This document shows, in pieces, positions 1 through 45,860 of a DNA stretch of 45,860 nucleotides. The position numbers and the translations under genes are program-made. How positions within the stretch are numbered: position 1 is the first letter of the stretch; every line of letters starts with the position of its first letter. This DNA comes from a virus. Below the pieces are notes generated by a model. It had not been told where the DNA came from. It searched no databases and saw nothing but the letters and a program-made list of their open reading frames with translations. The DNA lies in IMG/VR virus record IMGVR_UViG_3300027881_000001, positions 1-45,860 of that record, one strand, 5' to 3'.

Positions 1-127
1 AAAAAAGGTCTTGGTGCCTACAAAAGCGAAGGCCTTGCTAAAACTGTTCGCGCAGAGTATGAATCATCTTTTTATCACAAAGAAGCCAAAAAATACGTCC
101 AGTTCTTTGAGCCAGCTGGAACCGAGG
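1..127. repeat. Terminal direct overlap; nt 1-127 are identical to nt 45734-45860 (circular-assembly overlap or short DTR)
   Basis: Read directly: the window starts aaaaaaggtcttggtgcc. The same string restarts at 45734 and runs to the last base. Unit length is 45,733 bp. Confidence 0.9.
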
Positions 128-1569
128 CCGTGGCCCCGGCTGACCGGCCTGAATGGTACATGAGTCATTACCCGGAAAAGGTTCCCGTCTTGGGCCATAT
201 TATAAGAATGGGTAACAGGAATTACGTAGAAACAATGAACATGATGATACAACTTGTTTGGGACAAGATAAGAACGCAAGATGTTCTAAATGGAGTGGAA
301 CCAACCAAGGCAGAACTGGGATTGCGCGGCAAATGGCTTATGTCTATGAGTGGTAGGCCGGAAATAGGTGGAGTGTTGGGAAAAAGAATTGCACCTATAT
401 CTACAGGGTTCTTCTTTTCGCCAAGGTTTGCCGTGTCGAGATTTACGTCGCCAATGTATCTGAGACATTTAGCGTCTGGCGACCCTGTTGCAAGGGCAGT
501 TGGCAAAAAAACAGCCGTTGCGTTTGCTTCATTTATAGGAACAAACATCGCCGCACTTGCACTTATGAAACTTGCGCTCGGCGATGATGTAACAATAGAA
601 CTTGACCCACGTTCTCCAGACTGGGGAAAGGGGAAAATTGGAACAACAAGAATAGATTTATGGGCTGGTTATCAACAGGCGGCAAGATTCTTAGTGCAGA
701 TGACTTTAGGCCAATATAAAACACAGGCCGGTGAAATTAAAGACGCAGAGAGGCTTGAAACTATTGGAAGATTTGTAAGAGGCAAAGAAAATCCTCTTGT
801 CTCGCTAATATCAGACTTGTGGGCAGGCAAAACGTATCAGGGCGACAGGCCATTCTCGCCGCCAAAGGGCGAGATGGGCAAGATATTAGACGGGCTTCAC
901 GTTCCCAAACTCATTCAAGGTGTTGGCAAAGAGGCATACCATAGGATGTTATTCCTTTGGGTTCAGGATTTTGCGGATGCGTCTAAAAACGATGGTTGGC
1001 CTATGGGCTTTGTTGCTGGTCCACTTTCGTTTTTTGGAACTAATACAGCATCTTATGAAGACACGGCTTTTACCAAACTCGCCAACTTCAAAAACAATAT
1101 TGCAGAAGCTGAACATGGCAAGCGATGGAAGGAACTAAATTCTTCTCAGCAAACAAGATTACTAAGAATGAACAAACAGGTAATTTCAGATTTGGAGTTG
1201 CAGGCCAAGGTAGAGGGCGCAAGAAGGGATGATTACGATTACGTTGGCAGGTTGATAGAGGACCAAAAGAAGGCAGGCGTAAAGGTTTATAAGAAGCTCA
1301 AGCCTGAGAACAAAAAACTTCTGGACGAGGCCGGAATATCTCTTGGCTTGGCCAGAAAAATAGGTGACTGGGAAATAGACAATAAGCGATATGAAAGGTA
1401 TCAGGAAATAACCGCCGAGATACTTGATGCCAAACTGTCGAGGCTGTCAGGCATGAATGGGTGGGAGAAGATACCGCTCAAGAGAAGGACGGCTAAGGTG
1501 GAAGGGGCTGTTCAGGCGTCCAAGGAAAAGGCGAAGGGTATGATGAGGCGGGAGGCAAAGGCCAAATGA
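1..1569 (+). CDS. C-terminal part of a wrap-around 1,106-aa internal virion (gp16-position) protein; the N-terminal part is at 43982-45860
   Basis: The frame is open from nt 1 (KKGLGAYKSEGLAK...). It is the same frame as the ORF starting at 43982 once the 45,733-bp period is applied. The track ORF 130..1569 is only the part after an internal GTG. Confidence 0.8.
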   Translation, partial: KKGLGAYKSEGLAKTVRAEYESSFYHKEAKKYVQFFEPAGTEAVAPADRPEWYMSHYPEKVPVLGHIIRMGNRNYVETMNMMIQLVWDKIRTQDVLNGVEPTKAELGLRGKWLMSMSGRPEIGGVLGKRIAPISTGFFFSPRFAVSRFTSPMYLRHLASGDPVARAVGKKTAVAFASFIGTNIAALALMKLALGDDVTIELDPRSPDWGKGKIGTTRIDLWAGYQQAARFLVQMTLGQYKTQAGEIKDAERLETIGRFVRGKENPLVSLISDLWAGKTYQGDRPFSPPKGEMGKILDGLHVPKLIQGVGKEAYHRMLFLWVQDFADASKNDGWPMGFVAGPLSFFGTNTASYEDTAFTKLANFKNNIAEAEHGKRWKELNSSQQTRLLRMNKQVISDLELQAKVEGARRDDYDYVGRLIEDQKKAGVKVYKKLKPENKKLLDEAGISLGLARKIGDWEIDNKRYERYQEITAEILDAKLSRLSGMNGWEKIPLKRRTAKVEGAVQASKEKAKGMMRREAKAK

Positions 1570-1862
1570 CCATTTACCCCCTCATTCGCGACCACGGCTT
1601 GCTTGGTGGTTTGGACGACAACGACCACGGCGCTATCTATTACACCGAGGCCGAGGTGGATGCCCTGTTTGGCGCTTACCTTGAACTTGACGGCGAGACT
1701 ACTGACGTAACCAACGGTACGTTTGACCTTACTACTACCGGCACATTGACAAGTACGGGCGGGATATTCAGTGTAGATGCCATACCCGGCGCGGGGGATT
1801 CTGTAGTAAATCAGTTGGTATGTCTAACCACAGACGGCGAGTTATATTTGAGGTTTACATGA
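1566..1862 (+). CDS. Small fibre-associated structural protein (HGLLGGLDDNDH...YY motif common in phage fibre N-termini)
   Basis: ATGA overlap with the upstream stop. TGA at 1860-1862 overlaps the next start. Motif recognised by eye. Confidence 0.5.
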   Translation: MTIYPLIRDHGLLGGLDDNDHGAIYYTEAEVDALFGAYLELDGETTDVTNGTFDLTTTGTLTSTGGIFSVDAIPGAGDSVVNQLVCLTTDGELYLRFT

Positions 1863-2620
1863 TAAGTATAGTTATTCCGTCTTACAAAGACCCGATGTTG
1901 CATAAGACTATCGGGTCGCTTTTAGATAATGCCGAGGGCGACATTGAGATAATCCCCGTCCTCGATGGCTATGACACTGAACTTACTAACGATGAGCGTG
2001 TCAGGCCGATTCGCCTTAGAAGTAATGTGGGTATGCGGGACGCTATCAATATAGGCGCTTCGCTCGCGCGCGGCAAGTATCTTATGAGGGTTGACGAGCA
2101 TTGCAGGTTCGGGCAGGGCTACGACATAATATTGACAGACAAAATACTTTACAATTGGATTGTTACGCCGAGACGGTATGAGCTTGACATAGAGAAGTGG
2201 GAGGTGATTGGCGAACCTATAGATAATGAGAGAATGATTATCGGCAGGAGTGTGATAGGCAAGAGGAAGGGCGGGCGTAAGTTCCACGCCCAGAACTGGC
2301 CGCAGGGGAACAGGGGAGAGTCGATATATAAAAAGACCGCCATGCAGGGTTCGTGCTGGATTATGGAGACGATGTTATGGCGTGATACTATCGGCAGGTT
2401 AGAGACTGAGGGGTATGGCGACTTGTATCAGGACACTACCGAGATGCTGTTCAAGATATGGCGTGTTGGTGGTAAGTTGATGTTGAATACTGATACATGG
2501 TACGCACATAAAGCAAGGAAGTTCAACCGTACCCACAGTTATCCGAGGGAAAAAGCGGAAGCGTCTTTCAAATACGCATTAGATAAATGGGAGGGGTTTT
2601 ACAGGGAGAGGGTTGCATGA
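1859..2620 (+). CDS. Glycosyltransferase, GT-A fold (GT2/GT27-like) with a DxH metal motif
   Basis: Refined start MISIVIPSYKD (ATGA coupling at 1859). Motifs seen: PVLDGYD, RVDEHCRF (D-x-H-C) and ...GSCWIM...FKIWRVGGKL..., resembling the WGGEN/CGG region of polypeptide GalNAc-transferases. Confidence 0.8.
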   Translation: MISIVIPSYKDPMLHKTIGSLLDNAEGDIEIIPVLDGYDTELTNDERVRPIRLRSNVGMRDAINIGASLARGKYLMRVDEHCRFGQGYDIILTDKILYNWIVTPRRYELDIEKWEVIGEPIDNERMIIGRSVIGKRKGGRKFHAQNWPQGNRGESIYKKTAMQGSCWIMETMLWRDTIGRLETEGYGDLYQDTTEMLFKIWRVGGKLMLNTDTWYAHKARKFNRTHSYPREKAEASFKYALDKWEGFYRERVA

Positions 2621-4692
2621 GTAAAGTTTCTATTATAATCCCCGCCCGCAACGAGATATATCTCGAACCGACCCTTAGAGATATATTAGCCAAGGCCAGA
2701 GGTGATATTGAAGTGCTGGTTGTGCTGGACGGTTACATCCCCGAACCGCAGATACACATGGACGACGACAGGGTTACTTTCATTCACTATGAAGAATCCA
2801 TAGGTCAAAGACCGGCCATCAATGCCGCCGCGCGTACAGCTACCGGAAAGTACATTCTTAAAACAGACGCTCATAGTATGTTCGACGAGGGGTTTGACGT
2901 TAAGTTACAAGAGGACTGTGAATACGATTGGACTGTCATTCCTCGTATGTATAATCTCGACGTAAAGAAGTGGGAGCCGAAATGGCACAAGAAAACGGAC
3001 TATATGTGGATTCGCTCTCCCCGCGCCAAGAAGAAGCCCTTCAGGCACTACTACTGGGATGGTAAATGCAAGACAGAACATCCTGAAGAATACAAGGCGT
3101 ACCGAGAGAGAACAAAGAACGCACCAGACATAGATGACGTTATGACAGGCCAAGGGGCTTGCTGGTTCATGCACAGAGAGCGTTTCTGGGAGTTGGGGGG
3201 ACTTGACGAGGGTCACGGCCAATGGGGCCAGATGGGCGTCGAGCTTGCCTGTAAGGCATGGCTGTCGGGCGGTCGTCATGTAGTCAATAAGAAAACGTGG
3301 TTTTCCCACTGGTTTAGAGGTGGTAGTGGTCCGGGCTTCCCATGGCCCGCAAGTGGCAAGAAACAGGAGGAGGCAAGGAAATACTCGCAGAAGTTCTGGC
3401 TTGGCGGGAAGTGGCCTTTACAGAAACATTCTATAGAGTGGCTGGCAGAGAAGTTTGCACCGCTTCCTGAGTGGGAGGTAAAGGACACTCGTGACCCAAA
3501 ACCACATACACAGGCTTATGCTTTAGCACAATGCAAACTACCGAAGAAAAAACTTATACCAGCTACGATTAAAACCAAAAGACTTAACGACACCGAGAAT
3601 AAGATGCCGTGGTTTGCAAAAGGCCATTGGTTCAGGGTTAAGACCCTATTCAAAGAGAGGTTAAGATTCGCCCGACCCGAACGGGCCGATGGTATCAGGT
3701 GGCAGGAGGAGTGTATTCCGCCGTTTGTTAAAGCTATTGTAGCTGGTGAGACTTTTACTGACGACGAATTGAAGAAGTTTGAGTATTACGACTATCTTGT
3801 TTCAAGACTCAACCCAAAGGTAAACCCGCCAGAAGGCCCGACCAGAAAGGGTGTTCGCCATGTCCTTAACTTGATGAAGGATATGATAAACTTAACTTAT
3901 AGTATGAGGGATGAGGGACTGAGAGCGCCGCTGGACTTCTTTATAAGGGGCGAGGTGGAGAACGGCAGGGACCGGGTTATATTGTGCCGGGGCGGGCGAA
4001 GGTTAGTGATAGCATACTATCTCGGCTGGAAGCATATACTCGGCAGGGTATGGCGAACAGAACATCTTTCAAAACGATTCATTCCTACGAATAAATGGCC
4101 CGATGGCGGTATTACTAAACTTGCCGCCGACCAGTTTGCCAAGCATGGAAAGTACGCTACCGATAAATACTGGAAGCACTGTTATACTTATCACTATGAC
4201 ATAGAATTAGCAGACCACAAAAACTCCCACCCCATAAAGATTCTGGAGCTTGGTGTGGCGCGCGGTGCTTCGTTAAAGTTGTGGAAGGACGCCTTCCCCA
4301 ACGCAAAGGTTTATGGTATCGACTCGAACCTTAAAAACATGAGGGAAGAATTTATTGACGATGAGATACAGGTCTTTCGGGGCGATATAAACAATGGTAA
4401 ATTCCTGAAAGAGATTGGCGAAGAACACGGCCCATTCAATATAATCATAGACGACTGTAACCACTTCCCCGCATCACAGAGAAGTGCCTTTGAATCCCTG
4501 TGGCCCTACCTTGAGTCGCAGGTGAACAGGGGCGGTAAGTATGTTATTGAAGACCTGCACCACAACTTCCGCGCCGAGGCGAACAAACCCATAGTTCCAA
4601 TGTTGACGGATATGGTAAGTGATATTTACAGGTCTAACGAAGTAAAGAATGTTTCTTTCTACCCAAATATAGTGTTTATAACAAAGGCGTAA
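2617..4692 (+). CDS. Three-domain fusion: GT-A glycosyltransferase (DxH), ParB/sulfiredoxin-like middle domain, CmcI-like class I SAM-dependent sugar O-methyltransferase
   Basis: Refined start MSKVSIIIPARNE (ATGA at 2617). GT motifs: VLDGY, KTDAHSMF, GACWFMHRERFWELGGLDEGHGQWGQMGVELACKAWLSGG. Middle domain: ILCRGGRRLVIAYYLGWKHI. C-terminus: ILELGVARGASLKLW...VYGIDSN...IIIDDCNH...GGKYVIEDL. Confidence 0.8.
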   Translation: MSKVSIIIPARNEIYLEPTLRDILAKARGDIEVLVVLDGYIPEPQIHMDDDRVTFIHYEESIGQRPAINAAARTATGKYILKTDAHSMFDEGFDVKLQEDCEYDWTVIPRMYNLDVKKWEPKWHKKTDYMWIRSPRAKKKPFRHYYWDGKCKTEHPEEYKAYRERTKNAPDIDDVMTGQGACWFMHRERFWELGGLDEGHGQWGQMGVELACKAWLSGGRHVVNKKTWFSHWFRGGSGPGFPWPASGKKQEEARKYSQKFWLGGKWPLQKHSIEWLAEKFAPLPEWEVKDTRDPKPHTQAYALAQCKLPKKKLIPATIKTKRLNDTENKMPWFAKGHWFRVKTLFKERLRFARPERADGIRWQEECIPPFVKAIVAGETFTDDELKKFEYYDYLVSRLNPKVNPPEGPTRKGVRHVLNLMKDMINLTYSMRDEGLRAPLDFFIRGEVENGRDRVILCRGGRRLVIAYYLGWKHILGRVWRTEHLSKRFIPTNKWPDGGITKLAADQFAKHGKYATDKYWKHCYTYHYDIELADHKNSHPIKILELGVARGASLKLWKDAFPNAKVYGIDSNLKNMREEFIDDEIQVFRGDINNGKFLKEIGEEHGPFNIIIDDCNHFPASQRSAFESLWPYLESQVNRGGKYVIEDLHHNFRAEANKPIVPMLTDMVSDIYRSNEVKNVSFYPNIVFITKA

Positions 4693-4693
4693 C

Positions 4694-4915
4694 ATGATAA
4701 TCGACACACAATCCACCCAATACCAGCAGTATTTAACAGGGTTGCAAAACCTTATTGATTTCTACAAGCCCAAGTTCGAGGTGTTCAAGAAACTGCCGCG
4801 GAGCAAACAAGCATTATGGCTTGAGAAAGACCCGCTGTTCAGGAAACTGATTAAGATAGGCTTGCACGTCGGGGACTGGTCCGGGCAGTTTGGTGCGGAG
4901 GTTCAAAATGATTGA
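4694..4915 (+). CDS. Hypothetical protein
   Basis: ORF tightly packed in the + strand operon, starting 2 nt after the upstream stop. Confidence 0.5.
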   Translation: MIIDTQSTQYQQYLTGLQNLIDFYKPKFEVFKKLPRSKQALWLEKDPLFRKLIKIGLHVGDWSGQFGAEVQND

Positions 4916-5303
4916 GTGGAAAAACTTTATGAAGTTGGATATAGCCGATATTCCAAAAGACACTGAGTACCAGCATTGCAACTTCTCTCAAAAGACCTGT
5001 ATTGACGAGGGTGGGGTTAAAAAAGGACACAGATTGTTCCCCGGCGACGACACGTCAAGGACGTTTATAAGATGTAATATGACAAACTGCGAACCGCCGC
5101 CTGGAAGCATCTGTGTTAAGTGCGGTGGTACAATTAAGGATTATGCTGTTCTTGGTAGTTTTGAAATCATAACTATAGATGGCGAAGAGATAATACAAAA
5201 CAACTACGTGGATATACTTTACGGTCGGTATCGTGATGGCTATCAATATTTACCAGTACCACAAGAAATCCCAATTAAGATAAAGTATTCAGGAGAAGAA
5301 TAA
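4908..5303 (+). CDS. Hypothetical Cys-containing protein
   Basis: Refined start at ATG 4908, preceded by GGAGG. Overlaps the upstream stop. The product contains HCNF...RCNMTNC...CVKCGG. Confidence 0.5.
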   Translation: MIEWKNFMKLDIADIPKDTEYQHCNFSQKTCIDEGGVKKGHRLFPGDDTSRTFIRCNMTNCEPPPGSICVKCGGTIKDYAVLGSFEIITIDGEEIIQNNYVDILYGRYRDGYQYLPVPQEIPIKIKYSGEE

Positions 5304-6358
5304 TGGCTGCTCCATACTATGTAACTCATAATGCTGGTGGTGGGGGGGTTGGGTCAGAGGTTGACCCCTTCACCCTTGCAGAAGCCTGTGATGCCGTGGC
5401 TGCTGGTGAAACTGTGTACGTTAAGGCTTCTGGTGCTTATAGCGTTCAGGATGGTGCGACAGGCTCTATTTTTTATCCATCCACAGCCGGAACTGTTACA
5501 ACACCTATAGTATGGCAGGGCTACCACACAACCATAGATGACGGTGGCATTGTTGAAATAGATGCCGACACTAATAATATGAATTACGCCTTGCTTGCAT
5601 CGGCGGCTACTATTCACTGTCAAGTGTTTAAGAATTTTGAATTTTGGGGTGCGAATACAAGGGGAGTAGCCTCTTCTGGCTCAGATAGTTGGGTATTTAA
5701 GAATTGCTCTATTCACGATACCAGTGGTGGAGAAGGTGTTGTTGGCGATAACACGTTAAAATTTGAAAACTGTATATCTTATAACAATTCAACAGCAGGT
5801 TTTGATGGAGACAGTAATGTCCTCTTTGTAGGCTGTGTTTCTCATGGAAATTCAGTTGGCTTTGCCTGTAACGTAGGGATTGGTTATGGCTGTCTTGGGT
5901 ATAATAATTCTGATGACTTTTTTCTTTCTCACGTAGGAAATACGCTTACTGGAATACTGGGTTGTACTACAGACGGAGAAGGTACTGAGGTTGCTTTTGA
6001 TTTTGACAACGCCGCAGATTCTTTTATGATGATAGCCTATAATAATATCTTTCGTGATAATACGACACCTATAGTCGTTGAAACTGACAGTGGTGAATTG
6101 CAAACTATTGGCAGGAACCTCTACGATGCAAAAGATAATGACAATTCCAACTGCCTTGTTGTGTCTGCTGGTGACGGAGTTGGAGACAGGGGCGACGTAG
6201 ATGGTGTGGATGCTGGATTATTTACTAACGAGGCGGGCGATGACTATTCATTGCCTGCCGACTCAACTGCTTTGGCAAGTGGACTTGACGCTCATTATAC
6301 AGTGTCTTTCTGGGCAGACTACAACGAAGGGGCAGGGGACAATCCTCCCGCAGAATAA
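5303..6358 (+). CDS. Right-handed parallel beta-helix (pectate-lyase-fold) tail/fibre protein
   Basis: N-terminus ...DPFTLAEACDAVAAGETVYVKASGAY. Repeated coils follow: FKNCSIHDTSG / FENCISYNNSTAG / FVGCVSHGNSVG. Confidence 0.7.
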   Translation: MAAPYYVTHNAGGGGVGSEVDPFTLAEACDAVAAGETVYVKASGAYSVQDGATGSIFYPSTAGTVTTPIVWQGYHTTIDDGGIVEIDADTNNMNYALLASAATIHCQVFKNFEFWGANTRGVASSGSDSWVFKNCSIHDTSGGEGVVGDNTLKFENCISYNNSTAGFDGDSNVLFVGCVSHGNSVGFACNVGIGYGCLGYNNSDDFFLSHVGNTLTGILGCTTDGEGTEVAFDFDNAADSFMMIAYNNIFRDNTTPIVVETDSGELQTIGRNLYDAKDNDNSNCLVVSAGDGVGDRGDVDGVDAGLFTNEAGDDYSLPADSTALASGLDAHYTVSFWADYNEGAGDNPPAE

Positions 6359-8026
6359 ATGGCTTGGAATACTCTTGATATTGGTAGTCAACAGCACGGC
6401 TCAGCGTGGAATGCGCTGGACATCGGGGCGGAACAGGCAGATGTGGCGGCAGGGTCGGTATCTCCTTCGCCGTCATCCAGCCCTTCAATAAGCGCATCGC
6501 CGAGCGTCTCCGCATCTCCGTCTGCCTCCCCCAGTATATCCGCAAGCCCGTCCATCTCTGCGTCACCATCATTAAGTCCTTCTGTTTCAGCCTCGCCAAG
6601 CGCCTCTCCGTCTATAAGCGCAAGCCCATCAGTATCTTCATCTCCGAGTATATCGGCAAGTCCATCATCCAGCCCAAGCATATCCGCGTCTCCGAGTACA
6701 TCTCCAAGTATATCGGCTTCCCCATCGGTATCAGCATCGCCGAGCGCCAGCCCAAGTATAAGTTCAAGTCCGTCAATATCAGCGTCTCCAAGTGCTTCGC
6801 CGAGCATATCATCTTCACCCTCTATATCTGCAAGCCCCAGTGCAAGCCCAAGCGCAAGCGCATCGCCGAGTTCGTCTCCGAGCATATCTGCCTCGCCATC
6901 TACTTCGCCGTCTGTCAGTTCCTCTCCGAGTATATCTGCATCGCCTTCGGCTTCACCGTCTGTTAGTGCAAGTCCGAGTTCTTCGCCTTCTATCTCTGCC
7001 AGCCCAAGCGCCTCGCCGAGTGTAAGTTCCAGCCCCAGCATAAGTGCTTCGCCCTCTGCCAGTCCGAGCGTTTCATCTTCTCCAAGTGTGTCGGCTTCGC
7101 CGAGCCTAAGCCCGTCAATTAGCGCCTCACCATCAGCAAGTCCTTCAGTTAGCTCCTCGCCTTCGGTCAGTGCAAGCCCATCTGCCTCCCCATCAATATC
7201 AGCCTCACCTTCAGTATCAGCTTCGCCGTCAAGCTCGCCATCTGTAAGTTCAAGCCCAAGTGTTTCAGCAAGCCCGTCATCGTCACCGTCCGTATCGGCT
7301 TCTCCGTCATCTTCACCGAGCGTATCTTCCTCGCCGTCTGTGAGCGTGTCGGCTTCACCGTCGTCCAGCCCAAGCGTTAGCGCAAGCCCATCAGCCTCGC
7401 CTTCAGCCACCTGGTACAAGGTAGTTACCGAAAAGGGCGGGTATGACATAGCTGGAACGAATACGATTGAAACGCTCAGGGTGGGAAATGTTCGCGGGAC
7501 ATCTTCTATATGGTGGAGAGTACAGCATGTTGACTTGTCGGCGGTGTCCAAGGGTGCCTCTAACGCAGTCTGGACGGCCCAGAGTGCAAATAACTTAAAC
7601 GGTTTCCAGTTAGACGCTGCCAATGAATATCTATACTTTAATACCCACATAGGCACAGACTGGGATGCGGCCAGTGATTTAGAGGTTGAGGTCCAGTTCG
7701 AGACAAACGCAGACAATTCAGGCGGGGGCGGGTCCGGCACTGATACGGTAAACTTCGATTTAGTTATGTACTATAAGGGTAGCGAAGAGACCGCCCAAAA
7801 GACACAAGTCCTTGCATCTTCGACCACGGTGGGAGAGGCAGCGCAGTATTACCATGAAAAAGCCACGTTTACAATCAATTACGATTTGGTTGACCATGTA
7901 GTTCAGGTGGGGGACTGTTGTTCATGGCGACTAAACTTAAACACAGACGATTCTGAGGTCGATGATGTAATAGTCCACCATGCAATGTTCAGATATAAAA
8001 CAAGTAAGCCAAGAGCAGAAGTATAG
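6359..8026 (+). CDS. Fibre-like protein: short N-terminus, roughly 316-aa Ser-Pro repeat stalk, roughly 205-aa globular (jelly-roll/lectin-like?) C-terminal domain
   Basis: The start follows the upstream TAA directly. The translation is dominated by SPSISASPSVSASPSASP... units. The non-repetitive C-terminus starts at ATWYKVVTEKGGYD. Confidence 0.8.
   Translation: MAWNTLDIGSQQHGSAWNALDIGAEQADVAAGSVSPSPSSSPSISASPSVSASPSASPSISASPSISASPSLSPSVSASPSASPSISASPSVSSSPSISASPSSSPSISASPSTSPSISASPSVSASPSASPSISSSPSISASPSASPSISSSPSISASPSASPSASASPSSSPSISASPSTSPSVSSSPSISASPSASPSVSASPSSSPSISASPSASPSVSSSPSISASPSASPSVSSSPSVSASPSLSPSISASPSASPSVSSSPSVSASPSASPSISASPSVSASPSSSPSVSSSPSVSASPSSSPSVSASPSSSPSVSSSPSVSVSASPSSSPSVSASPSASPSATWYKVVTEKGGYDIAGTNTIETLRVGNVRGTSSIWWRVQHVDLSAVSKGASNAVWTAQSANNLNGFQLDAANEYLYFNTHIGTDWDAASDLEVEVQFETNADNSGGGGSGTDTVNFDLVMYYKGSEETAQKTQVLASSTTVGEAAQYYHEKATFTINYDLVDHVVQVGDCCSWRLNLNTDDSEVDDVIVHHAMFRYKTSKPRAEV
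6461..7407 (+). repeat. Protein-level tandem repeat (SPSxSA hexapeptides mixed with SPSx tetrapeptides) encoded with diversified codons
   Basis: Roughly 50% Ser and 25% Pro in the translation. Ser is spelled tct/tcg/tca/tcc/agc/agt within neighbouring units, so the DNA repeat is imperfect. Confidence 0.85.
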
Positions 8027-8035
8027 GAGAACAAA

Positions 8036-8260
8036 ATGCCGCCAGTGGAAACATCGACAGAAACGCAGATGATACTAACTGAAATCGCCGAACTAAAAAC
8101 GGACATAAAAACTATCGACACCGCCATCAGGGGTAACGGCAAAGACGGCATCATGGTTGACATCGCCTGCCTCAAACAGTTCAGGAAGTTTGTCTGCTGG
8201 ATAGGGGCAAGTCTGTTTACGGGGGTGCTGTTAGTGCTGGTGGTCAGGTTGCTGATTTAG
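8036..8260 (+). CDS. Tail-anchored small membrane protein (holin/lysis-related candidate); last gene of the rightward late operon
   Basis: Amphipathic N-terminal half and a C-terminal hydrophobic helix, WIGASLFTGVLLVLVVRLLI. Confidence 0.45.
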   Translation: MPPVETSTETQMILTEIAELKTDIKTIDTAIRGNGKDGIMVDIACLKQFRKFVCWIGASLFTGVLLVLVVRLLI

Positions 8261-8520
8261 GCGAAAATTTTGGCAAGCAAGCGGGGGCCACCTTCGCTTG
8301 GCCCGACAGCCCAAATGCTACCATCTTTACATGCAACAATTATTTCGCCCTCAAAAGTCGTTACGGATACTATTACTTTGGCATCTGCGGGAAGCGGAGC
8401 AAACTCCATTCCCTTCCTGCGAGGAACGCCACAGGGCACAAAAGGAGCCTTTCCCCCTCCCCCCGCAAGGCAGGCAAGCGGGGCAAGGGCCAAGCCTTTA
8501 ATGAGTTCTCTTCTATTCAT
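8257..8520 (-). CDS. Small secreted protein with a twin-arginine (Tat)-like signal peptide, paralogue A
   Basis: N-terminus MNRRELIKGLALAPLACLAGGGG (RR + hydrophobic region). Confidence 0.55.
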   Translation of the reverse strand: MNRRELIKGLALAPLACLAGGGGKAPFVPCGVPRRKGMEFAPLPADAKVIVSVTTFEGEIIVACKDGSIWAVGPSEGGPRLLAKIFA

Positions 8521-8773
8521 GTTTTATCACCAAATCTTTCCATTTTGTGCCGTCATAAACAATCGGTGCAAATCGAGGGTTGGCGGCATACATTTTGTAT
8601 TGACTGTTGCAGTCAAGAAAGGCGGTTCTGGTATCTTTGTCAACAAACTCTTCTGGCAATTCTTTCATTGCCCTCAAATAAAACTCCCTTGCGGTTCTTG
8701 GTCTTCGTTTGGCCCCAACCAAAAATGGTAGCGGGGCAAGGGTTAAGCCCTTCATTAGTTCGCGCCGGTTCAT
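8513..8773 (-). CDS. Small secreted protein with a twin-arginine (Tat)-like signal peptide, paralogue B
   Basis: Refined start at internal MNRRELMKGLTLAPLPFLVG (ATG 8773). This avoids overlap with the upstream gene ending at 8784. Confidence 0.55.
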   Translation of the reverse strand: MNRRELMKGLTLAPLPFLVGAKRRPRTAREFYLRAMKELPEEFVDKDTRTAFLDCNSQYKMYAANPRFAPIVYDGTKWKDLVIKHE

Positions 8774-8783
8774 TGCTTTCCTT

Positions 8784-9707
8784 TCAATCAAACCATCCCT
8801 CAACATCCCATTCCCTCATAGAAATAACAGGCTTTGAGCGAGTAGTTCTTTTGCCACAAACAGTTACATTGTATTGATTAAACGGCTTTATCCTTATTTG
8901 CATACTACTGAGGGGGCGAGCAGGGTAGTTTGCTCTTGAATCGTAAGTTGGCGCGCCAACCGCATAACTCTTTAGCCAGCACCCCCAATTGCCTTTGTAG
9001 GTTCTTCTCTCGATTAACTCGTCCGGCATAGCTCCGCGACGAGGCATATACAAATGTAATTGGGGGGGGCGAATATCAAAAGTGTGAGAGTGCCCCCTAA
9101 TCACTATGTCGGCATCAAACGAATCCACAAGTTGCCTTAACTTGTTCGGCTCTGCGCCATCGCTGCGCCCTCCGCCCCATCCGTGAAAGACAAATATAGT
9201 TACCGACGACCCCTTGACATTGTTCGCAACTTTACACTTAAAATCAAACCTTATCCCAGACACGTCGGTAAGGTTCGGGGATTTTAATTCTTCACACATT
9301 ATGTAGTGGTGGGCGTTATTACTGTACTTCATAATATCCGACTCGTGGTTGCCCTCGATAAGCCCAATACACTTGTCTTTAATTGGGTCAACAATTTCTA
9401 CGAACCTTTTTCTTTGTTGTAAAGCAATGTCGGAAAGCGCGTCTTTTATTGTAGATGCCGGGCCAGAAAACAACCAGTCTGGAAGGGAGCGAGCATCAAA
9501 CCTTTTTAGGTCTTGCGGGGTAATGCAATCACAGTGGTCTCCGCCGCCGACCCATAGGGCGTTTGGTTGTTTTAGGATATGATTGACACATTTTCTGAAA
9601 TGCCCCTCAGCGCAATTCAGCGCACCTATGTGTACGTCGCCGAGGGGGTAAATGTCCACAAAATCCTTTTCTGACTTGACCCATATCTGCTTGCTTATTA
9701 AGTTCAC
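8784..9707 (-). CDS. Calcineurin-like metallophosphoesterase
   Basis: Ordered motifs GDVHIG, GGGDHCD, GNHES, HGWGG, GHSH. GTG start with an upstream GGGA. Confidence 0.85.
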   Translation of the reverse strand: MNLISKQIWVKSEKDFVDIYPLGDVHIGALNCAEGHFRKCVNHILKQPNALWVGGGDHCDCITPQDLKRFDARSLPDWLFSGPASTIKDALSDIALQQRKRFVEIVDPIKDKCIGLIEGNHESDIMKYSNNAHHYIMCEELKSPNLTDVSGIRFDFKCKVANNVKGSSVTIFVFHGWGGGRSDGAEPNKLRQLVDSFDADIVIRGHSHTFDIRPPQLHLYMPRRGAMPDELIERRTYKGNWGCWLKSYAVGAPTYDSRANYPARPLSSMQIRIKPFNQYNVTVCGKRTTRSKPVISMREWDVEGWFD

Positions 9708-9926
9708 TTCAGTCCCTTTCAGTTACATTCTGTACGTTCTGTACGTTTTACTATACATATATTGTTAAGTGTCAAGGTTTAGACAACTCATATATTGTTA
9801 AATGGTGACGTTTTTATTCATATATGTAGTCAGTTTCTTAAATTACCCAGCTTTCCTATATAGGAAAATCCCTGTTATCAGGAAAATCCATATATATGTA
9901 GTTATTTGATGTTCCAAAATGGAACT
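9708..9926. promoter_or_regulatory. AT-rich, repeat-dense intergenic region (promoter/operator or origin candidate)
   Basis: Tandem ttctgtacg x2 (about 9729-9746). catatattgttaa x2 (about 9757, 9790). catatatgtagt x2 (about 9820, 9890). aggaaaatcc x2 (about 9863, 9881). 14-bp palindrome ttcctatataggaa (about 9854). gttcca/tggaac inverted repeats (about 9912-9938). Confidence 0.5.
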
Positions 9927-10202
9927 TCAAGGTTCCAGCCTCCATCCCATGCGCCATAAAGTACGCCCTATTTCGGTCGATACGCGGTCAACTACGTCCT
10001 CGGTCTCGGCCCAGTTCTCGGCATGCAGAAATTCATGGATAAGGGTAGTAAGGCCGCGACAAGAATTTATCTCGTCAACCTGAATATAGATAAACCGCTG
10101 GGTATCACCCATCTTGTAGGCGTCAACCTGCCCGTCTGCGGGAACATCTATATCTATTTTGTACCGCCGCCCGTTAAACGTGGCAGTCTTGACCTTTGCC
10201 AT
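9927..10202 (-). CDS. Small protein with an HExxH motif (possible minimal zinc metallopeptidase-like)
   Basis: LIHEFLHAENW in a 91-aa product. The function is weakly supported. Confidence 0.45.
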   Translation of the reverse strand: MAKVKTATFNGRRYKIDIDVPADGQVDAYKMGDTQRFIYIQVDEINSCRGLTTLIHEFLHAENWAETEDVVDRVSTEIGRTLWRMGWRLEP

Positions 10203-10214
10203 CCCTTGCCCTTT

Positions 10215-10553
10215 CTATAAATTCCTCAATGCCCCTCTTAGTTCCTCTATAATATACGCCGGAATGTTAAACTCCAACACCTCTTTCCCTTTTGGTATTT
10301 TGTCAGGGAAACACTGGGCGACCTTTTTGGCTGCGCTCAGCAACGGCCTGTCCTCCGAGTACCTTTTTATTTTAGTCTTATGATGTACCGGTCTTAAAGT
10401 GGGCCGAAATACCTTCTTGCAACTATCACACTCCCATACAGGGTCGTGGTTTTTAACTACATGGCCTATCGGGCGGGACAACTTCCCGCACCACGGGCAG
10501 TAAAACAAGGGCGTGGCGTGTATTGTTGTAAAAGACAAGCCGACCTCTTCCAT
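10215..10553 (-). CDS. Zinc-ribbon protein
   Basis: CPWCGK...(19 aa)...CDSCKK. Confidence 0.55.
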   Translation of the reverse strand: MEEVGLSFTTIHATPLFYCPWCGKLSRPIGHVVKNHDPVWECDSCKKVFRPTLRPVHHKTKIKRYSEDRPLLSAAKKVAQCFPDKIPKGKEVLEFNIPAYIIEELRGALRNL

Positions 10554-10554
10554 C

Positions 10555-11016
10555 TTAGACCACCTCCACGTCTGTACCCACTAAGCCATCAATGGGCTTT
10601 TCTTGATGCGGAACGGCCCATACAAAATGCTTCGATTTGTCGTTACAAACCATCCATGCAGCCCCTTCGGGCAAAGGATGCCGAGCGGAAACATCCCTTT
10701 GCCATTCTCGCATCTCAATCTCGCTGCAAATTGGCCTCTGCGCTACCATCTCAGTCCTGTCCTTGAACTGATGGTGCAACTGCCATAATTGAGGCCCATC
10801 CCTAATGGACCGAATCAGGTTGTAGCACCTGACCATCTCAGCCGCAACGCTTTCGGCGCAAGCTATCCCGTCGGCAACATAACACTCGCTTGCCCGGAAT
10901 AAAATACGTTCTCCACCCTCTTGTGTAATAGTCTCAGAAATATAACATTCCTTGCCCTGCCAATGACAATTCAAAAAATCAGGGTACTCCAAATTGCCCT
11001 CTTCGGTTTTCTTCAT
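10555..11016 (-). CDS. Hypothetical protein
   Basis: Refined start MKKTEEGNLEYPDF (ATG 11016, upstream AAGGG). The track start at 11097 is a GTG. Confidence 0.5.
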   Translation of the reverse strand: MKKTEEGNLEYPDFLNCHWQGKECYISETITQEGGERILFRASECYVADGIACAESVAAEMVRCYNLIRSIRDGPQLWQLHHQFKDRTEMVAQRPICSEIEMREWQRDVSARHPLPEGAAWMVCNDKSKHFVWAVPHQEKPIDGLVGTDVEVV

Positions 11017-11200
11017 TTTTAACCCTTTCGCAAAATTCCTCAATACTTCCCCTCGTTTCAGGGTCTGTCCAATAATATCGATGCCACAGCACCACACATC
11101 TGCCCTCGTATAGCTCCTCGTAAGGGCAACCGGCAGGGCAGGTGAAGGGGCAGGTCAATTTGTGAATATCTGTATAAATAACCACAAAGAGATAGACCAA
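10979..11200 (-). CDS. Possible Cys-rich small protein, start uncertain (no ATG; possible TTG at about 11158)
   Basis: CPFTCPAGCPYEELYEGRC. Overlaps both neighbouring ORFs in another frame. Confidence 0.25.
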   Translation of the reverse strand: MVYLFVVIYTDIHKLTCPFTCPAGCPYEELYEGRCVVLWHRYYWTDPETRGSIEEFCERVKNEENRRGQFGVP

Positions 11201-11250
11201 AGAGCCACATGTATATTAGTTAATTGTTCTGCTATTTCTTCCATCTTCAT
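11155..11250 (-). CDS. Possible 31-aa hydrophobic peptide (below the track threshold)
   Basis: ATGA coupling with the stop of 11247..11648. Translation MKMEEIAEQLTNIHVALWSISLWLFIQIFTN. Confidence 0.3.
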   Translation of the reverse strand: MKMEEIAEQLTNIHVALWSISLWLFIQIFTN

Positions 11251-11648
11251 TTCCCTTTCAGTATAGCCCTCGCTATACGCTCAAAAGCATAGTCGTTACA
11301 CTCTACAAATTCCACCACAGGTTTACCGGCAGACTTCATGGCCTCCCATTCGTCTTCCATGCCGGTTGTCCTGAACCCGTACGTGCCGATATAAGCTATC
11401 CCCACGTCCCGCCTGAGGGCGATTCGGGTGGTCGCCCTTACTATCTGGGGGCCGGGCACGCCGTCGCGCCACAGCTCATGTATGACCTCCTCGTGGCGGT
11501 GGGGTATATACAAGTCAACTGTAGGAAACTTCTTTTCCAGCCACGCGCCAACCTCAATACCCCGCGCGACGTTAGCGGCCTTTTCTTCATCACTTACCGT
11601 TTCGCCGTCAGGGCCACGGACAGCCGCCATGAAGTATGCAGAAGTCAT
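11247..11648 (-). CDS. Hypothetical protein; weak resemblance to nucleoside 2-deoxyribosyltransferase-like (DUF4406-type) proteins
   Basis: ORF coupled to its neighbours. The resemblance is by eye only (AYFMAAVRGP..., ...GMEDEWEAMKSAGKPVV). Confidence 0.5.
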   Translation of the reverse strand: MTSAYFMAAVRGPDGETVSDEEKAANVARGIEVGAWLEKKFPTVDLYIPHRHEEVIHELWRDGVPGPQIVRATTRIALRRDVGIAYIGTYGFRTTGMEDEWEAMKSAGKPVVEFVECNDYAFERIARAILKGK

Positions 11649-11953
11649 TTGGATTTCTCCTCTATATCAATTATTGCCAAAAGCGAATAAGCAGCATTGT
11701 CCATTAGTGTATCGGCGATAGATTCATTCTTTACCTCTAACTTGCCAACCTTTGCGAATTGCTCGTACCGGCTGACCTTGTCTTGGAGCCTAATAAGTAT
11801 TCCCTTCCATGCAGGAATGCCCATCCTCTCACAAGCCCTGAGATTTTTTAGGGGGTCGTCTGTGCCCGCATAATCATGGTTCTTACGGGAGTGCAGGTCG
11901 GCCATTTCATCTAATAATTCGTAAAACCTTGGGTGTCCGTGTCTTTCTGTCAT
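11645..11953 (-). CDS. All-alpha MazG-like/DUF1599-like protein (putative nucleotide pyrophosphohydrolase-related)
   Basis: HSRKNHDYAG...PLKNLR...GILIRLQDKVSRYEQ pattern. First gene of the leftward block. Confidence 0.5.
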   Translation of the reverse strand: MTERHGHPRFYELLDEMADLHSRKNHDYAGTDDPLKNLRACERMGIPAWKGILIRLQDKVSRYEQFAKVGKLEVKNESIADTLMDNAAYSLLAIIDIEEKSK

Positions 11954-12092
11954 ATCAATCCCTTTCTGTTAACCACCGCCCGCCAAGTTAACATACCCCC
12001 ACCACGCTTGGCTGGATTGACACACGCGCGGCAGGGGCAGCATTAGGTTTGTTCGAGCAGGTTGTGCCAATCCGGTTATCATCTCTATTACA

Positions 12093-12120
12093 AATATAAC
12101 ACATAGGACAAAAAAGTCAA
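12093..12120 (-). promoter_or_regulatory. Sigma70-like promoter for the leftward block (TTGACT-N16-TATATT on the - strand)
   Basis: The reverse complement of 12093-12120 reads ttgact tttttgtcctatgtgt tatatt. Confidence 0.5.
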
Positions 12121-12218
12121 CCGTAAAAACAAAAAAATGTGATATATTTTATCGCCCGGATTTAGTCATTATCTTGCTGCCCCCAAGCCCCACTTGCCCG
12201 TCAATATGGGGGTTTTAG

Positions 12219-12235
12219 TATAAATATCTTGCTAA
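12219..12235 (-). promoter_or_regulatory. 17-mer TTAGCAAGATATTTATA (- strand copy); related AGCAAGATAATGA copy at about 12166-12178 (-)
   Basis: Exact reverse-complement match to 25367-25383. Confidence 0.6.
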
Positions 12236-12249
12236 TATATATTTCGCCC

Positions 12250-12279
12250 TTGACTTTTTCAAGGAAATTGGCATAATAT
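12250..12279 (+). promoter_or_regulatory. Sigma70-like promoter for the rightward early block (TTGACT-N18-TAATAT)
   Basis: ttgact at 12250-12255, taatat at 12274-12279. The first + strand gene is at 12400. Confidence 0.5.
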
Positions 12280-12336
12280 AATAGAGGCAAAAATGAAAAA
12301 TGGACTGGAACATCCAAATTACTCCTTAATGCAACG

Positions 12337-12383
12337 GCCCCCGTCCGCCCTTCGTTCCAGTCAAACATCCTGCGGGCGGGGGC
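12337..12383 (+). terminator. 12-bp GC-rich hairpin in the 5' leader, followed by ATTT and the RBS of 12400 (attenuator/terminator-like)
   Basis: gcccccgtccgc (12337-12348) pairs with gcgggcgggggc (12372-12383), with one G-U pair. Confidence 0.45.
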
Positions 12384-12399
12384 ATTTAGGAGATAAGCC

Positions 12400-12714
12400 A
12401 TGAAGCGGACAAGAACTATTGAAACAACAACAAGTAATAGCGGTAACGGCGTAAGAATCATAAACAGCAACAGGGACTATTTAACCTCTAACATTTCCCG
12501 GCACTTTAACATAAAGCCAAATAGGAAATACAAAGTTACTATAGAGCAGAAAAAAGGTGGAGAGTATAGATTTTCCGGCGCGAAATACCCCGACCTCCTA
12601 CTCAAGGGGGACGATAGCGTTGGCTATGTTTGCAAAAAACGCCTACTTGAATATTTCCCCTTCATTGACGGTCGCCGCCGCTACTCCATAACAGCAAAGA
12701 AGGTGAAAGGATAG
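12400..12714 (+). CDS. Hypothetical early protein
   Basis: AGGAG lies 7 nt upstream of the ATG. Confidence 0.55.
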   Translation: MKRTRTIETTTSNSGNGVRIINSNRDYLTSNISRHFNIKPNRKYKVTIEQKKGGEYRFSGAKYPDLLLKGDDSVGYVCKKRLLEYFPFIDGRRRYSITAKKVKG

Positions 12715-12717
12715 ACC

Positions 12718-12927
12718 ATGGCCCATAAAAGCGGAATGTGGTACGGGGCTACAAGGCGGGACAGCTTTCAATATCAGGCGTTCCGCGTACATTATAAAAT
12801 ATTCAAGGCTGACTATGAGCCGCCAGAGGCATTTGCCCTTGCTATTGCGGCGACAAGGGATGATGTTATGGACAGGATATTAAAGAAGAACCCCGATATT
12901 GTCGATAACTGGAAGTGCTCTTTATGA
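12718..12927 (+). CDS. Hypothetical early protein
   Basis: Starts 4 nt after the upstream stop. Confidence 0.5.
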   Translation: MAHKSGMWYGATRRDSFQYQAFRVHYKIFKADYEPPEAFALAIAATRDDVMDRILKKNPDIVDNWKCSL

Positions 12928-12938
12928 CATAAGAATAT

Positions 12939-13135
12939 GGGACAGGTGGCGGAATAGGTAAACGCGGGGTAGCCTACCGTTGGATACAGGCGGGTTCCTG
13001 ACGACAGCCCGTTTATATATCTGGTAGCCCAGAGGCCAGTTGTTAGGACAATAGGACGAGGTCGCTCCTCTTACTGACTTCCCATGCTGTAGAAATGCCA
13101 ACATGCAGGGTGCAAATCCCTGCCCTGTCCCACCC
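12939..13135 (+). ncRNA. tRNA-Leu-like element interrupted by a roughly 100-nt insert (intron-containing tRNA, tRNA-like RNA or tRNA pseudogene)
   Basis: 5' GGGACAG + GTGGCGGAATAGGTAAACGC (class II Leu-type D-arm). 3' GCAGGG-TGCAAAT-CCCTGC (T-arm-like) + CCTGTCCC-A-CC pairing with the 5' end. I could not fold a canonical anticodon arm. The T-loop has G where U55 is expected. Confidence 0.4.
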
Positions 13136-13332
13136 AAAATTCGGGGCGGCGGTATTAGCGAGAAGGTCTGGTGGCGAAGGGCCAAAATCAGAATACCCTG
13201 ATTCCTTTGCGACATCCCCCCACTCGGCAGGTACAAGCCCAGACAGTGTTGGGCCGGTGATAATCAAAAGGGATAGTCCTGCGATGACGCACCGGCAAAA
13301 TCTGCCCGCCCCGACTAAATATTTCCTCTACC

Positions 13333-13361
13333 GGGGAGGGTTGGTAAGGGCCGCCCTCCCC
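13333..13361 (+). terminator. Hairpin GGGGAGGG/CCCTCCCC followed by ATTATT, directly upstream of the RBS of 13383
   Basis: 8-bp GC stem read directly. The U-tract is weak. Confidence 0.4.
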
Positions 13362-13382
13362 ATTATTAGAAAGGATTGAAAG

Positions 13383-13613
13383 ATGGAATTGAAAATAGAG
13401 ATTAAGGAATGGAAAGTTGGCAAGACTGATAACAACCAAAAGATTATTGGTGGCGAGTATGAAATTAAATGTGGCAATAGTGTTGTTGCGACAGCAGATT
13501 TCAATCTTGGCTATAACGCAACCAAAATACCCATACCCGCCAAGCTTATGGCCAAGATTGAAGCAATAGACGACGAGGTACGTCAGGCTATTGTAGATAA
13601 TTTTTCAAATTAA
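13383..13613 (+). CDS. Hypothetical protein
   Basis: AAAGGA RBS upstream of the ORF. Confidence 0.5.
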   Translation: MELKIEIKEWKVGKTDNNQKIIGGEYEIKCGNSVVATADFNLGYNATKIPIPAKLMAKIEAIDDEVRQAIVDNFSN

Positions 13614-13630
13614 AGAAAGGACATAAGAAA

Positions 13631-13822
13631 ATGGACAAGAAAAAAGCCATCGAAGAAGCCCTCCGGCAACAAAAAGAAGAACATGAAAAAAGGTTTCAAA
13701 GCAGAGTACAAGAACTTGTGTACGAAATCGGGCAAACATCGCAGCGGCTTCGTAAACTGAAAGCCGAATTGACATCATTGGAATACAAAGAGCCAGAAAT
13801 AGGCGAAGATTTCGACGGTTAA
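13631..13822 (+). CDS. Hypothetical coiled-coil protein
   Basis: K/E-rich heptad-like sequence. AAAGGA upstream. Confidence 0.5.
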   Translation: MDKKKAIEEALRQQKEEHEKRFQSRVQELVYEIGQTSQRLRKLKAELTSLEYKEPEIGEDFDG

Positions 13823-13858
13823 CAAGTGAAGATACTCTATCCTCTGAGTTACGGTAAC

Positions 13859-13890
13859 GACCGGCGGCACTCGGAATCGCCGGTCTATTT
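13859..13890 (+). terminator. Terminator-like hairpin GACCGGCG/CGCCGGTC + TATTT
   Basis: 8-bp stem with an 11-nt loop, followed by the RBS and ATG of 13905. Confidence 0.45.
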
Positions 13891-13904
13891 GAAAGGGAGT
13901 TGTT

Positions 13905-14117
13905 ATGAGAGCATACAAATTCGTTACAGAGACCCGGCGTGAATTTATTCGAGAAAAACGGAGGACATTAAAAAAGGTTAAAAAAGCCGTTGAGGAACTA
14001 AGGCTTGGGTGCGCTTTATACAAAGCCTTTGACGACACCGCCGCCTTTCAGCATGCAGTCTATCGGATGCTTGATGAAATTGAGAAAATTGACCAGATAA
14101 CAAAGCCTTTGGCTTGA
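13905..14117 (+). CDS. Hypothetical protein
   Basis: GGGAG RBS upstream of the ORF. Confidence 0.5.
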   Translation: MRAYKFVTETRREFIREKRRTLKKVKKAVEELRLGCALYKAFDDTAAFQHAVYRMLDEIEKIDQITKPLA

Positions 14118-14127
14118 AAGGGATATT

Positions 14128-14271
14128 ATGAACATGGAAGACAACATAACAAGCGACAAGGTTGTTGAAGACCTTTTCGCTAATTTCAAGGCTATCGATA
14201 AGAAGCTCGACGGCGAAGACCTGTACTGGATTGCCGTGGAAACAGGGGTCTGGATGGGAGAGACAGCATGA
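14128..14271 (+). CDS. 47-aa hypothetical protein (below the track threshold)
   Basis: MNMEDNITSDKVVEDLF... The stop overlaps the next start (ATGA at 14268). Confidence 0.4.
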   Translation: MNMEDNITSDKVVEDLFANFKAIDKKLDGEDLYWIAVETGVWMGETA

Positions 14272-14663
14272 GCAGAAAACAAGATATAGATTGCGGTGTA
14301 CGGCGGAAACACAGAAAAAAAGTAGAATCGTTATTGGGTCGCAAACTTGGCCCGAACGAAATCGTTCACCATAAAGACGGAAACTGTCGGAATGGGGACA
14401 TTGGCAACCTTGTTATTATGCCTCGCTCGGCCCACAGTTCTTATCATATGACAGGATTTGTAATCCCTGATTCTACCAAATTAAAACTGCAAGAGAAGGG
14501 AAGGCTAAGAAGGTCGGGTGCAAAATTGGATATTGAGCAAGTGCGGGACATCAGAAAAATGCTCAAGGATGGTATCCGGCAATTTGTTATTGCCTTCGCC
14601 TTTGGGGTTTCGCGGGCGGCTATCAGTGATATTAACATGAACAGAAAATGGCAATGGGTCTAA
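14268..14663 (+). CDS. HNH endonuclease with a C-terminal HTH-like segment
   Basis: VHHKDGNCRNGDIGNLVIMPRSAHSSYH. Confidence 0.8.
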   Translation: MSRKQDIDCGVRRKHRKKVESLLGRKLGPNEIVHHKDGNCRNGDIGNLVIMPRSAHSSYHMTGFVIPDSTKLKLQEKGRLRRSGAKLDIEQVRDIRKMLKDGIRQFVIAFAFGVSRAAISDINMNRKWQWV

Positions 14664-14688
14664 TCGAACAGACATTAAAGGAGACAAA

Positions 14689-14955
14689 ATGACCCTCTAC
14701 AAAAACTGGCTAATCTTCTGCGGCGTCCTCGCTGCCATGTTCATAGGCTACTTAATCGGCCTGAGCAAGCCGCCTGTAATCGTTCCCCGCATGATGTCCT
14801 GCCCCGAACTGCAAAGGTTTTTAGTAACCGAGGGCTATGACATTGGGCCGAATGGCGTGGATGGTGTATGCGGGAAAGACACTGACACTCAAACGGCGTG
14901 GGACGCATATATTTGTGATATGTACGCAAAAAGAGAGTTTGAGAGGATAGAATAA
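14689..14955 (+). CDS. Membrane-anchored protein with a peptidoglycan-binding-like repeat
   Basis: N-terminal TM helix WLIFCGVLAAMFIGYLIGL, then LQRFLVTEGYDIGPNGVDGVCGKDT. Confidence 0.45.
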   Translation: MTLYKNWLIFCGVLAAMFIGYLIGLSKPPVIVPRMMSCPELQRFLVTEGYDIGPNGVDGVCGKDTDTQTAWDAYICDMYAKREFERIE

Positions 14956-15149
14956 TGGAACCTGAAACCAAGTGCTGCGGGAATTGCTTTGCATACTCCC
15001 ACGTACCCGAAGTTCTTCGGAAAGGGAAATTTACTGGCTCATGCACCCTTTTTCATTGTGGGGTTAAATCTAATCATGTATGCAATTCATGGCTACCCAA
15101 AAATGCCAGGCCAAGAAACTACCGCCCGGCAAAGGAGGCAGAAGAATGA
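14955..15149 (+). CDS. Cys-rich small protein
   Basis: CCGNC...C...C...C pattern. The start overlaps the upstream stop. Confidence 0.45.
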   Translation: MEPETKCCGNCFAYSHVPEVLRKGKFTGSCTLFHCGVKSNHVCNSWLPKNARPRNYRPAKEAEE

Positions 15150-15397
15150 TACCCCGCTGGTGGATAGAAGAGGCCGCTGCCCGGCGCAGGCAGGAGCAGC
15201 TTTTGCAGGATTCTATTACTTGCCCCAACTGCGGGCACAAGGTCGGGGATGAAGAACTTGATGAGTGCGATGCCTGCGGCAAAGGGATTTGCCCGGAATG
15301 TATGATATGCTACGATAAGGCGTGCCTTTGTTCTATGGACTGCCAGATAGATTGCGTGGCGGCTGAAGCCGATAGGATTTACGAGGAGCATAAATAG
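15146..15397 (+). CDS. Zinc-ribbon small protein
   Basis: Refined start at ATG 15146 (AGGAGG upstream, ATGA coupling). Contains CPNCGH...CDACGKGICPEC. Confidence 0.5.
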   Translation: MIPRWWIEEAAARRRQEQLLQDSITCPNCGHKVGDEELDECDACGKGICPECMICYDKACLCSMDCQIDCVAAEADRIYEEHK

Positions 15398-15409
15398 GAA
15401 GGAACGAAC

Positions 15410-16300
15410 ATGACCTATGACATCAAAACCAAGACTTCTGATAAATGCAGAATCTACCCCGACAACCACGGCAGCCCCGCCCCGTCTGTAACGTCTATTA
15501 GTGGCTGCCTGATGAAGTTCGGGCTTATCCAGTGGGCGGCGGACGAGGCGGTAAAGTATATTTGCAAAACTTCTGACGTTGATGACCCCCGCCTTTATGA
15601 ATCCGCCCGCTTCGCCTACAAGAACATATCAGACGAGGCCAAGCAGGCGGGTACGGACATACACGCTATCTGCGAAGCGTATTTAAGGTCGTACCATGAC
15701 GAGGAGCAGGGGGCGGAATTAGACAAGCTATTGAGGCCGCTGGAAGAGGCTTGGGGGGAAAGATATAGCAACCACATGTTCCAGCCCATCGATTTTGCAA
15801 TAGAAGTATCTAATGCGGCAGCACCTTTGTTAATTATGTTCCGCAACTTCAAGGCATGGTGCGAGAAGAACCAGATAGAACCCGTCCACATCGAGCAGGT
15901 AGTCCACGGCGATGGATATTCAGGGCGGGTTGACCTGATAGCCTACCGGACGGCTAAGGGTGTGCGGAGACTGGGGCTGTACGATATTAAAACGGGGAAG
16001 GGGTCTTATTATCCTGAGTGGGGCTTGCAGTTGGGGGGGTACGCGGAGGCGTTTGAGTATTTCGAGCAAGAATCGGCAGCCGATTATGACCATGTTTTTG
16101 AGGCAAGGGAAATTGAGGAAATCGGCATAATCAAGCTGAACAAAGAGACCCTCAAAGCCAACTTCTCTGAGGATAGAGGCCCGAAATACACACAGGACAG
16201 GGAACGGTTGACACGGGCGTTCCTGCACCTGAAAGATTTTTACTGGGAATTTAATGATTTGGAAAAGCAATTTGCGGAGATAAAGAATGGACCGGCCTGA
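15410..16300 (+). CDS. PD-(D/E)XK (RecB/Cas4-like) nuclease
   Basis: GRVDLI ... LYDIKTGKG ... QLGGY (D, D-x-K, QxxxY motifs in order). Confidence 0.7.
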   Translation: MTYDIKTKTSDKCRIYPDNHGSPAPSVTSISGCLMKFGLIQWAADEAVKYICKTSDVDDPRLYESARFAYKNISDEAKQAGTDIHAICEAYLRSYHDEEQGAELDKLLRPLEEAWGERYSNHMFQPIDFAIEVSNAAAPLLIMFRNFKAWCEKNQIEPVHIEQVVHGDGYSGRVDLIAYRTAKGVRRLGLYDIKTGKGSYYPEWGLQLGGYAEAFEYFEQESAADYDHVFEAREIEEIGIIKLNKETLKANFSEDRGPKYTQDRERLTRAFLHLKDFYWEFNDLEKQFAEIKNGPA

Positions 16301-16415
16301 AGAATACATTGAAATAGCGGAAAGGGATGGGGTTGATATATCTATGTTAAAGCCCCGCCCCGAATCGGAACAGGAAATTTATGAAGATTGTTTGAAGAAA
16401 GGACAAGTGAAATGA
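16287..16415 (+). CDS. 42-aa hypothetical protein (below the track threshold)
   Basis: MDRPEEYIEIAERDG... The stop overlaps the SSB start (ATGA at 16412). Confidence 0.35.
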   Translation: MDRPEEYIEIAERDGVDISMLKPRPESEQEIYEDCLKKGQVK

Positions 16416-17026
16416 CATTAACAGCAAAAGAACCGGAAAAAACCAGTTTGCCCTTGATACCACCGGACACATACCAAGCAGTGGTATGTTGGATAGCGGA
16501 TTTGGGCACTCACTATTCAGAAAAATATGAAAAGGATTCCCAGAAGGTTATGTTGGTTTGGGAAATTAAGGATGTGCGGATTGAGATTGACGGCGAATCC
16601 AAGCCCCGTCTTATCAAGGGGGTTTATAGTAATTCTCTTCACGAAAAGGCATATCTGAGGCGAGACCTTGAGGCTATGCGTGGCAAGCCGTTTACGGCAG
16701 ACGAGTTAATAGGGTTTGATATTAGAAATGTACTGGGTGCCAATTGCTTGCTCCAGATTTCACACGACACCTATGAGGGAAGGCCTTATGCAAAGATTAC
16801 CGCCGTTGCCAAGCTGATGAAGGGCATGGAAAAATCCATCCCCGAAACACCCACTTTTTGTTATGACATTGAAAACGGGTTTGATTTTGCGTCTGAAGCA
16901 CCGGACATGCCAGAGTGGATACAGGACAAAATCAAAGGGTGTAAAGAATACAAAGAATTTATATCCCCGCCGAATGAGGCCAAGGCTGATTATGACGAAA
17001 CCTCCGACGATGACATTCCTTTTTAG
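16412..17026 (+). CDS. Phage ssDNA-binding protein (DUF669-like) with a bacterial-SSB-type acidic tip
   Basis: Refined start MTLTAKEPEK. Contains LIPPDTYQAVV. The C-terminus is ...SDDDIPF, identical to the E. coli SSB tip motif DDDIPF. Confidence 0.7.
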   Translation: MTLTAKEPEKTSLPLIPPDTYQAVVCWIADLGTHYSEKYEKDSQKVMLVWEIKDVRIEIDGESKPRLIKGVYSNSLHEKAYLRRDLEAMRGKPFTADELIGFDIRNVLGANCLLQISHDTYEGRPYAKITAVAKLMKGMEKSIPETPTFCYDIENGFDFASEAPDMPEWIQDKIKGCKEYKEFISPPNEAKADYDETSDDDIPF

Positions 17027-17035
17027 GAGATTAAA

Positions 17036-17413
17036 ATGTCGTTAGAATCTAAAGAGCAGCACGTACTGGGCGTTGCGGGCGACATAGAGGCCACTGCCAA
17101 GGAAGTAAGGGCTTTGAGGCAGAGATTAAGCAGTGTAGGCAAAAACGCAGCACGGGCCATCGTGGACTACGAGAAGGCAATGGGCGTAACCCTGATAAAA
17201 TTAAGAAACGGGCGGGAAATGACAGTTGGCAATGAGATTATAAAAAACCCGCCTGTAACCACTACTGAAAAAATAGCGAAGGCTATCTGTTATGACCAGA
17301 ATCTTACCTACCAAGTAATGAGCCATGAATACACCGCCCTTACTGCTAACCTGAAAGCCGCTATCGCCGAATTGAGCGCGTACCAGACCAAGTACAGGCA
17401 CTTGGCGGAGTAG
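17036..17413 (+). CDS. Hypothetical coiled-coil protein
   Basis: AGGAG RBS upstream of the ORF. Confidence 0.55.
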   Translation: MSLESKEQHVLGVAGDIEATAKEVRALRQRLSSVGKNAARAIVDYEKAMGVTLIKLRNGREMTVGNEIIKNPPVTTTEKIAKAICYDQNLTYQVMSHEYTALTANLKAAIAELSAYQTKYRHLAE

Positions 17414-17508
17414 CGTGAATGGAATCTAAACCAATCATATTGTTTTCAGTCAATGCGAGAAAGAAAGGAGGCCCTATAAAAACCTACTAATATAACGAAT
17501 ATCCGGGC

Positions 17509-17540
17509 GCCCCCGTCCTCCGCGTGGCGGGGGCACTTTA
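17509..17540 (+). terminator. Terminator-like hairpin GCCCCCG/CGGGGGC + ACTTT, directly upstream of the RBS of 17554
   Basis: Shares gcccccgtcc and ggcgggggca with the hairpin at 12337-12383. Confidence 0.45.
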
Positions 17541-17553
17541 AGAAAGGAATGAC

Positions 17554-18351
17554 ATGAACTGGCTAACACAAAAATACATTAAAAAGCAAGCGGTAATATC
17601 AGACGAAGCCGCACTTGAAGTATCAATAGGTCATCACCAGCAGATACACGACGCGACGGAGGAGGAGTTGAGAGAGGAATATGCCCGGACAGTCGGCGGC
17701 GTTATAGATGCACCATATTGCGCTCTTTGCAAGAGATTCAGTTGCTGCAATTGTATTTTGGGCAGAAAGCACTGTATTGATGGAGAGTGGCAAATAATGC
17801 ACGACGAAGCCCGGCGGTGGCTTAACGGAAAATCCCCCCACGCCGCCTTCCTTGCCGCGCATAAACCGTTATTAGACAAACTGAAATCTTTAAGAAAGGG
17901 AAAAACGATGATTTGTGGAATATTGAGCGATGTGTATAAGAATGGGAAGCGTGTCGAAAAGGGCGTGTTTGTTCTTTGGGATGGCATCGCGGTCGCCCCT
18001 ACTGGATTTGAAGGAAAACAGTTGATTCGATGGATTGCCGACACAGGATGGATAGGCTTTGGCCCCAAAGAGGACGGCTACTCTTACCGCCCCGTGCCGT
18101 GCGAGGTGGTGGATGGTAACAGGGTTCGCACAGATGCCAGTCCCTGCCAGATTATTTATAGGGATGATGCTATATTTATTTCAAGGCAACCCGAACAGGA
18201 TGATGACACAGTCTTTAGGTGGAGACGGGGATACGGATACTCCTACCGCCGCATCGAGAAGCCGGAAACAACGGAAGTCCTCGGCGTGAAGTACGAGGCT
18301 ACCGAGGCCGAGGTCAAGAAACAGCTTGAAGGGCTGAAGAAAGCTAAATAA
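17554..18351 (+). CDS. Hypothetical protein
   Basis: 265-aa ORF with AAAGGA upstream. No motif recognised. Confidence 0.6.
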   Translation: MNWLTQKYIKKQAVISDEAALEVSIGHHQQIHDATEEELREEYARTVGGVIDAPYCALCKRFSCCNCILGRKHCIDGEWQIMHDEARRWLNGKSPHAAFLAAHKPLLDKLKSLRKGKTMICGILSDVYKNGKRVEKGVFVLWDGIAVAPTGFEGKQLIRWIADTGWIGFGPKEDGYSYRPVPCEVVDGNRVRTDASPCQIIYRDDAIFISRQPEQDDDTVFRWRRGYGYSYRRIEKPETTEVLGVKYEATEAEVKKQLEGLKKAK

Positions 18352-18366
18352 TTTCTCAGATTTTCC

Positions 18367-18395
18367 TTGACAATTTGCGGGAAGCGCGATAGGAT
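18367..18395 (+). promoter_or_regulatory. Sigma70-like promoter TTGACA-N17-TAGGAT
   Basis: Read directly in the 18352-18510 intergenic region. Confidence 0.45.
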
Positions 18396-18442
18396 ATGGT
18401 TGAAATGGCAAATTCGGTTAGAACAGGATGTCTTAAAAGGTT

Positions 18443-18505
18443 AAGCCCAGCGGTACATTTCTCGGACCTGTTCGAGCCGTGTTTGCCAGCCGTTGGGCTT
18501 TTTTC
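18443..18505 (+). terminator. Long terminator/attenuator hairpin (11-bp outer stem, inner stem-loop) ending in a T6 run
   Basis: aagcccagcgg (18443-18453) pairs with ccgttgggctt (18490-18500), followed by tttttc. It lies between the 18367 promoter and the replication genes. Confidence 0.5.
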
Positions 18506-18510
18506 TTATA

Positions 18511-19221
18511 ATGGGTGAAACAATGGCGAGTGGAAGAATGTTAAAAAAAGAGATTTCGAACAGTAGGAAATTGGGTGATGTTAAAACAGACCGGGCAAGG
18601 GTACTGTGGTTTATGATGCTACCCCACCTGGACGCCGTGGGCCGGTTAGAGGCTGACACAAAGCGGATAAAGGGCCAGATTACAACCATGTTGCCTTACA
18701 ACGAGAAGGCGATTCAGGGCTGTTTAGAGCAGCTTCACGATGTTGGATTGCTCACACTTTACGTCATAGACGACAATCAGTATCTTGAATACACCCGCTA
18801 TAACGATTTTCAGGTACTAAACCCCGATAGAGAGGCTAATTCAAAGATTCCGGCCCCTACTCCAGACAACTCCAGAGAACTCAAGACCCCAAAAAGCAAT
18901 ATAAGTAAAGTTAAGTTAAACTTAAATGAAGATAAAGATAAGTATCTGGACTTCGTTTTTCTTTCGAAAGACGAACACCGGAAACTTGTAGAGGAATTTG
19001 GGATTAAGGGCACCGAAAAGCGAATTAAAAATTTGAACATCGGCATCGGTTCGAAAGGGTATAGGTACGATTCCCACTATTTCACTATATTGTCGTGGGA
19101 CAGGAAAGACGAGCGGGATAGCTCTAAGCCTCCCGCCCCGAAATTGATGGATACTGAAGCTTCCCCTGAATGGCTTGCTGCTCACAAGGCCGCAACGCAG
19201 AAGGTGGGAAAAAATGGATAA
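18511..19221 (+). CDS. Replisome organiser / replication initiator-like protein (winged-helix N-terminus)
   Basis: Sits immediately upstream of dnaB and overlaps it. N-terminal pattern RMLKKEISNSRKLGDV...RVLWFMMLPHLDAVGR...GLLTLY. The start is uncertain (ATG at 18511, 18523 or 18538). Confidence 0.5.
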   Translation: MGETMASGRMLKKEISNSRKLGDVKTDRARVLWFMMLPHLDAVGRLEADTKRIKGQITTMLPYNEKAIQGCLEQLHDVGLLTLYVIDDNQYLEYTRYNDFQVLNPDREANSKIPAPTPDNSRELKTPKSNISKVKLNLNEDKDKYLDFVFLSKDEHRKLVEEFGIKGTEKRIKNLNIGIGSKGYRYDSHYFTILSWDRKDERDSSKPPAPKLMDTEASPEWLAAHKAATQKVGKNG

Positions 19222-20530
19222 TCTCGAAAAAGGATTTTCGTTAGACGCTGAAATGGCGGTGCTTGGCTCGATGCTGTTGGGGCCGGAATGTGTTGCCGAG
19301 GCCATGTTGTTACTCTCTGAGGATTCGTTTTACAAGCCTGAGCATAAAATAATCTTCAGGGCAATTGTTGATGTTTATGTTCGCATTAACACGGTTGATA
19401 CTCTTCTGTTGCGGGACACACTGAAAAGGATGGGCGAGTTTCAGAACATCGGTGGCGTGGTATGTATTGTTGAGATTATGGAGTCGGTTGCAAGCGCGGC
19501 TAATTTCAAATACTATGCGGGGATTGTACTTGAAAAGGCGGTTGACCGCGAGATAGAACTAAGGGCCAATCAGATTCAAGCTGTTATTTCCGGCAACGAT
19601 TCATCTAAAGAGAAGGTTGTGAAGATTCAGGAAATAGCCCTTAATCTGACAGCGCCAGCCAAGAGCGAAACATCATTGATAACAGACCATCTCCACGATG
19701 CTTTCGATAGTCTTGAGAACACGGCCACTGTAAATTTACAGACGGGACTAACCAGTCTTGACCTTCAGTTACAGGGGTTGGCCAAGGGGAGCATTTATAT
19801 TGTTGCCGCCCGGCCTTCTCTTGGGAAAACAAGTCTTGCCCTGAGCGTAGCATCAAACATCGTCCGTAACGGTGGCGGGGTGGTTTTGTTCAGCATGGAG
19901 ATGTCAAAGGTTCAATTAACAGAGCGTCTTATTTGTGGTGAGGCCCGCGTAAGCATGCAAACAGCGAGACAGAAAAGGCTTGGCTCCGATGAATATGCAC
20001 GATTAACGGATGCGTGTAATAATATTAAATCGAACAACTGGAACTTGTTCATATCACAACAAATGCTCCTAACGCCGGAGGGGTTGCTTGCCAACCTGCG
20101 GAACGTAAGGCGGACACACGAAATTGATTGTGTTATGGTTGACTACATACAGCTTATGTCCGAACCTTCTGTAAAAGAGAGCAGGCAACAGCAAATAACA
20201 GCCATTAGTCGGAAGCTGAAATCTGTGGCGATGCAGGAGGATTTGCCTTTTGTGGTTTTGAGTCAGCTGTCTCGCCAGCCGGAGGGCCGAAGTGACAAGA
20301 GACCGTTGTTGAGCGACCTACGAGATAGCGGAAGTTTAGAGCAAGATGCAGATGTTGTTATGTTTATCTACCGTGAAGACCACTATCGCCGAAGCGACCC
20401 TGAGTATAACCCAAACAACAAGGCGGAAATAATAATATCAAAGAATCGGCAGGGGCCAACAGGAACGATAGAACTAATGTTTCACCCTGAATATGTTACT
20501 TTTGAGGAGCTGTTATGCCGGAACGAATAG
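19214..20530 (+). CDS. dnaB: Replicative DNA helicase DnaB
   Basis: Refined start MDNLEKGFSLDAEMAVLGSML. Walker A ARPSLGKTSLAL. Also VMVDYIQLM and SQLSRQPE...LSDLRDSGSLEQDADVV. Confidence 0.9.
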   Translation: MDNLEKGFSLDAEMAVLGSMLLGPECVAEAMLLLSEDSFYKPEHKIIFRAIVDVYVRINTVDTLLLRDTLKRMGEFQNIGGVVCIVEIMESVASAANFKYYAGIVLEKAVDREIELRANQIQAVISGNDSSKEKVVKIQEIALNLTAPAKSETSLITDHLHDAFDSLENTATVNLQTGLTSLDLQLQGLAKGSIYIVAARPSLGKTSLALSVASNIVRNGGGVVLFSMEMSKVQLTERLICGEARVSMQTARQKRLGSDEYARLTDACNNIKSNNWNLFISQQMLLTPEGLLANLRNVRRTHEIDCVMVDYIQLMSEPSVKESRQQQITAISRKLKSVAMQEDLPFVVLSQLSRQPEGRSDKRPLLSDLRDSGSLEQDADVVMFIYREDHYRRSDPEYNPNNKAEIIISKNRQGPTGTIELMFHPEYVTFEELLCRNE

Positions 20531-20616
20531 GAATAATCTTAAAGCGAGTTGTGCGGGAGATTAAAGAGCGGTGCGTAGATAAACGACGTCGGGCTGAGCC
20601 CGGAAAGGATAAATGA
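20515..20616 (+). CDS. Possible 33-aa basic peptide (below the track threshold)
   Basis: MPERIGIILKRVVREIKER... Coupled by overlaps at both ends. Confidence 0.25.
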   Translation: MPERIGIILKRVVREIKERCVDKRRRAEPGKDK

Positions 20617-20795
20617 CGGCAGTAATGGCTAATACCTATACTTATTGTTGGCGCAACAATTCTAAAAGAGCAACGCTTTACAAGAGATTGTGCATAGTCA
20701 TCGCAAGGGGTCGTCGGAATAGTTGTATTGTCGAATTTATGGACGGGCAAAGAGAGTGTGTTTCTCGAAACGCTTTGAGGAAATGGAATGGCTAA
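20613..20795 (+). CDS. Hypothetical protein
   Basis: ORF within the operon. Confidence 0.4.
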   Translation: MTAVMANTYTYCWRNNSKRATLYKRLCIVIARGRRNSCIVEFMDGQRECVSRNALRKWNG

Positions 20796-21231
20796 GGAAA
20801 AAGACAATTGCTGGAAGTCTTTTTCTAAGTATATCAGGATAAAGGGGTGTCTCGAAACAACAGGACTCCCGTTTGTTGGTATATGTATTACTTGTGAAAG
20901 GCAATTTCATATTGGGATGTTGGAGGCTGGCCATTTGATAGGCGGCAGAAAGAACTCGGTTTTATTTAGTGAAAAACTGGTCAATAATCAATGTACTTAT
21001 TGCAACCGAATCCAGCACGGAGAGTACAAAAAGTACAAAAAGGCTATGTGTAAAAGGTATGGCGAAGAACGGTTGGAGCGTTGGATTATTCGGCTCAAGA
21101 GAAGATTGATTGCTGACCGGAACATGGATTTTTCGGGTAGATGTAAAAGATATGGCCGCAAAATGGGAATTTTATTACGGCGGCATGGTTATAAAACATG
21201 GCGGGAATTATTACAAGAAGGCCAAAGTTGA
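20788..21231 (+). CDS. ninG: NinG/Rap-like recombination protein
   Basis: CITCERQF...EAGHLIGG...NNQCTYCNRIQHG pattern typical of lambda NinG. Confidence 0.65.
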   Translation: MAKEKDNCWKSFSKYIRIKGCLETTGLPFVGICITCERQFHIGMLEAGHLIGGRKNSVLFSEKLVNNQCTYCNRIQHGEYKKYKKAMCKRYGEERLERWIIRLKRRLIADRNMDFSGRCKRYGRKMGILLRRHGYKTWRELLQEGQS

Positions 21232-21243
21232 CAGGAGCATGAA

Positions 21244-21564
21244 ATGGAAGATTACAAAGAATATATCGACAAATGTTTTCGCATGGGCGTATCCTGCAAC
21301 CGTAACGTTGCAAAGTCGATGCTTGCCGAACTCACCCGCCTTCGCGGGCGCGTGGCGGACTTGGAGGAGGGGCTGGAGCGCATTAAGAATTGGGCCGAGG
21401 CATACCCGGTTAAGGCGTTCCCTGAACCTGACTTTAAGAAGGTTGCAGAAGTATTGAAATCGGCAGGAATAAGCCTTGATTGTGTAAGTGCCTCAAATAT
21501 GCGGCACGTTGTTAATCGGGTAAAAGAGATATGCGAACAAGCCCTAAAGGAGACTGAAAAATGA
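21244..21564 (+). CDS. Hypothetical protein
   Basis: ORF within the operon. Confidence 0.5.
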   Translation: MEDYKEYIDKCFRMGVSCNRNVAKSMLAELTRLRGRVADLEEGLERIKNWAEAYPVKAFPEPDFKKVAEVLKSAGISLDCVSASNMRHVVNRVKEICEQALKETEK

Positions 21565-21920
21565 GCAAGATAACTCAACAGCAAGTAGAAAGCGCCTTAG
21601 AAAATGAATTTGACGGCTATCCCTTAGATTGTATTATTCAAGAGTTGTTGGAATTGCGAGAGCAGGCCCGCTGGATACCGGTCGGGGACAATAGTATTCC
21701 AAAACCTAATAGTATTGTCGAACTTTGTTGGAGGCCAAGTGATTACAAAGTGCATCCAAGCCATAGAGAGCTTGTCGTGGGTTCTTTTGTTTTTCGAGAT
21801 GTAACTGATAAGCCAGTTGAAATTCCCGTCCGAGTATGGGTAAATGGGAGATATTATGATATAAAAACACACATTACCCACTGGCGTTACGTAACATTAC
21901 CAAAGGAGACTGACGAATGA
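21561..21920 (+). CDS. Hypothetical protein (DUF551-like C-terminus)
   Basis: RWIPVGDNSIPKPNSIVELCW pattern. ATGA coupling. Confidence 0.45.
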   Translation: MSKITQQQVESALENEFDGYPLDCIIQELLELREQARWIPVGDNSIPKPNSIVELCWRPSDYKVHPSHRELVVGSFVFRDVTDKPVEIPVRVWVNGRYYDIKTHITHWRYVTLPKETDE

Positions 21921-22507
21921 AAAAGATACGCATTTTATTCTACAAGAGCAAGGTAGGCGACGGCCACTGGATAGATAACGGCATATCCTTGTGGACAAAA
22001 CTGTTTAATTGGCGAACTAAGAACTACAGCCACGTCGAGGTGTGGTGGGCTAATGAGAAGGGTAATTTTGAAGAGCCGGAGGTAGATGATGCCTATGACC
22101 CGACCGGTAAATGGGTTTTTGTCGGCCAATGCTTCACCTCTACCATGCGGGGCAAAGAGAACGGCACTGTCATAAGGGACGCCTCGGAAGTCCTGAAGAA
22201 TCCTGGGCGGTGGGATGTGGCGGAGATTGAAATAGTTAGCACCTTCCGCATTGGCCGCGCTAAGTTATATGCCGAGTTAGAAGCCAAAGAAAATAAGGGT
22301 TATGACAAGTTGTGTATTGCAGACTTTTTCAATCCTTTTCGCAGATGGATTCGGCTTCATGCAAAAGATAAGAATATCTGTTCTGAGGCAGGCGATAAGT
22401 TTTTGCTTTGGTGTGGGATTTTCTGTAAGTTGACACAGCCTTCTCCCCGCCGCCTGTCCCGCAAGCTGATAGAAAAGGGCTACAAAATAAGGCCGTTAAG
22501 GAGTTGA
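21917..22507 (+). CDS. Hypothetical protein; possible permuted papain-fold (His before Cys) enzyme
   Basis: YSHVEVW ... NICSEAGDKF. Weak. Confidence 0.5.
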   Translation: MKKIRILFYKSKVGDGHWIDNGISLWTKLFNWRTKNYSHVEVWWANEKGNFEEPEVDDAYDPTGKWVFVGQCFTSTMRGKENGTVIRDASEVLKNPGRWDVAEIEIVSTFRIGRAKLYAELEAKENKGYDKLCIADFFNPFRRWIRLHAKDKNICSEAGDKFLLWCGIFCKLTQPSPRRLSRKLIEKGYKIRPLRS

Positions 22508-22510
22508 ATA

Positions 22511-22699
22511 ATGTATAAGATTAAAATTGAACAGGTTAGTATTCTTTTGTGGAGCTGGGTCCTTGTTGGTGCCAATGGAGTTATTATCTGTAGAAGTCAA
22601 AAATCATTTTACGGAAAAGCATACTGTGTAAAATCTGCCGTGAGGTTTCGTACAAATATGTTAGATTTAAATATTGGTAATGATATAAGGATTGAATAA
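22511..22699 (+). CDS. YegP/DUF1508-like small protein
   Basis: WSWVLVGANGVIICRSQKSFYGKAYCVKSAVRF. Confidence 0.45.
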   Translation: MYKIKIEQVSILLWSWVLVGANGVIICRSQKSFYGKAYCVKSAVRFRTNMLDLNIGNDIRIE

Positions 22700-22881
22700 T
22701 GCACAAACCCTACTACCCTGCCAATCTGCCGGAAGCCATTAAACTGTTGCAGAGGCTACACGATGAAGATGACGACGATAGCGAATACAGAAGAGGCCAC
22801 AGGCAAGGCCTCAGAATAGCGATAGGTGTTATGAAGGCCTTAAAGGAGAAAAAACGATGCCAAAGAAAACTACAAGGATAA
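22699..22881 (+). CDS. Hypothetical protein
   Basis: ORF whose start overlaps the upstream stop. Confidence 0.5.
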   Translation: MHKPYYPANLPEAIKLLQRLHDEDDDDSEYRRGHRQGLRIAIGVMKALKEKKRCQRKLQG

Positions 22882-23036
22882 CAATAACTGGCCCATTTTG
22901 TAAATGGCGACCAAGGTTTAAGTTTTTTTCGTTAGGCTTCTACTGTTGCCCCAGTTCGTTAAGCATTGGCCTTGGCTTTTGGCTTATAGCTTGTGAGTGG
23001 GCGGACGAGGAAGATATTGTACGCCCGATACTTTAG
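22857..23036 (+). CDS. 59-aa small membrane protein (below the track threshold)
   Basis: AAGGAG lies 7 nt upstream. Translation MPKKTTRITITGPFCKWRPRFKFFSLGFYCCPSSLSIGLGFWLIAC... Confidence 0.4.
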   Translation: MPKKTTRITITGPFCKWRPRFKFFSLGFYCCPSSLSIGLGFWLIACEWADEEDIVRPIL

Positions 23037-23085
23037 ACGGCCCGGAAGATGAAGGCTGGCCCGATTGGGCGGAAAGGAAATTGAA

Positions 23086-23259
23086 ATGAAAAAGTGTTTT
23101 TGTGGGAAAGAACCTACGGTTAAGCAAGGCATTTTCGGGTCTATACACGGTATTACCAGTATTTCTTGCCGGGTCTGCAAGATTTTCATCATGGACTGGC
23201 ATTATAGCTGGGCGGAGAAAACTTGGGATTCGCAGTTTAAGGCAGCGGAGCAAAAATGA
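23086..23259 (+). CDS. Lar-like (restriction alleviation family) zinc-ribbon protein
   Basis: Refined start MKKCFCGKEP ... SCRVCK ... AEKTWDSQ. AAGGAA RBS. Confidence 0.4.
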   Translation: MKKCFCGKEPTVKQGIFGSIHGITSISCRVCKIFIMDWHYSWAEKTWDSQFKAAEQK

Positions 23260-23483
23260 GAGTTATACAAATCGGCAGTAGTTTGAAATCAGATACACCG
23301 AACGACTTTGACCTGCTGGTAGTTTCTGACATTCCCGTCGACATTTGCTTATATACAACAGAACAGTGGGAAATATTTAAACAACAGGGCCAAAGCAGCG
23401 AGGGCAGGCGAGTAGTGATACACCCGCCTAAACCCAAGAGCTTTCAAACAAACGCGGCGGAGCTTACAAGGGAGCAAAAATAA
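23256..23483 (+). CDS. Minimal nucleotidyltransferase-fold-like protein
   Basis: IGSSLKSDTPNDFDLLVVSD resembles the GS...DxD motif of pol-beta-type NTases. Confidence 0.4.
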   Translation: MRVIQIGSSLKSDTPNDFDLLVVSDIPVDICLYTTEQWEIFKQQGQSSEGRRVVIHPPKPKSFQTNAAELTREQK

Positions 23484-23652
23484 CCTTGTGGCCGAGGGCT
23501 TCCGCGCACTTGTTGTAGTTATCCGCCGACATACTCGATTTGCCCCACAGGAAATTGTAGATAGTTTGCGGGTGCAGGCCTGTCATTCTTGCTAATTTCG
23601 GGACTGACACGCCCTTTTCTGCTATTAGTTTTTTGAGGTCTGTGGCGTTCAT
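23464..23652 (-). CDS. XRE/Cro-type helix-turn-helix regulator; last gene of a leftward operon
   Basis: VSVPKLARMTGLHPQTIYNFLWGK. Confidence 0.75.
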   Translation of the reverse strand: MNATDLKKLIAEKGVSVPKLARMTGLHPQTIYNFLWGKSSMSADNYNKCAEALGHKVIFAPL

Positions 23653-24083
23653 AGTTTTCCTTTCTGCTGTCTATCGTACAAAACAACATGGACTGTTGCC
23701 GCTAAGTTCATACACTGGTAAGTGGGGACATAGATTATATCCCTGCACCACGACAAAACACGGTCGCCGAGCGTTGCATCTTCTGCGCCAAAGATATAAA
23801 ATGCGCGTTCGGGGTGTACATAATTGTGCAAAGAAACTGCATCTTCTACTAAATCCACGGCTACAGGCACGCAGTCATAAGGGATTATATCTTTCAAGTC
23901 GTTTACTTGAAATAGCGGAGAATGGCGGTATTGTTTCGCGGTATCAGTGGGGGCCTTTTTGTACCTACAGCCGGAGACGGCCAAAAATGCCGCCTCGAAA
24001 TTCCCTACGGCCCGTAACGCAGAGCCTATATTGACAGATGTTTTTGGGTTGTCTAAGCCAATACAGCTATACCCTCGCATCAC
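23649..24083 (-). CDS. SPOUT-superfamily RNA 2'-O-methyltransferase, minimal TrmL/SpoU-like
   Basis: IGLDNPKTSVNIGSALRAVGNF, FYIFGAEDATLG and IYVPTYQCMNLAATVHVVLYD align by eye with the three SpoU/TrmL motifs. Confidence 0.75.
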   Translation of the reverse strand: MMRGYSCIGLDNPKTSVNIGSALRAVGNFEAAFLAVSGCRYKKAPTDTAKQYRHSPLFQVNDLKDIIPYDCVPVAVDLVEDAVSLHNYVHPERAFYIFGAEDATLGDRVLSWCRDIIYVPTYQCMNLAATVHVVLYDRQQKGKL

Positions 24084-24382
24084 TCACCCCCCGCCGCGGC
24101 GATAGCGGCCTGTAGTTTGTCCCAAGTGCCTTGAGTAAGTTGTATCCGGCCCGGTTTGGCTAAACCGTCTATAACATCCTTGCACGCATCCAGCAGGGCG
24201 GGCGCGGCGGCGATAAGGCGGGCGTTGGCCTTAGCTTCGTCTCGGAAAGTTGAATTTTCCATAGAGGATAGACGATAAGCCGTTGCAATTATAGTCAAGT
24301 CATTGTTAGCAGTAATATATAAGTCGCCAGATAGTTCGTCAGGCTCTAACGCGACTTCCCATTTTCCTTTTGTGTATTCCAT
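24080..24382 (-). CDS. Hypothetical phage protein (MEYTKGKWEV... / ANARLIAAAPALLDA family)
   Basis: Refined start at ATG 24382 with a GAGGA RBS. Confidence 0.55.
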   Translation of the reverse strand: MEYTKGKWEVALEPDELSGDLYITANNDLTIIATAYRLSSMENSTFRDEAKANARLIAAAPALLDACKDVIDGLAKPGRIQLTQGTWDKLQAAIAAAGGE

Positions 24383-24428
24383 AATATCCTCACTTTCTGT
24401 TTTTCCCAAGGGAAAGAAGGTTAGCGGG

Positions 24429-24668
24429 TCAAATAAAGTGTTCAAGGTTTTTGGAGTCCGCTTTATCGTCTGCACTAAGCGACTCCCACTGCCACGCCTC
24501 CGAAAGCAGAGCGGCGTGTAGAACTATTTTAGGTAGCCGGTAGTCGTCGCCATAGCTGGGCGGGTCAATTGCGCCGGAGGCCCATGCCTTTTGTGCCAAC
24601 TTCCGCAAATCTTTGCTCGCTGTCCTGATTAGCTCGTTAATCTTTTTTGTGTACTGTTTCCGTGTCAT
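24429..24668 (-). CDS. Hypothetical protein
   Basis: Refined start MTRKQYTKKINE (ATG 24668). Confidence 0.5.
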   Translation of the reverse strand: MTRKQYTKKINELIRTASKDLRKLAQKAWASGAIDPPSYGDDYRLPKIVLHAALLSEAWQWESLSADDKADSKNLEHFI

Positions 24669-24700
24669 TTTCTCACTCACTTTCTGCCCCGAAGGGCGGT

Positions 24701-24871
24701 TTAAGAACAATTATCACACAACATATTTGGGTTGGTCGTGTCTTTGCCGCAACCCTTACAAGTAACAACTTTGCATTTTGGGTTATGTTCCCCTGCCATC
24801 CATGCCTCCAGCTTCGACCGCCCACAAAGTAAACCACGGTTGCCTTTGTACCATTTTGCGGTCTTTTTCAT
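24701..24871 (-). CDS. 56-aa zinc-ribbon protein (below the track threshold)
   Basis: GGAAGGA RBS. Translation MKKTAKWYKGNRGLLCGRSKLEAWMAGEHNPKCKVVTCKGCGKDTTNPNMLCDNCS. Confidence 0.45.
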   Translation of the reverse strand: MKKTAKWYKGNRGLLCGRSKLEAWMAGEHNPKCKVVTCKGCGKDTTNPNMLCDNCS

Positions 24872-24935
24872 TTTTCAATCCTTCCGGTTAAAGGTTAATA
24901 CTGGGAGCCTCCGCAGAGACCCCCGGTAATGACCG

Positions 24936-25268
24936 TTATGCGGTGTTATCTTTTACGTTTTTAGTAATCTCAAAGGCTCGTTCTGACCGCCTATCACTTT
25001 CAGTCATTTTGGTACATTTGGGATAATGGTCTGTTGGTTTTTTGCCTGTCATTGTTTTGCCACAATAAGGACAAGTAAAATCGCAATCCTGTTCTACTTC
25101 TCGTCCCATTACTTCAACCATTTCCGTTCTTAGTTCTGCTTCCCAATCAGGGTACATATCGTCAATCGGAGGCTCTTCATAATCTACTCCCAAAAATTCG
25201 GCCCAGCGTTTCAAGTCGTCAAAATCAAGGGCGTCAATAAACATATAAACAGCATCATCAATCTTCAT
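24936..25268 (-). CDS. Acidic protein with a C-terminal zinc finger; first gene of the leftward operon
   Basis: Refined start (AGGAG 7 nt upstream of ATG 25268). Contains CDFTCPYCGK...HYPKC. Confidence 0.55.
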   Translation of the reverse strand: MKIDDAVYMFIDALDFDDLKRWAEFLGVDYEEPPIDDMYPDWEAELRTEMVEVMGREVEQDCDFTCPYCGKTMTGKKPTDHYPKCTKMTESDRRSERAFEITKNVKDNTA

Positions 25269-25313
25269 TTTCATACTCCTAAATAAGGCTAATAAACTCA
25301 ACTCTCTATTTTA

Positions 25314-25341
25314 ATTATACGGCTATCATGGGCAAAGTAAA
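25314..25341 (-). promoter_or_regulatory. Sigma70-like promoter TTTACT-N16-TATAAT on the - strand, driving the 25268->23464 operon
   Basis: The reverse complement reads tttact ttgcccatgatagccg tataat. Confidence 0.55.
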
Positions 25342-25366
25342 GAGTTATCTTTAATAATTAGCAAAG

Positions 25367-25383
25367 TTAGCAAGATATTTATA
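25367..25383 (+). promoter_or_regulatory. 17-mer TTAGCAAGATATTTATA (+ strand copy), preceded by the partial copy TTAGCAAAG
   Basis: Exact inverted copy of 12219-12235. Confidence 0.6.
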
Positions 25384-25398
25384 AAAAAGTGATAAAAT

Positions 25399-25644
25399 GT
25401 GGATTTTTATGTTGACAATGTAGCAAGATTATGTTATTCTTTAGTTGTGGACGGACCGGATAAGTTTATTTGTGATTGTGGAAACAAAACAAGCATCGAG
25501 GGCAGGCCATGTAATCAGTGTTTTGCCGAAGAGTTCGACGAATCGCAAGGCTGTTTTGACCCTGCCGAGCGAATCATTGTGCGACCTCACGCCTCAGCAC
25601 CTGGAACCACAAGAACAAAGCCCGACAAATGGCACGATGGATGA
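25399..25644 (+). CDS. Zinc-ribbon small protein; likely real start GTG 25447 (leaderless)
   Basis: CDCGNK...CNQC. No RBS before either start. GTG 25447 lies 7 nt downstream of the -10 at 25435-25440. Confidence 0.4.
   Translation: MDFYVDNVARLCYSLVVDGPDKFICDCGNKTSIEGRPCNQCFAEEFDESQGCFDPAERIIVRPHASAPGTTRTKPDKWHDG
25412..25440 (+). promoter_or_regulatory. Sigma70-like promoter TTGACA-N17-TATTCT with TAGCAAGAT in the spacer
   Basis: Read directly. Confidence 0.5.
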
Positions 25645-25692
25645 CAGATTAGAATATGGATTCAGCCTAATTAGACAGGCCGGGGACATATA

Positions 25693-25833
25693 ATGGATAA
25701 AACTATCGAGCAGAGAATAGAAGCCCTTGAGAAGCTCCAGAACGCAACAGGCGAACAAATAGCCCGATTAAAGATGATCCAGGCGCAAAAAAAGGCTTCA
25801 GAATCGCTCAGGACGGACGAACGCAGGAAATAG
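25693..25833 (+). CDS. 46-aa coiled-coil peptide (below the track threshold)
   Basis: MDKTIEQRIEALEKLQNATGEQIARLKMIQAQKK... Confidence 0.35.
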   Translation: MDKTIEQRIEALEKLQNATGEQIARLKMIQAQKKASESLRTDERRK

Positions 25834-25850
25834 CGGGTAATTATAGCCAT

Positions 25851-25878
25851 AAAAAAAGACCCGGCATAATACCGGGCC
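25851..25878 (-). terminator. Rho-independent terminator for the leftward 26335->25914 operon
   Basis: The - strand reads GGCCCGG-tattatg-CCGGGTC followed by TTTTTTT. Confidence 0.7.
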
Positions 25879-25913
25879 TGCTCATTGAAAAGTAAATAGT
25901 GTTGTATTTTAGG

Positions 25914-26144
25914 CTACCGCCTGAAAAGCTCCAATATAGCCAACCTTTTGCGCCAGTTAGATATGCGGCAATGGACACGGAGTATTGGGCGGCCCTTGTA
26001 ATCGCCTTTGCGCTTTGCGATAAAAAACTGTTTACCGATATTACTCGTGCCCTTTAGGACATAGCACCTTGTTATGCCATAACATTCGTCGGCGGCAAGG
26101 TTTCTAATCAAGCCCCTGATTCGTCTGAATTGATTCATTTTCAA
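25914..26144 (-). CDS. Basic hypothetical protein
   Basis: ORF followed by the terminator at 25851-25878. Confidence 0.5.
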   Translation of the reverse strand: MKMNQFRRIRGLIRNLAADECYGITRCYVLKGTSNIGKQFFIAKRKGDYKGRPILRVHCRISNWRKRLAILELFRR

Positions 26145-26158
26145 TACTCCTAAAAAGG

Positions 26159-26335
26159 TTAGCTGTTGTAGCTTATGGCACAGTCATCGGAGCAAAAACC
26201 CTGATGTCTATCTTCTGGCATAAACCCGCATCCGCACCATTTACATTCGCGCTCGTAATCCTGCCATGCGTCCGGGCATCCAGTTTCATGGCAATGAACG
26301 CCGTTAATCATTACTGCTTCGCATGAATCACACAT
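26159..26335 (-). CDS. 58-aa Cys/His-rich metal-binding protein (below the track threshold)
   Basis: AAGGAG lies 6 nt upstream. Translation MCDSCEAVMINGVHCHETGCPDAWQDYERECKWCGCGFMPEDRHQGFCSDDCAISYNS. Confidence 0.5.
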   Translation of the reverse strand: MCDSCEAVMINGVHCHETGCPDAWQDYERECKWCGCGFMPEDRHQGFCSDDCAISYNS

Positions 26336-26428
26336 TTCCTGCTCCTTAATAAGGTTTATCGTACAAGTAAACTATACAGCACTAATATCGACCAGTCAAA
26401 TAAATAACAATAACTATTCCTGAGAATA

Positions 26429-26457
26429 TTGAATAATAGCAAGATAGGGATTAAAAT
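26429..26457 (+). promoter_or_regulatory. Sigma70-like promoter TTGAAT-N17-TAAAAT with TAGCAAGAT in the spacer; head of the late operon
   Basis: The -10 ends 9 nt before ATG 26467 and there is no Shine-Dalgarno sequence, implying a leaderless or near-leaderless mRNA. Confidence 0.5.
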
Positions 26458-26466
26458 AGTAAGATA

Positions 26467-26916
26467 ATGCCAAGTATTAAAGACAAATCAACGGTAGAAG
26501 CAATAGCACGGATATACTATGGTGAAGGTAAGCGCAACAAAACAGAGACACTAAAGATAGTAGGCTATAAGCCCAGCTATTACAAGACAAGGGGGCTGGG
26601 CGTGGTGTATAGCAATGTAAGGGTAAAAGAGGCAATGAAGGCAGTAGAGGCCGAAACAATGGAAAAACACGAACACAACCAAGAGATAGCCATCAACCTC
26701 TTGAAGTCCGACTACGCCCGTCTATGCCCGGCTGCTGATGGTGGTAACATCCAAGCTATACAGGCGCGAACGGCGATTGTGCGTGAGCTTAACGCTATTA
26801 CGGGGCAGCACAGCACCACTATCATCACGGACGACGTACAGGCGAGGGCGTTGGATGCCAAGCAACAGGCTGAGGCGGATAGAATAGCGGGCATACGGCT
26901 GAGCGGGGCTGGGTAA
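26467..26916 (+). CDS. Terminase small subunit (putative)
   Basis: First gene of the packaging module, with an HTH-like N-terminus. Called mainly by position. Confidence 0.5.
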   Translation: MPSIKDKSTVEAIARIYYGEGKRNKTETLKIVGYKPSYYKTRGLGVVYSNVRVKEAMKAVEAETMEKHEHNQEIAINLLKSDYARLCPAADGGNIQAIQARTAIVRELNAITGQHSTTIITDDVQARALDAKQQAEADRIAGIRLSGAG

Positions 26917-27146
26917 TGCTCACAGGGCAGGCCAAGAGGGACTATCAACGGGAGTACATGAGGGGCTACATGCGGGCGCGCAGGGCTGTTAAGACCCGCC
27001 CTGATGTTAAGACCCAAGAGGCGCAGTGTGTTAAGACCTACCCCAGCGGTGTTAGACCCCGGCCCGCGCAGGAGAGGGTGAGGGTGATAGCAACCCGCCC
27101 CGCGCAAAAGGCGATGGCCCCCCAAGCGGGCGGTGGGCGATGGTAA
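26916..27146 (+). CDS. Basic Arg/Pro-rich hypothetical protein
   Basis: The start overlaps the upstream stop by 1 nt. Contains the TGTTAAGACC repeats. Confidence 0.4.
   Translation: MLTGQAKRDYQREYMRGYMRARRAVKTRPDVKTQEAQCVKTYPSGVRPRPAQERVRVIATRPAQKAMAPQAGGGRW
26987..27060 (+). repeat. Four direct copies of TGTTA(A)GACC spaced 17-25 bp apart (pac/terminase-binding or regulatory array candidate)
   Basis: Copies at about 26987, 27004, 27029 (TGTTAAGACC) and 27050 (TGTTAGACC). Confidence 0.6.
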
Positions 27147-27184
27147 TATAATGCCCCAAGAAATATATATGGAGTTATGCAATA

Positions 27185-27400
27185 ATGGACAAAGGTAAGC
27201 GACAACCAGCTCTAAGGGACAGGATTGAGGATATGCCTCTTCTTCCCCTTGGCCGTTACGACCCTACTCCCCGGCCATATATGTTGCATATCCGCGAGCG
27301 GGTTTATCCTGACGGTGCTATTGACTTGGTACACAGGAAGCGTGTTTATGGTGGTTTGGTTCATGCTGTTTGTGATATTGTCACGGAGTTTCAGGAATAA
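27185..27400 (+). CDS. Hypothetical protein (C-terminus DIVTEFQE)
   Basis: ORF within the operon. Confidence 0.45.
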   Translation: MDKGKRQPALRDRIEDMPLLPLGRYDPTPRPYMLHIRERVYPDGAIDLVHRKRVYGGLVHAVCDIVTEFQE

Positions 27401-27675
27401 TGGACAAAGCCGACCTGACTTTGGGTAGTAGGATAGATGCCATTTTCTCTACCATTGGCCCTCACCAAACTATTTATGAGTGGTTTTCTTCTTTGCCTCG
27501 CGGGGTTTTGTCAGAGTTGGTTGGTTTGTTGGAGTTAGTCCGTAACGAACAGATGGTTGGGCCGAATAGTTGTTGTTCTTGTGGCCATTATCATGGCGAT
27601 GGTGTTGTGGACTTTAATTTCAGGATGAGGATGCTTGGCTTGGCCAAGAAATGGGTTGTAGATGAGCCGGTCTGA
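27400..27675 (+). CDS. Hypothetical protein
   Basis: ORF whose start overlaps the upstream stop. Confidence 0.45.
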   Translation: MDKADLTLGSRIDAIFSTIGPHQTIYEWFSSLPRGVLSELVGLLELVRNEQMVGPNSCCSCGHYHGDGVVDFNFRMRMLGLAKKWVVDEPV

Positions 27676-27862
27676 CGCAGAGCTAATTGACCCCATGAAG
27701 GCATATTGTGTCGAGGCTTGTCGCCTTGCTAATATGTGCAAGAATCCTTGGGCTCGTGCGGCGGTGGTTATTGGTAGTTGCAGGGGCCATCTCCCATATG
27801 ACGACCAGATAGCTGTTCTTGACCAGAAGCTTGACGATATTGTCACGGAGTTTCAGCAATAA
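27662..27862 (+). CDS. Hypothetical protein (C-terminus DIVTEFQQ)
   Basis: ORF within the operon. Confidence 0.45.
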   Translation: MSRSDAELIDPMKAYCVEACRLANMCKNPWARAAVVIGSCRGHLPYDDQIAVLDQKLDDIVTEFQQ

Positions 27863-28074
27863 TGGATAACTCCGAGCGAGATAACTCTTTTCTATGGCTT
27901 GAATGCGATTGTGGTTCTTATGGTTTTGAGGAATTGCCACTTAGTGCGATAGTCCCCGATGGTTATCGTTGTATTCGCTGTAAGAGTGCTGTTCCCGTTG
28001 CCATATTGAACTGGGACGAGTTGCAGGCTATTATGGCGGACAGGCGAAGGAGTTTTTTGCATGAGCCAGAGTGA
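27862..28074 (+). CDS. Zinc-ribbon small protein
   Basis: CDCGS...CIRCKS. Confidence 0.45.
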   Translation: MDNSERDNSFLWLECDCGSYGFEELPLSAIVPDGYRCIRCKSAVPVAILNWDELQAIMADRRRSFLHEPE

Positions 28075-28237
28075 TGCAGGCAAGGGCGACCGTCCCCGTC
28101 CTGTTGACCGCAGGAAGTGGGATAGGGGTTGGAAGCGAATTAAGAAGGGCAAGAAATGTTTTTGCAAGATGATTGAAATAGTGATAATTGACCCTTCTGA
28201 ATACGAGGTTGTTGAGGGGACGGCGTTTGTTAAATGA
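28061..28237 (+). CDS. 58-aa basic protein (below the track threshold)
   Basis: AAGGAG lies 8 nt upstream. Translation MSQSDAGKGDRPRPVDRRKWDRGWKRIKKG... Confidence 0.4.
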   Translation: MSQSDAGKGDRPRPVDRRKWDRGWKRIKKGKKCFCKMIEIVIIDPSEYEVVEGTAFVK

Positions 28238-28312
28238 GAGGATGCGGGTGGATGATTTATCATGGTCGCTTATATTGATAATGTTGATAACACCTATAAT
28301 ATGGGGTAGGTA

Positions 28313-28489
28313 ATGGGGTGTTCCGTAAGGGTAACGTATATTGACCCTGCATGGTTTGATTTTATTGAGTGGTATAAAGATGAGGATTGGGAAGATTACT
28401 CATATTATGACGATGAGCCAGTCTTACATTTAACAAGATGGGATGATGAATCTGAGAAGATTGCTCGTAATATGGGACTGTGGGGATAA
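28313..28489 (+). CDS. 58-aa acidic protein (below the track threshold)
   Basis: MGCSVRVTYIDPAWFDFIEWYKDEDWEDY... Weak RBS. Confidence 0.3.
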   Translation: MGCSVRVTYIDPAWFDFIEWYKDEDWEDYSYYDDEPVLHLTRWDDESEKIARNMGLWG

Positions 28490-28530
28490 ATAACGGGGGG
28501 GGGTAAGAAGAAGTAGTTTCGCCGAGGGAT

Positions 28531-30135
28531 ATGGATTTAACACCGAATGATGTAGCTTCAGTTAATGCTGCTTACTGGGCTGATTTGAACCTTATTCAGT
28601 TGCAGGCCGGGCGGTTTTCGTTCAAGGGCCATGAATATCAGAAGGAGCCTATGCAGTCCCGCGCCCGTCGCCGGGCCTACATGAAGGCTACTCAGGGCGG
28701 GTTTACGGAGATAGAGGTTCTTCGAAGTCTTCATGGCATGATACACAGGATTTTCCCGCAGGGCGTTTTATATACCTTTCCTACTACTGACGACGTGAAT
28801 GAGTTTAGTAAGTCCCGGTTCAATCCTTTAATCTTATCTAATCGTAAGGCGATAGGTCAGTTTGTCAAATCCGGCGGCAAGGGCACTGACACCGCATCAT
28901 TGAAGAAAATACATAATGCCTTTTTGTATCTTCGCGGTGCGCGTTTGAGCCAGAAGATTTCCGACCAGAACGAATCTTCCAAGATGAGAGGTATCCCGGT
29001 AGATTCTGTAAAATTTGATGAAGTTGACCTCATGGACGAGGATGTTATCGCCAAGGCCCGTGGCAGGATGGGCCATTCTAATGTAAAAGAAGAGGTATTT
29101 ATTTCCAACCCTCTTATCCCCGGCGAAGGTATAGATAAGATATTCGCCAACTCTGACCAGAGGCATTGGTTCAGAAAGTGCAGTTGCGGTGAGTGGACCT
29201 GTGCCGAACTCAGTTTCCCCGAATGCGTAAAGATAAAAGACGGAAAAGGATATATTGGCTGTAAGTGCGGCAAGGAGGTTCCAATTTACGCCGGGCCCGG
29301 CACCGCCGAGTGGGTTCCTTCTGTAAGAGAGAACTCGGACTTCATGCACGGGTACCGGTGGAGTCAGTTGACCTCTGCCTTCAACGACCCCGCCGAGATA
29401 CTGGATGCCTTTAACGACCCGCCCGAAGGAAACCTCGCCGATGTCTATCGACTGAGACTTGGCTTGCCTTATATCGCCGCAGAGGACAGATTGACCGAGG
29501 CGAATGTATATAACTGTTGCGGGACTTATATTCAGTCTCATACCCATACGGGCCCTTGTGCGATGGGCGTTGATGTCGGCAAGATTAAGCATGTACTCAT
29601 AGGGGTCAAGGTCGGCAGCGACCAGTACAAGATAGTTAAAATAGCTCAATTGAGCAGGTGGGAAGACATTCACGCGCTTGCGCGAAGGTTCAATGTTAAA
29701 AGTACGGTAGTTGATATAAGACCTTATGAAGACTCTGCAAGAAAGTTCCAGTCTGAAGTTAAGGGGCGGTGTTTTCTGTGTGAATACAAAGAGAACACCC
29801 CGCAGGGTACTGTTTATAACCAGAATACCGGGATAGTCAGTGTCAACAGGACGGAGATTTTCGATTTAACTCACAGAATGGTAATGACGCCGGGGATGCT
29901 GACTATTCCGATGCTGCATGAAGTGAAGGAATTTGCGAAACAGATGTGCGGGGCTTATAAGGTTCTTGAGACCAATAAGAAATCCGGCACCTCGATTTAC
30001 AGATATAAGGGCAAAAACGAACACTTCAGAAACGCCTTGAACTACTTCATATTAGCCGCAAAAGGCGGCCATATAGTAAGGGCCGAAGGTTACAGGAAAC
30101 CAACGACAGTAATAAATAATTATGCGAGGATATAA
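28531..30135 (+). CDS. terL: Terminase large subunit
   Basis: Walker-A-like KATQGGFTE and Walker B VKFDEVDLMDE. Size and position upstream of the portal fit. Confidence 0.85.
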   Translation: MDLTPNDVASVNAAYWADLNLIQLQAGRFSFKGHEYQKEPMQSRARRRAYMKATQGGFTEIEVLRSLHGMIHRIFPQGVLYTFPTTDDVNEFSKSRFNPLILSNRKAIGQFVKSGGKGTDTASLKKIHNAFLYLRGARLSQKISDQNESSKMRGIPVDSVKFDEVDLMDEDVIAKARGRMGHSNVKEEVFISNPLIPGEGIDKIFANSDQRHWFRKCSCGEWTCAELSFPECVKIKDGKGYIGCKCGKEVPIYAGPGTAEWVPSVRENSDFMHGYRWSQLTSAFNDPAEILDAFNDPPEGNLADVYRLRLGLPYIAAEDRLTEANVYNCCGTYIQSHTHTGPCAMGVDVGKIKHVLIGVKVGSDQYKIVKIAQLSRWEDIHALARRFNVKSTVVDIRPYEDSARKFQSEVKGRCFLCEYKENTPQGTVYNQNTGIVSVNRTEIFDLTHRMVMTPGMLTIPMLHEVKEFAKQMCGAYKVLETNKKSGTSIYRYKGKNEHFRNALNYFILAAKGGHIVRAEGYRKPTTVINNYARI

Positions 30136-30137
30136 AG

Positions 30138-30329
30138 ATGTCATCAATGTTTCATTCTCCGAAATCGGCAAAAGCGCCCGCGCTTGCCGCGCCGGGAGCG
30201 GTACCTGTAGTGGAAGACGATGTAGGCGAAATGGAAAAAAAGAGACTTCGTAAAAGGAAGGGCCGGGAATCTACCTTTTTAACGGGCGACCTAACCCCTG
30301 AGACAGAAAAAAAGAGCGTTTTAGGCTAA
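30138..30329 (+). CDS. Hypothetical small protein
   Basis: ORF within the operon. Confidence 0.4.
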   Translation: MSSMFHSPKSAKAPALAAPGAVPVVEDDVGEMEKKRLRKRKGRESTFLTGDLTPETEKKSVLG

Positions 30330-30541
30330 TGCTTGCAGAACGACACTTCAAAAACGAAGACCCGATTAAGGACATGATTGCAAGGGCGCATCGGGTCGGG
30401 GCCTGTGATAGTTCCGGCAGGTCGGTTAAGCGGAGCGATGGGACGCTTGTCGCAAAGCCGCGCACCGGTTCATCTATGACTAAAACGTATGTTTTGCGCA
30501 ACGGAAAGGTTGTTGAGAAATGCCTGACGCAAGAGCAGTAG
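30329..30541 (+). CDS. Hypothetical small protein
   Basis: ORF within the operon. Confidence 0.4.
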   Translation: MLAERHFKNEDPIKDMIARAHRVGACDSSGRSVKRSDGTLVAKPRTGSSMTKTYVLRNGKVVEKCLTQEQ

Positions 30542-32145
30542 AAATAATCAAAGAGCAGGAGCGCGAAGAACAGAGCGCCTCTAACTTCCGTAATTTATAT
30601 CAGGAAGTCGCCGACCAGATGCTCCCGCGCGAGAACCAGATAACCAATTTCCGCACACCCGGTGAGGATAAGTCGAAGGAAATTTACGACCCTACCGCTA
30701 TGTTGGATTTGCAGGATATGGTGTCAGGTCTGTCGGCTGCGTTCTTTCCTTCCGGCGAGCTTTCGTTTGGTTTTACTGTAAAAGACAGACGTATTGCGAA
30801 CCTGGACCATGTTAAGAGGTACCTTGCGCTTGCGTCCCAGATTACACACGATGAGCTTTTTGCGGCCAATTTCATGTTACAGTTAAACGAGACGCTTTCT
30901 TCTTTGATAGGATTTGGTACTGGGAATTTGTTTTCTGAATGGAATATGGGTCTCAACTTCAAGGACTGGGATATATCTTTTTATACAATAAAGCAAAACA
31001 GCGCCGGGCTTGTGGATACTGTTATATTAAAATACCCACTCACTGCAAGGCAGGCCGTTCAGGAGTTCGGAGACAAGGCGGGCGAAAAGATTAGGCTCGC
31101 TATGGAAAAACCTGAAACCCAGTCGAAGAAGTTTTTCTTCATTCATCGTATAGGGCCGAGGGCGAAAAGGAACCGCAAGTTTTCTGATTTTTTGAATATG
31201 CCGATTGAATCTATATATGTAAACGTAGAAGAGCAGTTGATAGTTGACGAGGGCGGGTTTGAGGAATTCCCAAACGCGGTGCCGAGATGGAAGAAATCCT
31301 CGAACGAAAAATACGGGAGGGGGCAGGGAACTATAGCCCTGTCGGTGTCCAAAGAGTTACAGCAGATGCACGCCGATTTTATCGAATGCGGCAACAAGTG
31401 GAACAACCCGCCGAGAGAGGTTCTTTCGTCCGCCGTTGAGGGCAGGGTCGATGTGAGGCCTGGCGCGGATAACCGGGTTACGCAGATGAACTCTATAAAA
31501 TCACTCGACGACGGCGTAAAGGGAAATTTCAATATAACCGAAAAGTCATTTGAGTTCATACAGAATATAATTCATAGAATATTCTTCGTTGATGTATTCG
31601 CTCCGCTTGCAAACCTGCCGGGCGACAGGCGCACTACTACCGAAATCAGGGAAAGAATAAAACAGGCGTCGAAGAAACTTGCCAGTCCTATTTACAGGCT
31701 CTACAGTGAATTATTCACACCTGTTATTACAAGAAGCGCATTACTTTTAATTAGAAACGGGGTCATACCATATCCGCCCCCGGAACTTGAAGGTGCCGGG
31801 TTCGGGGTCGAGTACATTGGCGAGCTTGCGCTTGCAATGCGAGACCAGCAGACACAGGCGTTCAGGCAATTTGCGGGGCTTGTAACGGAACTTGACGCGG
31901 TATTTCCCGGCGCGAAAGATATTATAAATATCGACCGCGCTCTTCCTGATATTGCGTTTACTTATGGTACAAAGGTCGAACACTTATCAACTAAAGACGA
32001 AATCGACGCACAGAGAGAAGCGAGAGCCGCGCTGCAAGAGGCCAGGTTTGCGTTAGAGGCCGCGCAGTCCGGCGGACAGGCGTATCAGAGCGCTACAAAA
32101 GCGCCGGAGCGAGGTTCTCCGGCAGAGGCTATAATGGGAGCGTAA
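30520..32145 (+). CDS. Portal (T7-like head-to-tail connector)
   Basis: 541 aa. N-terminal pattern ...FRNLYQEVADQMLPRE...EIYDPTAMLDLQDMVSGLSAAFFP typical of podovirus connectors. Position fits. Confidence 0.8.
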   Translation: MPDARAVEIIKEQEREEQSASNFRNLYQEVADQMLPRENQITNFRTPGEDKSKEIYDPTAMLDLQDMVSGLSAAFFPSGELSFGFTVKDRRIANLDHVKRYLALASQITHDELFAANFMLQLNETLSSLIGFGTGNLFSEWNMGLNFKDWDISFYTIKQNSAGLVDTVILKYPLTARQAVQEFGDKAGEKIRLAMEKPETQSKKFFFIHRIGPRAKRNRKFSDFLNMPIESIYVNVEEQLIVDEGGFEEFPNAVPRWKKSSNEKYGRGQGTIALSVSKELQQMHADFIECGNKWNNPPREVLSSAVEGRVDVRPGADNRVTQMNSIKSLDDGVKGNFNITEKSFEFIQNIIHRIFFVDVFAPLANLPGDRRTTTEIRERIKQASKKLASPIYRLYSELFTPVITRSALLLIRNGVIPYPPPELEGAGFGVEYIGELALAMRDQQTQAFRQFAGLVTELDAVFPGAKDIINIDRALPDIAFTYGTKVEHLSTKDEIDAQREARAALQEARFALEAAQSGGQAYQSATKAPERGSPAEAIMGA

Positions 32146-32146
32146 C

Positions 32147-32368
32147 ATGAAGTGGATAAAAAAAGTTTTGGACACTGGCGCAAAATTGTATTTCGAACAC
32201 AACGAAAACGATGATTTAGTACTGGGTTGCGAGAAAGAAATAAAAGGCAAAAGATATGCTATTGGCGAAGTAATAGAATCTATGGATGACTTGTGCGGAA
32301 AAAGATGTGAAGCTATATGCCAAAACCTCTTATTTTCTATGATGAGAGCAGAAAAAAGGAACCGATGA
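32147..32368 (+). CDS. Hypothetical protein
   Basis: ORF within the operon. Confidence 0.4.
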   Translation: MKWIKKVLDTGAKLYFEHNENDDLVLGCEKEIKGKRYAIGEVIESMDDLCGKRCEAICQNLLFSMMRAEKRNR

Positions 32369-32592
32369 ATGAAGAAAAAAAGATAGCGGCCTATAAGGCC
32401 ATTTTCCCGACCGAGCACGGCAAGGTTATTCTTGACGACCTCTCTTTCTTTTGTCTGGAAGACAGGGATATATTCGATACTAAATGTTCGAGAAAAACAG
32501 ATTTTAATCTCGGTGCAAATTCGGTTATAAGACATATTCGTTATATGTTGAAACGTAAAACAGAACAGGAACAAAGAACAGTAATCAATTAG
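32365..32592 (+). CDS. Hypothetical protein
   Basis: Refined start MNEEKKIAAYK (ATGA at 32365). Confidence 0.45.
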   Translation: MNEEKKIAAYKAIFPTEHGKVILDDLSFFCLEDRDIFDTKCSRKTDFNLGANSVIRHIRYMLKRKTEQEQRTVIN

Positions 32593-32601
32593 GAGAGTCT
32601 C

Positions 32602-33465
32602 ATGGTAGAAGCGTCTGAAGCACAGGCAGCGGACTCCGGTTCGTCTGAAGCACAGGTAGCGCAAACTTTTATTGACGATGGCGGTAAGTTTTTGCCGGGC
32701 TGGAAAGAGCATTATGTCCCGGAAGCGCTTAGGTCCGACGAGGTATATGGTACCTTCGGCGATGTCGGTGGCGCCCTTACAATGCTCGGAAATCTTCAGG
32801 GTATGATAGGGAAAAAGGGCGTTATAAAGCCGGGCGAAGCGTCCCCGCCTTCCGAATGGGACAATTTCCACAGGGAAATGGGCAGGCCGGACACAAAAGA
32901 CCTTTACAATATAAAGGCGCCGGATGATTTGGCCGAGGTGTATGACAAAAATGTAATGGCAAAAGCGCGGGACGTTTTCTTCGGCCTTGGCCTCGACCAG
33001 AAAAAGGTTGATGCCTTAATGGCGCTTGAGGAAGAGCGCACAAGGGCCGGATTAGCGGCGGTGGAAGCCCAAAAACTTGAAGCGGATAACACTTTTAAGG
33101 AATGGGGCGTAACCAACCCGGACAAAATGCACTGGGCCAATCGCATGATAGCCGAAAACTGCAATGACGATGACCACAAGACCGCATTACTTGAAGCGCT
33201 TGACAATAATACCGCCTTTGCGGAACTGTTGTTTAATGTGTCTGCGAAATTCAAGGAACATAAAGTTATCTCAGACACAGAGCAGCCAATCGGGATGTCC
33301 CCGGGTGATGCTTTGGCTGAAGCGAAAAAGGTTGAAAGTACGCCCGGATTTATACTGCCCGATGATAAGGGCCAGTTTATGAGGGACGTGAATCGGCCTG
33401 AATATGAAAGACTTGAAAAAGAGAGGACTAAATATTACCAGTTAGCAAATGTGAAACCTGGGTAG
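32602..33465 (+). CDS. Scaffolding protein (putative)
   Basis: Acidic, helical, between the portal and capsid genes. Confidence 0.55.
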   Translation: MVEASEAQAADSGSSEAQVAQTFIDDGGKFLPGWKEHYVPEALRSDEVYGTFGDVGGALTMLGNLQGMIGKKGVIKPGEASPPSEWDNFHREMGRPDTKDLYNIKAPDDLAEVYDKNVMAKARDVFFGLGLDQKKVDALMALEEERTRAGLAAVEAQKLEADNTFKEWGVTNPDKMHWANRMIAENCNDDDHKTALLEALDNNTAFAELLFNVSAKFKEHKVISDTEQPIGMSPGDALAEAKKVESTPGFILPDDKGQFMRDVNRPEYERLEKERTKYYQLANVKPG

Positions 33466-33588
33466 CGCGTAAGTGTCCAGAGGTCGTCGCACCTAAACGA
33501 CCGCCCATCAGGCGCAAAATGAAGGCATGGTCGTCTCTGTTGACGGTAGCTTGGCCGAACAGCATGATAACTTGTTAAGGAGAATGTT

Positions 33589-34512
33589 ATGGCTGTTACC
33601 ATAGACCAGGTAACTTCCCAGAAGTTCGCTTCTGTGTTGTATCTACTCTCCCAGCAACAGGGTTCTAAAATGGCATCGAGGGTACGGAACGAATCTGTTC
33701 AAAGTGCCGAACTTGCGTATTTTGACACCCTTGCGGAAGACGACGATACTACACAGAAGACTGGCAGGCATCAGGGCACCTCTATTTCCGAGGCCGAGTT
33801 CGGCAGGAGAAGGGTAATACCTTATCCGTGGACGAACAAGAAGGCTTTGGATAAGGAAGACCTTGATAGAATGCTGCCAGACCCACGCAGTCCCGTAGCG
33901 ATGAACCAGGTCAGGTCGCTCGGGCGCAAAAAGGATGACCTGTTAATTACAGCGGCTTTGGGCAGCGCTTCTATCGGTAAGGCCGGTGGGAGTTCTGTTG
34001 ATTTTAAGGACGAGTCCGTGTCAATCAATGGCGACGGTACTGTAACTACTTTGGGCACACTTGCCGCGGTAGCGACTGTTGCCGATATATCTCTTGAGAA
34101 GATTCTGCTTATGATGAGGATATTCAATCAGGAAGATGTTGACCCTGACATTCCTAAACATTGGATGGTTACACCGAAGGCAATCGAAGACATGCTCAAC
34201 ATCACAGAATTGACCAGCTCGGATTATAACACTCTGAAGGCTTTGCAGAGAGGCAACTTTGAGGAAACTTTCGCCGGATTCAATTTCTTCTGGAGTAACA
34301 GGGTTACAAAAGACGCTGCTACTGAAACTGCTTATCGTTCAATCGCATGGGCGCAGGATGGATTAATCCTGGCCTCCATTGGCGACATTTCCACTCGAAT
34401 AGAAGAGGCTGAAAGACTCGATTACGCATGGGTACTCTTCTCGAAGATGGATTTGGGCGCCGTCAGAATGGAAGGCGTAAAAGTCCATGAATGCCTCAAT
34501 CAAGTGGCTTAA
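33589..34512 (+). CDS. Major capsid protein
   Basis: AAGGAG RBS. 307 aa. Position and T7 gp10-like N-terminal pattern. Confidence 0.8.
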   Translation: MAVTIDQVTSQKFASVLYLLSQQQGSKMASRVRNESVQSAELAYFDTLAEDDDTTQKTGRHQGTSISEAEFGRRRVIPYPWTNKKALDKEDLDRMLPDPRSPVAMNQVRSLGRKKDDLLITAALGSASIGKAGGSSVDFKDESVSINGDGTVTTLGTLAAVATVADISLEKILLMMRIFNQEDVDPDIPKHWMVTPKAIEDMLNITELTSSDYNTLKALQRGNFEETFAGFNFFWSNRVTKDAATETAYRSIAWAQDGLILASIGDISTRIEEAERLDYAWVLFSKMDLGAVRMEGVKVHECLNQVA

Positions 34513-34523
34513 AGGAGACTCTT

Positions 34524-35345
34524 ATGAGTACAGGATTTCAATTTAATAAAGGGCCTCTTTCTGATGGAGCTATGCCGAGGGACTGGGCACAATCTACCCA
34601 TGAATTCGGCATCCATGCGAGCGAGACCACGCAGAGGTTTGTATACGGAACTCGTTACGTTACATGGGATGGTAAGGTATGGAGATATTCTTTATCTACT
34701 GGTGCTTGTTATACTGAAAGAGGGAATTACTTCGCTAATACAATTTCCAGTGACGCTAACGGTATCGACTATTCCGTGCTTACCAACAACCAGTCCATAG
34801 GCGACAGGGAAGTAACTCTCACTAATGGTTCTACGGCGGTGGCGGAAGATTACTTTGCTGGTGGTCTTGTCGTTATTATCCCGACGGAAACCGTTACTGA
34901 TGGTCAAGTAATGCATCGGGGCATTATCGGCAATACTGCCGCTATTGCCACAACTGGCGAATGCACTTTGTACCTCGACTATCCAATAGATAGAGCGGTT
35001 ACAACTTCCAACTATGCTTATGCGATGCCATCCGGTTTTTCCAATCTTCTCTATGGAAATACTGGCGGCACAAAGTCTATTGCTGGTTTGGCCGGAGCGT
35101 ATGTTACTGCTTCTGGTTACAATTTCTGGTGCCAAACCCACGGCGCTTGCCAGATTACGAATGGTGGCTCAAGTGAGTGTGGCAAAACAACGTATTACAG
35201 AGGTTGTTGGTGGAGACATGATGGCACCATTGACATTTTTACCAACATAGGAACCTATGTTACAGACCAATTGGCCGGATTTGTTATTGACAATAACGCA
35301 GACGCTAATGGCGCAACTAACATCATGATGACCAACGGCTATTAA
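34524..35345 (+). CDS. Structural protein downstream of the capsid gene (head decoration/minor capsid candidate)
   Basis: Refined start MSTGFQFNKG (AAAGGAG RBS). Followed by a strong terminator. Confidence 0.5.
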   Translation: MSTGFQFNKGPLSDGAMPRDWAQSTHEFGIHASETTQRFVYGTRYVTWDGKVWRYSLSTGACYTERGNYFANTISSDANGIDYSVLTNNQSIGDREVTLTNGSTAVAEDYFAGGLVVIIPTETVTDGQVMHRGIIGNTAAIATTGECTLYLDYPIDRAVTTSNYAYAMPSGFSNLLYGNTGGTKSIAGLAGAYVTASGYNFWCQTHGACQITNGGSSECGKTTYYRGCWWRHDGTIDIFTNIGTYVTDQLAGFVIDNNADANGATNIMMTNGY

Positions 35346-35353
35346 GAGGTTAT

Positions 35354-35384
35354 GGGGCAGGGGTAACACCCTGCTCCTATTTTT
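35354..35384 (+). terminator. Rho-independent terminator after the capsid module
   Basis: GGGGCAGGG-gtaaca-CCCTGCTCC followed by TATTTTT. Confidence 0.7.
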
Positions 35385-35411
35385 AGAAATAAATCATAGC
35401 GAAAGAAAAAA

Positions 35412-35600
35412 ATGATAGGCAAGATATTTAGTCCGAATCCTCAGTGCCCGAAATGTGCGTCTTATATGTTCATGCCGCGCAGGATTGGCGGACATAGATG
35501 TTATGTGTGCAGGAATTGTGGAAAGATAAAGTACGAAGAATCTTTTTTTAAGAGATTGAAATGCAGATTATCAACCGTGCGGAAACAGGCGGCGAATTAG
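35412..35600 (+). CDS. Zinc-ribbon small protein
   Basis: CPKC...CYVCRNCGK. Its 5' end contains TAGGCAAGATATTTA, a near-copy of the intergenic motif. Confidence 0.4.
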   Translation: MIGKIFSPNPQCPKCASYMFMPRRIGGHRCYVCRNCGKIKYEESFFKRLKCRLSTVRKQAAN

Positions 35601-35776
35601 TGCCTTTTAATGCGAATGAATCAGATATTAAGGCTGAAGTGGACCGCAGAACGGCCAAAGCAGGTTATACGACCGGGAATGGTGAATGTCCGTGCCGTAC
35701 TAAGATTATGAATAACGGTTTTGGCGAATCGAAACTAAATGTATGGCCGAGAGACAAAGCCGGCAATTTGATTTAA
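35561..35776 (+). CDS. Hypothetical protein
   Basis: ORF overlapping the upstream ORF by 40 nt. Confidence 0.4.
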   Translation: MQIINRAETGGELVPFNANESDIKAEVDRRTAKAGYTTGNGECPCRTKIMNNGFGESKLNVWPRDKAGNLI

Positions 35777-35785
35777 GGGGTTGTC

Positions 35786-35977
35786 ATGCCTGAAATAGAA
35801 GAGGAATGTGTTTTTTATACCCGCGCAGACCAGGTGCAGTTTAGGACATCGACTAATGGCGACCATCTGGTTATTAAAGGGTTTCGTTTGACTCAGGGAC
35901 AGGCCGCTACGCTTGCATGGCTAATCAACGAGGACGACAGTGCCCAGTTGGAATTTCAGATTAAGGTAAAAGAATGA
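35786..35977 (+). CDS. Hypothetical protein
   Basis: ORF within the operon. Confidence 0.45.
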   Translation: MPEIEEECVFYTRADQVQFRTSTNGDHLVIKGFRLTQGQAATLAWLINEDDSAQLEFQIKVKE

Positions 35978-36588
35978 ACAGTGTAACCTCAATATGCAAT
36001 ATGGCGCTTAGCGTAGTCGGCGCAAAGAGGATAAATGATTATAATACGGGTACTTCTTTGGGCGCAATACAGTGCAGACTCTTTTACGAACCGGCAAGAG
36101 ACGCCCTGTTAAGGTCTTACTGGTGGGGCTTTGCTTCCGACCGCGCGACGCTGTCGCAGGACACAAACGACCCCGATTTTGAGTGGGACAATCAGTTTAT
36201 TCTTCCGAGTGATTTTCTCAGGTTGAAATCTGTTTATGAGGAAGTCGGTTATAATTCACGAAGCAGCAGGCACGCTATTGAAGGGCAGAGGATTTTAACG
36301 AACGAATCAACACAAAACATCAGATATATCAAAAGAGTTACTGATGTTACAAAATTCGACCCGCTGTTCGTTAAGGTACTCGTTTTCCTGCTTGCGGATG
36401 ATTTCGTCGGGCCGCTTGCGGGTGGTGATAAAAGGATACAGGAAAAGATAGACAGGAAGCTCGCGAAGTTAATGCTGAAGGTTAGTGCGGTTAATGATAA
36501 TGAAACCGATACCGGTGGTAGAAGCGATTGGAATCTCGCGCGCCACGGCGGGCTTGGAGTGGCGGGCGAAGACGAAAGATACTGGTAA
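35974..36588 (+). CDS. Tail tubular protein A / adaptor (T7 gp11-like)
   Basis: ICNMALSVVGAKRINDY...CRLFYEPARDALLRSYWWGFA pattern. Position fits. Confidence 0.6.
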   Translation: MNSVTSICNMALSVVGAKRINDYNTGTSLGAIQCRLFYEPARDALLRSYWWGFASDRATLSQDTNDPDFEWDNQFILPSDFLRLKSVYEEVGYNSRSSRHAIEGQRILTNESTQNIRYIKRVTDVTKFDPLFVKVLVFLLADDFVGPLAGGDKRIQEKIDRKLAKLMLKVSAVNDNETDTGGRSDWNLARHGGLGVAGEDERYW

Positions 36589-37034
36589 TGGCGCATGAAA
36601 TAAGATTTGGCTATGCCCTTGATAAGACTCTCTGGGCCGCGGTTTTTAAGAACGACGGCGGTACGTTCAAGGTAAATATAACCGGAGGCGATACATGGGA
36701 GGCATGGGCCGACGCCAATATTGCAACTTACGACATATCTTTATCGGAAGGCGCGGGCGGCGGGACATATACAGCGACATTCCCGGTCATTGCGGCTGGT
36801 ATTTATCATGTAACCGTCTATGAAGGTTCGGTTGCGGCAACTGACCCGCCGGTTGGTCATGGCGAGATGGATTGGGACGGCACCGCCGAAGTGAATAATA
36901 CCGCCATTAAAACTTATATACTTTCAGATGTTATAGGTGATGACGGTGATACACTTGAGGTCCTGTCCGACCAGATGGACGCCCTGTCCGCCTCAAGTAC
37001 GGCAACGCTTAACGTGTACGGAGAGGGAGAATGA
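36588..37034 (+). CDS. Hypothetical structural protein
   Basis: Refined start MAHEIRFGYALDK (overlaps the upstream TAA). Confidence 0.5.
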   Translation: MAHEIRFGYALDKTLWAAVFKNDGGTFKVNITGGDTWEAWADANIATYDISLSEGAGGGTYTATFPVIAAGIYHVTVYEGSVAATDPPVGHGEMDWDGTAEVNNTAIKTYILSDVIGDDGDTLEVLSDQMDALSASSTATLNVYGEGE

Positions 37035-39544
37035 ACTATCCTATAATATCGCTTAACGCGGGCAAGTTGACGCCGTTAATAGATGCGCGGACCGATACGG
37101 AGAAGTATTCTTCCGGCTGTAGAATCCTCCAGAACATGATACCGCGTATTTACGGGCCGGTAGAAAGACGACCGGGCACTCTCTACAGGGCGGGGTGTAG
37201 TGATAATGATGTAAAATCAAGAGTTGTTTCATTTATCTATTCAGCAACAATCGCTTATGTCCTTGAATTTTCAGACCAGATTATCAACGTTTATTATAAC
37301 GGCTCTATCGTAGATGCCGATATAGTTTCCCCGTATCTTGAGGCGGACCTTTTTCAGTTACAGTTTAAGCAGTCCGCGGACGTGATGTGGATTACACATC
37401 CTTCTTATAATCCGAGAAAACTTTCAAGGGTGTCTGCATCTGAGTTTTCGCTTGATAAGATTGTATTCGAGACCGGCCCTTTTATAGAACGGAACGATAT
37501 AGCCAACGACGACGACGTTACTATCGCCGTTACCGGATATACTGTAGCAACCGCCACGGCTGGCGCGGCGGGTGTTGGTAACTTTACAATGACAAGCGCG
37601 ACAGATATATCAAGCCTGTTTCCCGCGAATAAAAGATTTTATATTACAAATTCAACCGGGAACGACGGCGCTTATACGGTTCACGCGGATACCGCCACTG
37701 ATTATACCGGTACGACTTTAACGATATATGCAAACGAGGCGATAGCCGACGGCACCAACGACGGCCAAATAATGGTAAGCGGCGGGGTCGTAACGCTTAC
37801 CGCATCTTCTGCAACGTTTACTACAGGAACGTCCGGGCATACAGATTCGTTATTTAAACTTACTCATAAAAGGGAGCAGACGGTTACAAAAGGTTCTGCT
37901 GTGGCCACTGGGGTTATAGGTGAGGCGATAGATGTTAAGGGCAGCTGGTCATTCACTACTCACGGCAACTGGGAGGCGACCGTTGAAATACAGCGGATGG
38001 AAGATGGGACCAATTGGGAGACGTTCAGGACATATACTTCGGTAATAACCGGAGGGGTAAGTTCGAGGAATATACAAAAATCCGATACGGAAGAGGCTGA
38101 TGGCGTTCAATACAGAATAAACTGTACCTCATATACAAGTGATAGAGTTCACGCGGATTTTGTAGTAGATGAGAGTACTCAGGATAGTGTTTTCAAGATA
38201 ACCGCGGTAGCGTCAACTACGTCCGCCACAGCAACCGCAATAATCCCGGCAAATGAACATGACGCCACAAAGCGGTGGGCCGAAGGCGCATGGTCTAATG
38301 TAAGGGGTTGGCCGTCTTCTATTACGTTTTTTGAAGAAAGGGCGGTTTACGGGTTCACTAACTCTGACCCGCAGGATATTTATCTTAGTAGGTCAGGTGA
38401 TTTTGAAAACTTCTCCGCGGGCATTCTCGATGATTCGGCGTTTACACTAACCCTGCCTACCGCAAACAGGGGTAGATGGCTCGGCTCGCTTGAAGTGCTG
38501 GCGGCTGGTACTACGGGCGGAGAATGGCGGATACGGTCGTCGGCACTCGATGAGCCGCTCACTCCGACTAATTGGAGCATGAAAGAACAGACAACATCCG
38601 GCAGCGCGGATATTCAGGCGATGGAAGTTAATGAGGCGATTATATTTGTAGATTACGTTGCTCGAAAGGTAAGAGAATTTACATGGTCAGACCAGAAACA
38701 GAAATACGTTTCACCGGACCTTACCGCTCTTGCGGAAAGCATAACATCCGGTGGTATAACAAGTATGGCCTTTCAGAAGAATCCCGATTCTATTCTGTGG
38801 TTTACAATATCTGACAGCCCGTATTTAATATCAATGACGTATGAGCGCGAACAGAATGTAGTTGCGTTTGCAGACCATCCGCTTGGCGGGAATGGTATTG
38901 CGGAGTCGGTATGTGTAACTCCAAGCACTGACGAGGATGTAATTACCCTGACCGACCAAAGAACAATAGACGGCTCTACTGTAAGATATATCGAAGAGAT
39001 GCAGCCGAGAGATTTTGGTTCTACAACAGACGCTACTGACGCTTTTTTTGTTGACTGCGGAATAATAGACGAGGGCGGAGACGTTACCGTAGAAGTGGCG
39101 CATCTTGAAGGGGAGACTGTGTTAGTTCTCGGCGACGGCGCGGTGCAAACATCGAAGACTGTATCTAACGGTGTGATAACAATTGATAAGGCGGTTGACA
39201 AGGCGATAGTTGGGCTGTCGAGTACATACCAGGTGTCTCCAATGAGGATGGACTTTAACACGCCCGCAGGGACTACTCAGGGAAGTATCAAAAAAACTTC
39301 AGAAATGGTGATAAGTTTCCATGCAACAGGCGGCGCGCAATATGGAGACGATACTGATACTTACGATATAGACTGGCGAACTACCGAAGATTACGACTCT
39401 CCATACGAATTGTTTACAGGAGACAAAACCGTTGTATTTGACGGCGGGTTCAGTACAGAAGACAATATAATAATTTCCGGTTCCGGCCCGTTGCCGTGTA
39501 CGGTTCGGGCAATAATCCCAAGAATAGAAAAGACAGGAAGATAA
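37031..39544 (+). CDS. Tail tubular protein B / nozzle (T7 gp12-like)
   Basis: 837 aa. N-terminus ...LNAGKLTPLIDARTDTEKYSSGCRILQNMIPRIYGPVERRPGT. Position fits. Confidence 0.65.
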   Translation: MNYPIISLNAGKLTPLIDARTDTEKYSSGCRILQNMIPRIYGPVERRPGTLYRAGCSDNDVKSRVVSFIYSATIAYVLEFSDQIINVYYNGSIVDADIVSPYLEADLFQLQFKQSADVMWITHPSYNPRKLSRVSASEFSLDKIVFETGPFIERNDIANDDDVTIAVTGYTVATATAGAAGVGNFTMTSATDISSLFPANKRFYITNSTGNDGAYTVHADTATDYTGTTLTIYANEAIADGTNDGQIMVSGGVVTLTASSATFTTGTSGHTDSLFKLTHKREQTVTKGSAVATGVIGEAIDVKGSWSFTTHGNWEATVEIQRMEDGTNWETFRTYTSVITGGVSSRNIQKSDTEEADGVQYRINCTSYTSDRVHADFVVDESTQDSVFKITAVASTTSATATAIIPANEHDATKRWAEGAWSNVRGWPSSITFFEERAVYGFTNSDPQDIYLSRSGDFENFSAGILDDSAFTLTLPTANRGRWLGSLEVLAAGTTGGEWRIRSSALDEPLTPTNWSMKEQTTSGSADIQAMEVNEAIIFVDYVARKVREFTWSDQKQKYVSPDLTALAESITSGGITSMAFQKNPDSILWFTISDSPYLISMTYEREQNVVAFADHPLGGNGIAESVCVTPSTDEDVITLTDQRTIDGSTVRYIEEMQPRDFGSTTDATDAFFVDCGIIDEGGDVTVEVAHLEGETVLVLGDGAVQTSKTVSNGVITIDKAVDKAIVGLSSTYQVSPMRMDFNTPAGTTQGSIKKTSEMVISFHATGGAQYGDDTDTYDIDWRTTEDYDSPYELFTGDKTVVFDGGFSTEDNIIISGSGPLPCTVRAIIPRIEKTGR

Positions 39545-39545
39545 A

Positions 39546-41606
39546 ATGGCGGTTTCAAATCAAACAAATAGAATATCGGCCACAGGAAGTGGTTCGGCTG
39601 GACAGGAAGTGGATTTTGTATTTCCAGTAACCGCGTCAAGTGATTTGCTGGTAATTATGCGAGTTACGGCCACCGGAGTTGAAACAGAGTTTACCGAGAA
39701 TTCTGATTATACAGTAGCGGACCCGGACGGCGGCGTTGACCCGACTGCCGACTGGTCTTCTGGCGGAACGGTTACCACTGTTACTGCGGTTACTGCTGCG
39801 CAGCAAATCCACATTATACGAGATACTCCAATGACCCAAACGCTCGACCTTGAATCCGGTGATGATTTCAGTTCTACAGACATAGAGGCCGCTATTGACC
39901 GAAATACAAGATTGATTCAGGAAAACTCCGACACTAACAGCAGGATATTGAGATTTCCAAACACTGACCCAACGACTGCTTTTGGGGAATTAGACAATTC
40001 AGTGGACAGGGCGGGTAAGTATTTGTATTTCGATTCCTCTACCGGCGCGCCTACAGTGGCCTCGGAAACAGATTCTCTTACCACGACCGTTAGTTCTTTT
40101 ATGGAAACAGTTTTAGATGATACAAGTGCCGCCGCCGTCAGGGCGACACTGGGTGTATCTGCGGTGTTTAATGTTAAAACTTACGGCGCAGTCGGGGATG
40201 GCGCGACCGACGACACTGCCGCCATCAAATTAGCCATAGCCGCCGCCGCCGCCAATCAGGGTTCGGGTTCGCTTGGCAGCGGGAATTTCCCAACAAGTGA
40301 AATTGGCGGAATAGTTTATTTCCCGCCCGGCAGGTATCTTATTACTGATACTTTGGATATTACAGAAGGTATTTATCTTGTTGGTAACGGCAAGTACGCA
40401 TCTACTATCTATAATACCGGCTCAGGCGTGCCTGCTATTAAGTTTGCTAACTCAGGCCGGTCATCTTCAGAGTCTTTCGGCGGTGCAAGAAATCTTAAAA
40501 TACTTGGTGGCAGTAGTGCCGATGCCGGGGCCTACGGCATAGAAGTTAATGTAGTTCATTATCTTGATTTCGAGAACCTGCTTATAATGGACCACGGTGA
40601 CAGTGGTATATATGTCCATGCACTTACCGTTGGCGGAAATTATAGAAACGTTTATTCATATACCAACCGCGGGGATGGTATTGAGTTCGAGAACCTTACT
40701 ACTTCGACTGCGCATAATTTCTATAGCTGTCAGTTCAGGGTAAATGATGGTATAGGTATAAATCTCGCTGGCACAAAACATACTTTCCATGGTACTGTAT
40801 CAGAGTCTAACGGCGGGATAGGTGTAGTTGCTCAATCTTCTACAAGAAATTGTACATTCTATGATTTGTATCTTGAGAACAATGAAATAACCGCCACTAC
40901 AACCTCTGTCCAGATGGAGATAAATGGCCATAATAGTCGATTCTATAATACGTTTGTAAACGCCGCCGATGGTATAATTAAAATAGTTTCAGGGGGAGTT
41001 TACAGCCACTTCTACAGTACTGCCGTCGCTGATAACAGTGGTGCGGCGAATTTTCAGATAGATAGTGGCGCCACGCACAATCTTTTGATAATGACCGCAT
41101 CTTCCACGGCCTTGGTTTTAACTAATAACGGCGGCGAAAGTAACCGAAGAATTGACAACAGTTATATGGCAATCATAGAAGATTTTACTCTCGGCGGCAA
41201 TATTATAGCTACCGGCAGCGATGAATTAGAAATAGACCATACTTCCACCGACCAGTATATCAGGGTTTCGGGCGGCGATGTCGGTGCCGGTGGCCAGATT
41301 ATCCTTTACGGCGATGCCCACGCAAATGCCAGCCAGGTTGCGGTAACCGCCGCTGGTGGCGCGACTATAACTGCTGATGGCGGCACTACAATAGACCAGT
41401 CTTCCGCTTCCGGGGCCGTTCCCGTTCTCAAACTTGACCAGGCCGATATAGATGATTCTTTCGTGGATATTGTCGGCACTTCCGCCGCCGATGGTACAAG
41501 GAGTATATCTTCTGACACAACCGAAGAAGGCGCTAAATTCGGCGCATTCAGGGTCGAGATAAATGGTGTAACAAAATGGATAAGGGTCTATGACGACCAT
41601 TCATAA
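39546..41606 (+). CDS. Tailspike/tail fibre with a pectate-lyase-type beta-helix (depolymerase candidate)
   Basis: FNVKTYGAVGDGATDDTAAIKLAI, then many beta-helix coils. Confidence 0.8.
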   Translation: MAVSNQTNRISATGSGSAGQEVDFVFPVTASSDLLVIMRVTATGVETEFTENSDYTVADPDGGVDPTADWSSGGTVTTVTAVTAAQQIHIIRDTPMTQTLDLESGDDFSSTDIEAAIDRNTRLIQENSDTNSRILRFPNTDPTTAFGELDNSVDRAGKYLYFDSSTGAPTVASETDSLTTTVSSFMETVLDDTSAAAVRATLGVSAVFNVKTYGAVGDGATDDTAAIKLAIAAAAANQGSGSLGSGNFPTSEIGGIVYFPPGRYLITDTLDITEGIYLVGNGKYASTIYNTGSGVPAIKFANSGRSSSESFGGARNLKILGGSSADAGAYGIEVNVVHYLDFENLLIMDHGDSGIYVHALTVGGNYRNVYSYTNRGDGIEFENLTTSTAHNFYSCQFRVNDGIGINLAGTKHTFHGTVSESNGGIGVVAQSSTRNCTFYDLYLENNEITATTTSVQMEINGHNSRFYNTFVNAADGIIKIVSGGVYSHFYSTAVADNSGAANFQIDSGATHNLLIMTASSTALVLTNNGGESNRRIDNSYMAIIEDFTLGGNIIATGSDELEIDHTSTDQYIRVSGGDVGAGGQIILYGDAHANASQVAVTAAGGATITADGGTTIDQSSASGAVPVLKLDQADIDDSFVDIVGTSAADGTRSISSDTTEEGAKFGAFRVEINGVTKWIRVYDDHS

Positions 41607-42017
41607 ATGAAGCTCAGGGAATCGACAATAGAAGACATAGAATATGTGGCGGAGCGTACCGCAAGTCGTGGTATACACAAAGATATGCCCGGACAAATAG
41701 ATTATTTTTATACTCTTGAGCATGAAGGAAGGCCGTTGGGTATAGGCGCGTTTAAGTTAATAAATCTTTTTACCGCATGGTGCTGGCTTGATACGACTAA
41801 GGAATCACGAAAACATACCCCCGCTGTCTATAGGATAATGAGTGAATGGATGGGCATATTTACTGAAGAACATGGAATCAAAAGGTTGCAGGCTTATGTC
41901 GAATGTGATTTTCCGGAAGCTATTCGACTGGTTGAGCATTTAGGTTTCAAGAAAGAAAGTACAATGAAAAAATTTATGGGCGATAAGGATGCGTTTATGT
42001 TTGCGAGGACGATATAA
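41607..42017 (+). CDS. GNAT-family N-acetyltransferase-like protein
   Basis: 136 aa. ...RLQAYVECDFPEAIRLVEHLGFKKES... typical of a GNAT C-terminal motif. Confidence 0.55.
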   Translation: MKLRESTIEDIEYVAERTASRGIHKDMPGQIDYFYTLEHEGRPLGIGAFKLINLFTAWCWLDTTKESRKHTPAVYRIMSEWMGIFTEEHGIKRLQAYVECDFPEAIRLVEHLGFKKESTMKKFMGDKDAFMFARTI

Positions 42018-42523
42018 TGGCACAAATTGCACAAGTCGTATTGCTTGCGGCGTCAACTACTGCATCTGCCGCCGCCTCCTATAAGCAATCTCAGCAGGCT
42101 CGCGCACAGGCCCGGACACAACAGCGAATGATGAACTATCAGGCCAAGGTTGAAGAGCGTGAGGCCGAGATGGCGAAGGCAAAGGCCCAATTTGAACAAA
42201 AAAGACAGTCTCAGGCCGCGGCGCGAGAGAAAGGTGCCTTAATTGCAAGTCTGGCTAAAGAGGGCGGGTTAGGTTCTCCTGTGGCCGCGGATTTATCTGG
42301 TGAGCAGGCCTCGGAGCTTGAACTTGAAAATCTTCTTATAGGATATGAAGGCGAAGCGGCGGCAAAGAGAAGGATGTCTCAGGCCGCCCTTGATAGGATG
42401 CAGGGAAGAATTTATAAGCAGCGTGGCAGGGACGTAAGTTCCGCGAGGCAATGGCAGGCTGGGGCGTCCTTGCTTCAGGGCTTTGGCACTGCTTCTATGG
42501 CTGCCGGGGGTGGATATGGCTAA
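42017..42523 (+). CDS. Internal virion protein (gp14-position), Ala/Gln-rich
   Basis: Hydrophobic N-terminus plus coiled-coil. Called by position. Confidence 0.5.
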   Translation: MAQIAQVVLLAASTTASAAASYKQSQQARAQARTQQRMMNYQAKVEEREAEMAKAKAQFEQKRQSQAAAREKGALIASLAKEGGLGSPVAADLSGEQASELELENLLIGYEGEAAAKRRMSQAALDRMQGRIYKQRGRDVSSARQWQAGASLLQGFGTASMAAGGGYG

Positions 42524-43985
42524 ATTTCCGATTAGACGCACAGAAAGAACTATATCAGGCAGGGGTGCGGCTGTTCGCGCCAATATAGATGTTGATACCG
42601 GCCATGCCGCTCTCGGCGAGGCGCTGAAAGATGTTGGCTCTGCTATCACTGGCGTTGCCACTCAATTTGCACAGAAATCCAAAAGACAAAGAGAGATGGA
42701 GGAAAGGCTTGCCGCCGAACGCCAGCAGAGGCTTGATACGAGGTCGAAAATAGCCGCCGAGGCTGTTATTAAAAGGGCGGAGATAGAACATGACGGTTTT
42801 AAGAAAGAAAACGCCGACACGTCTCTGTGGGAGAAAGATTTTCAGGACAGAATGGCGATTGCAAGGCAAGAGATAGATGGTCTTGATATGTCGGACGATG
42901 CCCGTCTTTTAGTGGGGGCGAAGTTCGAGAGCCGCCTAATGACAGGAGAATCGACAACTTTAGTCGATACGACTTTGAGGGAAAGCGAAGATACAAAAGA
43001 GGCGGCTGACGGCGCCCTTGTAAATGCCATCGTTGGCGGCGACCCGGATGCGATAAAGGAGGCCACTGGTTTATGGCAGGATGCTTACGCAGGAACAATG
43101 GATAAGGCCGAACAAAAGGCTTTGTTCGAAGAGTTGTCAAGGAAGGCACTGAATATGAGGGGTGATGCGGCGGTTGAGGCGGTACACGCAGCGGTTAAGG
43201 CTAATAATTTTGGGGCGGCAAGGGTTTTGGTTGACAATCCCGATATACCAGAATCAAAACAAACTACGCTTAGGGGCACGATAGACTCCAAGGAGTTGCT
43301 GGCATTTGAAAACAACTTAAATGACAGTCTTATTGGAATAGACAATGCGCCAGATATGTCTCAGTCAGATTTTGATATGCAGGCAATAAAGTTAAAGGAC
43401 TCGATTACTGCCTCTAATGTGCCGGGCGCTAACAAGAAAAAACTGCTTGCAGATTTAGAGAGATGGAGAAGGGGTACTGGGGAAGTTGATTATGCCAAGG
43501 TGCTTTCCTTGAATCAGGAAATGGACGCTGCGCAGAGGTCGGGAATAGTTGACCCGACAATAGAAACAAGAATTATGCGGGCCAACCTGGAGGGTGCGTT
43601 TGGCGGCAGGAATAAGGGCGGGCAAAAAACTTATGCAGATATGATAAGGCGGTTCAAGAAACTTGAATTTGACGAGAGGTTGCAGGCAATCGCTCCAATT
43701 GTGAGTGCGTTTGCAAGAGAAAATTCATACGACCCCGAACTTGTGTTCCTGTTTAATCAAGCCAAGAATAAGGTTGTTGCCGAGAATCCAGATGCTGACA
43801 CTAAAGATTTATTTATCAAGGTAAGCGCTCTTGCCGAATCGTATGGTATACTTCCGCCCGATGTGGTATCGGCTCGTCTTAGACAGAAGCCAAAGACTGT
43901 ACTAATGAAATCGCCGGAAGGAATATCGTATCATGTTCCCATAGATAAGAAACAAAAATTCCTCGACAATGGGTACACTGAATGA
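42516..43985 (+). CDS. Internal virion protein (gp15-position)
   Basis: Refined start MAKFPIRRTE (ATG 42516). Helical, 489 aa. Confidence 0.55.
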   Translation: MAKFPIRRTERTISGRGAAVRANIDVDTGHAALGEALKDVGSAITGVATQFAQKSKRQREMEERLAAERQQRLDTRSKIAAEAVIKRAEIEHDGFKKENADTSLWEKDFQDRMAIARQEIDGLDMSDDARLLVGAKFESRLMTGESTTLVDTTLRESEDTKEAADGALVNAIVGGDPDAIKEATGLWQDAYAGTMDKAEQKALFEELSRKALNMRGDAAVEAVHAAVKANNFGAARVLVDNPDIPESKQTTLRGTIDSKELLAFENNLNDSLIGIDNAPDMSQSDFDMQAIKLKDSITASNVPGANKKKLLADLERWRRGTGEVDYAKVLSLNQEMDAAQRSGIVDPTIETRIMRANLEGAFGGRNKGGQKTYADMIRRFKKLEFDERLQAIAPIVSAFARENSYDPELVFLFNQAKNKVVAENPDADTKDLFIKVSALAESYGILPPDVVSARLRQKPKTVLMKSPEGISYHVPIDKKQKFLDNGYTE

Positions 43986-45860
43986 TATTTGACCCAGAAA
44001 AGGAAGGTGCGGCTAAAACTTTCGACCCGCTTAACGAAGGCGCCATAGCGGTAGAGGACAGGCCGCTAACTCCCCTCGCCCCTGACGAGGCCACCAAGAA
44101 GGCCGAGAATATTTGGGATATATCTGGTGATATTGGCGTATCAACAGACGTAATACGCCAGCACTACAATACCATAATGGAAATCCCTGACCCAGACGAC
44201 GTTCCTGTTGGTATCAATGCTCCTGCCCCAAAGGTTCCAGACGAAAAACCTTACGAAGAGATGCAGTTTGCAAGGGCCCCCAAGGATGTATGGCAAATCA
44301 CCGCTTGGGGAATTCGTGTACCTGGATTAAAAAAGTTCTTTAGGTCTGACCGACAACCGTTGCCTCCAGATGCAGGCAGGATGGAGAAGATTGACAGGGG
44401 TTTTGATATTGCCACCAGAACACCGCTTCGGACTTTCCTTAAATTTGCGAATGGCCGACTTTTTGGCTTGGGCGATTTAATGTGGGCTGGAATAAAAAGA
44501 ATAACCCCGCAGGATATGTGGGATGATGAAGTAAGGAAGATGACGCTCACCGAGGCTATGGACTGGTCTGCTGGCTATAATCCATCCGGTTTTTCTAAAA
44601 CAGTGGGGGAGATGGCTGAATTTATTGGAAGGATACAAACAGCAAAAAGTATCGGGGTTAAAACAGGATTCTTGGAGAAGTTGCCAAAAGGCACTTTGAT
44701 AAAAGCATGGGAGACCGCAAAGTTATTTGGGGCTGCTGCAACCGCCGAGCAAATATCCAAAGCCGCGTCCGAGAAGATTGACCCGACCGAAACAGAATAC
44801 GGCTATGAAGGCCCGAAGGCCGTTCTAAGGGATATGGCAATCGGGGCCGCATTGAGCATGGCTACGTCCGGCGTTAAGGCGGCGTGGGCGAAACTTGCCC
44901 CGAACGAACAGACGCGCGCCTTAAAGGTTCTCGGTCTTAAAAAGGGTGCAACTAACGCAGAGATAAAAAGTGCGGCAGTAAAACTTGCCAAGCAGTACCA
45001 TCCCGACAAAGCCAAGGGTTTCGTGTCTGAGTTCAAAGAAGTGATGAAGGCCCGCGACACGCTCATTCCCGGCAAGGATGTTGTCTTTCGCGGCCAGCCG
45101 ATAAAGATTACTCCGAAACTTATTACTGGCGAGGTTTTAGGAAAGCCAATAAAGCCGAAAGCGCCGAGCATCAAAACTCTTACCAAGAAAGCCCTTACTG
45201 AACTCGGCAAAGCAGAGCGGCCAAGAGAGATAATTGAGGCAGCTAAGACGTTAGAACTTGGCAAACGTGCCGCCCGTAGTGCCGCCGCCGCTGAACGGGC
45301 CGCGGGCGCGGAAAGGCTTACGTCCGCACTTGGCCAACTGAAGGGCGAGTTGACAGAATACAAGAACCCGGATTTCACCCCGCTAAAAGAAACTATGGCG
45401 AATAAAGATATAGATGCACTCCATGACGACATCTGGGCTCGGCCACATACTGAAGACCACTTTTCTAAAATCAACACTGCAAAGGCTTGGTCCAAGGTGG
45501 TTGAGGGTTTTGTTCCTACAAGGGGCGAAATAATTCTATTAGAAAAACAGTGGGGTAAAGAGTTTGCCAAGGGTCTTTTGCGAAGGCTTCCTTTGGGCGA
45601 TAAGGCGTGGGACACCGCCGCAGATATAAGTAACTTTATGAGGACAATGTTGGCAGGTGGTGATGTGAGTGTTGCGGGAAGACAGCTTCGTGTGCTTGGT
45701 CAACTATATCCAAAAGAGTACGGCGTGGCAATCAAAAAAGGTCTTGGTGCCTACAAAAGCGAAGGCCTTGCTAAAACTGTTCGCGCAGAGTATGAATCAT
45801 CTTTTTATCACAAAGAAGCCAAAAAATACGTCCAGTTCTTTGAGCCAGCTGGAACCGAGG
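43982..45860 (+). CDS. N-terminal part of the wrap-around 1,106-aa internal virion (gp16-position) protein, containing a J-domain (about 44912-45070)
   Basis: ATGA coupling at 43982. I translated the frame by hand to the window end without finding a stop. Contains LKVLGLKKGATNAEIKSAAVKLAKQYHPDKAKGFVSEFKEVMKARDTL. Confidence 0.8.
   Translation, partial: MIFDPEKEGAAKTFDPLNEGAIAVEDRPLTPLAPDEATKKAENIWDISGDIGVSTDVIRQHYNTIMEIPDPDDVPVGINAPAPKVPDEKPYEEMQFARAPKDVWQITAWGIRVPGLKKFFRSDRQPLPPDAGRMEKIDRGFDIATRTPLRTFLKFANGRLFGLGDLMWAGIKRITPQDMWDDEVRKMTLTEAMDWSAGYNPSGFSKTVGEMAEFIGRIQTAKSIGVKTGFLEKLPKGTLIKAWETAKLFGAAATAEQISKAASEKIDPTETEYGYEGPKAVLRDMAIGAALSMATSGVKAAWAKLAPNEQTRALKVLGLKKGATNAEIKSAAVKLAKQYHPDKAKGFVSEFKEVMKARDTLIPGKDVVFRGQPIKITPKLITGEVLGKPIKPKAPSIKTLTKKALTELGKAERPREIIEAAKTLELGKRAARSAAAAERAAGAERLTSALGQLKGELTEYKNPDFTPLKETMANKDIDALHDDIWARPHTEDHFSKINTAKAWSKVVEGFVPTRGEIILLEKQWGKEFAKGLLRRLPLGDKAWDTAADISNFMRTMLAGGDVSVAGRQLRVLGQLYPKEYGVAIKKGLGAYKSEGLAKTVRAEYESSFYHKEAKKYVQFFEPAGTE
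45734..45860. repeat. Second copy of the terminal overlap (= nt 1-127)
   Basis: Direct comparison of the two ends. Confidence 0.9.

Follow-up and report, generated by a model that had tools for sequence, protein, structure and literature searches.

A GT27-like glycosyltransferase and sugar O-methyltransferase cassette of a T7-like phage, coupled to (Ser-X)n proteins, as a candidate system for virion glycosylation

Introduction

What does a phage modify when genes for glycosyltransferases (GTs) lie within its late structural operon? To our knowledge, phage self-glycosylation has been shown so far only for a few mycobacteriophages. The locus studied here comes from an uncultured T7-like podophage with a genome of about 45.9 kb and an unknown host; the window, by which we mean the whole stretch of DNA that was analysed (IMGVR_UViG_3300027881_000001, 45,860 nucleotides), holds two adjacent GT genes, the second of which continues into a ParB/sulfiredoxin (Srx)-like module and a methyltransferase domain. 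A preliminary description, made from the sequence alone, had suggested that this cassette modifies the virion itself rather than the host O-antigen. We infer, with a probability of about 0.6 and without experimental evidence of a glycan, that the cassette carries out cytoplasmic mucin-like O-glycosylation and O-methylation of a virion fibre.

Results

Gene layout

The cassette and its neighbours comprise the following features:

1566..1862, + strand: 98-aa protein of unknown function, directly 5' of GT1 and ATGA-coupled to it, after the gene of a 1106-aa internal virion protein ending at 1569
1859..2620, + strand: GT1, a 253-aa soluble GT-A glycosyltransferase of a GT27-like phage family (PF00535)
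2617..4692, + strand: 691-aa fusion protein (GT, ParB/Srx-like module, methyltransferase), coupled to GT1
2617..3480, + strand: GT domain of the fusion, residues 1-288 (PF00535, profile, Foldseek)
3604..4131, + strand: middle module of the fusion, residues 330-505, with a helical part ahead of a core tentatively assigned to the ParB/sulfiredoxin fold
4144..4692, + strand: C-terminal domain of the fusion, residues 510-691, a metal- and SAM-dependent sugar O-methyltransferase of class I
4694..4915, + strand: 73-aa protein of unknown function, kept beside the cassette at locus L282
4890..5303, + strand: 131/137-aa Cys-rich protein of unknown function, also kept beside the cassette at L282
5303..6358, + strand: 351-aa protein of unknown function, beta-helix-like by eye only
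6359..8026, + strand: 555-aa candidate acceptor protein with a (Ser-X)n tract
6443..7432, + strand: (Ser-X)n tract, residues 29-358 of the 555-aa protein
8036..8260, + strand: 74-aa holin candidate with a transmembrane helix at its C-terminus; the late operon closes with its gene

The cassette sits in the late structural operon, 3' of the internal virion proteins, and no terminator-like site was found on the coding strand between 1566 and 8260. Both junctions of GT1, with the 98-aa gene and with the fusion gene, are ATGA overlaps with GAGG/GGGAGAGGG just upstream, and a second assembly, made independently, yields identical gene calls for this phage (98/253/691/73/131/351 aa). All motifs quoted in the preliminary description (RVDEHCRF, KTDAHSMF, FWELGGLDEGHGQWGQMGVELACKAWLSGG, CRGGRRLVIAYYLGW, ILELGVARGAS and IIIDDCNH) were found in the translations, and two coupled GT-A genes with DxH motifs are confirmed. 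Placement of the cassette between internal-virion and fibre genes holds on the internal-virion side, while the downstream "fibre genes" are an inference only. The genes do not occupy a lysogenic-conversion position, as had been argued: they belong to the late structural operon, with no integrase alongside.

Glycosyltransferase domains

Both GTs match the GT2-like superfamily PF00535 (GT1 45.5 bits, E 1e-11; fusion 49.3 bits; gathering cut-off 23.3), and they are paralogues of each other (34% identity, E 4e-37). GT1 carries its DxH motif as D79-E-H81 (2093-2101) and has H217 within WYAHKARK; the fusion carries D84-A-H86 (2866-2874), a Gal/GalNAc-T-like motif running from W203 to G219, and H231-x-F-R234. 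D84, H86 and H231 are invariant among 31 close full-length homologues; across 20 diverse family members D84 and H86 are again invariant and H231 nearly so.

A likeness to polypeptide GalNAc-transferases (ppGalNAc-Ts, family GT27), which in animals initiate mucin glycosylation, had been seen by eye and proves to be statistically real. Single-sequence searches matched GalNAc-T4 and T10 (E 1.7e-4 and 5e-4), the best solved relative of GT1 is GalNAc-T4 (5nqa), and the best 13 matches of the family profile to solved structures are all ppGalNAc-Ts (E 5e-14 to 3e-11). The profile alignment spans the DxH, Gal/GalNAc-T and HxFR motifs, pairing lDaHc with LDAHCE, wgqvgvEvalKaWlsGG with WGGENLEISFRIWQCGG and aHlfR with GHVFR of GalNAc-T1, and for the second half of the GT domain the profile search gives ppGalNAc-Ts only. 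Foldseek with the fusion GT returned GalNAc-T2, T4 and T1 (E 3e-9 to 1e-7). NCBIfam models of PgaC, NodC and TuaG matched weakly and over the N-terminal half only, with about 20 bits against cut-offs of 180-550. Clustering with LPS, O-antigen or teichoic-acid GT2 enzymes, which would have spoken against a virion role, was thus not seen: these matches are sub-threshold and the nearest solved structures are ppGalNAc-Ts.

Maximum 19-residue hydropathy is 0.74 in GT1 and 1.06 in the 691-aa fusion, and therefore neither has a transmembrane segment. A ricin-type lectin domain was not detected; the fusion ends in the ParB/Srx-like module and methyltransferase, and GT1 carries no such addition. Both GTs are soluble DxH GT-A enzymes resembling GT27, and the absence of the ppGalNAc-T lectin domain and membrane anchor counts against our reading. 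Sequence comparison leaves the donor sugar, the stereochemistry and GalNAc transfer to Ser/Thr unestablished, and the evidence for the acceptor is genomic coupling only.

Methyltransferase and middle module

As far as homology can tell, the C-terminal domain is nearest to macrolide-sugar O-methyltransferases (MycE/SpnK), not to CmcI proper. Its closest solved relatives by phmmer are MycE (3ssm, E 5e-21) and 8ia9 (E 1e-14), for which the sequence table gives the name demethylmacrocin O-methyltransferase and the Foldseek table SpnK; Foldseek of the domain gave E 7e-16 to 1e-15, and phrog_21658 matched at E 4e-16. Key residues are E544/G546 (SAM motif), D612/D613, H616 and E645/D646. The Mg2+ ligands and catalytic base of MycE align to D613, E645, D646 and H616, none of which varies among 31 homologues; in MycE we take the ligands to be D275, E303 and D304 and the base H278, which presumes that a tag offsets the PDB chain by 20 residues. 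PF04989 (RMNT_CmcI) does not match the window protein at E <= 0.1, where only PF13578 appears, below its cut-off. Sister proteins at L016 and L045 match PF04989 (E 5e-39 and 1e-29), and in sister subfamilies this GT domain runs straight into a genuine rhamnosyl-O-methyltransferase/CmcI domain, so a GT combined with a sugar methyltransferase is a recurrent design. Of the earlier CmcI/rhamnosyl assignment, the sugar O-methyltransferase part is upheld and the strict CmcI part is not. Nor did the domain turn out to be a DNA methyltransferase, another outcome that would have refuted the proposal: it is of the sugar type and retains the metal ligands and the catalytic His of MycE.

The middle module has a core at about residues 410-490 (3844-4086) with an invariant R458-G-x-R461-R462. 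Sulfiredoxin, ParB, Noc and KorB make up 12 of 14 matches of its profile, all on the RGxRR segment and all weak (E 0.012-1.9), and ParB_N matches 5 of 18 family members with a best E of only 0.006. An AF2 model (pLDDT 88.7) finds by Foldseek top matches that are nearly all of the ParB/Srx fold, at probability 0.9-1.0 but E 0.01-1. Each of these items is weak individually, yet the profile and fold searches are consistent, and the ParB/Srx fold is a tentative assignment. The role of the module remains unexplained, which also counts against our explanation.

Candidate acceptor and its coupling to the enzyme family

The 555-aa protein consists of a 28-aa N-terminus, the (Ser-X)n tract and a C-terminal region of 197 aa, within which lies a conserved domain of roughly 170 aa. 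In one register Ser occupies 159 of the 165 alternate positions, and X residues include P (61), A (41), V (21), I (17) and S (17). The tract draws on all six Ser codons and so does not come from simple repetition at the DNA level. An S/T-rich tail or tract is absent from every other protein of the window. The C-terminal domain, of no known function, is found elsewhere without the tract. Tract proteins at other loci bear virion domains: one has the C-terminus of tail tubular protein B, and others match phrog_8510, "virion structural protein". Gene callers routinely overlook the (Ser-X)n genes or assign them to the wrong strand.

The three-domain fusion had been called unusual, but it is not rare: it belongs to a widespread, uncharacterised metagenomic family of 891 clusters at 50% identity, all uncultured, and no cultured phage carrying it was found. 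The family is spread over prokaryotic viruses and metagenome-assembled genomes (MAGs) of the candidate phyla radiation and other bacteria. Many members carry a zinc-ribbon insert, and stand-alone proteins of about 360 aa with only the middle module and methyltransferase exist.

An (S/T-X)n ORF is present at 59 of 83 GT-anchored loci, and at 25 of the 27 with more than 5 kb on both flanks, leaving two such loci without a tract. All tracts (80/80) lie on the GT strand, often directly adjacent. Among loci anchored on tail tubular protein B, which served as a neutral sample (7 GT-positive, 72 GT-negative), a tract occurs at 5/7 GT-positive vs 1/72 GT-negative loci (Fisher p = 5e-6). At both tract-less GT-positive loci the GT lies at the locus edge, and at the single GT-negative locus with a tract the upstream region, the GT site in the related L249 and L041, lies beyond the locus end. 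A tract-bearing locus is included in 37 of 47 GT clusters at 70% identity, and 25 of 49 MAG loci have a tract. In a reverse scan of SPS-type repeat loci the GT was found at only about 3 of 10, although flanks were short, and linkers rich in Ser/Pro or Thr/Pro often occur in viral contigs without this GT. Related loci are not phylogenetically independent, and co-occurrence does not prove an enzyme-substrate relation. Within these limits, the coupling between the GT and a (Ser-X)n virion protein is tight across more than 100 related loci, over varied gene orders and carriers; like the enzyme family, fold, catalytic residues and operon position, it is shown by the analysis. It strengthens the proposal of a virion target with the 6359-8026 product as substrate, on comparative evidence only, no glycan having been observed.

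Discussion

How might such a cassette work? It would be expressed along with the late structural genes as a phage-encoded protein O-glycosylation system. GT1 and the fusion GT, predicted to be soluble and of Mn2+ type, would use host nucleotide-sugars and place sugars on Ser hydroxyls of the (Ser-X)n tract, one GT initiating and the other extending or covering further sites. The MycE-type methyltransferase, together with the ParB/Srx-like module, would O-methylate the transferred sugar. The product may be an extended, protease-resistant "bottle-brush" stalk, dense in glycans, that holds the C-terminal domain at the virion surface. Acceptor, order of action, sugar identity, sugar methylation and glycan function are all inferred.

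It is conceivable, though unlikely, that the acceptor is another virion protein (capsid, tail or tailspike) or some other protein, and that the (Ser-X)n tracts are unmodified flexible linkers travelling with fibre modules. The frequency of Ser/Pro- and Thr/Pro-rich linkers in viral contigs that do not have this GT suits this idea, as do the GT pair directly after the major capsid gene and three ~258-aa paralogues at L002 and the GT and methyltransferase directly 3' of the major head gene in Omega. However, no S/T-rich tail or tract is seen in the window outside the 555-aa protein, tracts of this kind are missing from GT-negative relatives, and the coupling persists across gene orders, carrier proteins and MAG loci attributed to bacteria.

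Action on envelope glycans of the host, such as LPS O-antigen, capsule or teichoic acid, so as to mask receptors or exclude superinfecting phages, seems to us less probable again. Most polysaccharide GT2 enzymes belong to PF00535, phage GTs are classically tied to seroconversion (PMC12619734), and there are the weak PgaC, NodC and TuaG matches; but these fall far under their cut-offs, the second GT half matches ppGalNAc-Ts only, and the (Ser-X)n coupling would be left unexplained. Neither a flippase nor a GtrA/GtrC-like gene was seen in the annotated parts of the window, the GTs lack a transmembrane segment, the sole such segment within 1566-8260 being in the 74-aa terminal protein, and the genes lie in the late structural operon rather than next to an integrase. 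We give very little credence to hypermodification of phage DNA, in which the enzymes would glycosylate and methylate hydroxymethylated bases while the ParB-like module binds DNA or nucleotides. In mobile elements, ParB/Srx modules frequently occur joined to DNA methyltransferases. The fold binds nucleotides and in ParB, KorB and Noc is part of DNA-binding proteins, and DNA-glycosylating phage GTs are known (10.1101/2023.12.21.572611). Against this, the active site is that of a sugar O-methyltransferase without DNA-methyltransferase motifs, the GT fold and motifs are GT27-like, the cassette genes are late, not early, and the replication genes that were tested include no hydroxymethylase, TET/JBP-like or thymidylate-synthase-like gene.

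If virion glycosylation by this cassette is true, phage self-glycosylation would extend to a large, environmentally widespread set of phages that differ from mycobacteriophages in two respects: their enzymes are GT27-like, and their acceptors are fibre-like proteins with hundreds of alternating serines. Glycan-coated fibres could influence virion stability, adhesion and host recognition, and a named enzyme with a candidate substrate makes a directly testable pair. As a more speculative proposal, which we hold only tentatively, the family may be a prokaryotic/viral counterpart of GT27, possibly a sister or source lineage, and with its (Ser-X)n proteins may form an unrecognised "prokaryotic mucin" system, widespread in uncultured phages, candidate-phyla-radiation and other bacteria, that builds methylated glycan bottle-brush fibres on virions and perhaps cell surfaces. 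Annotation would be blind to such a system because gene callers mis-call the repeat ORFs; the (Ser-X)n genes expose a systematic annotation gap. The prokaryotic/viral relatives also offer a comparison for the origin of eukaryotic mucin-type O-glycosylation.

Comparison with known systems

Like the seroconversion GTs of GtrABC systems, the enzymes are phage-encoded members of the GT2 superfamily; Gtr enzymes, however, are membrane-bound and flippase-dependent, lie beside integrase/att and act on O-antigen, and in the window no GT transmembrane segment, integrase-sized ORF or flippase was found. MycE, SpnK and TylE (3ssm, 8ia9) share the class I SAM fold, Mg2+ ligands and catalytic His, and two-domain MycE is comparable in length to the stand-alone proteins of about 360 aa. 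Their substrates are macrolide- or spinosyn-bound deoxysugars, whereas the phage unit is fused to a GT and its N-terminal accessory module looks ParB/Srx-like.

Mycobacteriophages provide a precedent for our reading: they have GT and O-methyltransferase genes inside structural operons, and their capsid and tail tube are glycosylated (PMC4351075, PMC12363180). Such cassettes are described for Che8, Corndog (gp35-38) and Myrna (Freeman et al. 2023, as cited in PMC12363180, PMC11256854 and PMC12619734; layout in PMC4351075). The embedding of GT(s) and an O-methyltransferase in a structural operon is shared with Corndog (PMC4351075) and Omega; a further likeness, inferred on the side of the phage studied here, is that the enzymes are made in infected cells, are absent from the virion and modify virion proteins. 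Omega gp17, whose gene comes after a GT gene immediately downstream of the major head gene, is 33% identical to the window methyltransferase, and the domain is also homologous to the McProf mycobacteriophage methyltransferase. The GTs gave no such signal (hhalign probability 8% with Omega gp16 and 0.1% with gp23; none by tblastn), Che8 and Corndog GTs being outside the comparison. The acceptor sites known in mycobacteriophages lie at the C-terminal ends of capsid and tail-tube subunits rather than in long (Ser-X)n tracts of fibre-like proteins, and those phages are siphoviruses or myoviruses of actinobacterial hosts, in contrast to the T7-like podovirus here.

Serine-rich repeat glycoproteins (Fap1, GspB, SraP; PMC6973325, PMC7948813) likewise have Ser-X dipeptides over hundreds of residues in a stalk that presents a terminal domain, and are glycosylated in the cytoplasm before assembly or export, which for the phage is inferred. 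Their Gram-positive initiator is a GT-B GtfA/GtfB pair with accessory Sec, unlike the phage enzymes, and the phage X positions are rich in Pro, Ala, Val and Ile; no GtfA/GtfB or SecA2/SecY2 was found among annotated window ORFs, small ORFs not all having been scanned.

From GT27 itself (GalNAc-T1/T2/T4/T10, PGANT9, Toxoplasma GalNAc-T3) the phage family, about 15-18% identical, differs in lacking the ricin-type lectin domain and the type II membrane anchor with lumenal location, in the methyltransferase fusion or zinc-ribbon insert of many members, and in its distribution over prokaryotic viruses and MAGs. The two nevertheless share the GT-A fold, DxH with the downstream His in HxFR, which serve GT27 enzymes as Mn2+/UDP ligands, and the motif W-G-x4-E-x3-K/R-x-W-x2-G-G; GT27 enzymes are the best solved relatives by profile and fold, and their acceptors, the mucins, are Ser/Thr- and Pro-rich repeat proteins.

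Genome context of the glycosyltransferase cassette

The window holds the whole genome of a podophage, about 45.9 kb long, in circularly permuted form, with the following main features.

Main features of the phage genome
1859-2620 (+), 253-aa glycosyltransferase (GT1)
2617-4692 (+), 691-aa fusion of glycosyltransferase domain, middle module and methyltransferase domain
6359-8026 (+), 555-aa protein with a (Ser-X)n tract and a C-terminal domain
8036-8260, 74-aa protein with a strongly hydrophobic C-terminal transmembrane helix, last gene of the late operon
28531-30135, large terminase
30520-32145, T7-type portal
33589-34512, major capsid protein
35974-36588, tail tubular protein A
37031-39544, tail tubular protein B
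39546-41606, pectate-lyase-like tailspike
41607 onward, internal virion proteins

The last internal virion protein gene is cut by the window ends (1-1569 and about 44100-45860) and is intact, with 1106 aa, in a sister assembly; the frame shift at the junction fits a public contig that is 14 nt longer. The cassette lies directly 3' of this gene. Both of its genes are located as proposed in a preliminary description made without database searches, and every peptide motif quoted there is present in the translations. The start codons of GT1 and the fusion overlap the preceding stop as ATGA and are preceded by Shine-Dalgarno-like GAGG/GGGAGAGGG. The same genes are called in an independent assembly of this phage (98, 253, 691, 73, 131 and 351 aa), where neighbours either overlap or abut. 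Downstream come three proteins (73, 131/137 and 351 aa), then the 555-aa protein with its repeat and the 74-aa protein, a candidate holin, after which transcription reverses. A scan for promoters and terminators, otherwise uninformative, detected no terminator-like site on the coding strand between 1566 and 8260. No relative of the 351-aa protein was found in Pfam, PHROG, NCBIfam or PDB, and megablast of window positions 1-8100 against 50,697 phage records gave no match.

Two other regions of the genome are worth recording. Directly past the late operon, two small paralogous proteins are encoded on the opposite strand (8257-8520 and 8513-8806, both -), and their N-termini, MNRRELIKGLALAPLACLAGG and MNRRELMKGLTLAPLPFLVGA, look like twin-arginine (Tat) signal peptides. 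The last 22 nt of the major capsid gene are shared with a 284-aa ORF (34491-35345), which matches no known family and whose position behind that gene is conserved in at least 10 related phages.

The glycosyltransferases resemble polypeptide GalNAc-transferases

GT1 and the glycosyltransferase domain of the fusion both pass the Pfam PF00535 cut-off and are paralogues (34% identity, E 4e-37); neither GT1 nor the fusion contains a hydrophobic segment. The by-eye likeness to polypeptide GalNAc-transferases (ppGalNAc-Ts, CAZy family GT27) noted in the preliminary description proved to be real, and the enzymes do not group with the GT2 enzymes of LPS or teichoic acid synthesis, as the following searches show. 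With single-sequence queries, the best solved relatives are GalNAc-T4 and GalNAc-T10. When a family profile of 20 diverse members, including GT1-type paralogues and homologues from metagenome-assembled genomes (MAGs), was compared with the PDB, the best 13 sequences were all ppGalNAc-Ts (E 5e-14 to 3e-11). These alignments span both halves of the domain, matching DxH with LDAHCE, aHlfR with GHVFR (the HxFR motif) and the Gal/GalNAc-T motif wgqvgvEvalKaWlsGG with WGGENLEISFRIWQCGG of ppGalNAc-T. Most other profile matches, namely the GT2-type 6p61, GalT1, 3bcv and chondroitin synthase, and TagF, which is not of GT2 type, are weaker and cover only the generic N-terminal half. Foldseek with an AF2 model (pLDDT 83) agrees with the profile. 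NCBIfam offers no named family for either enzyme; its PgaC, NodC and TuaG models give scores of about 20 bits, where their cut-offs are 180-550. Membership of GT27 itself fails on two features, the lectin domain and the membrane anchor, and the phage enzymes appear to work like GT27 enzymes without being members of that family.

In many members of the glycosyltransferase family (e.g. at the homologous loci L033, L081, L062, L313 and L314) a CxxC...CxxC zinc ribbon is inserted behind the PRMYNL strand; it is absent from both enzymes of the window.

Methyltransferase domain and middle module

Over residues 510-650 the fusion matches the sugar O-methyltransferase MycE (E 5e-21) and 8ia9 (E 1e-14), which one table names demethylmacrocin O-methyltransferase and another SpnK. 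Fusion residues D613, E645, D646 and H616 align with the metal ligands and catalytic histidine of MycE and are invariant in 31 homologues. PF04989 (CmcI) does not match the fusion protein. A sister subfamily of about 480 aa has the same glycosyltransferase domain in direct fusion with a genuine RMNT_CmcI domain (E 5e-39, 1e-29), and longer relatives have two glycosyltransferase domains ahead of the middle module and methyltransferase. On the strength of these architectures, the union of glycosyltransferase and predicted sugar O-methyltransferase is a recurring fusion, which speaks for the sugar as the site of methylation.

The middle module (residues 330-505) is likely, though not proven, to have a ParB/sulfiredoxin (Srx) fold, and no role can be assigned to it. 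Sulfiredoxin, ParB, Noc and KorB account for 12 of the 14 matches of its profile; all are weak (E 0.012-1.9), and the ParB/Srx-type matches all fall on an invariant R-G-x-R-R segment. ParB_N matches five of 18 members, and Foldseek with an AF2 model (pLDDT 88.7) retrieved almost only ParB/Srx folds (probability 0.9-1.0, E 0.01-1). Proteins of about 360 aa consisting of the middle module and methyltransferase alone exist; the module therefore belongs to the methyltransferase unit. Since Foldseek aligned about 400 columns of the fusion to MycE, a MycE auxiliary domain was also considered, and was dropped when the isolated module matched only ParB/Srx folds and not MycE.

A widespread family that is absent from cultured phages

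The three-domain fusion was initially regarded as unusual, a view that did not hold up. A word-indexed search found at least 1534 relatives at E <= 1e-5 among 8000 candidates scored, many of them full-length fusions of 45-72% identity, and 891 clusters (50% identity) reached E <= 1e-30 in an exhaustive search with a profile. Judged by these homology searches, the family is widespread rather than rare, and it is entirely uncharacterised. Its detection required an alignment as query, a single-protein query against viral contigs giving no matches. Among the 50,697 phage records, the glycosyltransferase domain occurs in no cultured phage, and the sole match is one faecal metagenomic fragment. Across bacterial and archaeal genomes, with a single representative for each species, there were 49 matches, all in MAGs, from Patescibacteria, Gammaproteobacteria, Planctomycetota, the FCB group, Cloacimonadota and Omnitrophota.

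(Ser-X)n repeat proteins accompany the glycosyltransferases

The candidate acceptor is the 555-aa protein. Over residues 29-358 its register is never interrupted and Ser fills 159 of the 165 alternate positions, and X is most often Pro (61), Ala (41), Val (21), Ile (17) or Ser (17). The tract uses all six Ser codons and Tandem Repeats Finder sees only short arrays in the DNA, so it is as protein sequence that the tract is maintained. The + frame is the real one; it continues stop-free to a conserved C-terminal domain, also present in two other proteins. Such ORFs systematically escape automatic gene calling (6359-8026 in the window, L001 13127-14764, L002 16621-18201, L281 from 5772 onward): JGI calls only a 181-aa C-terminal fragment of the 555-aa protein (P0121), and other pipelines place spurious minus-strand ORFs within the repeat. 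The C-terminal domain (about 170 aa, window 7514-8026) has no relative in Pfam, PHROG, NCBIfam or PDB and only three database relatives, two of them tract-free and on short contigs. It appears to be a portable module, with no function assigned, because it recurs without a Ser-X tract in the short proteins P0122 and P0123, one of which has a signal-peptide-like N-terminus.

The repeat proteins are virion proteins. At loci L002, L005, L020 and L094 the homologue of tail tubular protein B breaks off at about residue 684, and in L002 (13944-18201) the next ORF combines a repeat with the missing C-terminus; other repeat proteins match phrog_8510 "virion structural protein". The L002-type arrangement may reflect a nozzle protein that has been split or interrupted, but an artefact of assembly or frameshift would also explain it.

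Long ORFs of the SPSASPSVSASPS type were noticed in each homologous locus inspected. A tract had to have at least 48 residues covered by windows of 24 residues in which Ser/Thr occupies at least 83% of alternate positions. By this strict definition, we found a tract ORF in 59 of 83 loci anchored on the glycosyltransferase, and in 25 of 27 when more than 5 kb was available on both sides. All tract ORFs (80/80) lie on the glycosyltransferase strand, often abutting its gene directly. As a neutral control, 79 loci were anchored on tail tubular protein B. A repeat ORF was present in five of the seven with a glycosyltransferase, the other two having that gene at the very end of the locus, and in only one of the 72 without (Fisher p = 5e-6, with loci that are not phylogenetically independent). 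This single exception, L256, starts at a contig end and so leaves uncovered the stretch that precedes tail tubular protein B, which is where its relatives L249 and L041 carry a glycosyltransferase.

The coupling is kept in 37 of 47 glycosyltransferase clusters (70% identity) and in 25 of the 49 MAG loci, among them candidate-phyla-radiation contigs of 150-450 kb where the glycosyltransferase directly precedes repeat proteins of 900-1260 aa. It survives different gene orders, with the glycosyltransferase after the capsid gene (L002), upstream of the tail tube (L094, L249) or after the internal virion proteins (window). The loci are phylogenetically non-independent, flanks are limited to 10 kb, and the control reaches the cassette position only partly for the closest relatives of this phage. 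A scan for SPSA-type DNA patterns as a reverse estimate was weak, being dominated by Thr-Pro linkers and short-flanked giant-virus contigs.

Three of the MAG loci, L313 (Zambryskibacteria, 149-kb contig), L314 (Parcubacteria, 455 kb) and L290 (Patescibacteria, 453 kb), have a GT27-like enzyme directly adjoining (Ser-X)n proteins of 900-1260 aa, and whether they are cellular or prophage is unresolved. Neighbours in L313 include a DegT aminotransferase, a GT2, a TOD1/MUCI70-like glycosyltransferase and a dockerin/Big_6 protein.

Proposed function and alternatives

The late operon thus encodes two soluble GT27-like enzymes and a sugar O-methyltransferase, from a family that is genomically coupled to (Ser-X)n virion proteins. 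We infer that, late in infection, the glycosyltransferases would draw on host nucleotide-sugars in the cytoplasm to attach O-linked glycans to the serines of the tract in the 555-aa protein, one enzyme initiating and the other extending, and that the fused methyltransferase would O-methylate the sugar. The product would be an extended, glycan-coated stalk presenting the C-terminal domain. We give this mechanism as a whole a probability of about 0.6; the sugar, the linkage, the order of steps and the benefit, whether for stability, shielding, adhesion or recognition of the host, are not determined.

The enzymes might instead act on another protein acceptor, the (Ser-X)n tracts being plain linkers, which we consider unlikely. 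Still less probable is modification of host envelope glycans, against which stand the absence of a membrane segment and, in the annotated parts of the window, of a flippase, the location of the cassette within the late operon and the resemblance of the glycosyltransferase domain to GT27 over its second half. Hypermodification of DNA is very improbable: no base-modifying enzyme was found among the replication genes tested (DnaB, PD-(D/E)XK nuclease, NinG and metallophosphatase), and the methyltransferase active site is that of a sugar O-methyltransferase. We rejected that reading for want of base-modifying genes among those tested. Modification of the virion, as originally suggested from gene position, has now gained comparative evidence from the (Ser-X)n coupling and has no experimental support.

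Comparison with known systems

On comparative evidence only, our data support the view that the cassette performs phage virion glycosylation, a known kind of process, in a new form; a prokaryotic or viral mucin-type system is a plausible reading that is more novel. The literature searched contained no account of Ser-repeat virion proteins occurring together with GT27-like enzymes in phages, with the limitation that most subscription papers were not covered and a prior description is possible. The closest biological precedent is virion glycosylation in mycobacteriophages (Che8, Corndog, Myrna), where glycosyltransferase and O-methyltransferase genes lie inside the structural operon (PMC4351075) and capsid and tail-tube subunits are glycosylated (Freeman 2023, via PMC12363180, PMC11256854, PMC12619734). 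In Mycobacterium phage Omega (L332, 11321-13248), the genes for glycosyltransferase gp16 and methyltransferase gp17 directly follow the major head protein gene, a layout resembling the virion-glycosylation layout of other mycobacteriophages, and gp17 is 33% identical to the methyltransferase domain of the window. The methyltransferase is thus homologous to those of mycobacteriophages, whereas the glycosyltransferases have no relation to those of Omega detectable by hhalign; their closest enzyme relatives are the eukaryotic ppGalNAc-Ts. The acceptor finds its closest analogue in the serine-rich repeat adhesins of Gram-positive bacteria, whose glycosylation is initiated by a different enzyme (PMC6973325).

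What the first reader, a model, noticed from the sequence alone, without database searches (positions are those of the whole stretch)
6359..8026. Fibre-like protein with a roughly 316-aa Ser-Pro stalk (SPSxSA/SPSx units), a candidate mucin-like O-glycosylation substrate encoded with diversified codons
More than half of this 555-aa protein is an uninterrupted run of SPSISA / SPSVSA / SPSA / SPSS units (nt about 6461-7407). A normal globular C-terminal domain follows. Phage fibres usually use collagen-like GXY, coiled-coil or beta-helix spacers, so a roughly 50% Ser, 25% Pro stalk is unusual. It looks like a mucin or cellulosome-linker sequence, which are classic O-glycosylation targets.

The gene lies about 1.7 kb downstream of the GT/methyltransferase cassette in the same operon. 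Neighbouring units use different Ser and Pro codons, so the peptide repeat is kept while long perfect DNA repeats are avoided. That is consistent with selection against recombinational collapse.
Basis: partly seen in the sequence, partly recalled or inferred. Interest (0 to 1): 0.8.

Follow-up and report, generated by a model that had tools for sequence, protein, structure and literature searches.

The report
Phage fibre with mucin-like serine stalk
A T7-like phage encodes a fibre protein whose 319-residue alternating-serine stalk sits just downstream of two enzymes related to the animal enzymes that start mucin glycosylation, and this enzyme-plus-stalk pairing recurs in many uncultured phages, pointing to an undescribed way for phages to sugar-coat their particles.

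Summary
ORF 6359-8026 (555 aa) has a 32-aa leader, a 319-aa strictly alternating (Ser-x)n stalk (55% Ser, 19% Pro) and an all-beta jelly-roll C-terminal domain. Only this frame gives a periodic peptide. Synonymous sites are fully randomised, and a second assembly is identical. The source annotation missed the gene.

The glycosylation idea gains strong indirect support. Both upstream GT2 domains belong to a large unnamed family. Its profile matches polypeptide GalNAc-transferases over the whole catalytic domain (E 7e-20), with the DxH and distal His metal ligands conserved. The 701-aa enzyme also carries a complete MycE/SpnK-type sugar O-methyltransferase.

In 93 distinct loci chosen only for this GT, 35 carry Ser-x runs, and all 90 runs lie on the GT strand (median distance 589 nt). 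For loci of at least 12 kb the count is 19/25, against 0/24 in controls. The stalks sit in unrelated carrier proteins, including a tail nozzle protein.

The codon claim is not supported: scrambling equals chance, and other stalks keep DNA repeats.

Glycosylation and virion location remain untested. I rate it a new variant of virus-encoded protein glycosylation, of high interest.

The parts
1820..2620 (+). GT2a, a 266-aa stand-alone ppGalNAc-T-like GT-A glycosyltransferase with a DxH motif (VDEHC) and a distal His (TWYAH).
   Evidence: Pfam GT2, E 1e-11. Best PDB sequence hits are GalNAc-T4 and T12. It is 34% identical to the GT domain of the next gene and 52.5% identical to its L032 orthologue.
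2587..4692 (+). Bifunctional 701-aa enzyme. The source aa, consistent with a start at 2617. The N-terminal part is a ppGalNAc-T-like GT-A domain (about nt 2617-3486). The C-terminal ~400 aa are a complete MycE/SpnK-type sugar O-methyltransferase, made of an auxiliary domain plus a SAM-MT domain.
   Evidence: Pfam GT2 plus weak Methyltransf_24. MycE 3SSM, E 5e-21. Family profile A3 against PDB has 14 ppGalNAc-Ts as its top hits, E 7e-20. AF2 model pLDDT 79; Foldseek gives MycE/SpnK over about 400 columns (E 1e-16) and then GalNAc-T4/T2/T1. At least 1,535 homologues, unnamed or generically named.
4694..5303 (+). Two small overlapping ORFs of unknown function (73 aa at 4694-4915; 131 aa at 4908-5303) between the GT cassette and the fibre module.
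   Evidence: Gene calls in the identical Logan contig L157, mapped to the window. No Pfam, PHROG or NCBIfam hit for the 137-aa reading.
5303..6358 (+). 351-aa protein of unknown function. It directly abuts the fibre gene, in the same frame, separated by one TAA. The beta-helix-like appearance is an impression from the sequence only.
   Evidence: No hit in Pfam, PHROGs, NCBIfam or PDB. No similarity to the beta-helix-stalk fusion in L159.
6359..8026 (+). The fibre gene (555 aa): leader, Ser-x stalk and C-terminal jelly-roll domain.
6359..6454 (+). N-terminal 32-aa leader with the tandem motif AWNtLDIGsqQ / AWNaLDIGaeQ. It is a candidate virion-docking or enzyme-docking peptide.
   Evidence: Sequence. 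Similar tandem [LN][DT]IG[AS]xxQ leaders directly precede the Ser-x stalks in L158 and L120.
6455..7411 (+). 319-aa (Ser-x)n stalk with x = P, A, I, V or S and a 10-aa SPSxSASPSA pattern. It is the proposed O-glycosylation acceptor and extended spacer.
   Evidence: The same type of stalk recurs next to the GT family.
7412..8026 (+). C-terminal region: a short low-confidence linker, then a roughly 170-aa ten-strand jelly-roll domain that is the putative distal binding knob.
   Evidence: 11 homologues with different N-termini. AF2 pLDDT 81, core 85-96. The best BFVD matches are the C-termini of collagen-repeat proteins of Catovirus and Klosneuvirus (TMq 0.65 and 0.63). PDB matches are weak: Eph LBD, Fbs1 sugar-binding domain, CBM22 and TNF family. 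The domain caps fibre-like proteins of 200-1,090 aa in 19 IMG/VR loci.
8036..8260 (+). 74-aa protein with a C-terminal hydrophobic segment, in the T7 holin slot. It is the last gene of the late + strand block.
   Evidence: A strong Shine-Dalgarno sequence (AGGAG) lies upstream. A comparable 73-aa gene follows the C-domain protein in L001.
39546..41606 (+). Context: the 686-aa primary tailspike, with a gp17-type N-terminal adaptor and a pectate-lyase-like beta-helix. It is a possible docking partner for the fibre.
   Evidence: PHROG tail fibre/spike N-terminal hits and Pfam PF12708.
43982..45733 (+). Context: the first part of the 1,106-aa gp16-like internal virion protein. It continues across the circular junction to window 1569 and places the GT cassette and fibre directly after gp16.
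   Evidence: 127-bp terminal repeat. ORF reconstruction. 1,106-aa gene call in L157.

Best explanation
The 555-aa protein is a late-expressed, virion-associated fibre of a T7-like podovirus. It has three parts:
- a short N-terminal leader, the candidate anchor or docking peptide;
- a 319-residue alternating (Ser-x)n stalk;
- a distal jelly-roll knob that probably binds a ligand.

The stalk is the dedicated acceptor of the phage's own glycosylation cassette. In the infected cytoplasm, the two ppGalNAc-T-like GT-A enzymes would transfer sugars from host nucleotide-sugars onto the stalk serines. One may initiate and the other extend, or they may act on different sites. The MycE/SpnK-like domain fused to the second GT would then O-methylate the attached sugar. 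Dense O-glycans on a Pro/Ala-rich backbone would hold the chain in an extended, protease-resistant bottle-brush. By analogy with mucins and polyproline-II, at about 0.25-0.31 nm per residue, that is roughly 80-100 nm. The knob would be projected far from the particle, and the stalk would have a glycan surface.

Shown here:
- the gene and its peptide-level selection;
- the fold of the knob;
- the enzyme homologies and conserved catalytic residues;
- the repeated, strand-consistent genomic linkage of this GT family with Ser-x stalks in unrelated carrier proteins.

Inferred:
- that the stalk is actually glycosylated, and with which sugar;
- that the protein is in the virion;
- its oligomeric state and what the knob binds.
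For: 1. Peptide-level selection. Only frame +0 is low-entropy and periodic, synonymous sites are random, and the frame runs without a stop into a conserved domain. An independent assembly is identical.

2. GT homology. Profile A3 (62 sequences) matches ppGalNAc-T1, T2, T4, T9, T10 and T12 as its top 14 PDB hits, with E down to 6.6e-20, over profile positions 4-250 of 273. Generic GT2s match only about the first 110 residues. D84, H86 and H231 are invariant in the family, and both window GTs carry them. The AF2 model's best GT matches are again ppGalNAc-Ts. An unrelated GT lineage beside other stalks (L005) also best-hits ppGalNAc-Ts.

3. Sugar O-methyltransferase. MycE, E 5e-21 by sequence. 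The whole MycE/SpnK fold matches over about 400 columns, E 1e-16.

4. Linkage, forward test. 5 of 7 sampled phage-size contigs with Ser-x stalk proteins have GT2 or sugar-nucleotide cassettes within 10 kb upstream on the same strand.

5. Linkage, reciprocal test.
- Among 93 distinct loci chosen only for a GT2-MT relative, 35 have Ser-x runs of at least 24 aa.
- All 90 runs are on the GT strand.
- The median distance is 589 nt.
- The frequency rises from 3/31 to 15/22 as the available flank grows.

6. Controls.
- 27 distinct loci (482 kb) have 0 runs.
- For loci of at least 12 kb the count is 19/25 against 0/24, Fisher p 1e-8.
- In relatives picked by tail tubular protein B, 12 have neither feature, 1 has both and none is discordant.

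7. Conserved enzymes, varied carriers.
- L032 has GT orthologues (52% and 49% identity) next to an unrelated protein of more than 1,417 aa with two stalks.
- 40 of 46 stalk ORFs carry at least 100 aa of non-repeat sequence.
- Carriers include LamG, beta-helix and other domains.

8. Virion association.
- The gene sits after gp16 and before the holin-slot gene.
- In the related phage L156, stalks lie in a LamG protein abutting tail tubular protein B, and in an ORF that ends with the C-terminus of tail tubular protein B.
- The C-domain caps tail-fibre-like proteins and lies beside tailspikes.

9. Precedent.
- SRR domains of bacterial adhesins are alternating Ser in 10-20-aa patterns and are O-glycosylated (PMC6973325); the abstract of PMC7948813 states that this glycosylation is intracellular.
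- Mycobacteriophages glycosylate capsid and tail-tube proteins with their own GTs (PMC12363180, PMC12619734).
Against: - There is no direct evidence of glycosylation or of virion incorporation.
- Similarity to ppGalNAc-Ts is remote (about 15-19% identity in the structural alignments), so neither donor nor acceptor specificity can be read from it.
- Thr, which as I recall ppGalNAc-Ts accept well, is almost absent from the stalks (1.1%).
- The linkage is not universal. 7 of 22 cassette loci with at least 10 kb of flank lack a run. 2 of 7 stalk-bearing contigs lack a GT within 10 kb.
- Loci are not phylogenetically independent, so the Fisher p-value overstates the evidence. The L005-L010 cassettes form one lineage.
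- The 555-aa protein has no recognisable virion-attachment domain.
- The tail-tubular-B control loci only partly reach the fibre slot.
- The window cassette has no sugar-nucleotide genes.
- The host is unknown.
Confidence: 0.6

Rival explanations
1. The stalk is simply an unmodified, intrinsically extended or flexible Ser/Pro/Ala spacer, like a PT/PS linker. The GT/MT cassette works on something else, such as host envelope glycans (receptor masking, superinfection exclusion) or another virion protein. The neighbourhood would then only reflect both being accessory genes of the host-range region.
For: - No modification is demonstrated.
- Ser/Pro/Thr-rich linkers without nearby GTs exist; L031 has a TPTPTATPT linker with no GT hit.
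- 2 of 7 stalk contigs show no GT within 10 kb.
- 7 of 22 well-flanked cassette loci lack a stalk.
- The literature reads GTs and LamG proteins of CPR phages as auxiliary host-surface genes (PMC11310336).
Against: - The linkage is tight (median 589 nt), 100% strand-consistent (90/0), and preserved while the carrier protein changes.
- Controls show no stalks in 482 kb.
- The GTs are closest to protein-directed ppGalNAc-Ts rather than to polymer synthases or bactoprenol GTs such as GtrB.
- By my reading of the sequences, the window GTs have no obvious membrane segments or signal peptides. This was not run through a predictor.
Confidence: 0.22
2. The protein is glycosylated but is not a virion fibre. 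It would be released at lysis or displayed on the host as an adhesion or decoy glycoprotein: an auxiliary gene that changes host aggregation, attachment or immunity to other phages.
For: - There is no recognisable virion-attachment domain.
- The CPR-phage literature proposes adhesion roles for LamG and GT genes.
- Relatives of the GT family occur on long MAG contigs that may be cellular, such as L163 at 319 kb.
Against: - By inspection of the sequence, there is no signal peptide or membrane anchor.
- The gene sits inside the late structural operon, in the gp17 slot just before the holin-slot gene.
- In L156 the stalks lie within and beside the tail nozzle protein.
- The C-domain caps tail-fibre-like proteins next to tailspikes.
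Confidence: 0.12
3. The stalk is not translated as described. It could be a non-coding or opposite-strand feature (as the source annotation implies), an assembly artefact, or a frameshifted region, leaving only the 181-aa C-terminal domain as a real gene.
For: The public gene calls give a 353-aa opposite-strand ORF plus a 181-aa gene. The opposite strand is also free of stops across the repeat.
Against: - Peptide regularity is far higher in frame +0 (1.89 against 2.82 bits, strict Ser alternation), while its synonymous sites are random, which is the signature of selection on that peptide.
- The frame starts at an ATG abutting the upstream stop and runs into the conserved domain.
- Two assemblies are identical.
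- Dozens of analogous stalks are in frame with globular domains on both sides.
Confidence: 0.03
4. Sub-claim of the first reader: the codon diversification is an adaptation that protects the repeat from recombinational collapse.
For: The window stalk has no DNA repeat longer than 16 nt despite 25-aa exact peptide repeats.
Against: - The observed repetition equals the codon-shuffle null. The longest repeat is 16 nt against 16.8+-2.3, and duplicated 12-mers number 23 against 23.6+-9.2.
- Same-codon use at repeat lags is near expectation.
- Of 29 other stalks of at least 100 aa, 55% have significantly more DNA repetition than the null and none has less.
- Such stalks therefore tolerate DNA repeats. 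The window's stalk looks like an old repeat whose synonymous sites have drifted under selection for Ser-x.
Confidence: 0.15

Closest known systems
Serine-rich repeat glycoproteins (SRRPs: Fap1, GspB, SraP, PsrP, L. reuteri SRRP) of Gram-positive bacteria
   Same: - Both have long stalks of alternating serines in 10-20-aa patterns. [quoted passage not shown]
- SRRPs are O-glycosylated by dedicated glycosyltransferases (PMC6973325), intracellularly according to the abstract of PMC7948813. That these GTs are encoded next to the substrate gene and that SRRPs form surface fibrils is from my own knowledge.
- In both, the stalk is combined with a separate binding region.
   Different: - There is no long signal peptide or AST domain, no LPXTG anchor and no accessory Sec genes.
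- The enzymes are GT-A ppGalNAc-T-like, not GtfA/GtfB.
- Pro is the commonest x residue (31%).
- The system is encoded by a phage and placed on virion-type proteins.
Mucin-type O-glycosylation: polypeptide GalNAc-transferases (CAZy GT27) acting on Pro/Thr/Ser tandem repeats
   Same: - The phage GT family is homologous to the ppGalNAc-T catalytic domain over its whole length, with the DxH and distal His ligands conserved.
- The putative acceptor is a long Ser/Pro/Ala-rich tandem repeat.
- The expected physical result is an extended bottle-brush.
   Different: - The setting is a prokaryotic virus and the cytoplasm.
- There is no ricin-type lectin domain and no membrane anchor.
- The acceptor has Ser almost exclusively (Thr 1%).
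- The donor sugar is unknown.
- One copy is fused to a sugar O-methyltransferase.
Mycobacteriophage virion glycosylation (Che8, Corndog, Myrna; Freeman et al. 2023, known here through PMC12363180 and PMC12619734)
   Same: - Phage-encoded glycosyltransferases modify the phage's own structural proteins.
- The window's MT domain is about 30% identical to mycobacteriophage methyltransferases that sit next to glycosyltransferases (McProf and prophiFSIL01-1; Omega and Wildcat also match the MT domain).
   Different: - The mycobacteriophage targets are the C-termini of the capsid and tail-tube subunits, not a long dedicated repeat stalk.
- No cultured phage in INPHARED has the GT domain of this family.
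Giant-virus autonomous glycosylation (chlorovirus PBCV-1 A064R) and giant-virus collagen-repeat fibre proteins
   Same: - A064R is a virus-encoded multi-domain enzyme with two GT domains plus a methyltransferase that methylates the terminal sugar of the capsid glycan (PMC7019647). That parallels the GT + sugar-MT fusion here.
- The fibre's C-terminal domain is structurally closest to the C-termini of Catovirus and Klosneuvirus collagen-repeat proteins.
   Different: - The hosts are eukaryotic.
- The PBCV-1 glycans are described as N-glycans / N-linked on the major capsid protein.
- No sequence relationship to A064R was tested.
- The stalk here is (Ser-x)n, not GXY collagen.
T7 gp17-type tail fibres and tailspikes
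   Same: The gene lies after gp16 and before the holin-slot gene. It has a distal binding domain at the C-terminus.
   Different: The gp17 N-terminal adaptor is absent; it sits on the separate 686-aa tailspike. There is also no coiled-coil or beta-helical shaft.

Membership tests
Serine-rich repeat glycoproteins (SRRPs) | Long domain of alternating Ser residues in 10-20-aa repeat patterns | tested here: met
   159 consecutive S-x dipeptides with a 10-aa SPSxSASPSA pattern. Definition taken from PMC6973325.
Serine-rich repeat glycoproteins (SRRPs) | Extended N-terminal signal peptide of about 90 aa plus an AST domain | tested here: not met
   The N-terminus is the 32-aa MAWNTLDIGSQQHGSAWNALDIGAEQADVAAG, with no hydrophobic segment. 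Judged by inspection; no signal-peptide predictor was run.
Serine-rich repeat glycoproteins (SRRPs) | C-terminal LPXTG cell-wall anchor | tested here: not met
   The protein ends ...HHAMFRYKTSKPRAEV, and no LPXTG occurs anywhere in it.
Serine-rich repeat glycoproteins (SRRPs) | Encoded with accessory Sec (SecA2/SecY2/Asp) genes and GtfA/GtfB | tested here: not met
   Neighbouring genes are two GT2-type GT-A enzymes and unknowns. Only the neighbourhood and the structural module were scanned, not every ORF of the genome.
Polypeptide GalNAc-transferases (GT27), applied to the two adjacent GTs | Homology to the ppGalNAc-T catalytic GT-A domain over its full length | tested here: met
   Profile A3 against PDB: top 14 hits are ppGalNAc-Ts, E 6.6e-20, profile positions 4-250 of 273. 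Foldseek of the AF2 model gives GalNAc-T4/T2/T1, TgGalNAc-T3 and PGANT9 at E 1e-9 to 1e-8.
Polypeptide GalNAc-transferases (GT27), applied to the two adjacent GTs | DxH metal-binding motif plus a distal His | tested here: met
   D84, H86 and H231 are invariant in 62 family members. They align to LDAHC and to the conserved GH of the (S)HVGHVFR segment in GalNAc-T1. The window has VDEHC/TWYAH and TDAHS/TWFSH. Identifying these as the Mn ligands of ppGalNAc-Ts rests on my knowledge of that family.
Polypeptide GalNAc-transferases (GT27), applied to the two adjacent GTs | C-terminal ricin-type lectin domain and N-terminal type II membrane anchor | tested here: not met
   GT2a is 266 aa and consists of the catalytic domain only. 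The 701-aa enzyme carries a MycE/SpnK-like MT instead.
Polypeptide GalNAc-transferases (GT27), applied to the two adjacent GTs | Transfers GalNAc from UDP-GalNAc to Ser/Thr of a polypeptide | not testable with these tools
   Requires an enzyme assay. The only support is the genomic linkage to Ser-x stalks.
MycE/SpnK-type sugar O-methyltransferases, applied to residues ~300-701 of the 701-aa enzyme | Auxiliary N-domain plus class I SAM-MT domain with sequence and fold similarity over the whole protein | tested here: met
   3SSM at E 5e-21 and 8IA9 at E 1e-14 by sequence. Foldseek aligns 364-409 columns to chains of 350-394 residues, E 1e-16. A glycine-rich ILELGVxxGxS motif is conserved.
Phage virion glycosylation of the mycobacteriophage type | Phage-encoded GTs located with the structural genes | tested here: met
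   The GT cassette lies between gp16 and the fibre genes in the late operon.
Phage virion glycosylation of the mycobacteriophage type | Glycans demonstrated on virion proteins | not testable with these tools
   Needs glycoproteomics of virions.
Phage virion glycosylation of the mycobacteriophage type | Acceptor is the C-terminal tail of capsid and tail-tube subunits | tested here: not met
   The only Ser-x run in the genome is the internal stalk of the 555-aa protein. The capsid protein (33589-34512) has no such run.
T7 gp17-type tail fibre | N-terminal gp17 adaptor domain that docks to the tail | tested here: not met
   No PHROG or Pfam hit for the 555-aa protein. The adaptor-type N-terminus is on the 686-aa tailspike.
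T7 gp17-type tail fibre | Gene position after gp16 and before the holin | tested here: met
   The order is gp14-like, gp15-like, gp16-like (43982->1569), GTs, p351, fibre, then a 74-aa protein with a hydrophobic C-terminal segment.
Collagen-like viral fibre with C-terminal knob | GXY triple-helix repeats | tested here: not met
   The stalk has no Gly at all.
Collagen-like viral fibre with C-terminal knob | C-terminal jelly-roll knob of the same fold | tested here: met
   BFVD Foldseek: Catovirus and Klosneuvirus collagen-repeat proteins, E 5e-11 and 4e-10, TMq 0.65 and 0.63.

The most novel reading that the evidence does not exclude
Uncultured tailed phages carry a widespread, so far unannotated 'glyco-stalk' module. 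It consists of ppGalNAc-T-like glycosyltransferases, often fused or paired with sugar O-methyltransferases and sugar-nucleotide enzymes, plus a portable (Ser-x)n acceptor stalk. The stalk can be inserted into fibres, LamG or beta-helix proteins, and even the tail nozzle protein. The result would be mucin- or SRRP-like bottle-brush appendages on virions. This would be a bacterial-virus counterpart, and possibly an evolutionary relative, of the enzymes that initiate mucin-type O-glycosylation. It has been hidden partly because gene callers mis-annotate the stalks as opposite-strand ORFs.
Probability: 0.5. Interest if true: 0.9.

Novelty: new variant of a known kind. Interest (0 to 1): 0.8.

Why it matters
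Virus-encoded glycosylation of virion proteins is established for giant viruses. Among tailed phages, the cases I am aware of are a few mycobacteriophages. If the inference here holds, it has several consequences.

- **A distinct, modular and apparently common system.** The GT family has at least 1,535 members, found in sediment, groundwater and other metagenomes and in contigs binned with Patescibacteria, FCB, Planctomycetota and Proteobacteria.
- **ppGalNAc-T-like chemistry extended to bacterial viruses.**
- **A portable acceptor tag for glyco-engineering**, in the form of the (Ser-x)n stalk and its cognate enzymes.
- **Reinterpretation of phage 'auxiliary' genes.** Many phage glycosyltransferase and LamG genes now read as auxiliary metabolic genes may instead be virion-decoration genes.
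- **A systematic annotation error** at these stalks would be exposed.
- **Directly testable hypotheses** about what glycan-coated fibres do for phages: adhesion to host glycocalyx or biofilm matrix, protease resistance, or shielding.

Tried and rejected
- **Pfam, PHROGs and NCBIfam** on the fibre, its C-domain, p351 and the 137-aa ORF gave no hits.
- **tblastn of the C-domain against INPHARED phages** gave no match.
- **PDB Foldseek of the C-domain** gave only weak generic jelly-roll matches (Eph LBD, Fbs1, CBM22, TNF) with TMq 0.3-0.43. No specific lectin or CBM family can be assigned.
- **The search for related loci with the single GT2-MT sequence** found nothing. It worked only after aligning with the L032 orthologue.
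- **Degenerate DNA scan for the stalk peptide.** The first pattern had too few specified bases. The longer one gave 3 loci, of which 2 were false positives: L030 was out of frame and L031 was a TPTPTA linker.
- **Orthologues of the window's fibre, p351 or p137 among 111 cassette loci:** none found.
- **Homology between p351 and the beta-helix-stalk fusion of L159:** none. p351 against PDB: none. The beta-helix label for p351 is therefore unverified.
- **Idea that L005-L010 and the window share one cassette:** rejected, since there are no BLASTP hits between them.
- **Active avoidance of DNA repeats:** rejected as unsupported.
- **Freeman et al. 2023 (PMC10527164)** could not be read, so it is cited only through secondary sources.
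- **Literature searches.** Searches for phage + ppGalNAc-T/GT27, serine-rich phage stalks and glycosylated phage fibres found no prior description. The library covers open-access papers only.
- **Tail-tubular-B relatives as a control.** Their flanks mostly end inside gp15/gp16, so this control is only partly informative for the fibre slot.

Full report
**1. The observation**

The ORF 6359..8026 (+ strand, ATG, 555 aa) is present exactly as described. Six-residue units (SPSISA, SPSVSA, SPSVSS) alternate with four-residue units (SPSA, SPSS), giving a 10-aa SPSxSASPSA pattern.

A sharper description is that every second residue is Ser for 159 consecutive dipeptides. It is the only such run in any frame of the genome. 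Confident genes of the genome average 6.5% Ser and 3.6% Pro, so chance is not an issue.

**2. Is the stalk really translated in this frame?**

The repeat has no stops in two frames, +0 and an opposite-strand shadow.

- Frame +0 gives 7 amino-acid types and 1.89 bits of entropy, with strict Ser alternation. The shadow frame gives 11 types and 2.82 bits.
- Third codon positions of frame +0 are almost uniform (1.98 bits).
- All six Ser codons are used, 35% of them AGY.
- The longest exact DNA repeat is 16 nt, although exact peptide repeats reach 25 aa.
- Tandem Repeats Finder sees only short weak arrays.

This is the signature of selection on the peptide in frame +0.

- The ATG directly abuts the TAA of the upstream gene, and the frame runs without a stop into a conserved domain.
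- A Logan assembly of the same phage (L157, 45,468 bp) is 100% identical over 12.4 kb including the stalk. Assembly collapse is therefore unlikely, although the reads may come from the same sample.
- The public gene calls place a 353-aa gene on the opposite strand over the stalk and cut the fibre to a 181-aa fragment.
- The 555-aa protein is not in the 15-billion-protein collection.

**3. Genome context**

The contig has a 127-bp terminal direct repeat, so it is a circularly assembled genome of about 45.7 kb. It is a T7-like podovirus, with the following genes:

- large terminase;
- T7-type portal;
- scaffold;
- major capsid protein;
- tail tubular proteins A and B;
- a 686-aa tailspike with a gp17-type N-terminus and a pectate-lyase-like domain;
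- internal virion proteins.

A 1,106-aa gp16-like gene spans the junction, from 43982 to 1569. Downstream of it, all on the + strand, come:

- GT2a (1820-2620);
- GT2-MT (2587-4692);
- two small ORFs;
- a 351-aa protein (5303-6358);
- the fibre gene;
- a 74-aa protein with a hydrophobic C-terminus (8036-8260).

After that, transcription switches to the minus strand. There is no + strand terminator-like site between 1500 and 8900.

**4. The C-terminal domain**

- It has 11 homologues (40-74% identity). Their N-terminal parts are all different and none has a Ser-x stalk.
- AlphaFold2 with that alignment gives a confident ten-strand all-beta jelly roll (pLDDT 81 overall, core 85-96).
- PDB matches are generic: Eph ligand-binding domain, Fbs1 sugar-binding domain, CBM22, TNF family and BcsB.
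- In the viral structure library the best matches are the C-termini of collagen-triple-helix-repeat proteins of Catovirus and Klosneuvirus (E 5e-11 and 4e-10; TMq 0.65 and 0.63), followed by uncharacterised tailed-phage proteins.
- In 19 IMG/VR loci the domain caps proteins of 200-1,090 aa whose upstream parts look like tail fibres, with LamG domains and beta-helical or tandem repeats.
- In L004 it lies directly upstream of a 968-aa pectate-lyase tailspike.

It behaves as a shuffled distal fibre-tip module. 'Fibre-like protein with a normal globular C-terminal domain' is a fair description. The stalk takes the place that a collagen-like or beta-structured shaft has in relatives.

**5. The enzymes**

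GT2a and the N-terminal domain of the 701-aa protein are paralogues, 34% identical.

Sequence evidence:
- Single-sequence searches of the PDB already put polypeptide GalNAc-transferases on top, though weakly.
- A profile of 62 non-redundant family members (A3) gives ppGalNAc-T1, T2, T4, T9, T10 and T12 as the top 14 hits. E reaches 6.6e-20, over profile positions 4-250 of 273. Ordinary GT2s align only over about the first 110 residues at E 1e-12 or worse.
- The invariant residues D84, H86 and H231 align with the DxH motif and the distal His of GalNAc-T1. To my knowledge these are the Mn-binding triad of ppGalNAc-Ts.
- Both window GTs have them: VDEHC/TWYAH and TDAHS/TWFSH.

Structure evidence:
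- The AF2 model of the 701-aa enzyme (pLDDT 79) confirms this. Its best GT matches are GalNAc-T4, T2 and T1, Toxoplasma GalNAc-T3 and PGANT9.
- Residues of about 300-701 align over about 400 columns to the whole of MycE and SpnK (E 1e-16; sequence E 5e-21 to MycE). These enzymes O-methylate deoxyhexoses already attached to an acceptor.

The cassette is thus two protein-GT-like enzymes plus a sugar O-methyltransferase. The family is large, with at least 1,535 proteins at E<=1e-10 in a capped search. Its members are unnamed or generically labelled. No cultured phage in INPHARED has the GT domain. The MT domain finds mycobacteriophage methyltransferases, some of which sit next to glycosyltransferases.

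**6. Is the stalk linked to the enzymes beyond this one genome?**

*Forward test.* A search with the leader plus stalk returned 448 hits. Many were on contigs of 40-47 kb, typically as LamG - (SPSxSx)n - C-terminal domain. Of 7 such phage-size contigs examined:
- 5 have GT2 genes within 10 kb upstream on the same strand. These come with UDP-glucose dehydrogenase, epimerase/dehydratase, DegT aminotransferase or Methyltransf_24 genes. In 2 of the 5 the GT is immediately adjacent.
- 2 have none.

Those five cassettes are related to each other but show no BLASTP similarity to the window's GTs. Even so, the 558-aa GT of L005 also best-hits ppGalNAc-Ts.

*Bridge.* A degenerate DNA scan for the stalk peptide found L032. 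There, orthologues of both window GTs (52.5% and 48.7% identity over their full lengths) are followed by an unrelated protein of more than 1,417 aa with two Ser-x stalks.

*Reciprocal test.* An alignment of the two GT2-MTs retrieved 31 viral and 80 (of at least 210) metagenomic loci.
- After de-duplication there are 93 distinct loci (789 kb), of which 35 contain Ser-x runs of at least 24 aa.
- All 90 runs are on the GT strand.
- The median GT-to-run distance is 589 nt (IQR 67-1,592). In the window it is 1,763 nt.
- The share with a run rises with available flank: 3/31 below 2 kb, 8/17 at 2-5 kb, 9/23 at 5-10 kb, and 15/22 at 10 kb or more.
- 40 of 46 stalk ORFs include at least 100 aa of non-repeat sequence.

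*Controls.*
- 27 distinct loci (482 kb), chosen by the C-domain or by tail tubular protein B, contain no run. For loci of at least 12 kb the contrast is 19/25 against 0/24, Fisher p 1e-8.
- Among 13 relatives chosen by tail tubular protein B, 12 have neither a GT2 of this type nor a stalk, one has both and none is discordant. Their flanks only partly reach the fibre slot.
- In GTDB genome bins, 9 of 16 GT loci also have same-strand stalks.

*Caveat.* The loci are related to one another, so the p-value overstates independence. The strongest argument is qualitative: the enzymes are conserved while the stalk-bearing protein keeps changing.

**7. Virion association of stalks**

L156 is a relative of the window phage (tail tubular protein B 45-55% identical) that carries homologous GTs and an MT.
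- A LamG-stalk protein abuts tail tubular protein B.
- The tail tubular B reading frame ends '...SSSVSASPS*'.
- The next ORF consists of an extra domain, a stalk of about 180 aa and the C-terminus of tail tubular protein B.

L159 fuses a beta-helix N-domain to a stalk, and L077 and L036 place stalks between other globular domains. This makes virion display of such stalks likely, but it does not prove it for the window's protein. That protein lacks any recognisable attachment domain. Its 32-aa leader has a tandem LDIGxxQ motif that recurs in front of the stalks of L158 and L120. The leader could be a virion anchor or an enzyme-docking signal.

**8. Codon diversification**

- Shuffling codons among identical amino acids gives a longest repeat of 16.8+-2.3 nt (observed 16) and 23.6+-9.2 duplicated 12-mers (observed 23). 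Same-codon use at repeat lags is near expectation. The DNA is as scrambled as chance allows, not more.
- Across 29 other stalks of at least 100 aa, 55% retain significantly more DNA repetition than the null (z>3) and none has less.
- Stalks evidently grow by duplication and then decay at synonymous sites. The window's stalk is an old one. Selection against recombinational collapse is neither required nor specifically supported.

**9. Most likely mechanism**

See the best explanation, which I hold at a confidence of about 0.6. Late in infection the ppGalNAc-T-like enzymes O-glycosylate the stalk serines in the cytoplasm using host nucleotide-sugars. The MycE/SpnK-like domain methylates the sugar. 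The glycosylated Ser/Pro/Ala chain forms an extended bottle-brush of roughly 80-100 nm that carries a jelly-roll knob at its tip. The length figure is my estimate from 0.25-0.31 nm per residue, by analogy with mucins and polyproline-II.

The closest functional analogues are:
- the serine-rich repeat glycoproteins of Gram-positive bacteria, which have alternating Ser in 10-20-aa patterns and are O-glycosylated, intracellularly according to PMC7948813 (PMC6973325);
- mucins with ppGalNAc-Ts;
- mycobacteriophage virion glycosylation;
- the chlorovirus GT-GT-MT enzyme A064R.

It is not a member of the SRRP family, because it has no signal/AST domain, LPXTG anchor, aSec genes or GtfAB. The GTs are not canonical GT27 enzymes either, because they lack a lectin domain and a membrane anchor.

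**10. Novelty and limits**

Searches of the open-access library found no description of phage ppGalNAc-T-like enzymes or of Ser-x stalks as phage glycosylation substrates. The CPR-phage literature reads LamG and GT genes as auxiliary host-surface genes. I class the finding as a new variant of a known kind, namely virus-encoded glycosylation of its own structural proteins, and as highly interesting.

Everything about actual modification, sugar identity, virion location, oligomeric state, ligand and host remains inference.

Noticed in passing
window 43982-45733 continuing to 1-1569: The gp16-like internal virion protein (1,106 aa) spans the circular junction. It has a DnaJ J-domain Pfam hit, and the HPD motif is visible as 'YHPDK'. 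A J-domain in an ejected internal protein is unusual.
   Followed up: partly
window 1-127 and 45734-45860: A 127-bp exact terminal direct repeat shows that the contig is a circularly assembled complete genome of about 45.7 kb.
   Followed up: yes
window 6388-7740 (- strand); L157 7086-8147 (-); L156 9177-9716 (-) and 13691-14314 (-): Ser-x stalks generate long stop-free shadow ORFs on the opposite strand, rich in G, E, A, D and L. Gene callers pick these instead of the true frame, so stalk-bearing proteins are systematically truncated or missing in public annotations.
   Followed up: partly
window 6356-6361 and 6003-6030: The 351-aa gene and the fibre gene are in the same reading frame, separated by a single TAA immediately followed by ATG. 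A near-consensus sigma-70-type match (TTGACA-16-TATGAT, 11 of 12) lies inside the 351-aa gene, about 330 nt upstream of the fibre start.
   Followed up: no
L156 8491-14648 (IMGVR_UViG_3300033429_000008): In a related phage, the tail tubular protein B reading frame ends in '...SSSVSASPS*'. The next ORF is an extra domain plus a Ser-x stalk plus the C-terminus of tail tubular protein B. This could be a stalk-containing insertion in the nozzle protein, or a frameshift or assembly break.
   Followed up: partly
L163 5838-22594 (CAZNUP010000002.1, a 319-kb contig binned as Gammaproteobacteria): A cluster of four GT2 genes of this family, two Methyltransf_24 genes, an RmlD-type reductase and another methyltransferase-like ORF (motif read by eye) is followed by a 1,146-aa uninterrupted Ser-x run. 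Whether it is a prophage, a large phage or a cellular locus is unknown.
   Followed up: partly
window 6359-6454; L158 9217-9330; L120 about 15278-15460: Short leaders with a tandem [LN][DT]IG[AS]xxQ motif directly precede Ser-x stalks in three different loci. A second conserved leader of about 50 aa (M.LYP.D...IMFS..D.R.HFV) precedes the stalks in L073, L075 and L083.
   Followed up: partly
P0015, P0028 and P0061: Several LamG-stalk proteins end, right after the stalk, in short Tyr/Lys-rich repeats (Y-x-[DP]-K-Y, for example 'YADKYVVRGNTYTSKYSTTGNTYTDKY'). These may be an attachment motif.
   Followed up: no
L158-L172: Relatives of the GT family are binned with Candidatus Saccharibacteria (5 loci), Paceibacterota (3), FCB group, Phycisphaerales, Cloacimonadota and Gammaproteobacteria MAGs. 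Several contigs are phage-sized, so they may be mis-binned phages. The binning could still hint at hosts.
   Followed up: no
H3-H16 (Mycobacterium phages McProf, Omega, Wildcat and others): The MycE-like MT domain of the window enzyme is 26-33% identical to mycobacteriophage methyltransferases. In McProf and prophiFSIL01-1 a glycosyltransferase is annotated beside the MT. This suggests sugar methylation may also be part of mycobacteriophage glycan decoration.
   Followed up: no
L031 3708-3760 (- strand): A high-GC viral contig encodes a classical TPTPTATPT Pro-Thr linker in a 519-aa ORF, and the local GT2 HMM found no GT nearby. It serves as a contrast case to the Ser-x stalks.
   Followed up: no

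Follow-up and report, generated by a model that had tools for sequence, protein, structure and literature searches.

The window analysed here is the whole stretch of viral DNA, 45,860 nucleotides in length. A comparison of its ends revealed that positions 1–127 are an exact copy of the final 127 bases, and this terminal identity indicates a circular contig of 45,733 unique bp; the duplicate at 45734–45860, to which no strand is assigned, is an assembly overlap of the circular contig and adds no coding sequence. Because of this circularity, an ORF that starts at position 43982 on the plus strand and is stop-free through position 45733 (its first 584 codons) resumes at window position 1 and runs on the same strand through position 1569 (its last 522 codons, aa 585–1106, and the stop codon), with the frame unbroken across the 127-bp duplicated ends. 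Joining 43982–45733 and 1–1569 gives a product of 1,106 aa, the length that an earlier note on this DNA had proposed, and the public protein collection holds an entry identical to this product (P0001).

By gene order, the 1,106-aa product belongs to the structural proteins of this phage and is the largest of them. Upstream, the same strand carries the genes for terminase, portal, capsid and tail, and phrog_394, phrog_376 and phrog_1640 jointly cover tail tube A (35974–36588), tail tube B (37031–39544) and the tail fibre (39546–41606), all on the plus strand. The three genes that follow, also on the plus strand, encode a 136-aa protein at the gp13 position (41607–42017), which matches phrog_308 'internal virion protein' (E = 1.5e-6) and phrog_4177; a 168-aa gp14-like internal virion protein (42017–42523), which matches phrog_418 'internal virion protein' (E = 1.8e-12) and is homologous to the syntenic proteins of relatives matching PF24072 T7_gp14; and a gp15-position protein of about 489 aa (42516–43985), with its ATG at 42516 and its start at the TTG at 42483 in the mechanical ORF list. 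The gp15-position protein gave no family match; its counterparts in relatives are syntenic and 470–499 aa long, and those in contigs L006 and L007 are 40–55% identical to it. From tail tube B at 37031 to the 1,106-aa ORF, each gene touches or overlaps the next on a single strand, and the ATG of this ORF overlaps the stop of the preceding ORF, which ends at 43985. The earlier note had assigned the ORF to the gp16 position of a T7-like order, and this assignment holds: the ORF directly follows the gp14-like and the approximately 490-aa gp15-position proteins, and this arrangement, in which PF24072 T7_gp14 lies two genes ahead, is kept in at least 5 related contigs (L001–L007). The source is best explained as an uncultured podovirus with T7-like structural gene order. 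Downstream neighbours of the ORF are glycosyltransferase and methyltransferase genes, which are non-structural, and a scan for promoters and terminators around its 3' end gave scores no better than those of shuffled sequence. The nearest cultured relative, pelagiphage HTVC010P (about 37% identity in tail tube B), has no comparably sized ORF after the tail tube genes in the annotated region, so it gives no help as a cultured relative.

The ORF contains a genuine J-domain at aa 311–362 (44912–45067, plus strand), composed of a short helix I, helix II, the HPD loop and helix III. This places the domain in the first third of the 1,106 aa and not in the middle of the ORF, as had been thought. The peptide LKVLGLKKGATNAEIKSAAVKLAKQYHPDKAKGFVSEFKEVMKARDTL is in frame at nt 44921–45064, and the HPD tripeptide (H340, P341 and D342; 44999–45007, plus strand) aligns with H33-P34-D35 of DnaJ. 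Both the PF00226 search and the structure prediction, suggested as checks in the earlier note, returned a J-domain: the whole protein reaches 39.9 bits (E = 4.7e-10; gathering score 27.8) and the isolated J segment 44.7 bits. A profile of the family J region matches 56 solved J-domain sequences (best E = 6.8e-11), among them DNAJA1, E. coli DnaJ, Sec63 and 5nro_B, the DnaJ chain of a DnaK complex. Matches of this strength lie well outside what chance would give. The AlphaFold model of the segment has helices I–III with a core pLDDT of about 77–87, and the HPD lies, as the note had it, between helix II (model residues 36–49) and helix III (59–72). In a Foldseek search of the PDB, all of the top 50 matches were J-domains (probability 0.99–1.00, rmsd 0.8–2.2 Å over 45–58 residues), with a target-normalised TM-score of 0.69 and an rmsd of 1.1 Å for 5nro_B; the E-values are only 0.02–0.3 because the domain is short. 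The modelled domain shows the helical hairpin fold, helices II and III running antiparallel with helix I packed against them; it is compact, with three helices and no helix IV, which is not universal among J-domains, and its loop from HPD to helix III is 3 residues shorter than that of E. coli DnaJ. The domain looks functional and would be expected to stimulate DnaK.

The whole protein is a mosaic of an N-module, the J-domain, a hairpin with linker, and a C-module. The helical N-module (aa 100–312; 44279–44917, plus strand) is conserved in the alignment, has no PDB or Pfam match, and is closed by a weakly hydrophobic helix rich in small residues (aa ~277–303; hydropathy 1.17 at aa 280–298) that abuts the J-domain. 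At the junction of the N/J unit to the C-module lies a conserved DVVFRGQxIxxxPKL beta-hairpin with a Pro/Lys-rich linker (aa 363–394; 45068–45163, plus strand), whose strands are short and of low confidence in the AlphaFold model, the module boundary being set by BLAST segments. The helical C-module comprises about 710 aa, with its first part (aa 395–584) at 45164–45733 on the plus strand and the remainder at window positions 1–1566, and contains the sole strongly hydrophobic helix of the protein, a transmembrane-like helix at aa 755–779 (TAVAFASFIGTNIAALALMKLALGD; 511–585, plus strand; Kyte-Doolittle 1.74 over 19 residues) included in a modelled long helix at aa 746–780. The C-module is common to P0002–P0014 at 63–78% identity, while their N-terminal parts differ, and among 27 C-module relatives the query protein alone matches PF00226.

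Outside the J-domain, searches gave little. No Pfam match was found for the non-J parts, and the only PHROG matches of the protein were of J type; PDB profile searches with the C- and N-modules returned nothing credible, and no match to the C-module was found in the PDB, Pfam, the PHROGs or cultured phages. Searching 50,697 phage records by tblastn with the whole protein and with the C-module (E <= 1) gave no match. The full-length AlphaFold model has a mean pLDDT of 65.5, with low-confidence all-helical segments in the remainder, and no meaningful match to PDB folds (best E = 1, probability <= 0.06). Against T7 gp16, hhalign gave a probability of 0.08% for the C-module and 0.30% for the N-module, and no fold search showed a significant resemblance to it; a BFVD match to 'protein inside capsid D' had an E of 0.18 and a probability of 0.09. 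Because there is no sequence or fold homology to T7 gp16, the label 'gp16' is positional only. Pfam (E <= 1) found no SLT or lysozyme family in the protein, in agreement with the earlier note, which had recognised no lytic transglycosylase domain. An SLT-like motif was suspected at the C-terminus of a distant relative, P0056, and this idea was dropped because Pfam was empty in P0053–P0060.

We compared the J-domain among relatives, 28 of 32 of which also match PF00226. When 67 family J segments were aligned, the H of the HPD was kept in 58, the P in 66 and the D in 62, while the K that comes next is conserved in 60 and the equivalent of F47 in 61. The family shows almost no variation in the HPDK motif, at the F47-equivalent or in the hydrophobic core; where DnaJ has K26, the query has V and most family members have R. 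A search of 1.84 billion proteins with the N-module gave 92 cluster representatives, which are large proteins, and 82 of them could be scored: a J-domain with intact HPD directly follows the N-module in 29, the HPD is decayed in 8, and 45 have no J-domain. With 29 intact representatives, and further proteins inside their clusters, the N/J family is not a one-off, and the counts for absent (45/82) and decayed (8/82) domains show that the J module is dispensable. The closest full-length relative, P0002, has lost the HPD (LSPEK) and is 33% identical to the query in the J region, compared with N-module and C-module identities of 67% and 77%, whereas relatives that keep the HPD, at 68–69% N-module identity, are 67–71% identical in the J region. 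Loss of the HPD is thus accompanied by a fall of the J region to 33% identity while the flanks hold at 61–77%, which is the signature of a constraint tied to HPD function, and the natural HPD-loss variants serve as built-in controls.

The same relatives connect the protein with another class of phage proteins. J-bearing relatives add LPD38 (158.8 bits), ART-PolyVal, GNAT or GemA domains, and in P0005 an ART-PolyVal domain occupies the same slot ahead of the C-module. In the query protein, the J-domain is the single recognised Pfam domain and none of the hallmark LPD/PolyVal domains was found by Pfam; the added domains occur in homologues sharing the N-module and J unit. The BFVD fold matches are large phage proteins, several of them annotated as LPD, PolyVal-ART or MuF-C, and those to LPD- and PolyVal-ART-annotated proteins have E-values of 1e-5 to 6e-4 with poor global superposition. 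These data show a kinship of the query with effector-bearing 'polyvalent'-type proteins.

From the domain and its setting we infer, at about even chances, that the ORF encodes a large internal protein of the core or ejection type that would be packaged in the virion, ejected, exposed in the cytoplasm and act there as a recruiter of DnaK. The protein would be synthesised late and packed in the capsid core, and in the next infection would be expelled through the tail with the gp14- and gp15-position proteins. The small three-helix J-domain would refold on the cytoplasmic side, and its HPD loop and helix II would dock onto the DnaK-ATP of the host, setting off ATP hydrolysis, upon which DnaK would clamp nearby unfolded segments, most plausibly those of the ejected protein itself. 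The outcome may be extraction and refolding of the ejected protein, or diversion of DnaK from its normal duties, as by the phage protein Rki described below. Packaging and ejection are argued from gene order, as tblastn gave no cultured relative of the protein. The dispensability of the J module and the absence of any match of the remaining parts to T7 gp16 or a solved structure speak against this reading, and a J-domain that ended in the periplasm would meet no Hsp70 there.

Expressed late, the J-domain could just as well work in the producing cell, where it would recruit DnaK onto its own chain and keep this large, metastable and partly hydrophobic protein soluble or unfolded until assembly of the procapsid core, as an assembly chaperone handle acting in cis. 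We regard this as a possible reading with a definitely smaller probability than delivery by the virion. The location of the gene within the late structural operon, the unvarying fusion of the J-domain to the N-module at its weakly hydrophobic end, and the low-confidence all-helical model, which is typical of conformationally plastic core proteins, all agree with it. Loss or decay of the J-domain in many relatives fits an accessory folding aid, and for jumbo phages, DnaJ-domain proteins have been predicted to draw host Hsp70 into folding and assembly (PMC7824862). Siblings sharing the C-module at 63–78% identity nevertheless occur without a PF00226 match, and relatives have host-directed enzymes, ART-PolyVal for one, in this slot, an arrangement that speaks for a role after injection. 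The two actions, in the producing cell and after ejection, could both be true.

Two further readings give up either the virion or the chaperone. The ORF may encode a large host-takeover or membrane protein that merely follows the tail genes, with its J-domain working like a type III J-protein in the infected cell, and the lack of homology to any experimentally verified virion protein and the non-structural character of the downstream genes are in its favour. We consider it unlikely, because the start/stop overlap with the gp15-position gene, the position next to the T7_gp14 family kept in all relatives examined, and the size, helicity and modular swapping, which match those of internal or ejected and polyvalent proteins, argue against it. 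Still less probable, and to be given very little weight, is a J-like relic that serves as a helical spacer and does not engage Hsp70: the 8 cluster representatives with J-like sequence and degenerate HPD, the missing helix IV and the V in place of the usual family R could be taken as such decay, but the HPD is intact in the query and in 29 representatives, the HPDK, F47-equivalent and core are near-invariant, the J region decays once the HPD is lost while its flanks do not, and the domain exceeds the Pfam curated threshold.

Delivery of a DnaK recruiter by the virion, if true, would bring an Hsp70 recruiter to the point where the genome enters the cell and allow the host's central chaperone to be controlled from the onset of infection, before any transcription. 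Ejected proteins must unfold for passage through the tail, and this reading would offer a testable answer to their extraction and refolding. A bolder version, which we consider improbable, is that DnaK is an entry motor: the J-domain would sit at the cytoplasmic mouth of a channel formed by the ejected core proteins and load DnaK there onto the unfolded chain as it emerges, and ATP-driven Hsp70 ratcheting would pull the ejection protein, and possibly the leading genome end bound to it, inward. Internalisation of the T7 genome is enzyme-driven, and such a motor would be a host-powered alternative to it. We found no description of a J-domain in an internal virion or ejection protein in the literature searched, and a J-domain built into a core-position phage protein appears to be a combination absent from that literature; the phage J-domain proteins described there are stand-alone and made after infection, whereas the query unites a J-module with an ejected-core protein assigned by gene order.

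Among known systems, the gp14-gp15-gp16 block of T7 is similar in that the query comes last, as the largest gene, in a block behind the tail tubes that also includes a gp14-family member and a gp15-position protein of middle size, and T7 gp16, like the query, is large and mostly helical. In its record, T7 gp16 is annotated as an internal virion protein bearing an endolysin domain, with no J-domain annotated; the query has no transglycosylase. Polyvalent proteins, which are predicted to be injected with DNA, were surveyed over 131 domains as carriers of enzymes (Iyer, Burroughs, Anand, de Souza, Aravind 2017; PMC5512222), and the words DnaJ, J-domain, Hsp70 and DnaK are absent from the main text of the survey. 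They resemble the query in being large, encoded among the virion genes of portal-terminase phages and built of swappable modules, and homologues on the query's scaffold carry ART-PolyVal, LPD38 and GNAT; a co-chaperone module, however, acts through a host machine that it recruits and not through enzymatic activity of its own.

A precedent is Rki (ORF 057w of the T4-like phage RB43), described as the first J-domain protein from a phage to be functional, which is soluble, is expressed from an early promoter with early transcripts, and hijacks host DnaK through its J-domain in an HPD-dependent manner to the benefit of the phage (PMC3486835). Neither Rki nor the query is a generic DnaJ-type co-chaperone, the zinc-finger/client-binding domain being absent from both, and no sequence relationship outside the J-domain was noticed. 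Rki is early and stand-alone, while the J-domain of the query is internal (aa 311–362) to a 1,106-aa protein of the late tail/core operon, so its early action is possible only if it is delivered by the virion. The statement of the earlier note that known phage J-domain proteins are small and stand-alone fits Rki and the 194-aa DnaJ of Pseudoalteromonas phage vB_Pun_Y3, a stand-alone gene and not a virion protein, and large phages carry 'DnaJ' or 'chaperone' genes by annotation only. A J-domain match in 'Pseudomonas phage Y6' was rejected as a host dnaK-dnaJ-dapB-carA region in an unverified record and not a phage gene.

Membrane-tethered J-proteins work at translocons in cells, such as Sec63 with BiP, Pam18/Tim14 with mtHsp70 and bacterial DjlA. 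The query is similar to them in that a J-domain would lie beside a hydrophobic or membrane-associated segment of a membrane-crossing conduit protein, where Hsp70 would ratchet the emerging chain; the flanking helix of the query, by contrast, is only weakly hydrophobic (1.17). If DnaK is indeed an entry motor, the system would mirror Sec63-BiP and Pam18-mtHsp70 import in a viral form that works from the outside in, with the difference that the J-domain would ride on the very protein being translocated and come into the cell from outside.

The J-domain ORF begins at 43982, stays in frame through the end of the window, resumes at base 1 and terminates with a stop at 1567–1569. Comparison of the two ends showed that bases 1–127 are an exact direct repeat of 45734–45860, an assembly overlap from a circular or terminally redundant genome. 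Since the ends share these identical 127 bases, the assembly in the window (47% G+C) is circular and has a unique length of 45,733 bases, and counts of ORFs or repeats spanning its ends must allow for the duplicate. After removal of the duplicate, translation reproduced the 1,106-aa length given in an earlier note, and a public protein collection holds the identical protein (P0001).

That note had recognised a J-domain within this protein (the query), and three independent tests, namely Pfam, a profile search against solved structures and the predicted fold, upheld the call; the peptide it quoted lies at nt 44921–45064, with the HPD tripeptide at 44999–45007. The two computational checks it proposed, a PF00226 search and a structure prediction, both returned a J-domain. 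PF00226 matched aa 315–361 at profile positions 4–53 of 63, with a significant 39.9 bits (E = 4.7e-10; gathering score 27.8). A profile built from the segment and 34 homologues matched 56 distinct solved J-domain sequences, among them DNAJA1 (E = 6.8e-11), E. coli DnaJ (1e-7) and DnaJ as a chain of the DnaK-J complex 5nro (2.6e-7). An AlphaFold model of aa 290–400 contains three helices, with a block-mean pLDDT of about 77–87 in the core, and places HPD in the loop joining helices II and III; the best 50 Foldseek matches in PDB were all J-domains (rmsd 0.8–2.2 Å across 45–58 residues; target-normalised TM-score 0.69 for 5nro_B). The modelled domain is compact, having a short helix I and no helix IV; after it comes a hairpin, DVVFRGQPIKIT, that is weakly predicted. 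Between HPD and helix III the loop lacks 3 residues relative to E. coli DnaJ, helix II carries the basic residues K329, K334 and K337, and the position of DnaJ K26 is V in the query and R in most relatives. The query belongs to the J-domain family, every defining feature that can be tested being present.

BLAST segments showed the query to be a mosaic. Its aa ~30–390, including the J-domain, are 40–65% identical to about 38 proteins of 790–1,850 aa, whose C-terminal parts mostly have no BLAST similarity to the query C-module (in a few, a short segment matches query aa ~410–530). Its aa ~395–1106 are 63–78% identical to a dozen proteins with different N-terminal parts, and the query is the only one of 27 C-module family proteins with PF00226. 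The N-module profile (aa 100–312) matched 92 proteins among 1.84 billion cluster representatives; when the 82 non-truncated ones were scored, 29 had an intact-HPD J-domain within a few residues of the N-module end, 8 had a J-like segment in which the tripeptide is degenerate (e.g. YQPGT, YRPDR, YAPDK, YSPDQ) and 45 had no J-domain. When 67 J segments of the family were aligned to E. coli DnaJ, conservation was found for H33 (58/67), P34 (66/67), D35 (62/67), the K after HPD (60/67) and F47 (61/67).

The closest full-length relative, P0002, has LSPEK in place of YHPDK. P0002 and the query share 67% of residues in the N-module, 61% across the linker, 77% in the C-module and 33% in the J region; relatives that keep HPD, with 68–69% identity in the N-module, show 67–71% in J. 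The J sequence is thus constrained only while HPD is present, which favours a function connected with Hsp70 over a role as a mere spacer. These results show that the J-domain is bona fide and selectively maintained in a fixed fusion with the N-module. J-like sequence without HPD was also seen in P0046, P0047, P0061, P0070, P0074, P0079, P0086, P0094, P0109 and P0137; the variants at the tripeptide site, P0002 included, are LSPEK, YRPET, YQPGT, YRPDR, NRPNA, YKPSQ, YSPDQ, YAPDK and TYTDN, and these losses appear to be independent.

The structural genes on the plus strand encode the terminase large subunit (28531–30135), portal (30520–32145), major capsid protein (33589–34512), tail tube A (35974–36588), tail tube B (37031–39544) and fibre (39546–41606), followed on the same strand by a 136-aa protein matching phrog_308 'internal virion protein', a 168-aa protein matching phrog_418 of the same annotation (E = 1.8e-12) and, directly before the J-domain ORF, a gp15-position protein of about 489 aa without a family match. 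The mechanical ORF of the last opens at TTG 42483, but translation more likely starts at ATG 42516 (MAKFPIRR...), shortly before the stop of the gp14-like ORF at 42523. Genes from 37031 onward abut or overlap one after another, which makes it likely that the J-domain ORF is co-transcribed as part of a late structural operon. The structural block is immediately followed by genes for a 266-aa family-2 glycosyltransferase (1820–2620) and for a 701-aa protein (2587–4692) that begins with a GT2 domain and has a SAM-methyltransferase-like region at its C-terminus (phrog_21658; Pfam methyltransferase matches below curated cut-offs); in the related contig L006 a 1,370-aa protein combining GT2 and methyltransferase is encoded upstream of the fibre gene. 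The targets of such proteins might be virion proteins, DNA or glycans of the host surface.

The earlier note had also assigned the protein to the gp16 slot of T7-like phages. The position is conserved: five related contigs (L001/L002, L003, L004/L005, L006 and L007) share the order fibre, small protein(s), gp14-position protein, 470–499-aa protein and big protein, and their gp14-position proteins have 142–179 aa. Those of L001–L003 match PF24072 T7_gp14, and the 168-aa protein of the window is homologous to these gp14-family proteins. Homology to T7 gp16 was not found, the hhalign probability against T7 gp16 being 0.08% for the C-module profile and 0.30% for the N-module profile; sequence-profile searches of PDB with both modules gave no match, and the full-length model (mean pLDDT 65.5, nearly all helical) had no credible fold match there. 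Pfam likewise found no lytic transglycosylase domain in the query, as that note had stated, and the query is outside the gp16 family. Tail tube B shares about 37% identity with that of HTVC010P-type pelagiphages, and tblastn of the whole query and of the C-module against 50,697 phage records was empty; this is a phage without a cultured close relative.

Kinship was found with the class that Iyer et al. 2017 named 'polyvalent proteins', which are predicted from architecture and context to be packaged and injected with DNA (PMC5512222). In the query itself only the J-domain was recognised; homologues add domains of the types that define that class. LPD38 is present in 3 of 32 J-bearing relatives (158.8 bits in P0036), ART-PolyVal, GNAT or GemA domains also occur in J-bearing relatives, and in the related protein P0005 an ART-PolyVal domain (aa 396–495) occupies the same junction, directly N-terminal to the C-module. 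Foldseek against predicted viral structures gave 11 matches at E <= 1e-3, all large phage proteins and several annotated as LPD-containing, PolyVal ADP-ribosyltransferase or MuF-C, with poor global superposition. Polyvalent membership of the homologues is clear, and the same scaffold is shown to carry host-directed enzymes in other proteins. The main text of PMC5512222 makes no mention of DnaJ, J-domain, Hsp70 or DnaK.

The replication module is lambda-style, with a replication initiator or 'replisome organizer' (18493–19221), a DnaB-like helicase (19175–20530) and a NinG/Rap endonuclease (20788–21231); exonucleases are encoded at 15410–16300 and, on the minus strand, at 8784–9707. Among the larger ORFs scanned, none matched DNA or RNA polymerase families and all are too short to encode a T7-type RNA polymerase, which makes dependence on host enzymes probable. 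Initiation of the lambda type classically depends on DnaK/DnaJ, a possible connection with the J-domain that this phage encodes. The replication/early region also encodes a 196-aa protein (21917–22507) with a match to phrog_1128, an enoyl-CoA hydratase / crotonase-like family classed among host-takeover or auxiliary metabolic genes. Concerning the host, intact-HPD J-domain proteins occur on two GTDB genome contigs of phage size (34 and 38 kb), L011 (CAZBMW010000024.1) and L012 (CAZMWN010000002.1), binned into 'uncultured Pirellulales bacterium' MAGs, although binning of phage contigs is unreliable; the C-module relative P0006 is labelled Planctomycetota, and another relative Methylococcaceae. 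The Pirellulales and Planctomycetota labels are a weak clue to a possible host.

The reading we favour, at roughly even confidence, is that the J-domain protein is ejected and acts on host DnaK. The query would be packaged within the capsid core and ejected upon infection; its small helical J-domain would refold in the cytoplasm and trigger ATP hydrolysis by host DnaK, loading DnaK onto a nearby unfolded chain, most simply the ejected protein itself. The phage could gain by having the ejected complex extracted or refolded, or by diverting DnaK early, as has been shown for Rki, the early soluble J-domain protein of phage RB43 (PMC3486835). Because the gene is late, early action would be possible only via the virion. 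The hydropathy profile gave one strong membrane-type helix in the C-module (aa 755–779, score 1.74) and a weak small-residue helix directly before the J-domain (aa 280–303, score 1.17).

The main rival, which we hold to be possible and distinctly less probable, is that the J-domain works inside the cell that makes the virions, where it would aid assembly as a chaperone handle in cis. It is unlikely that the query is a non-virion protein, and least likely of all that the J segment is a dead relic or spacer, against which stands the fall of J identity to 33% in the HPD-less P0002 while the flanks stay at 61–77%.

The literature search found no paper on a J-domain within an internal virion or ejection protein. 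Among cultured phages, J-domains similar to that of the query lie in genes whose annotation reads 'DnaJ', 'chaperone' or 'hypothetical protein'. These genes are mostly from phages of 137–595 kb, and several records are unannotated; the one protein checked for size has 194 aa, consistent with the earlier statement that known phage J-domains are in small proteins. In the UNVERIFIED record 'Pseudomonas phage Y6' (OQ572408.1) the J-domain query matched a bacterial dnaK-dnaJ-dapB-carA stretch, indicating that this 'phage' record contains host chromosomal DNA. A J-domain protein at the core position should interest specialists of phage entry and of chaperones, to a degree limited without a cultured host-phage pair. 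In comparison with known systems, the query would resemble a type III J-protein in its mode of working and, by inference, Rki also; it resembles T7 gp16 in gene position and the polyvalent proteins in modular logic.
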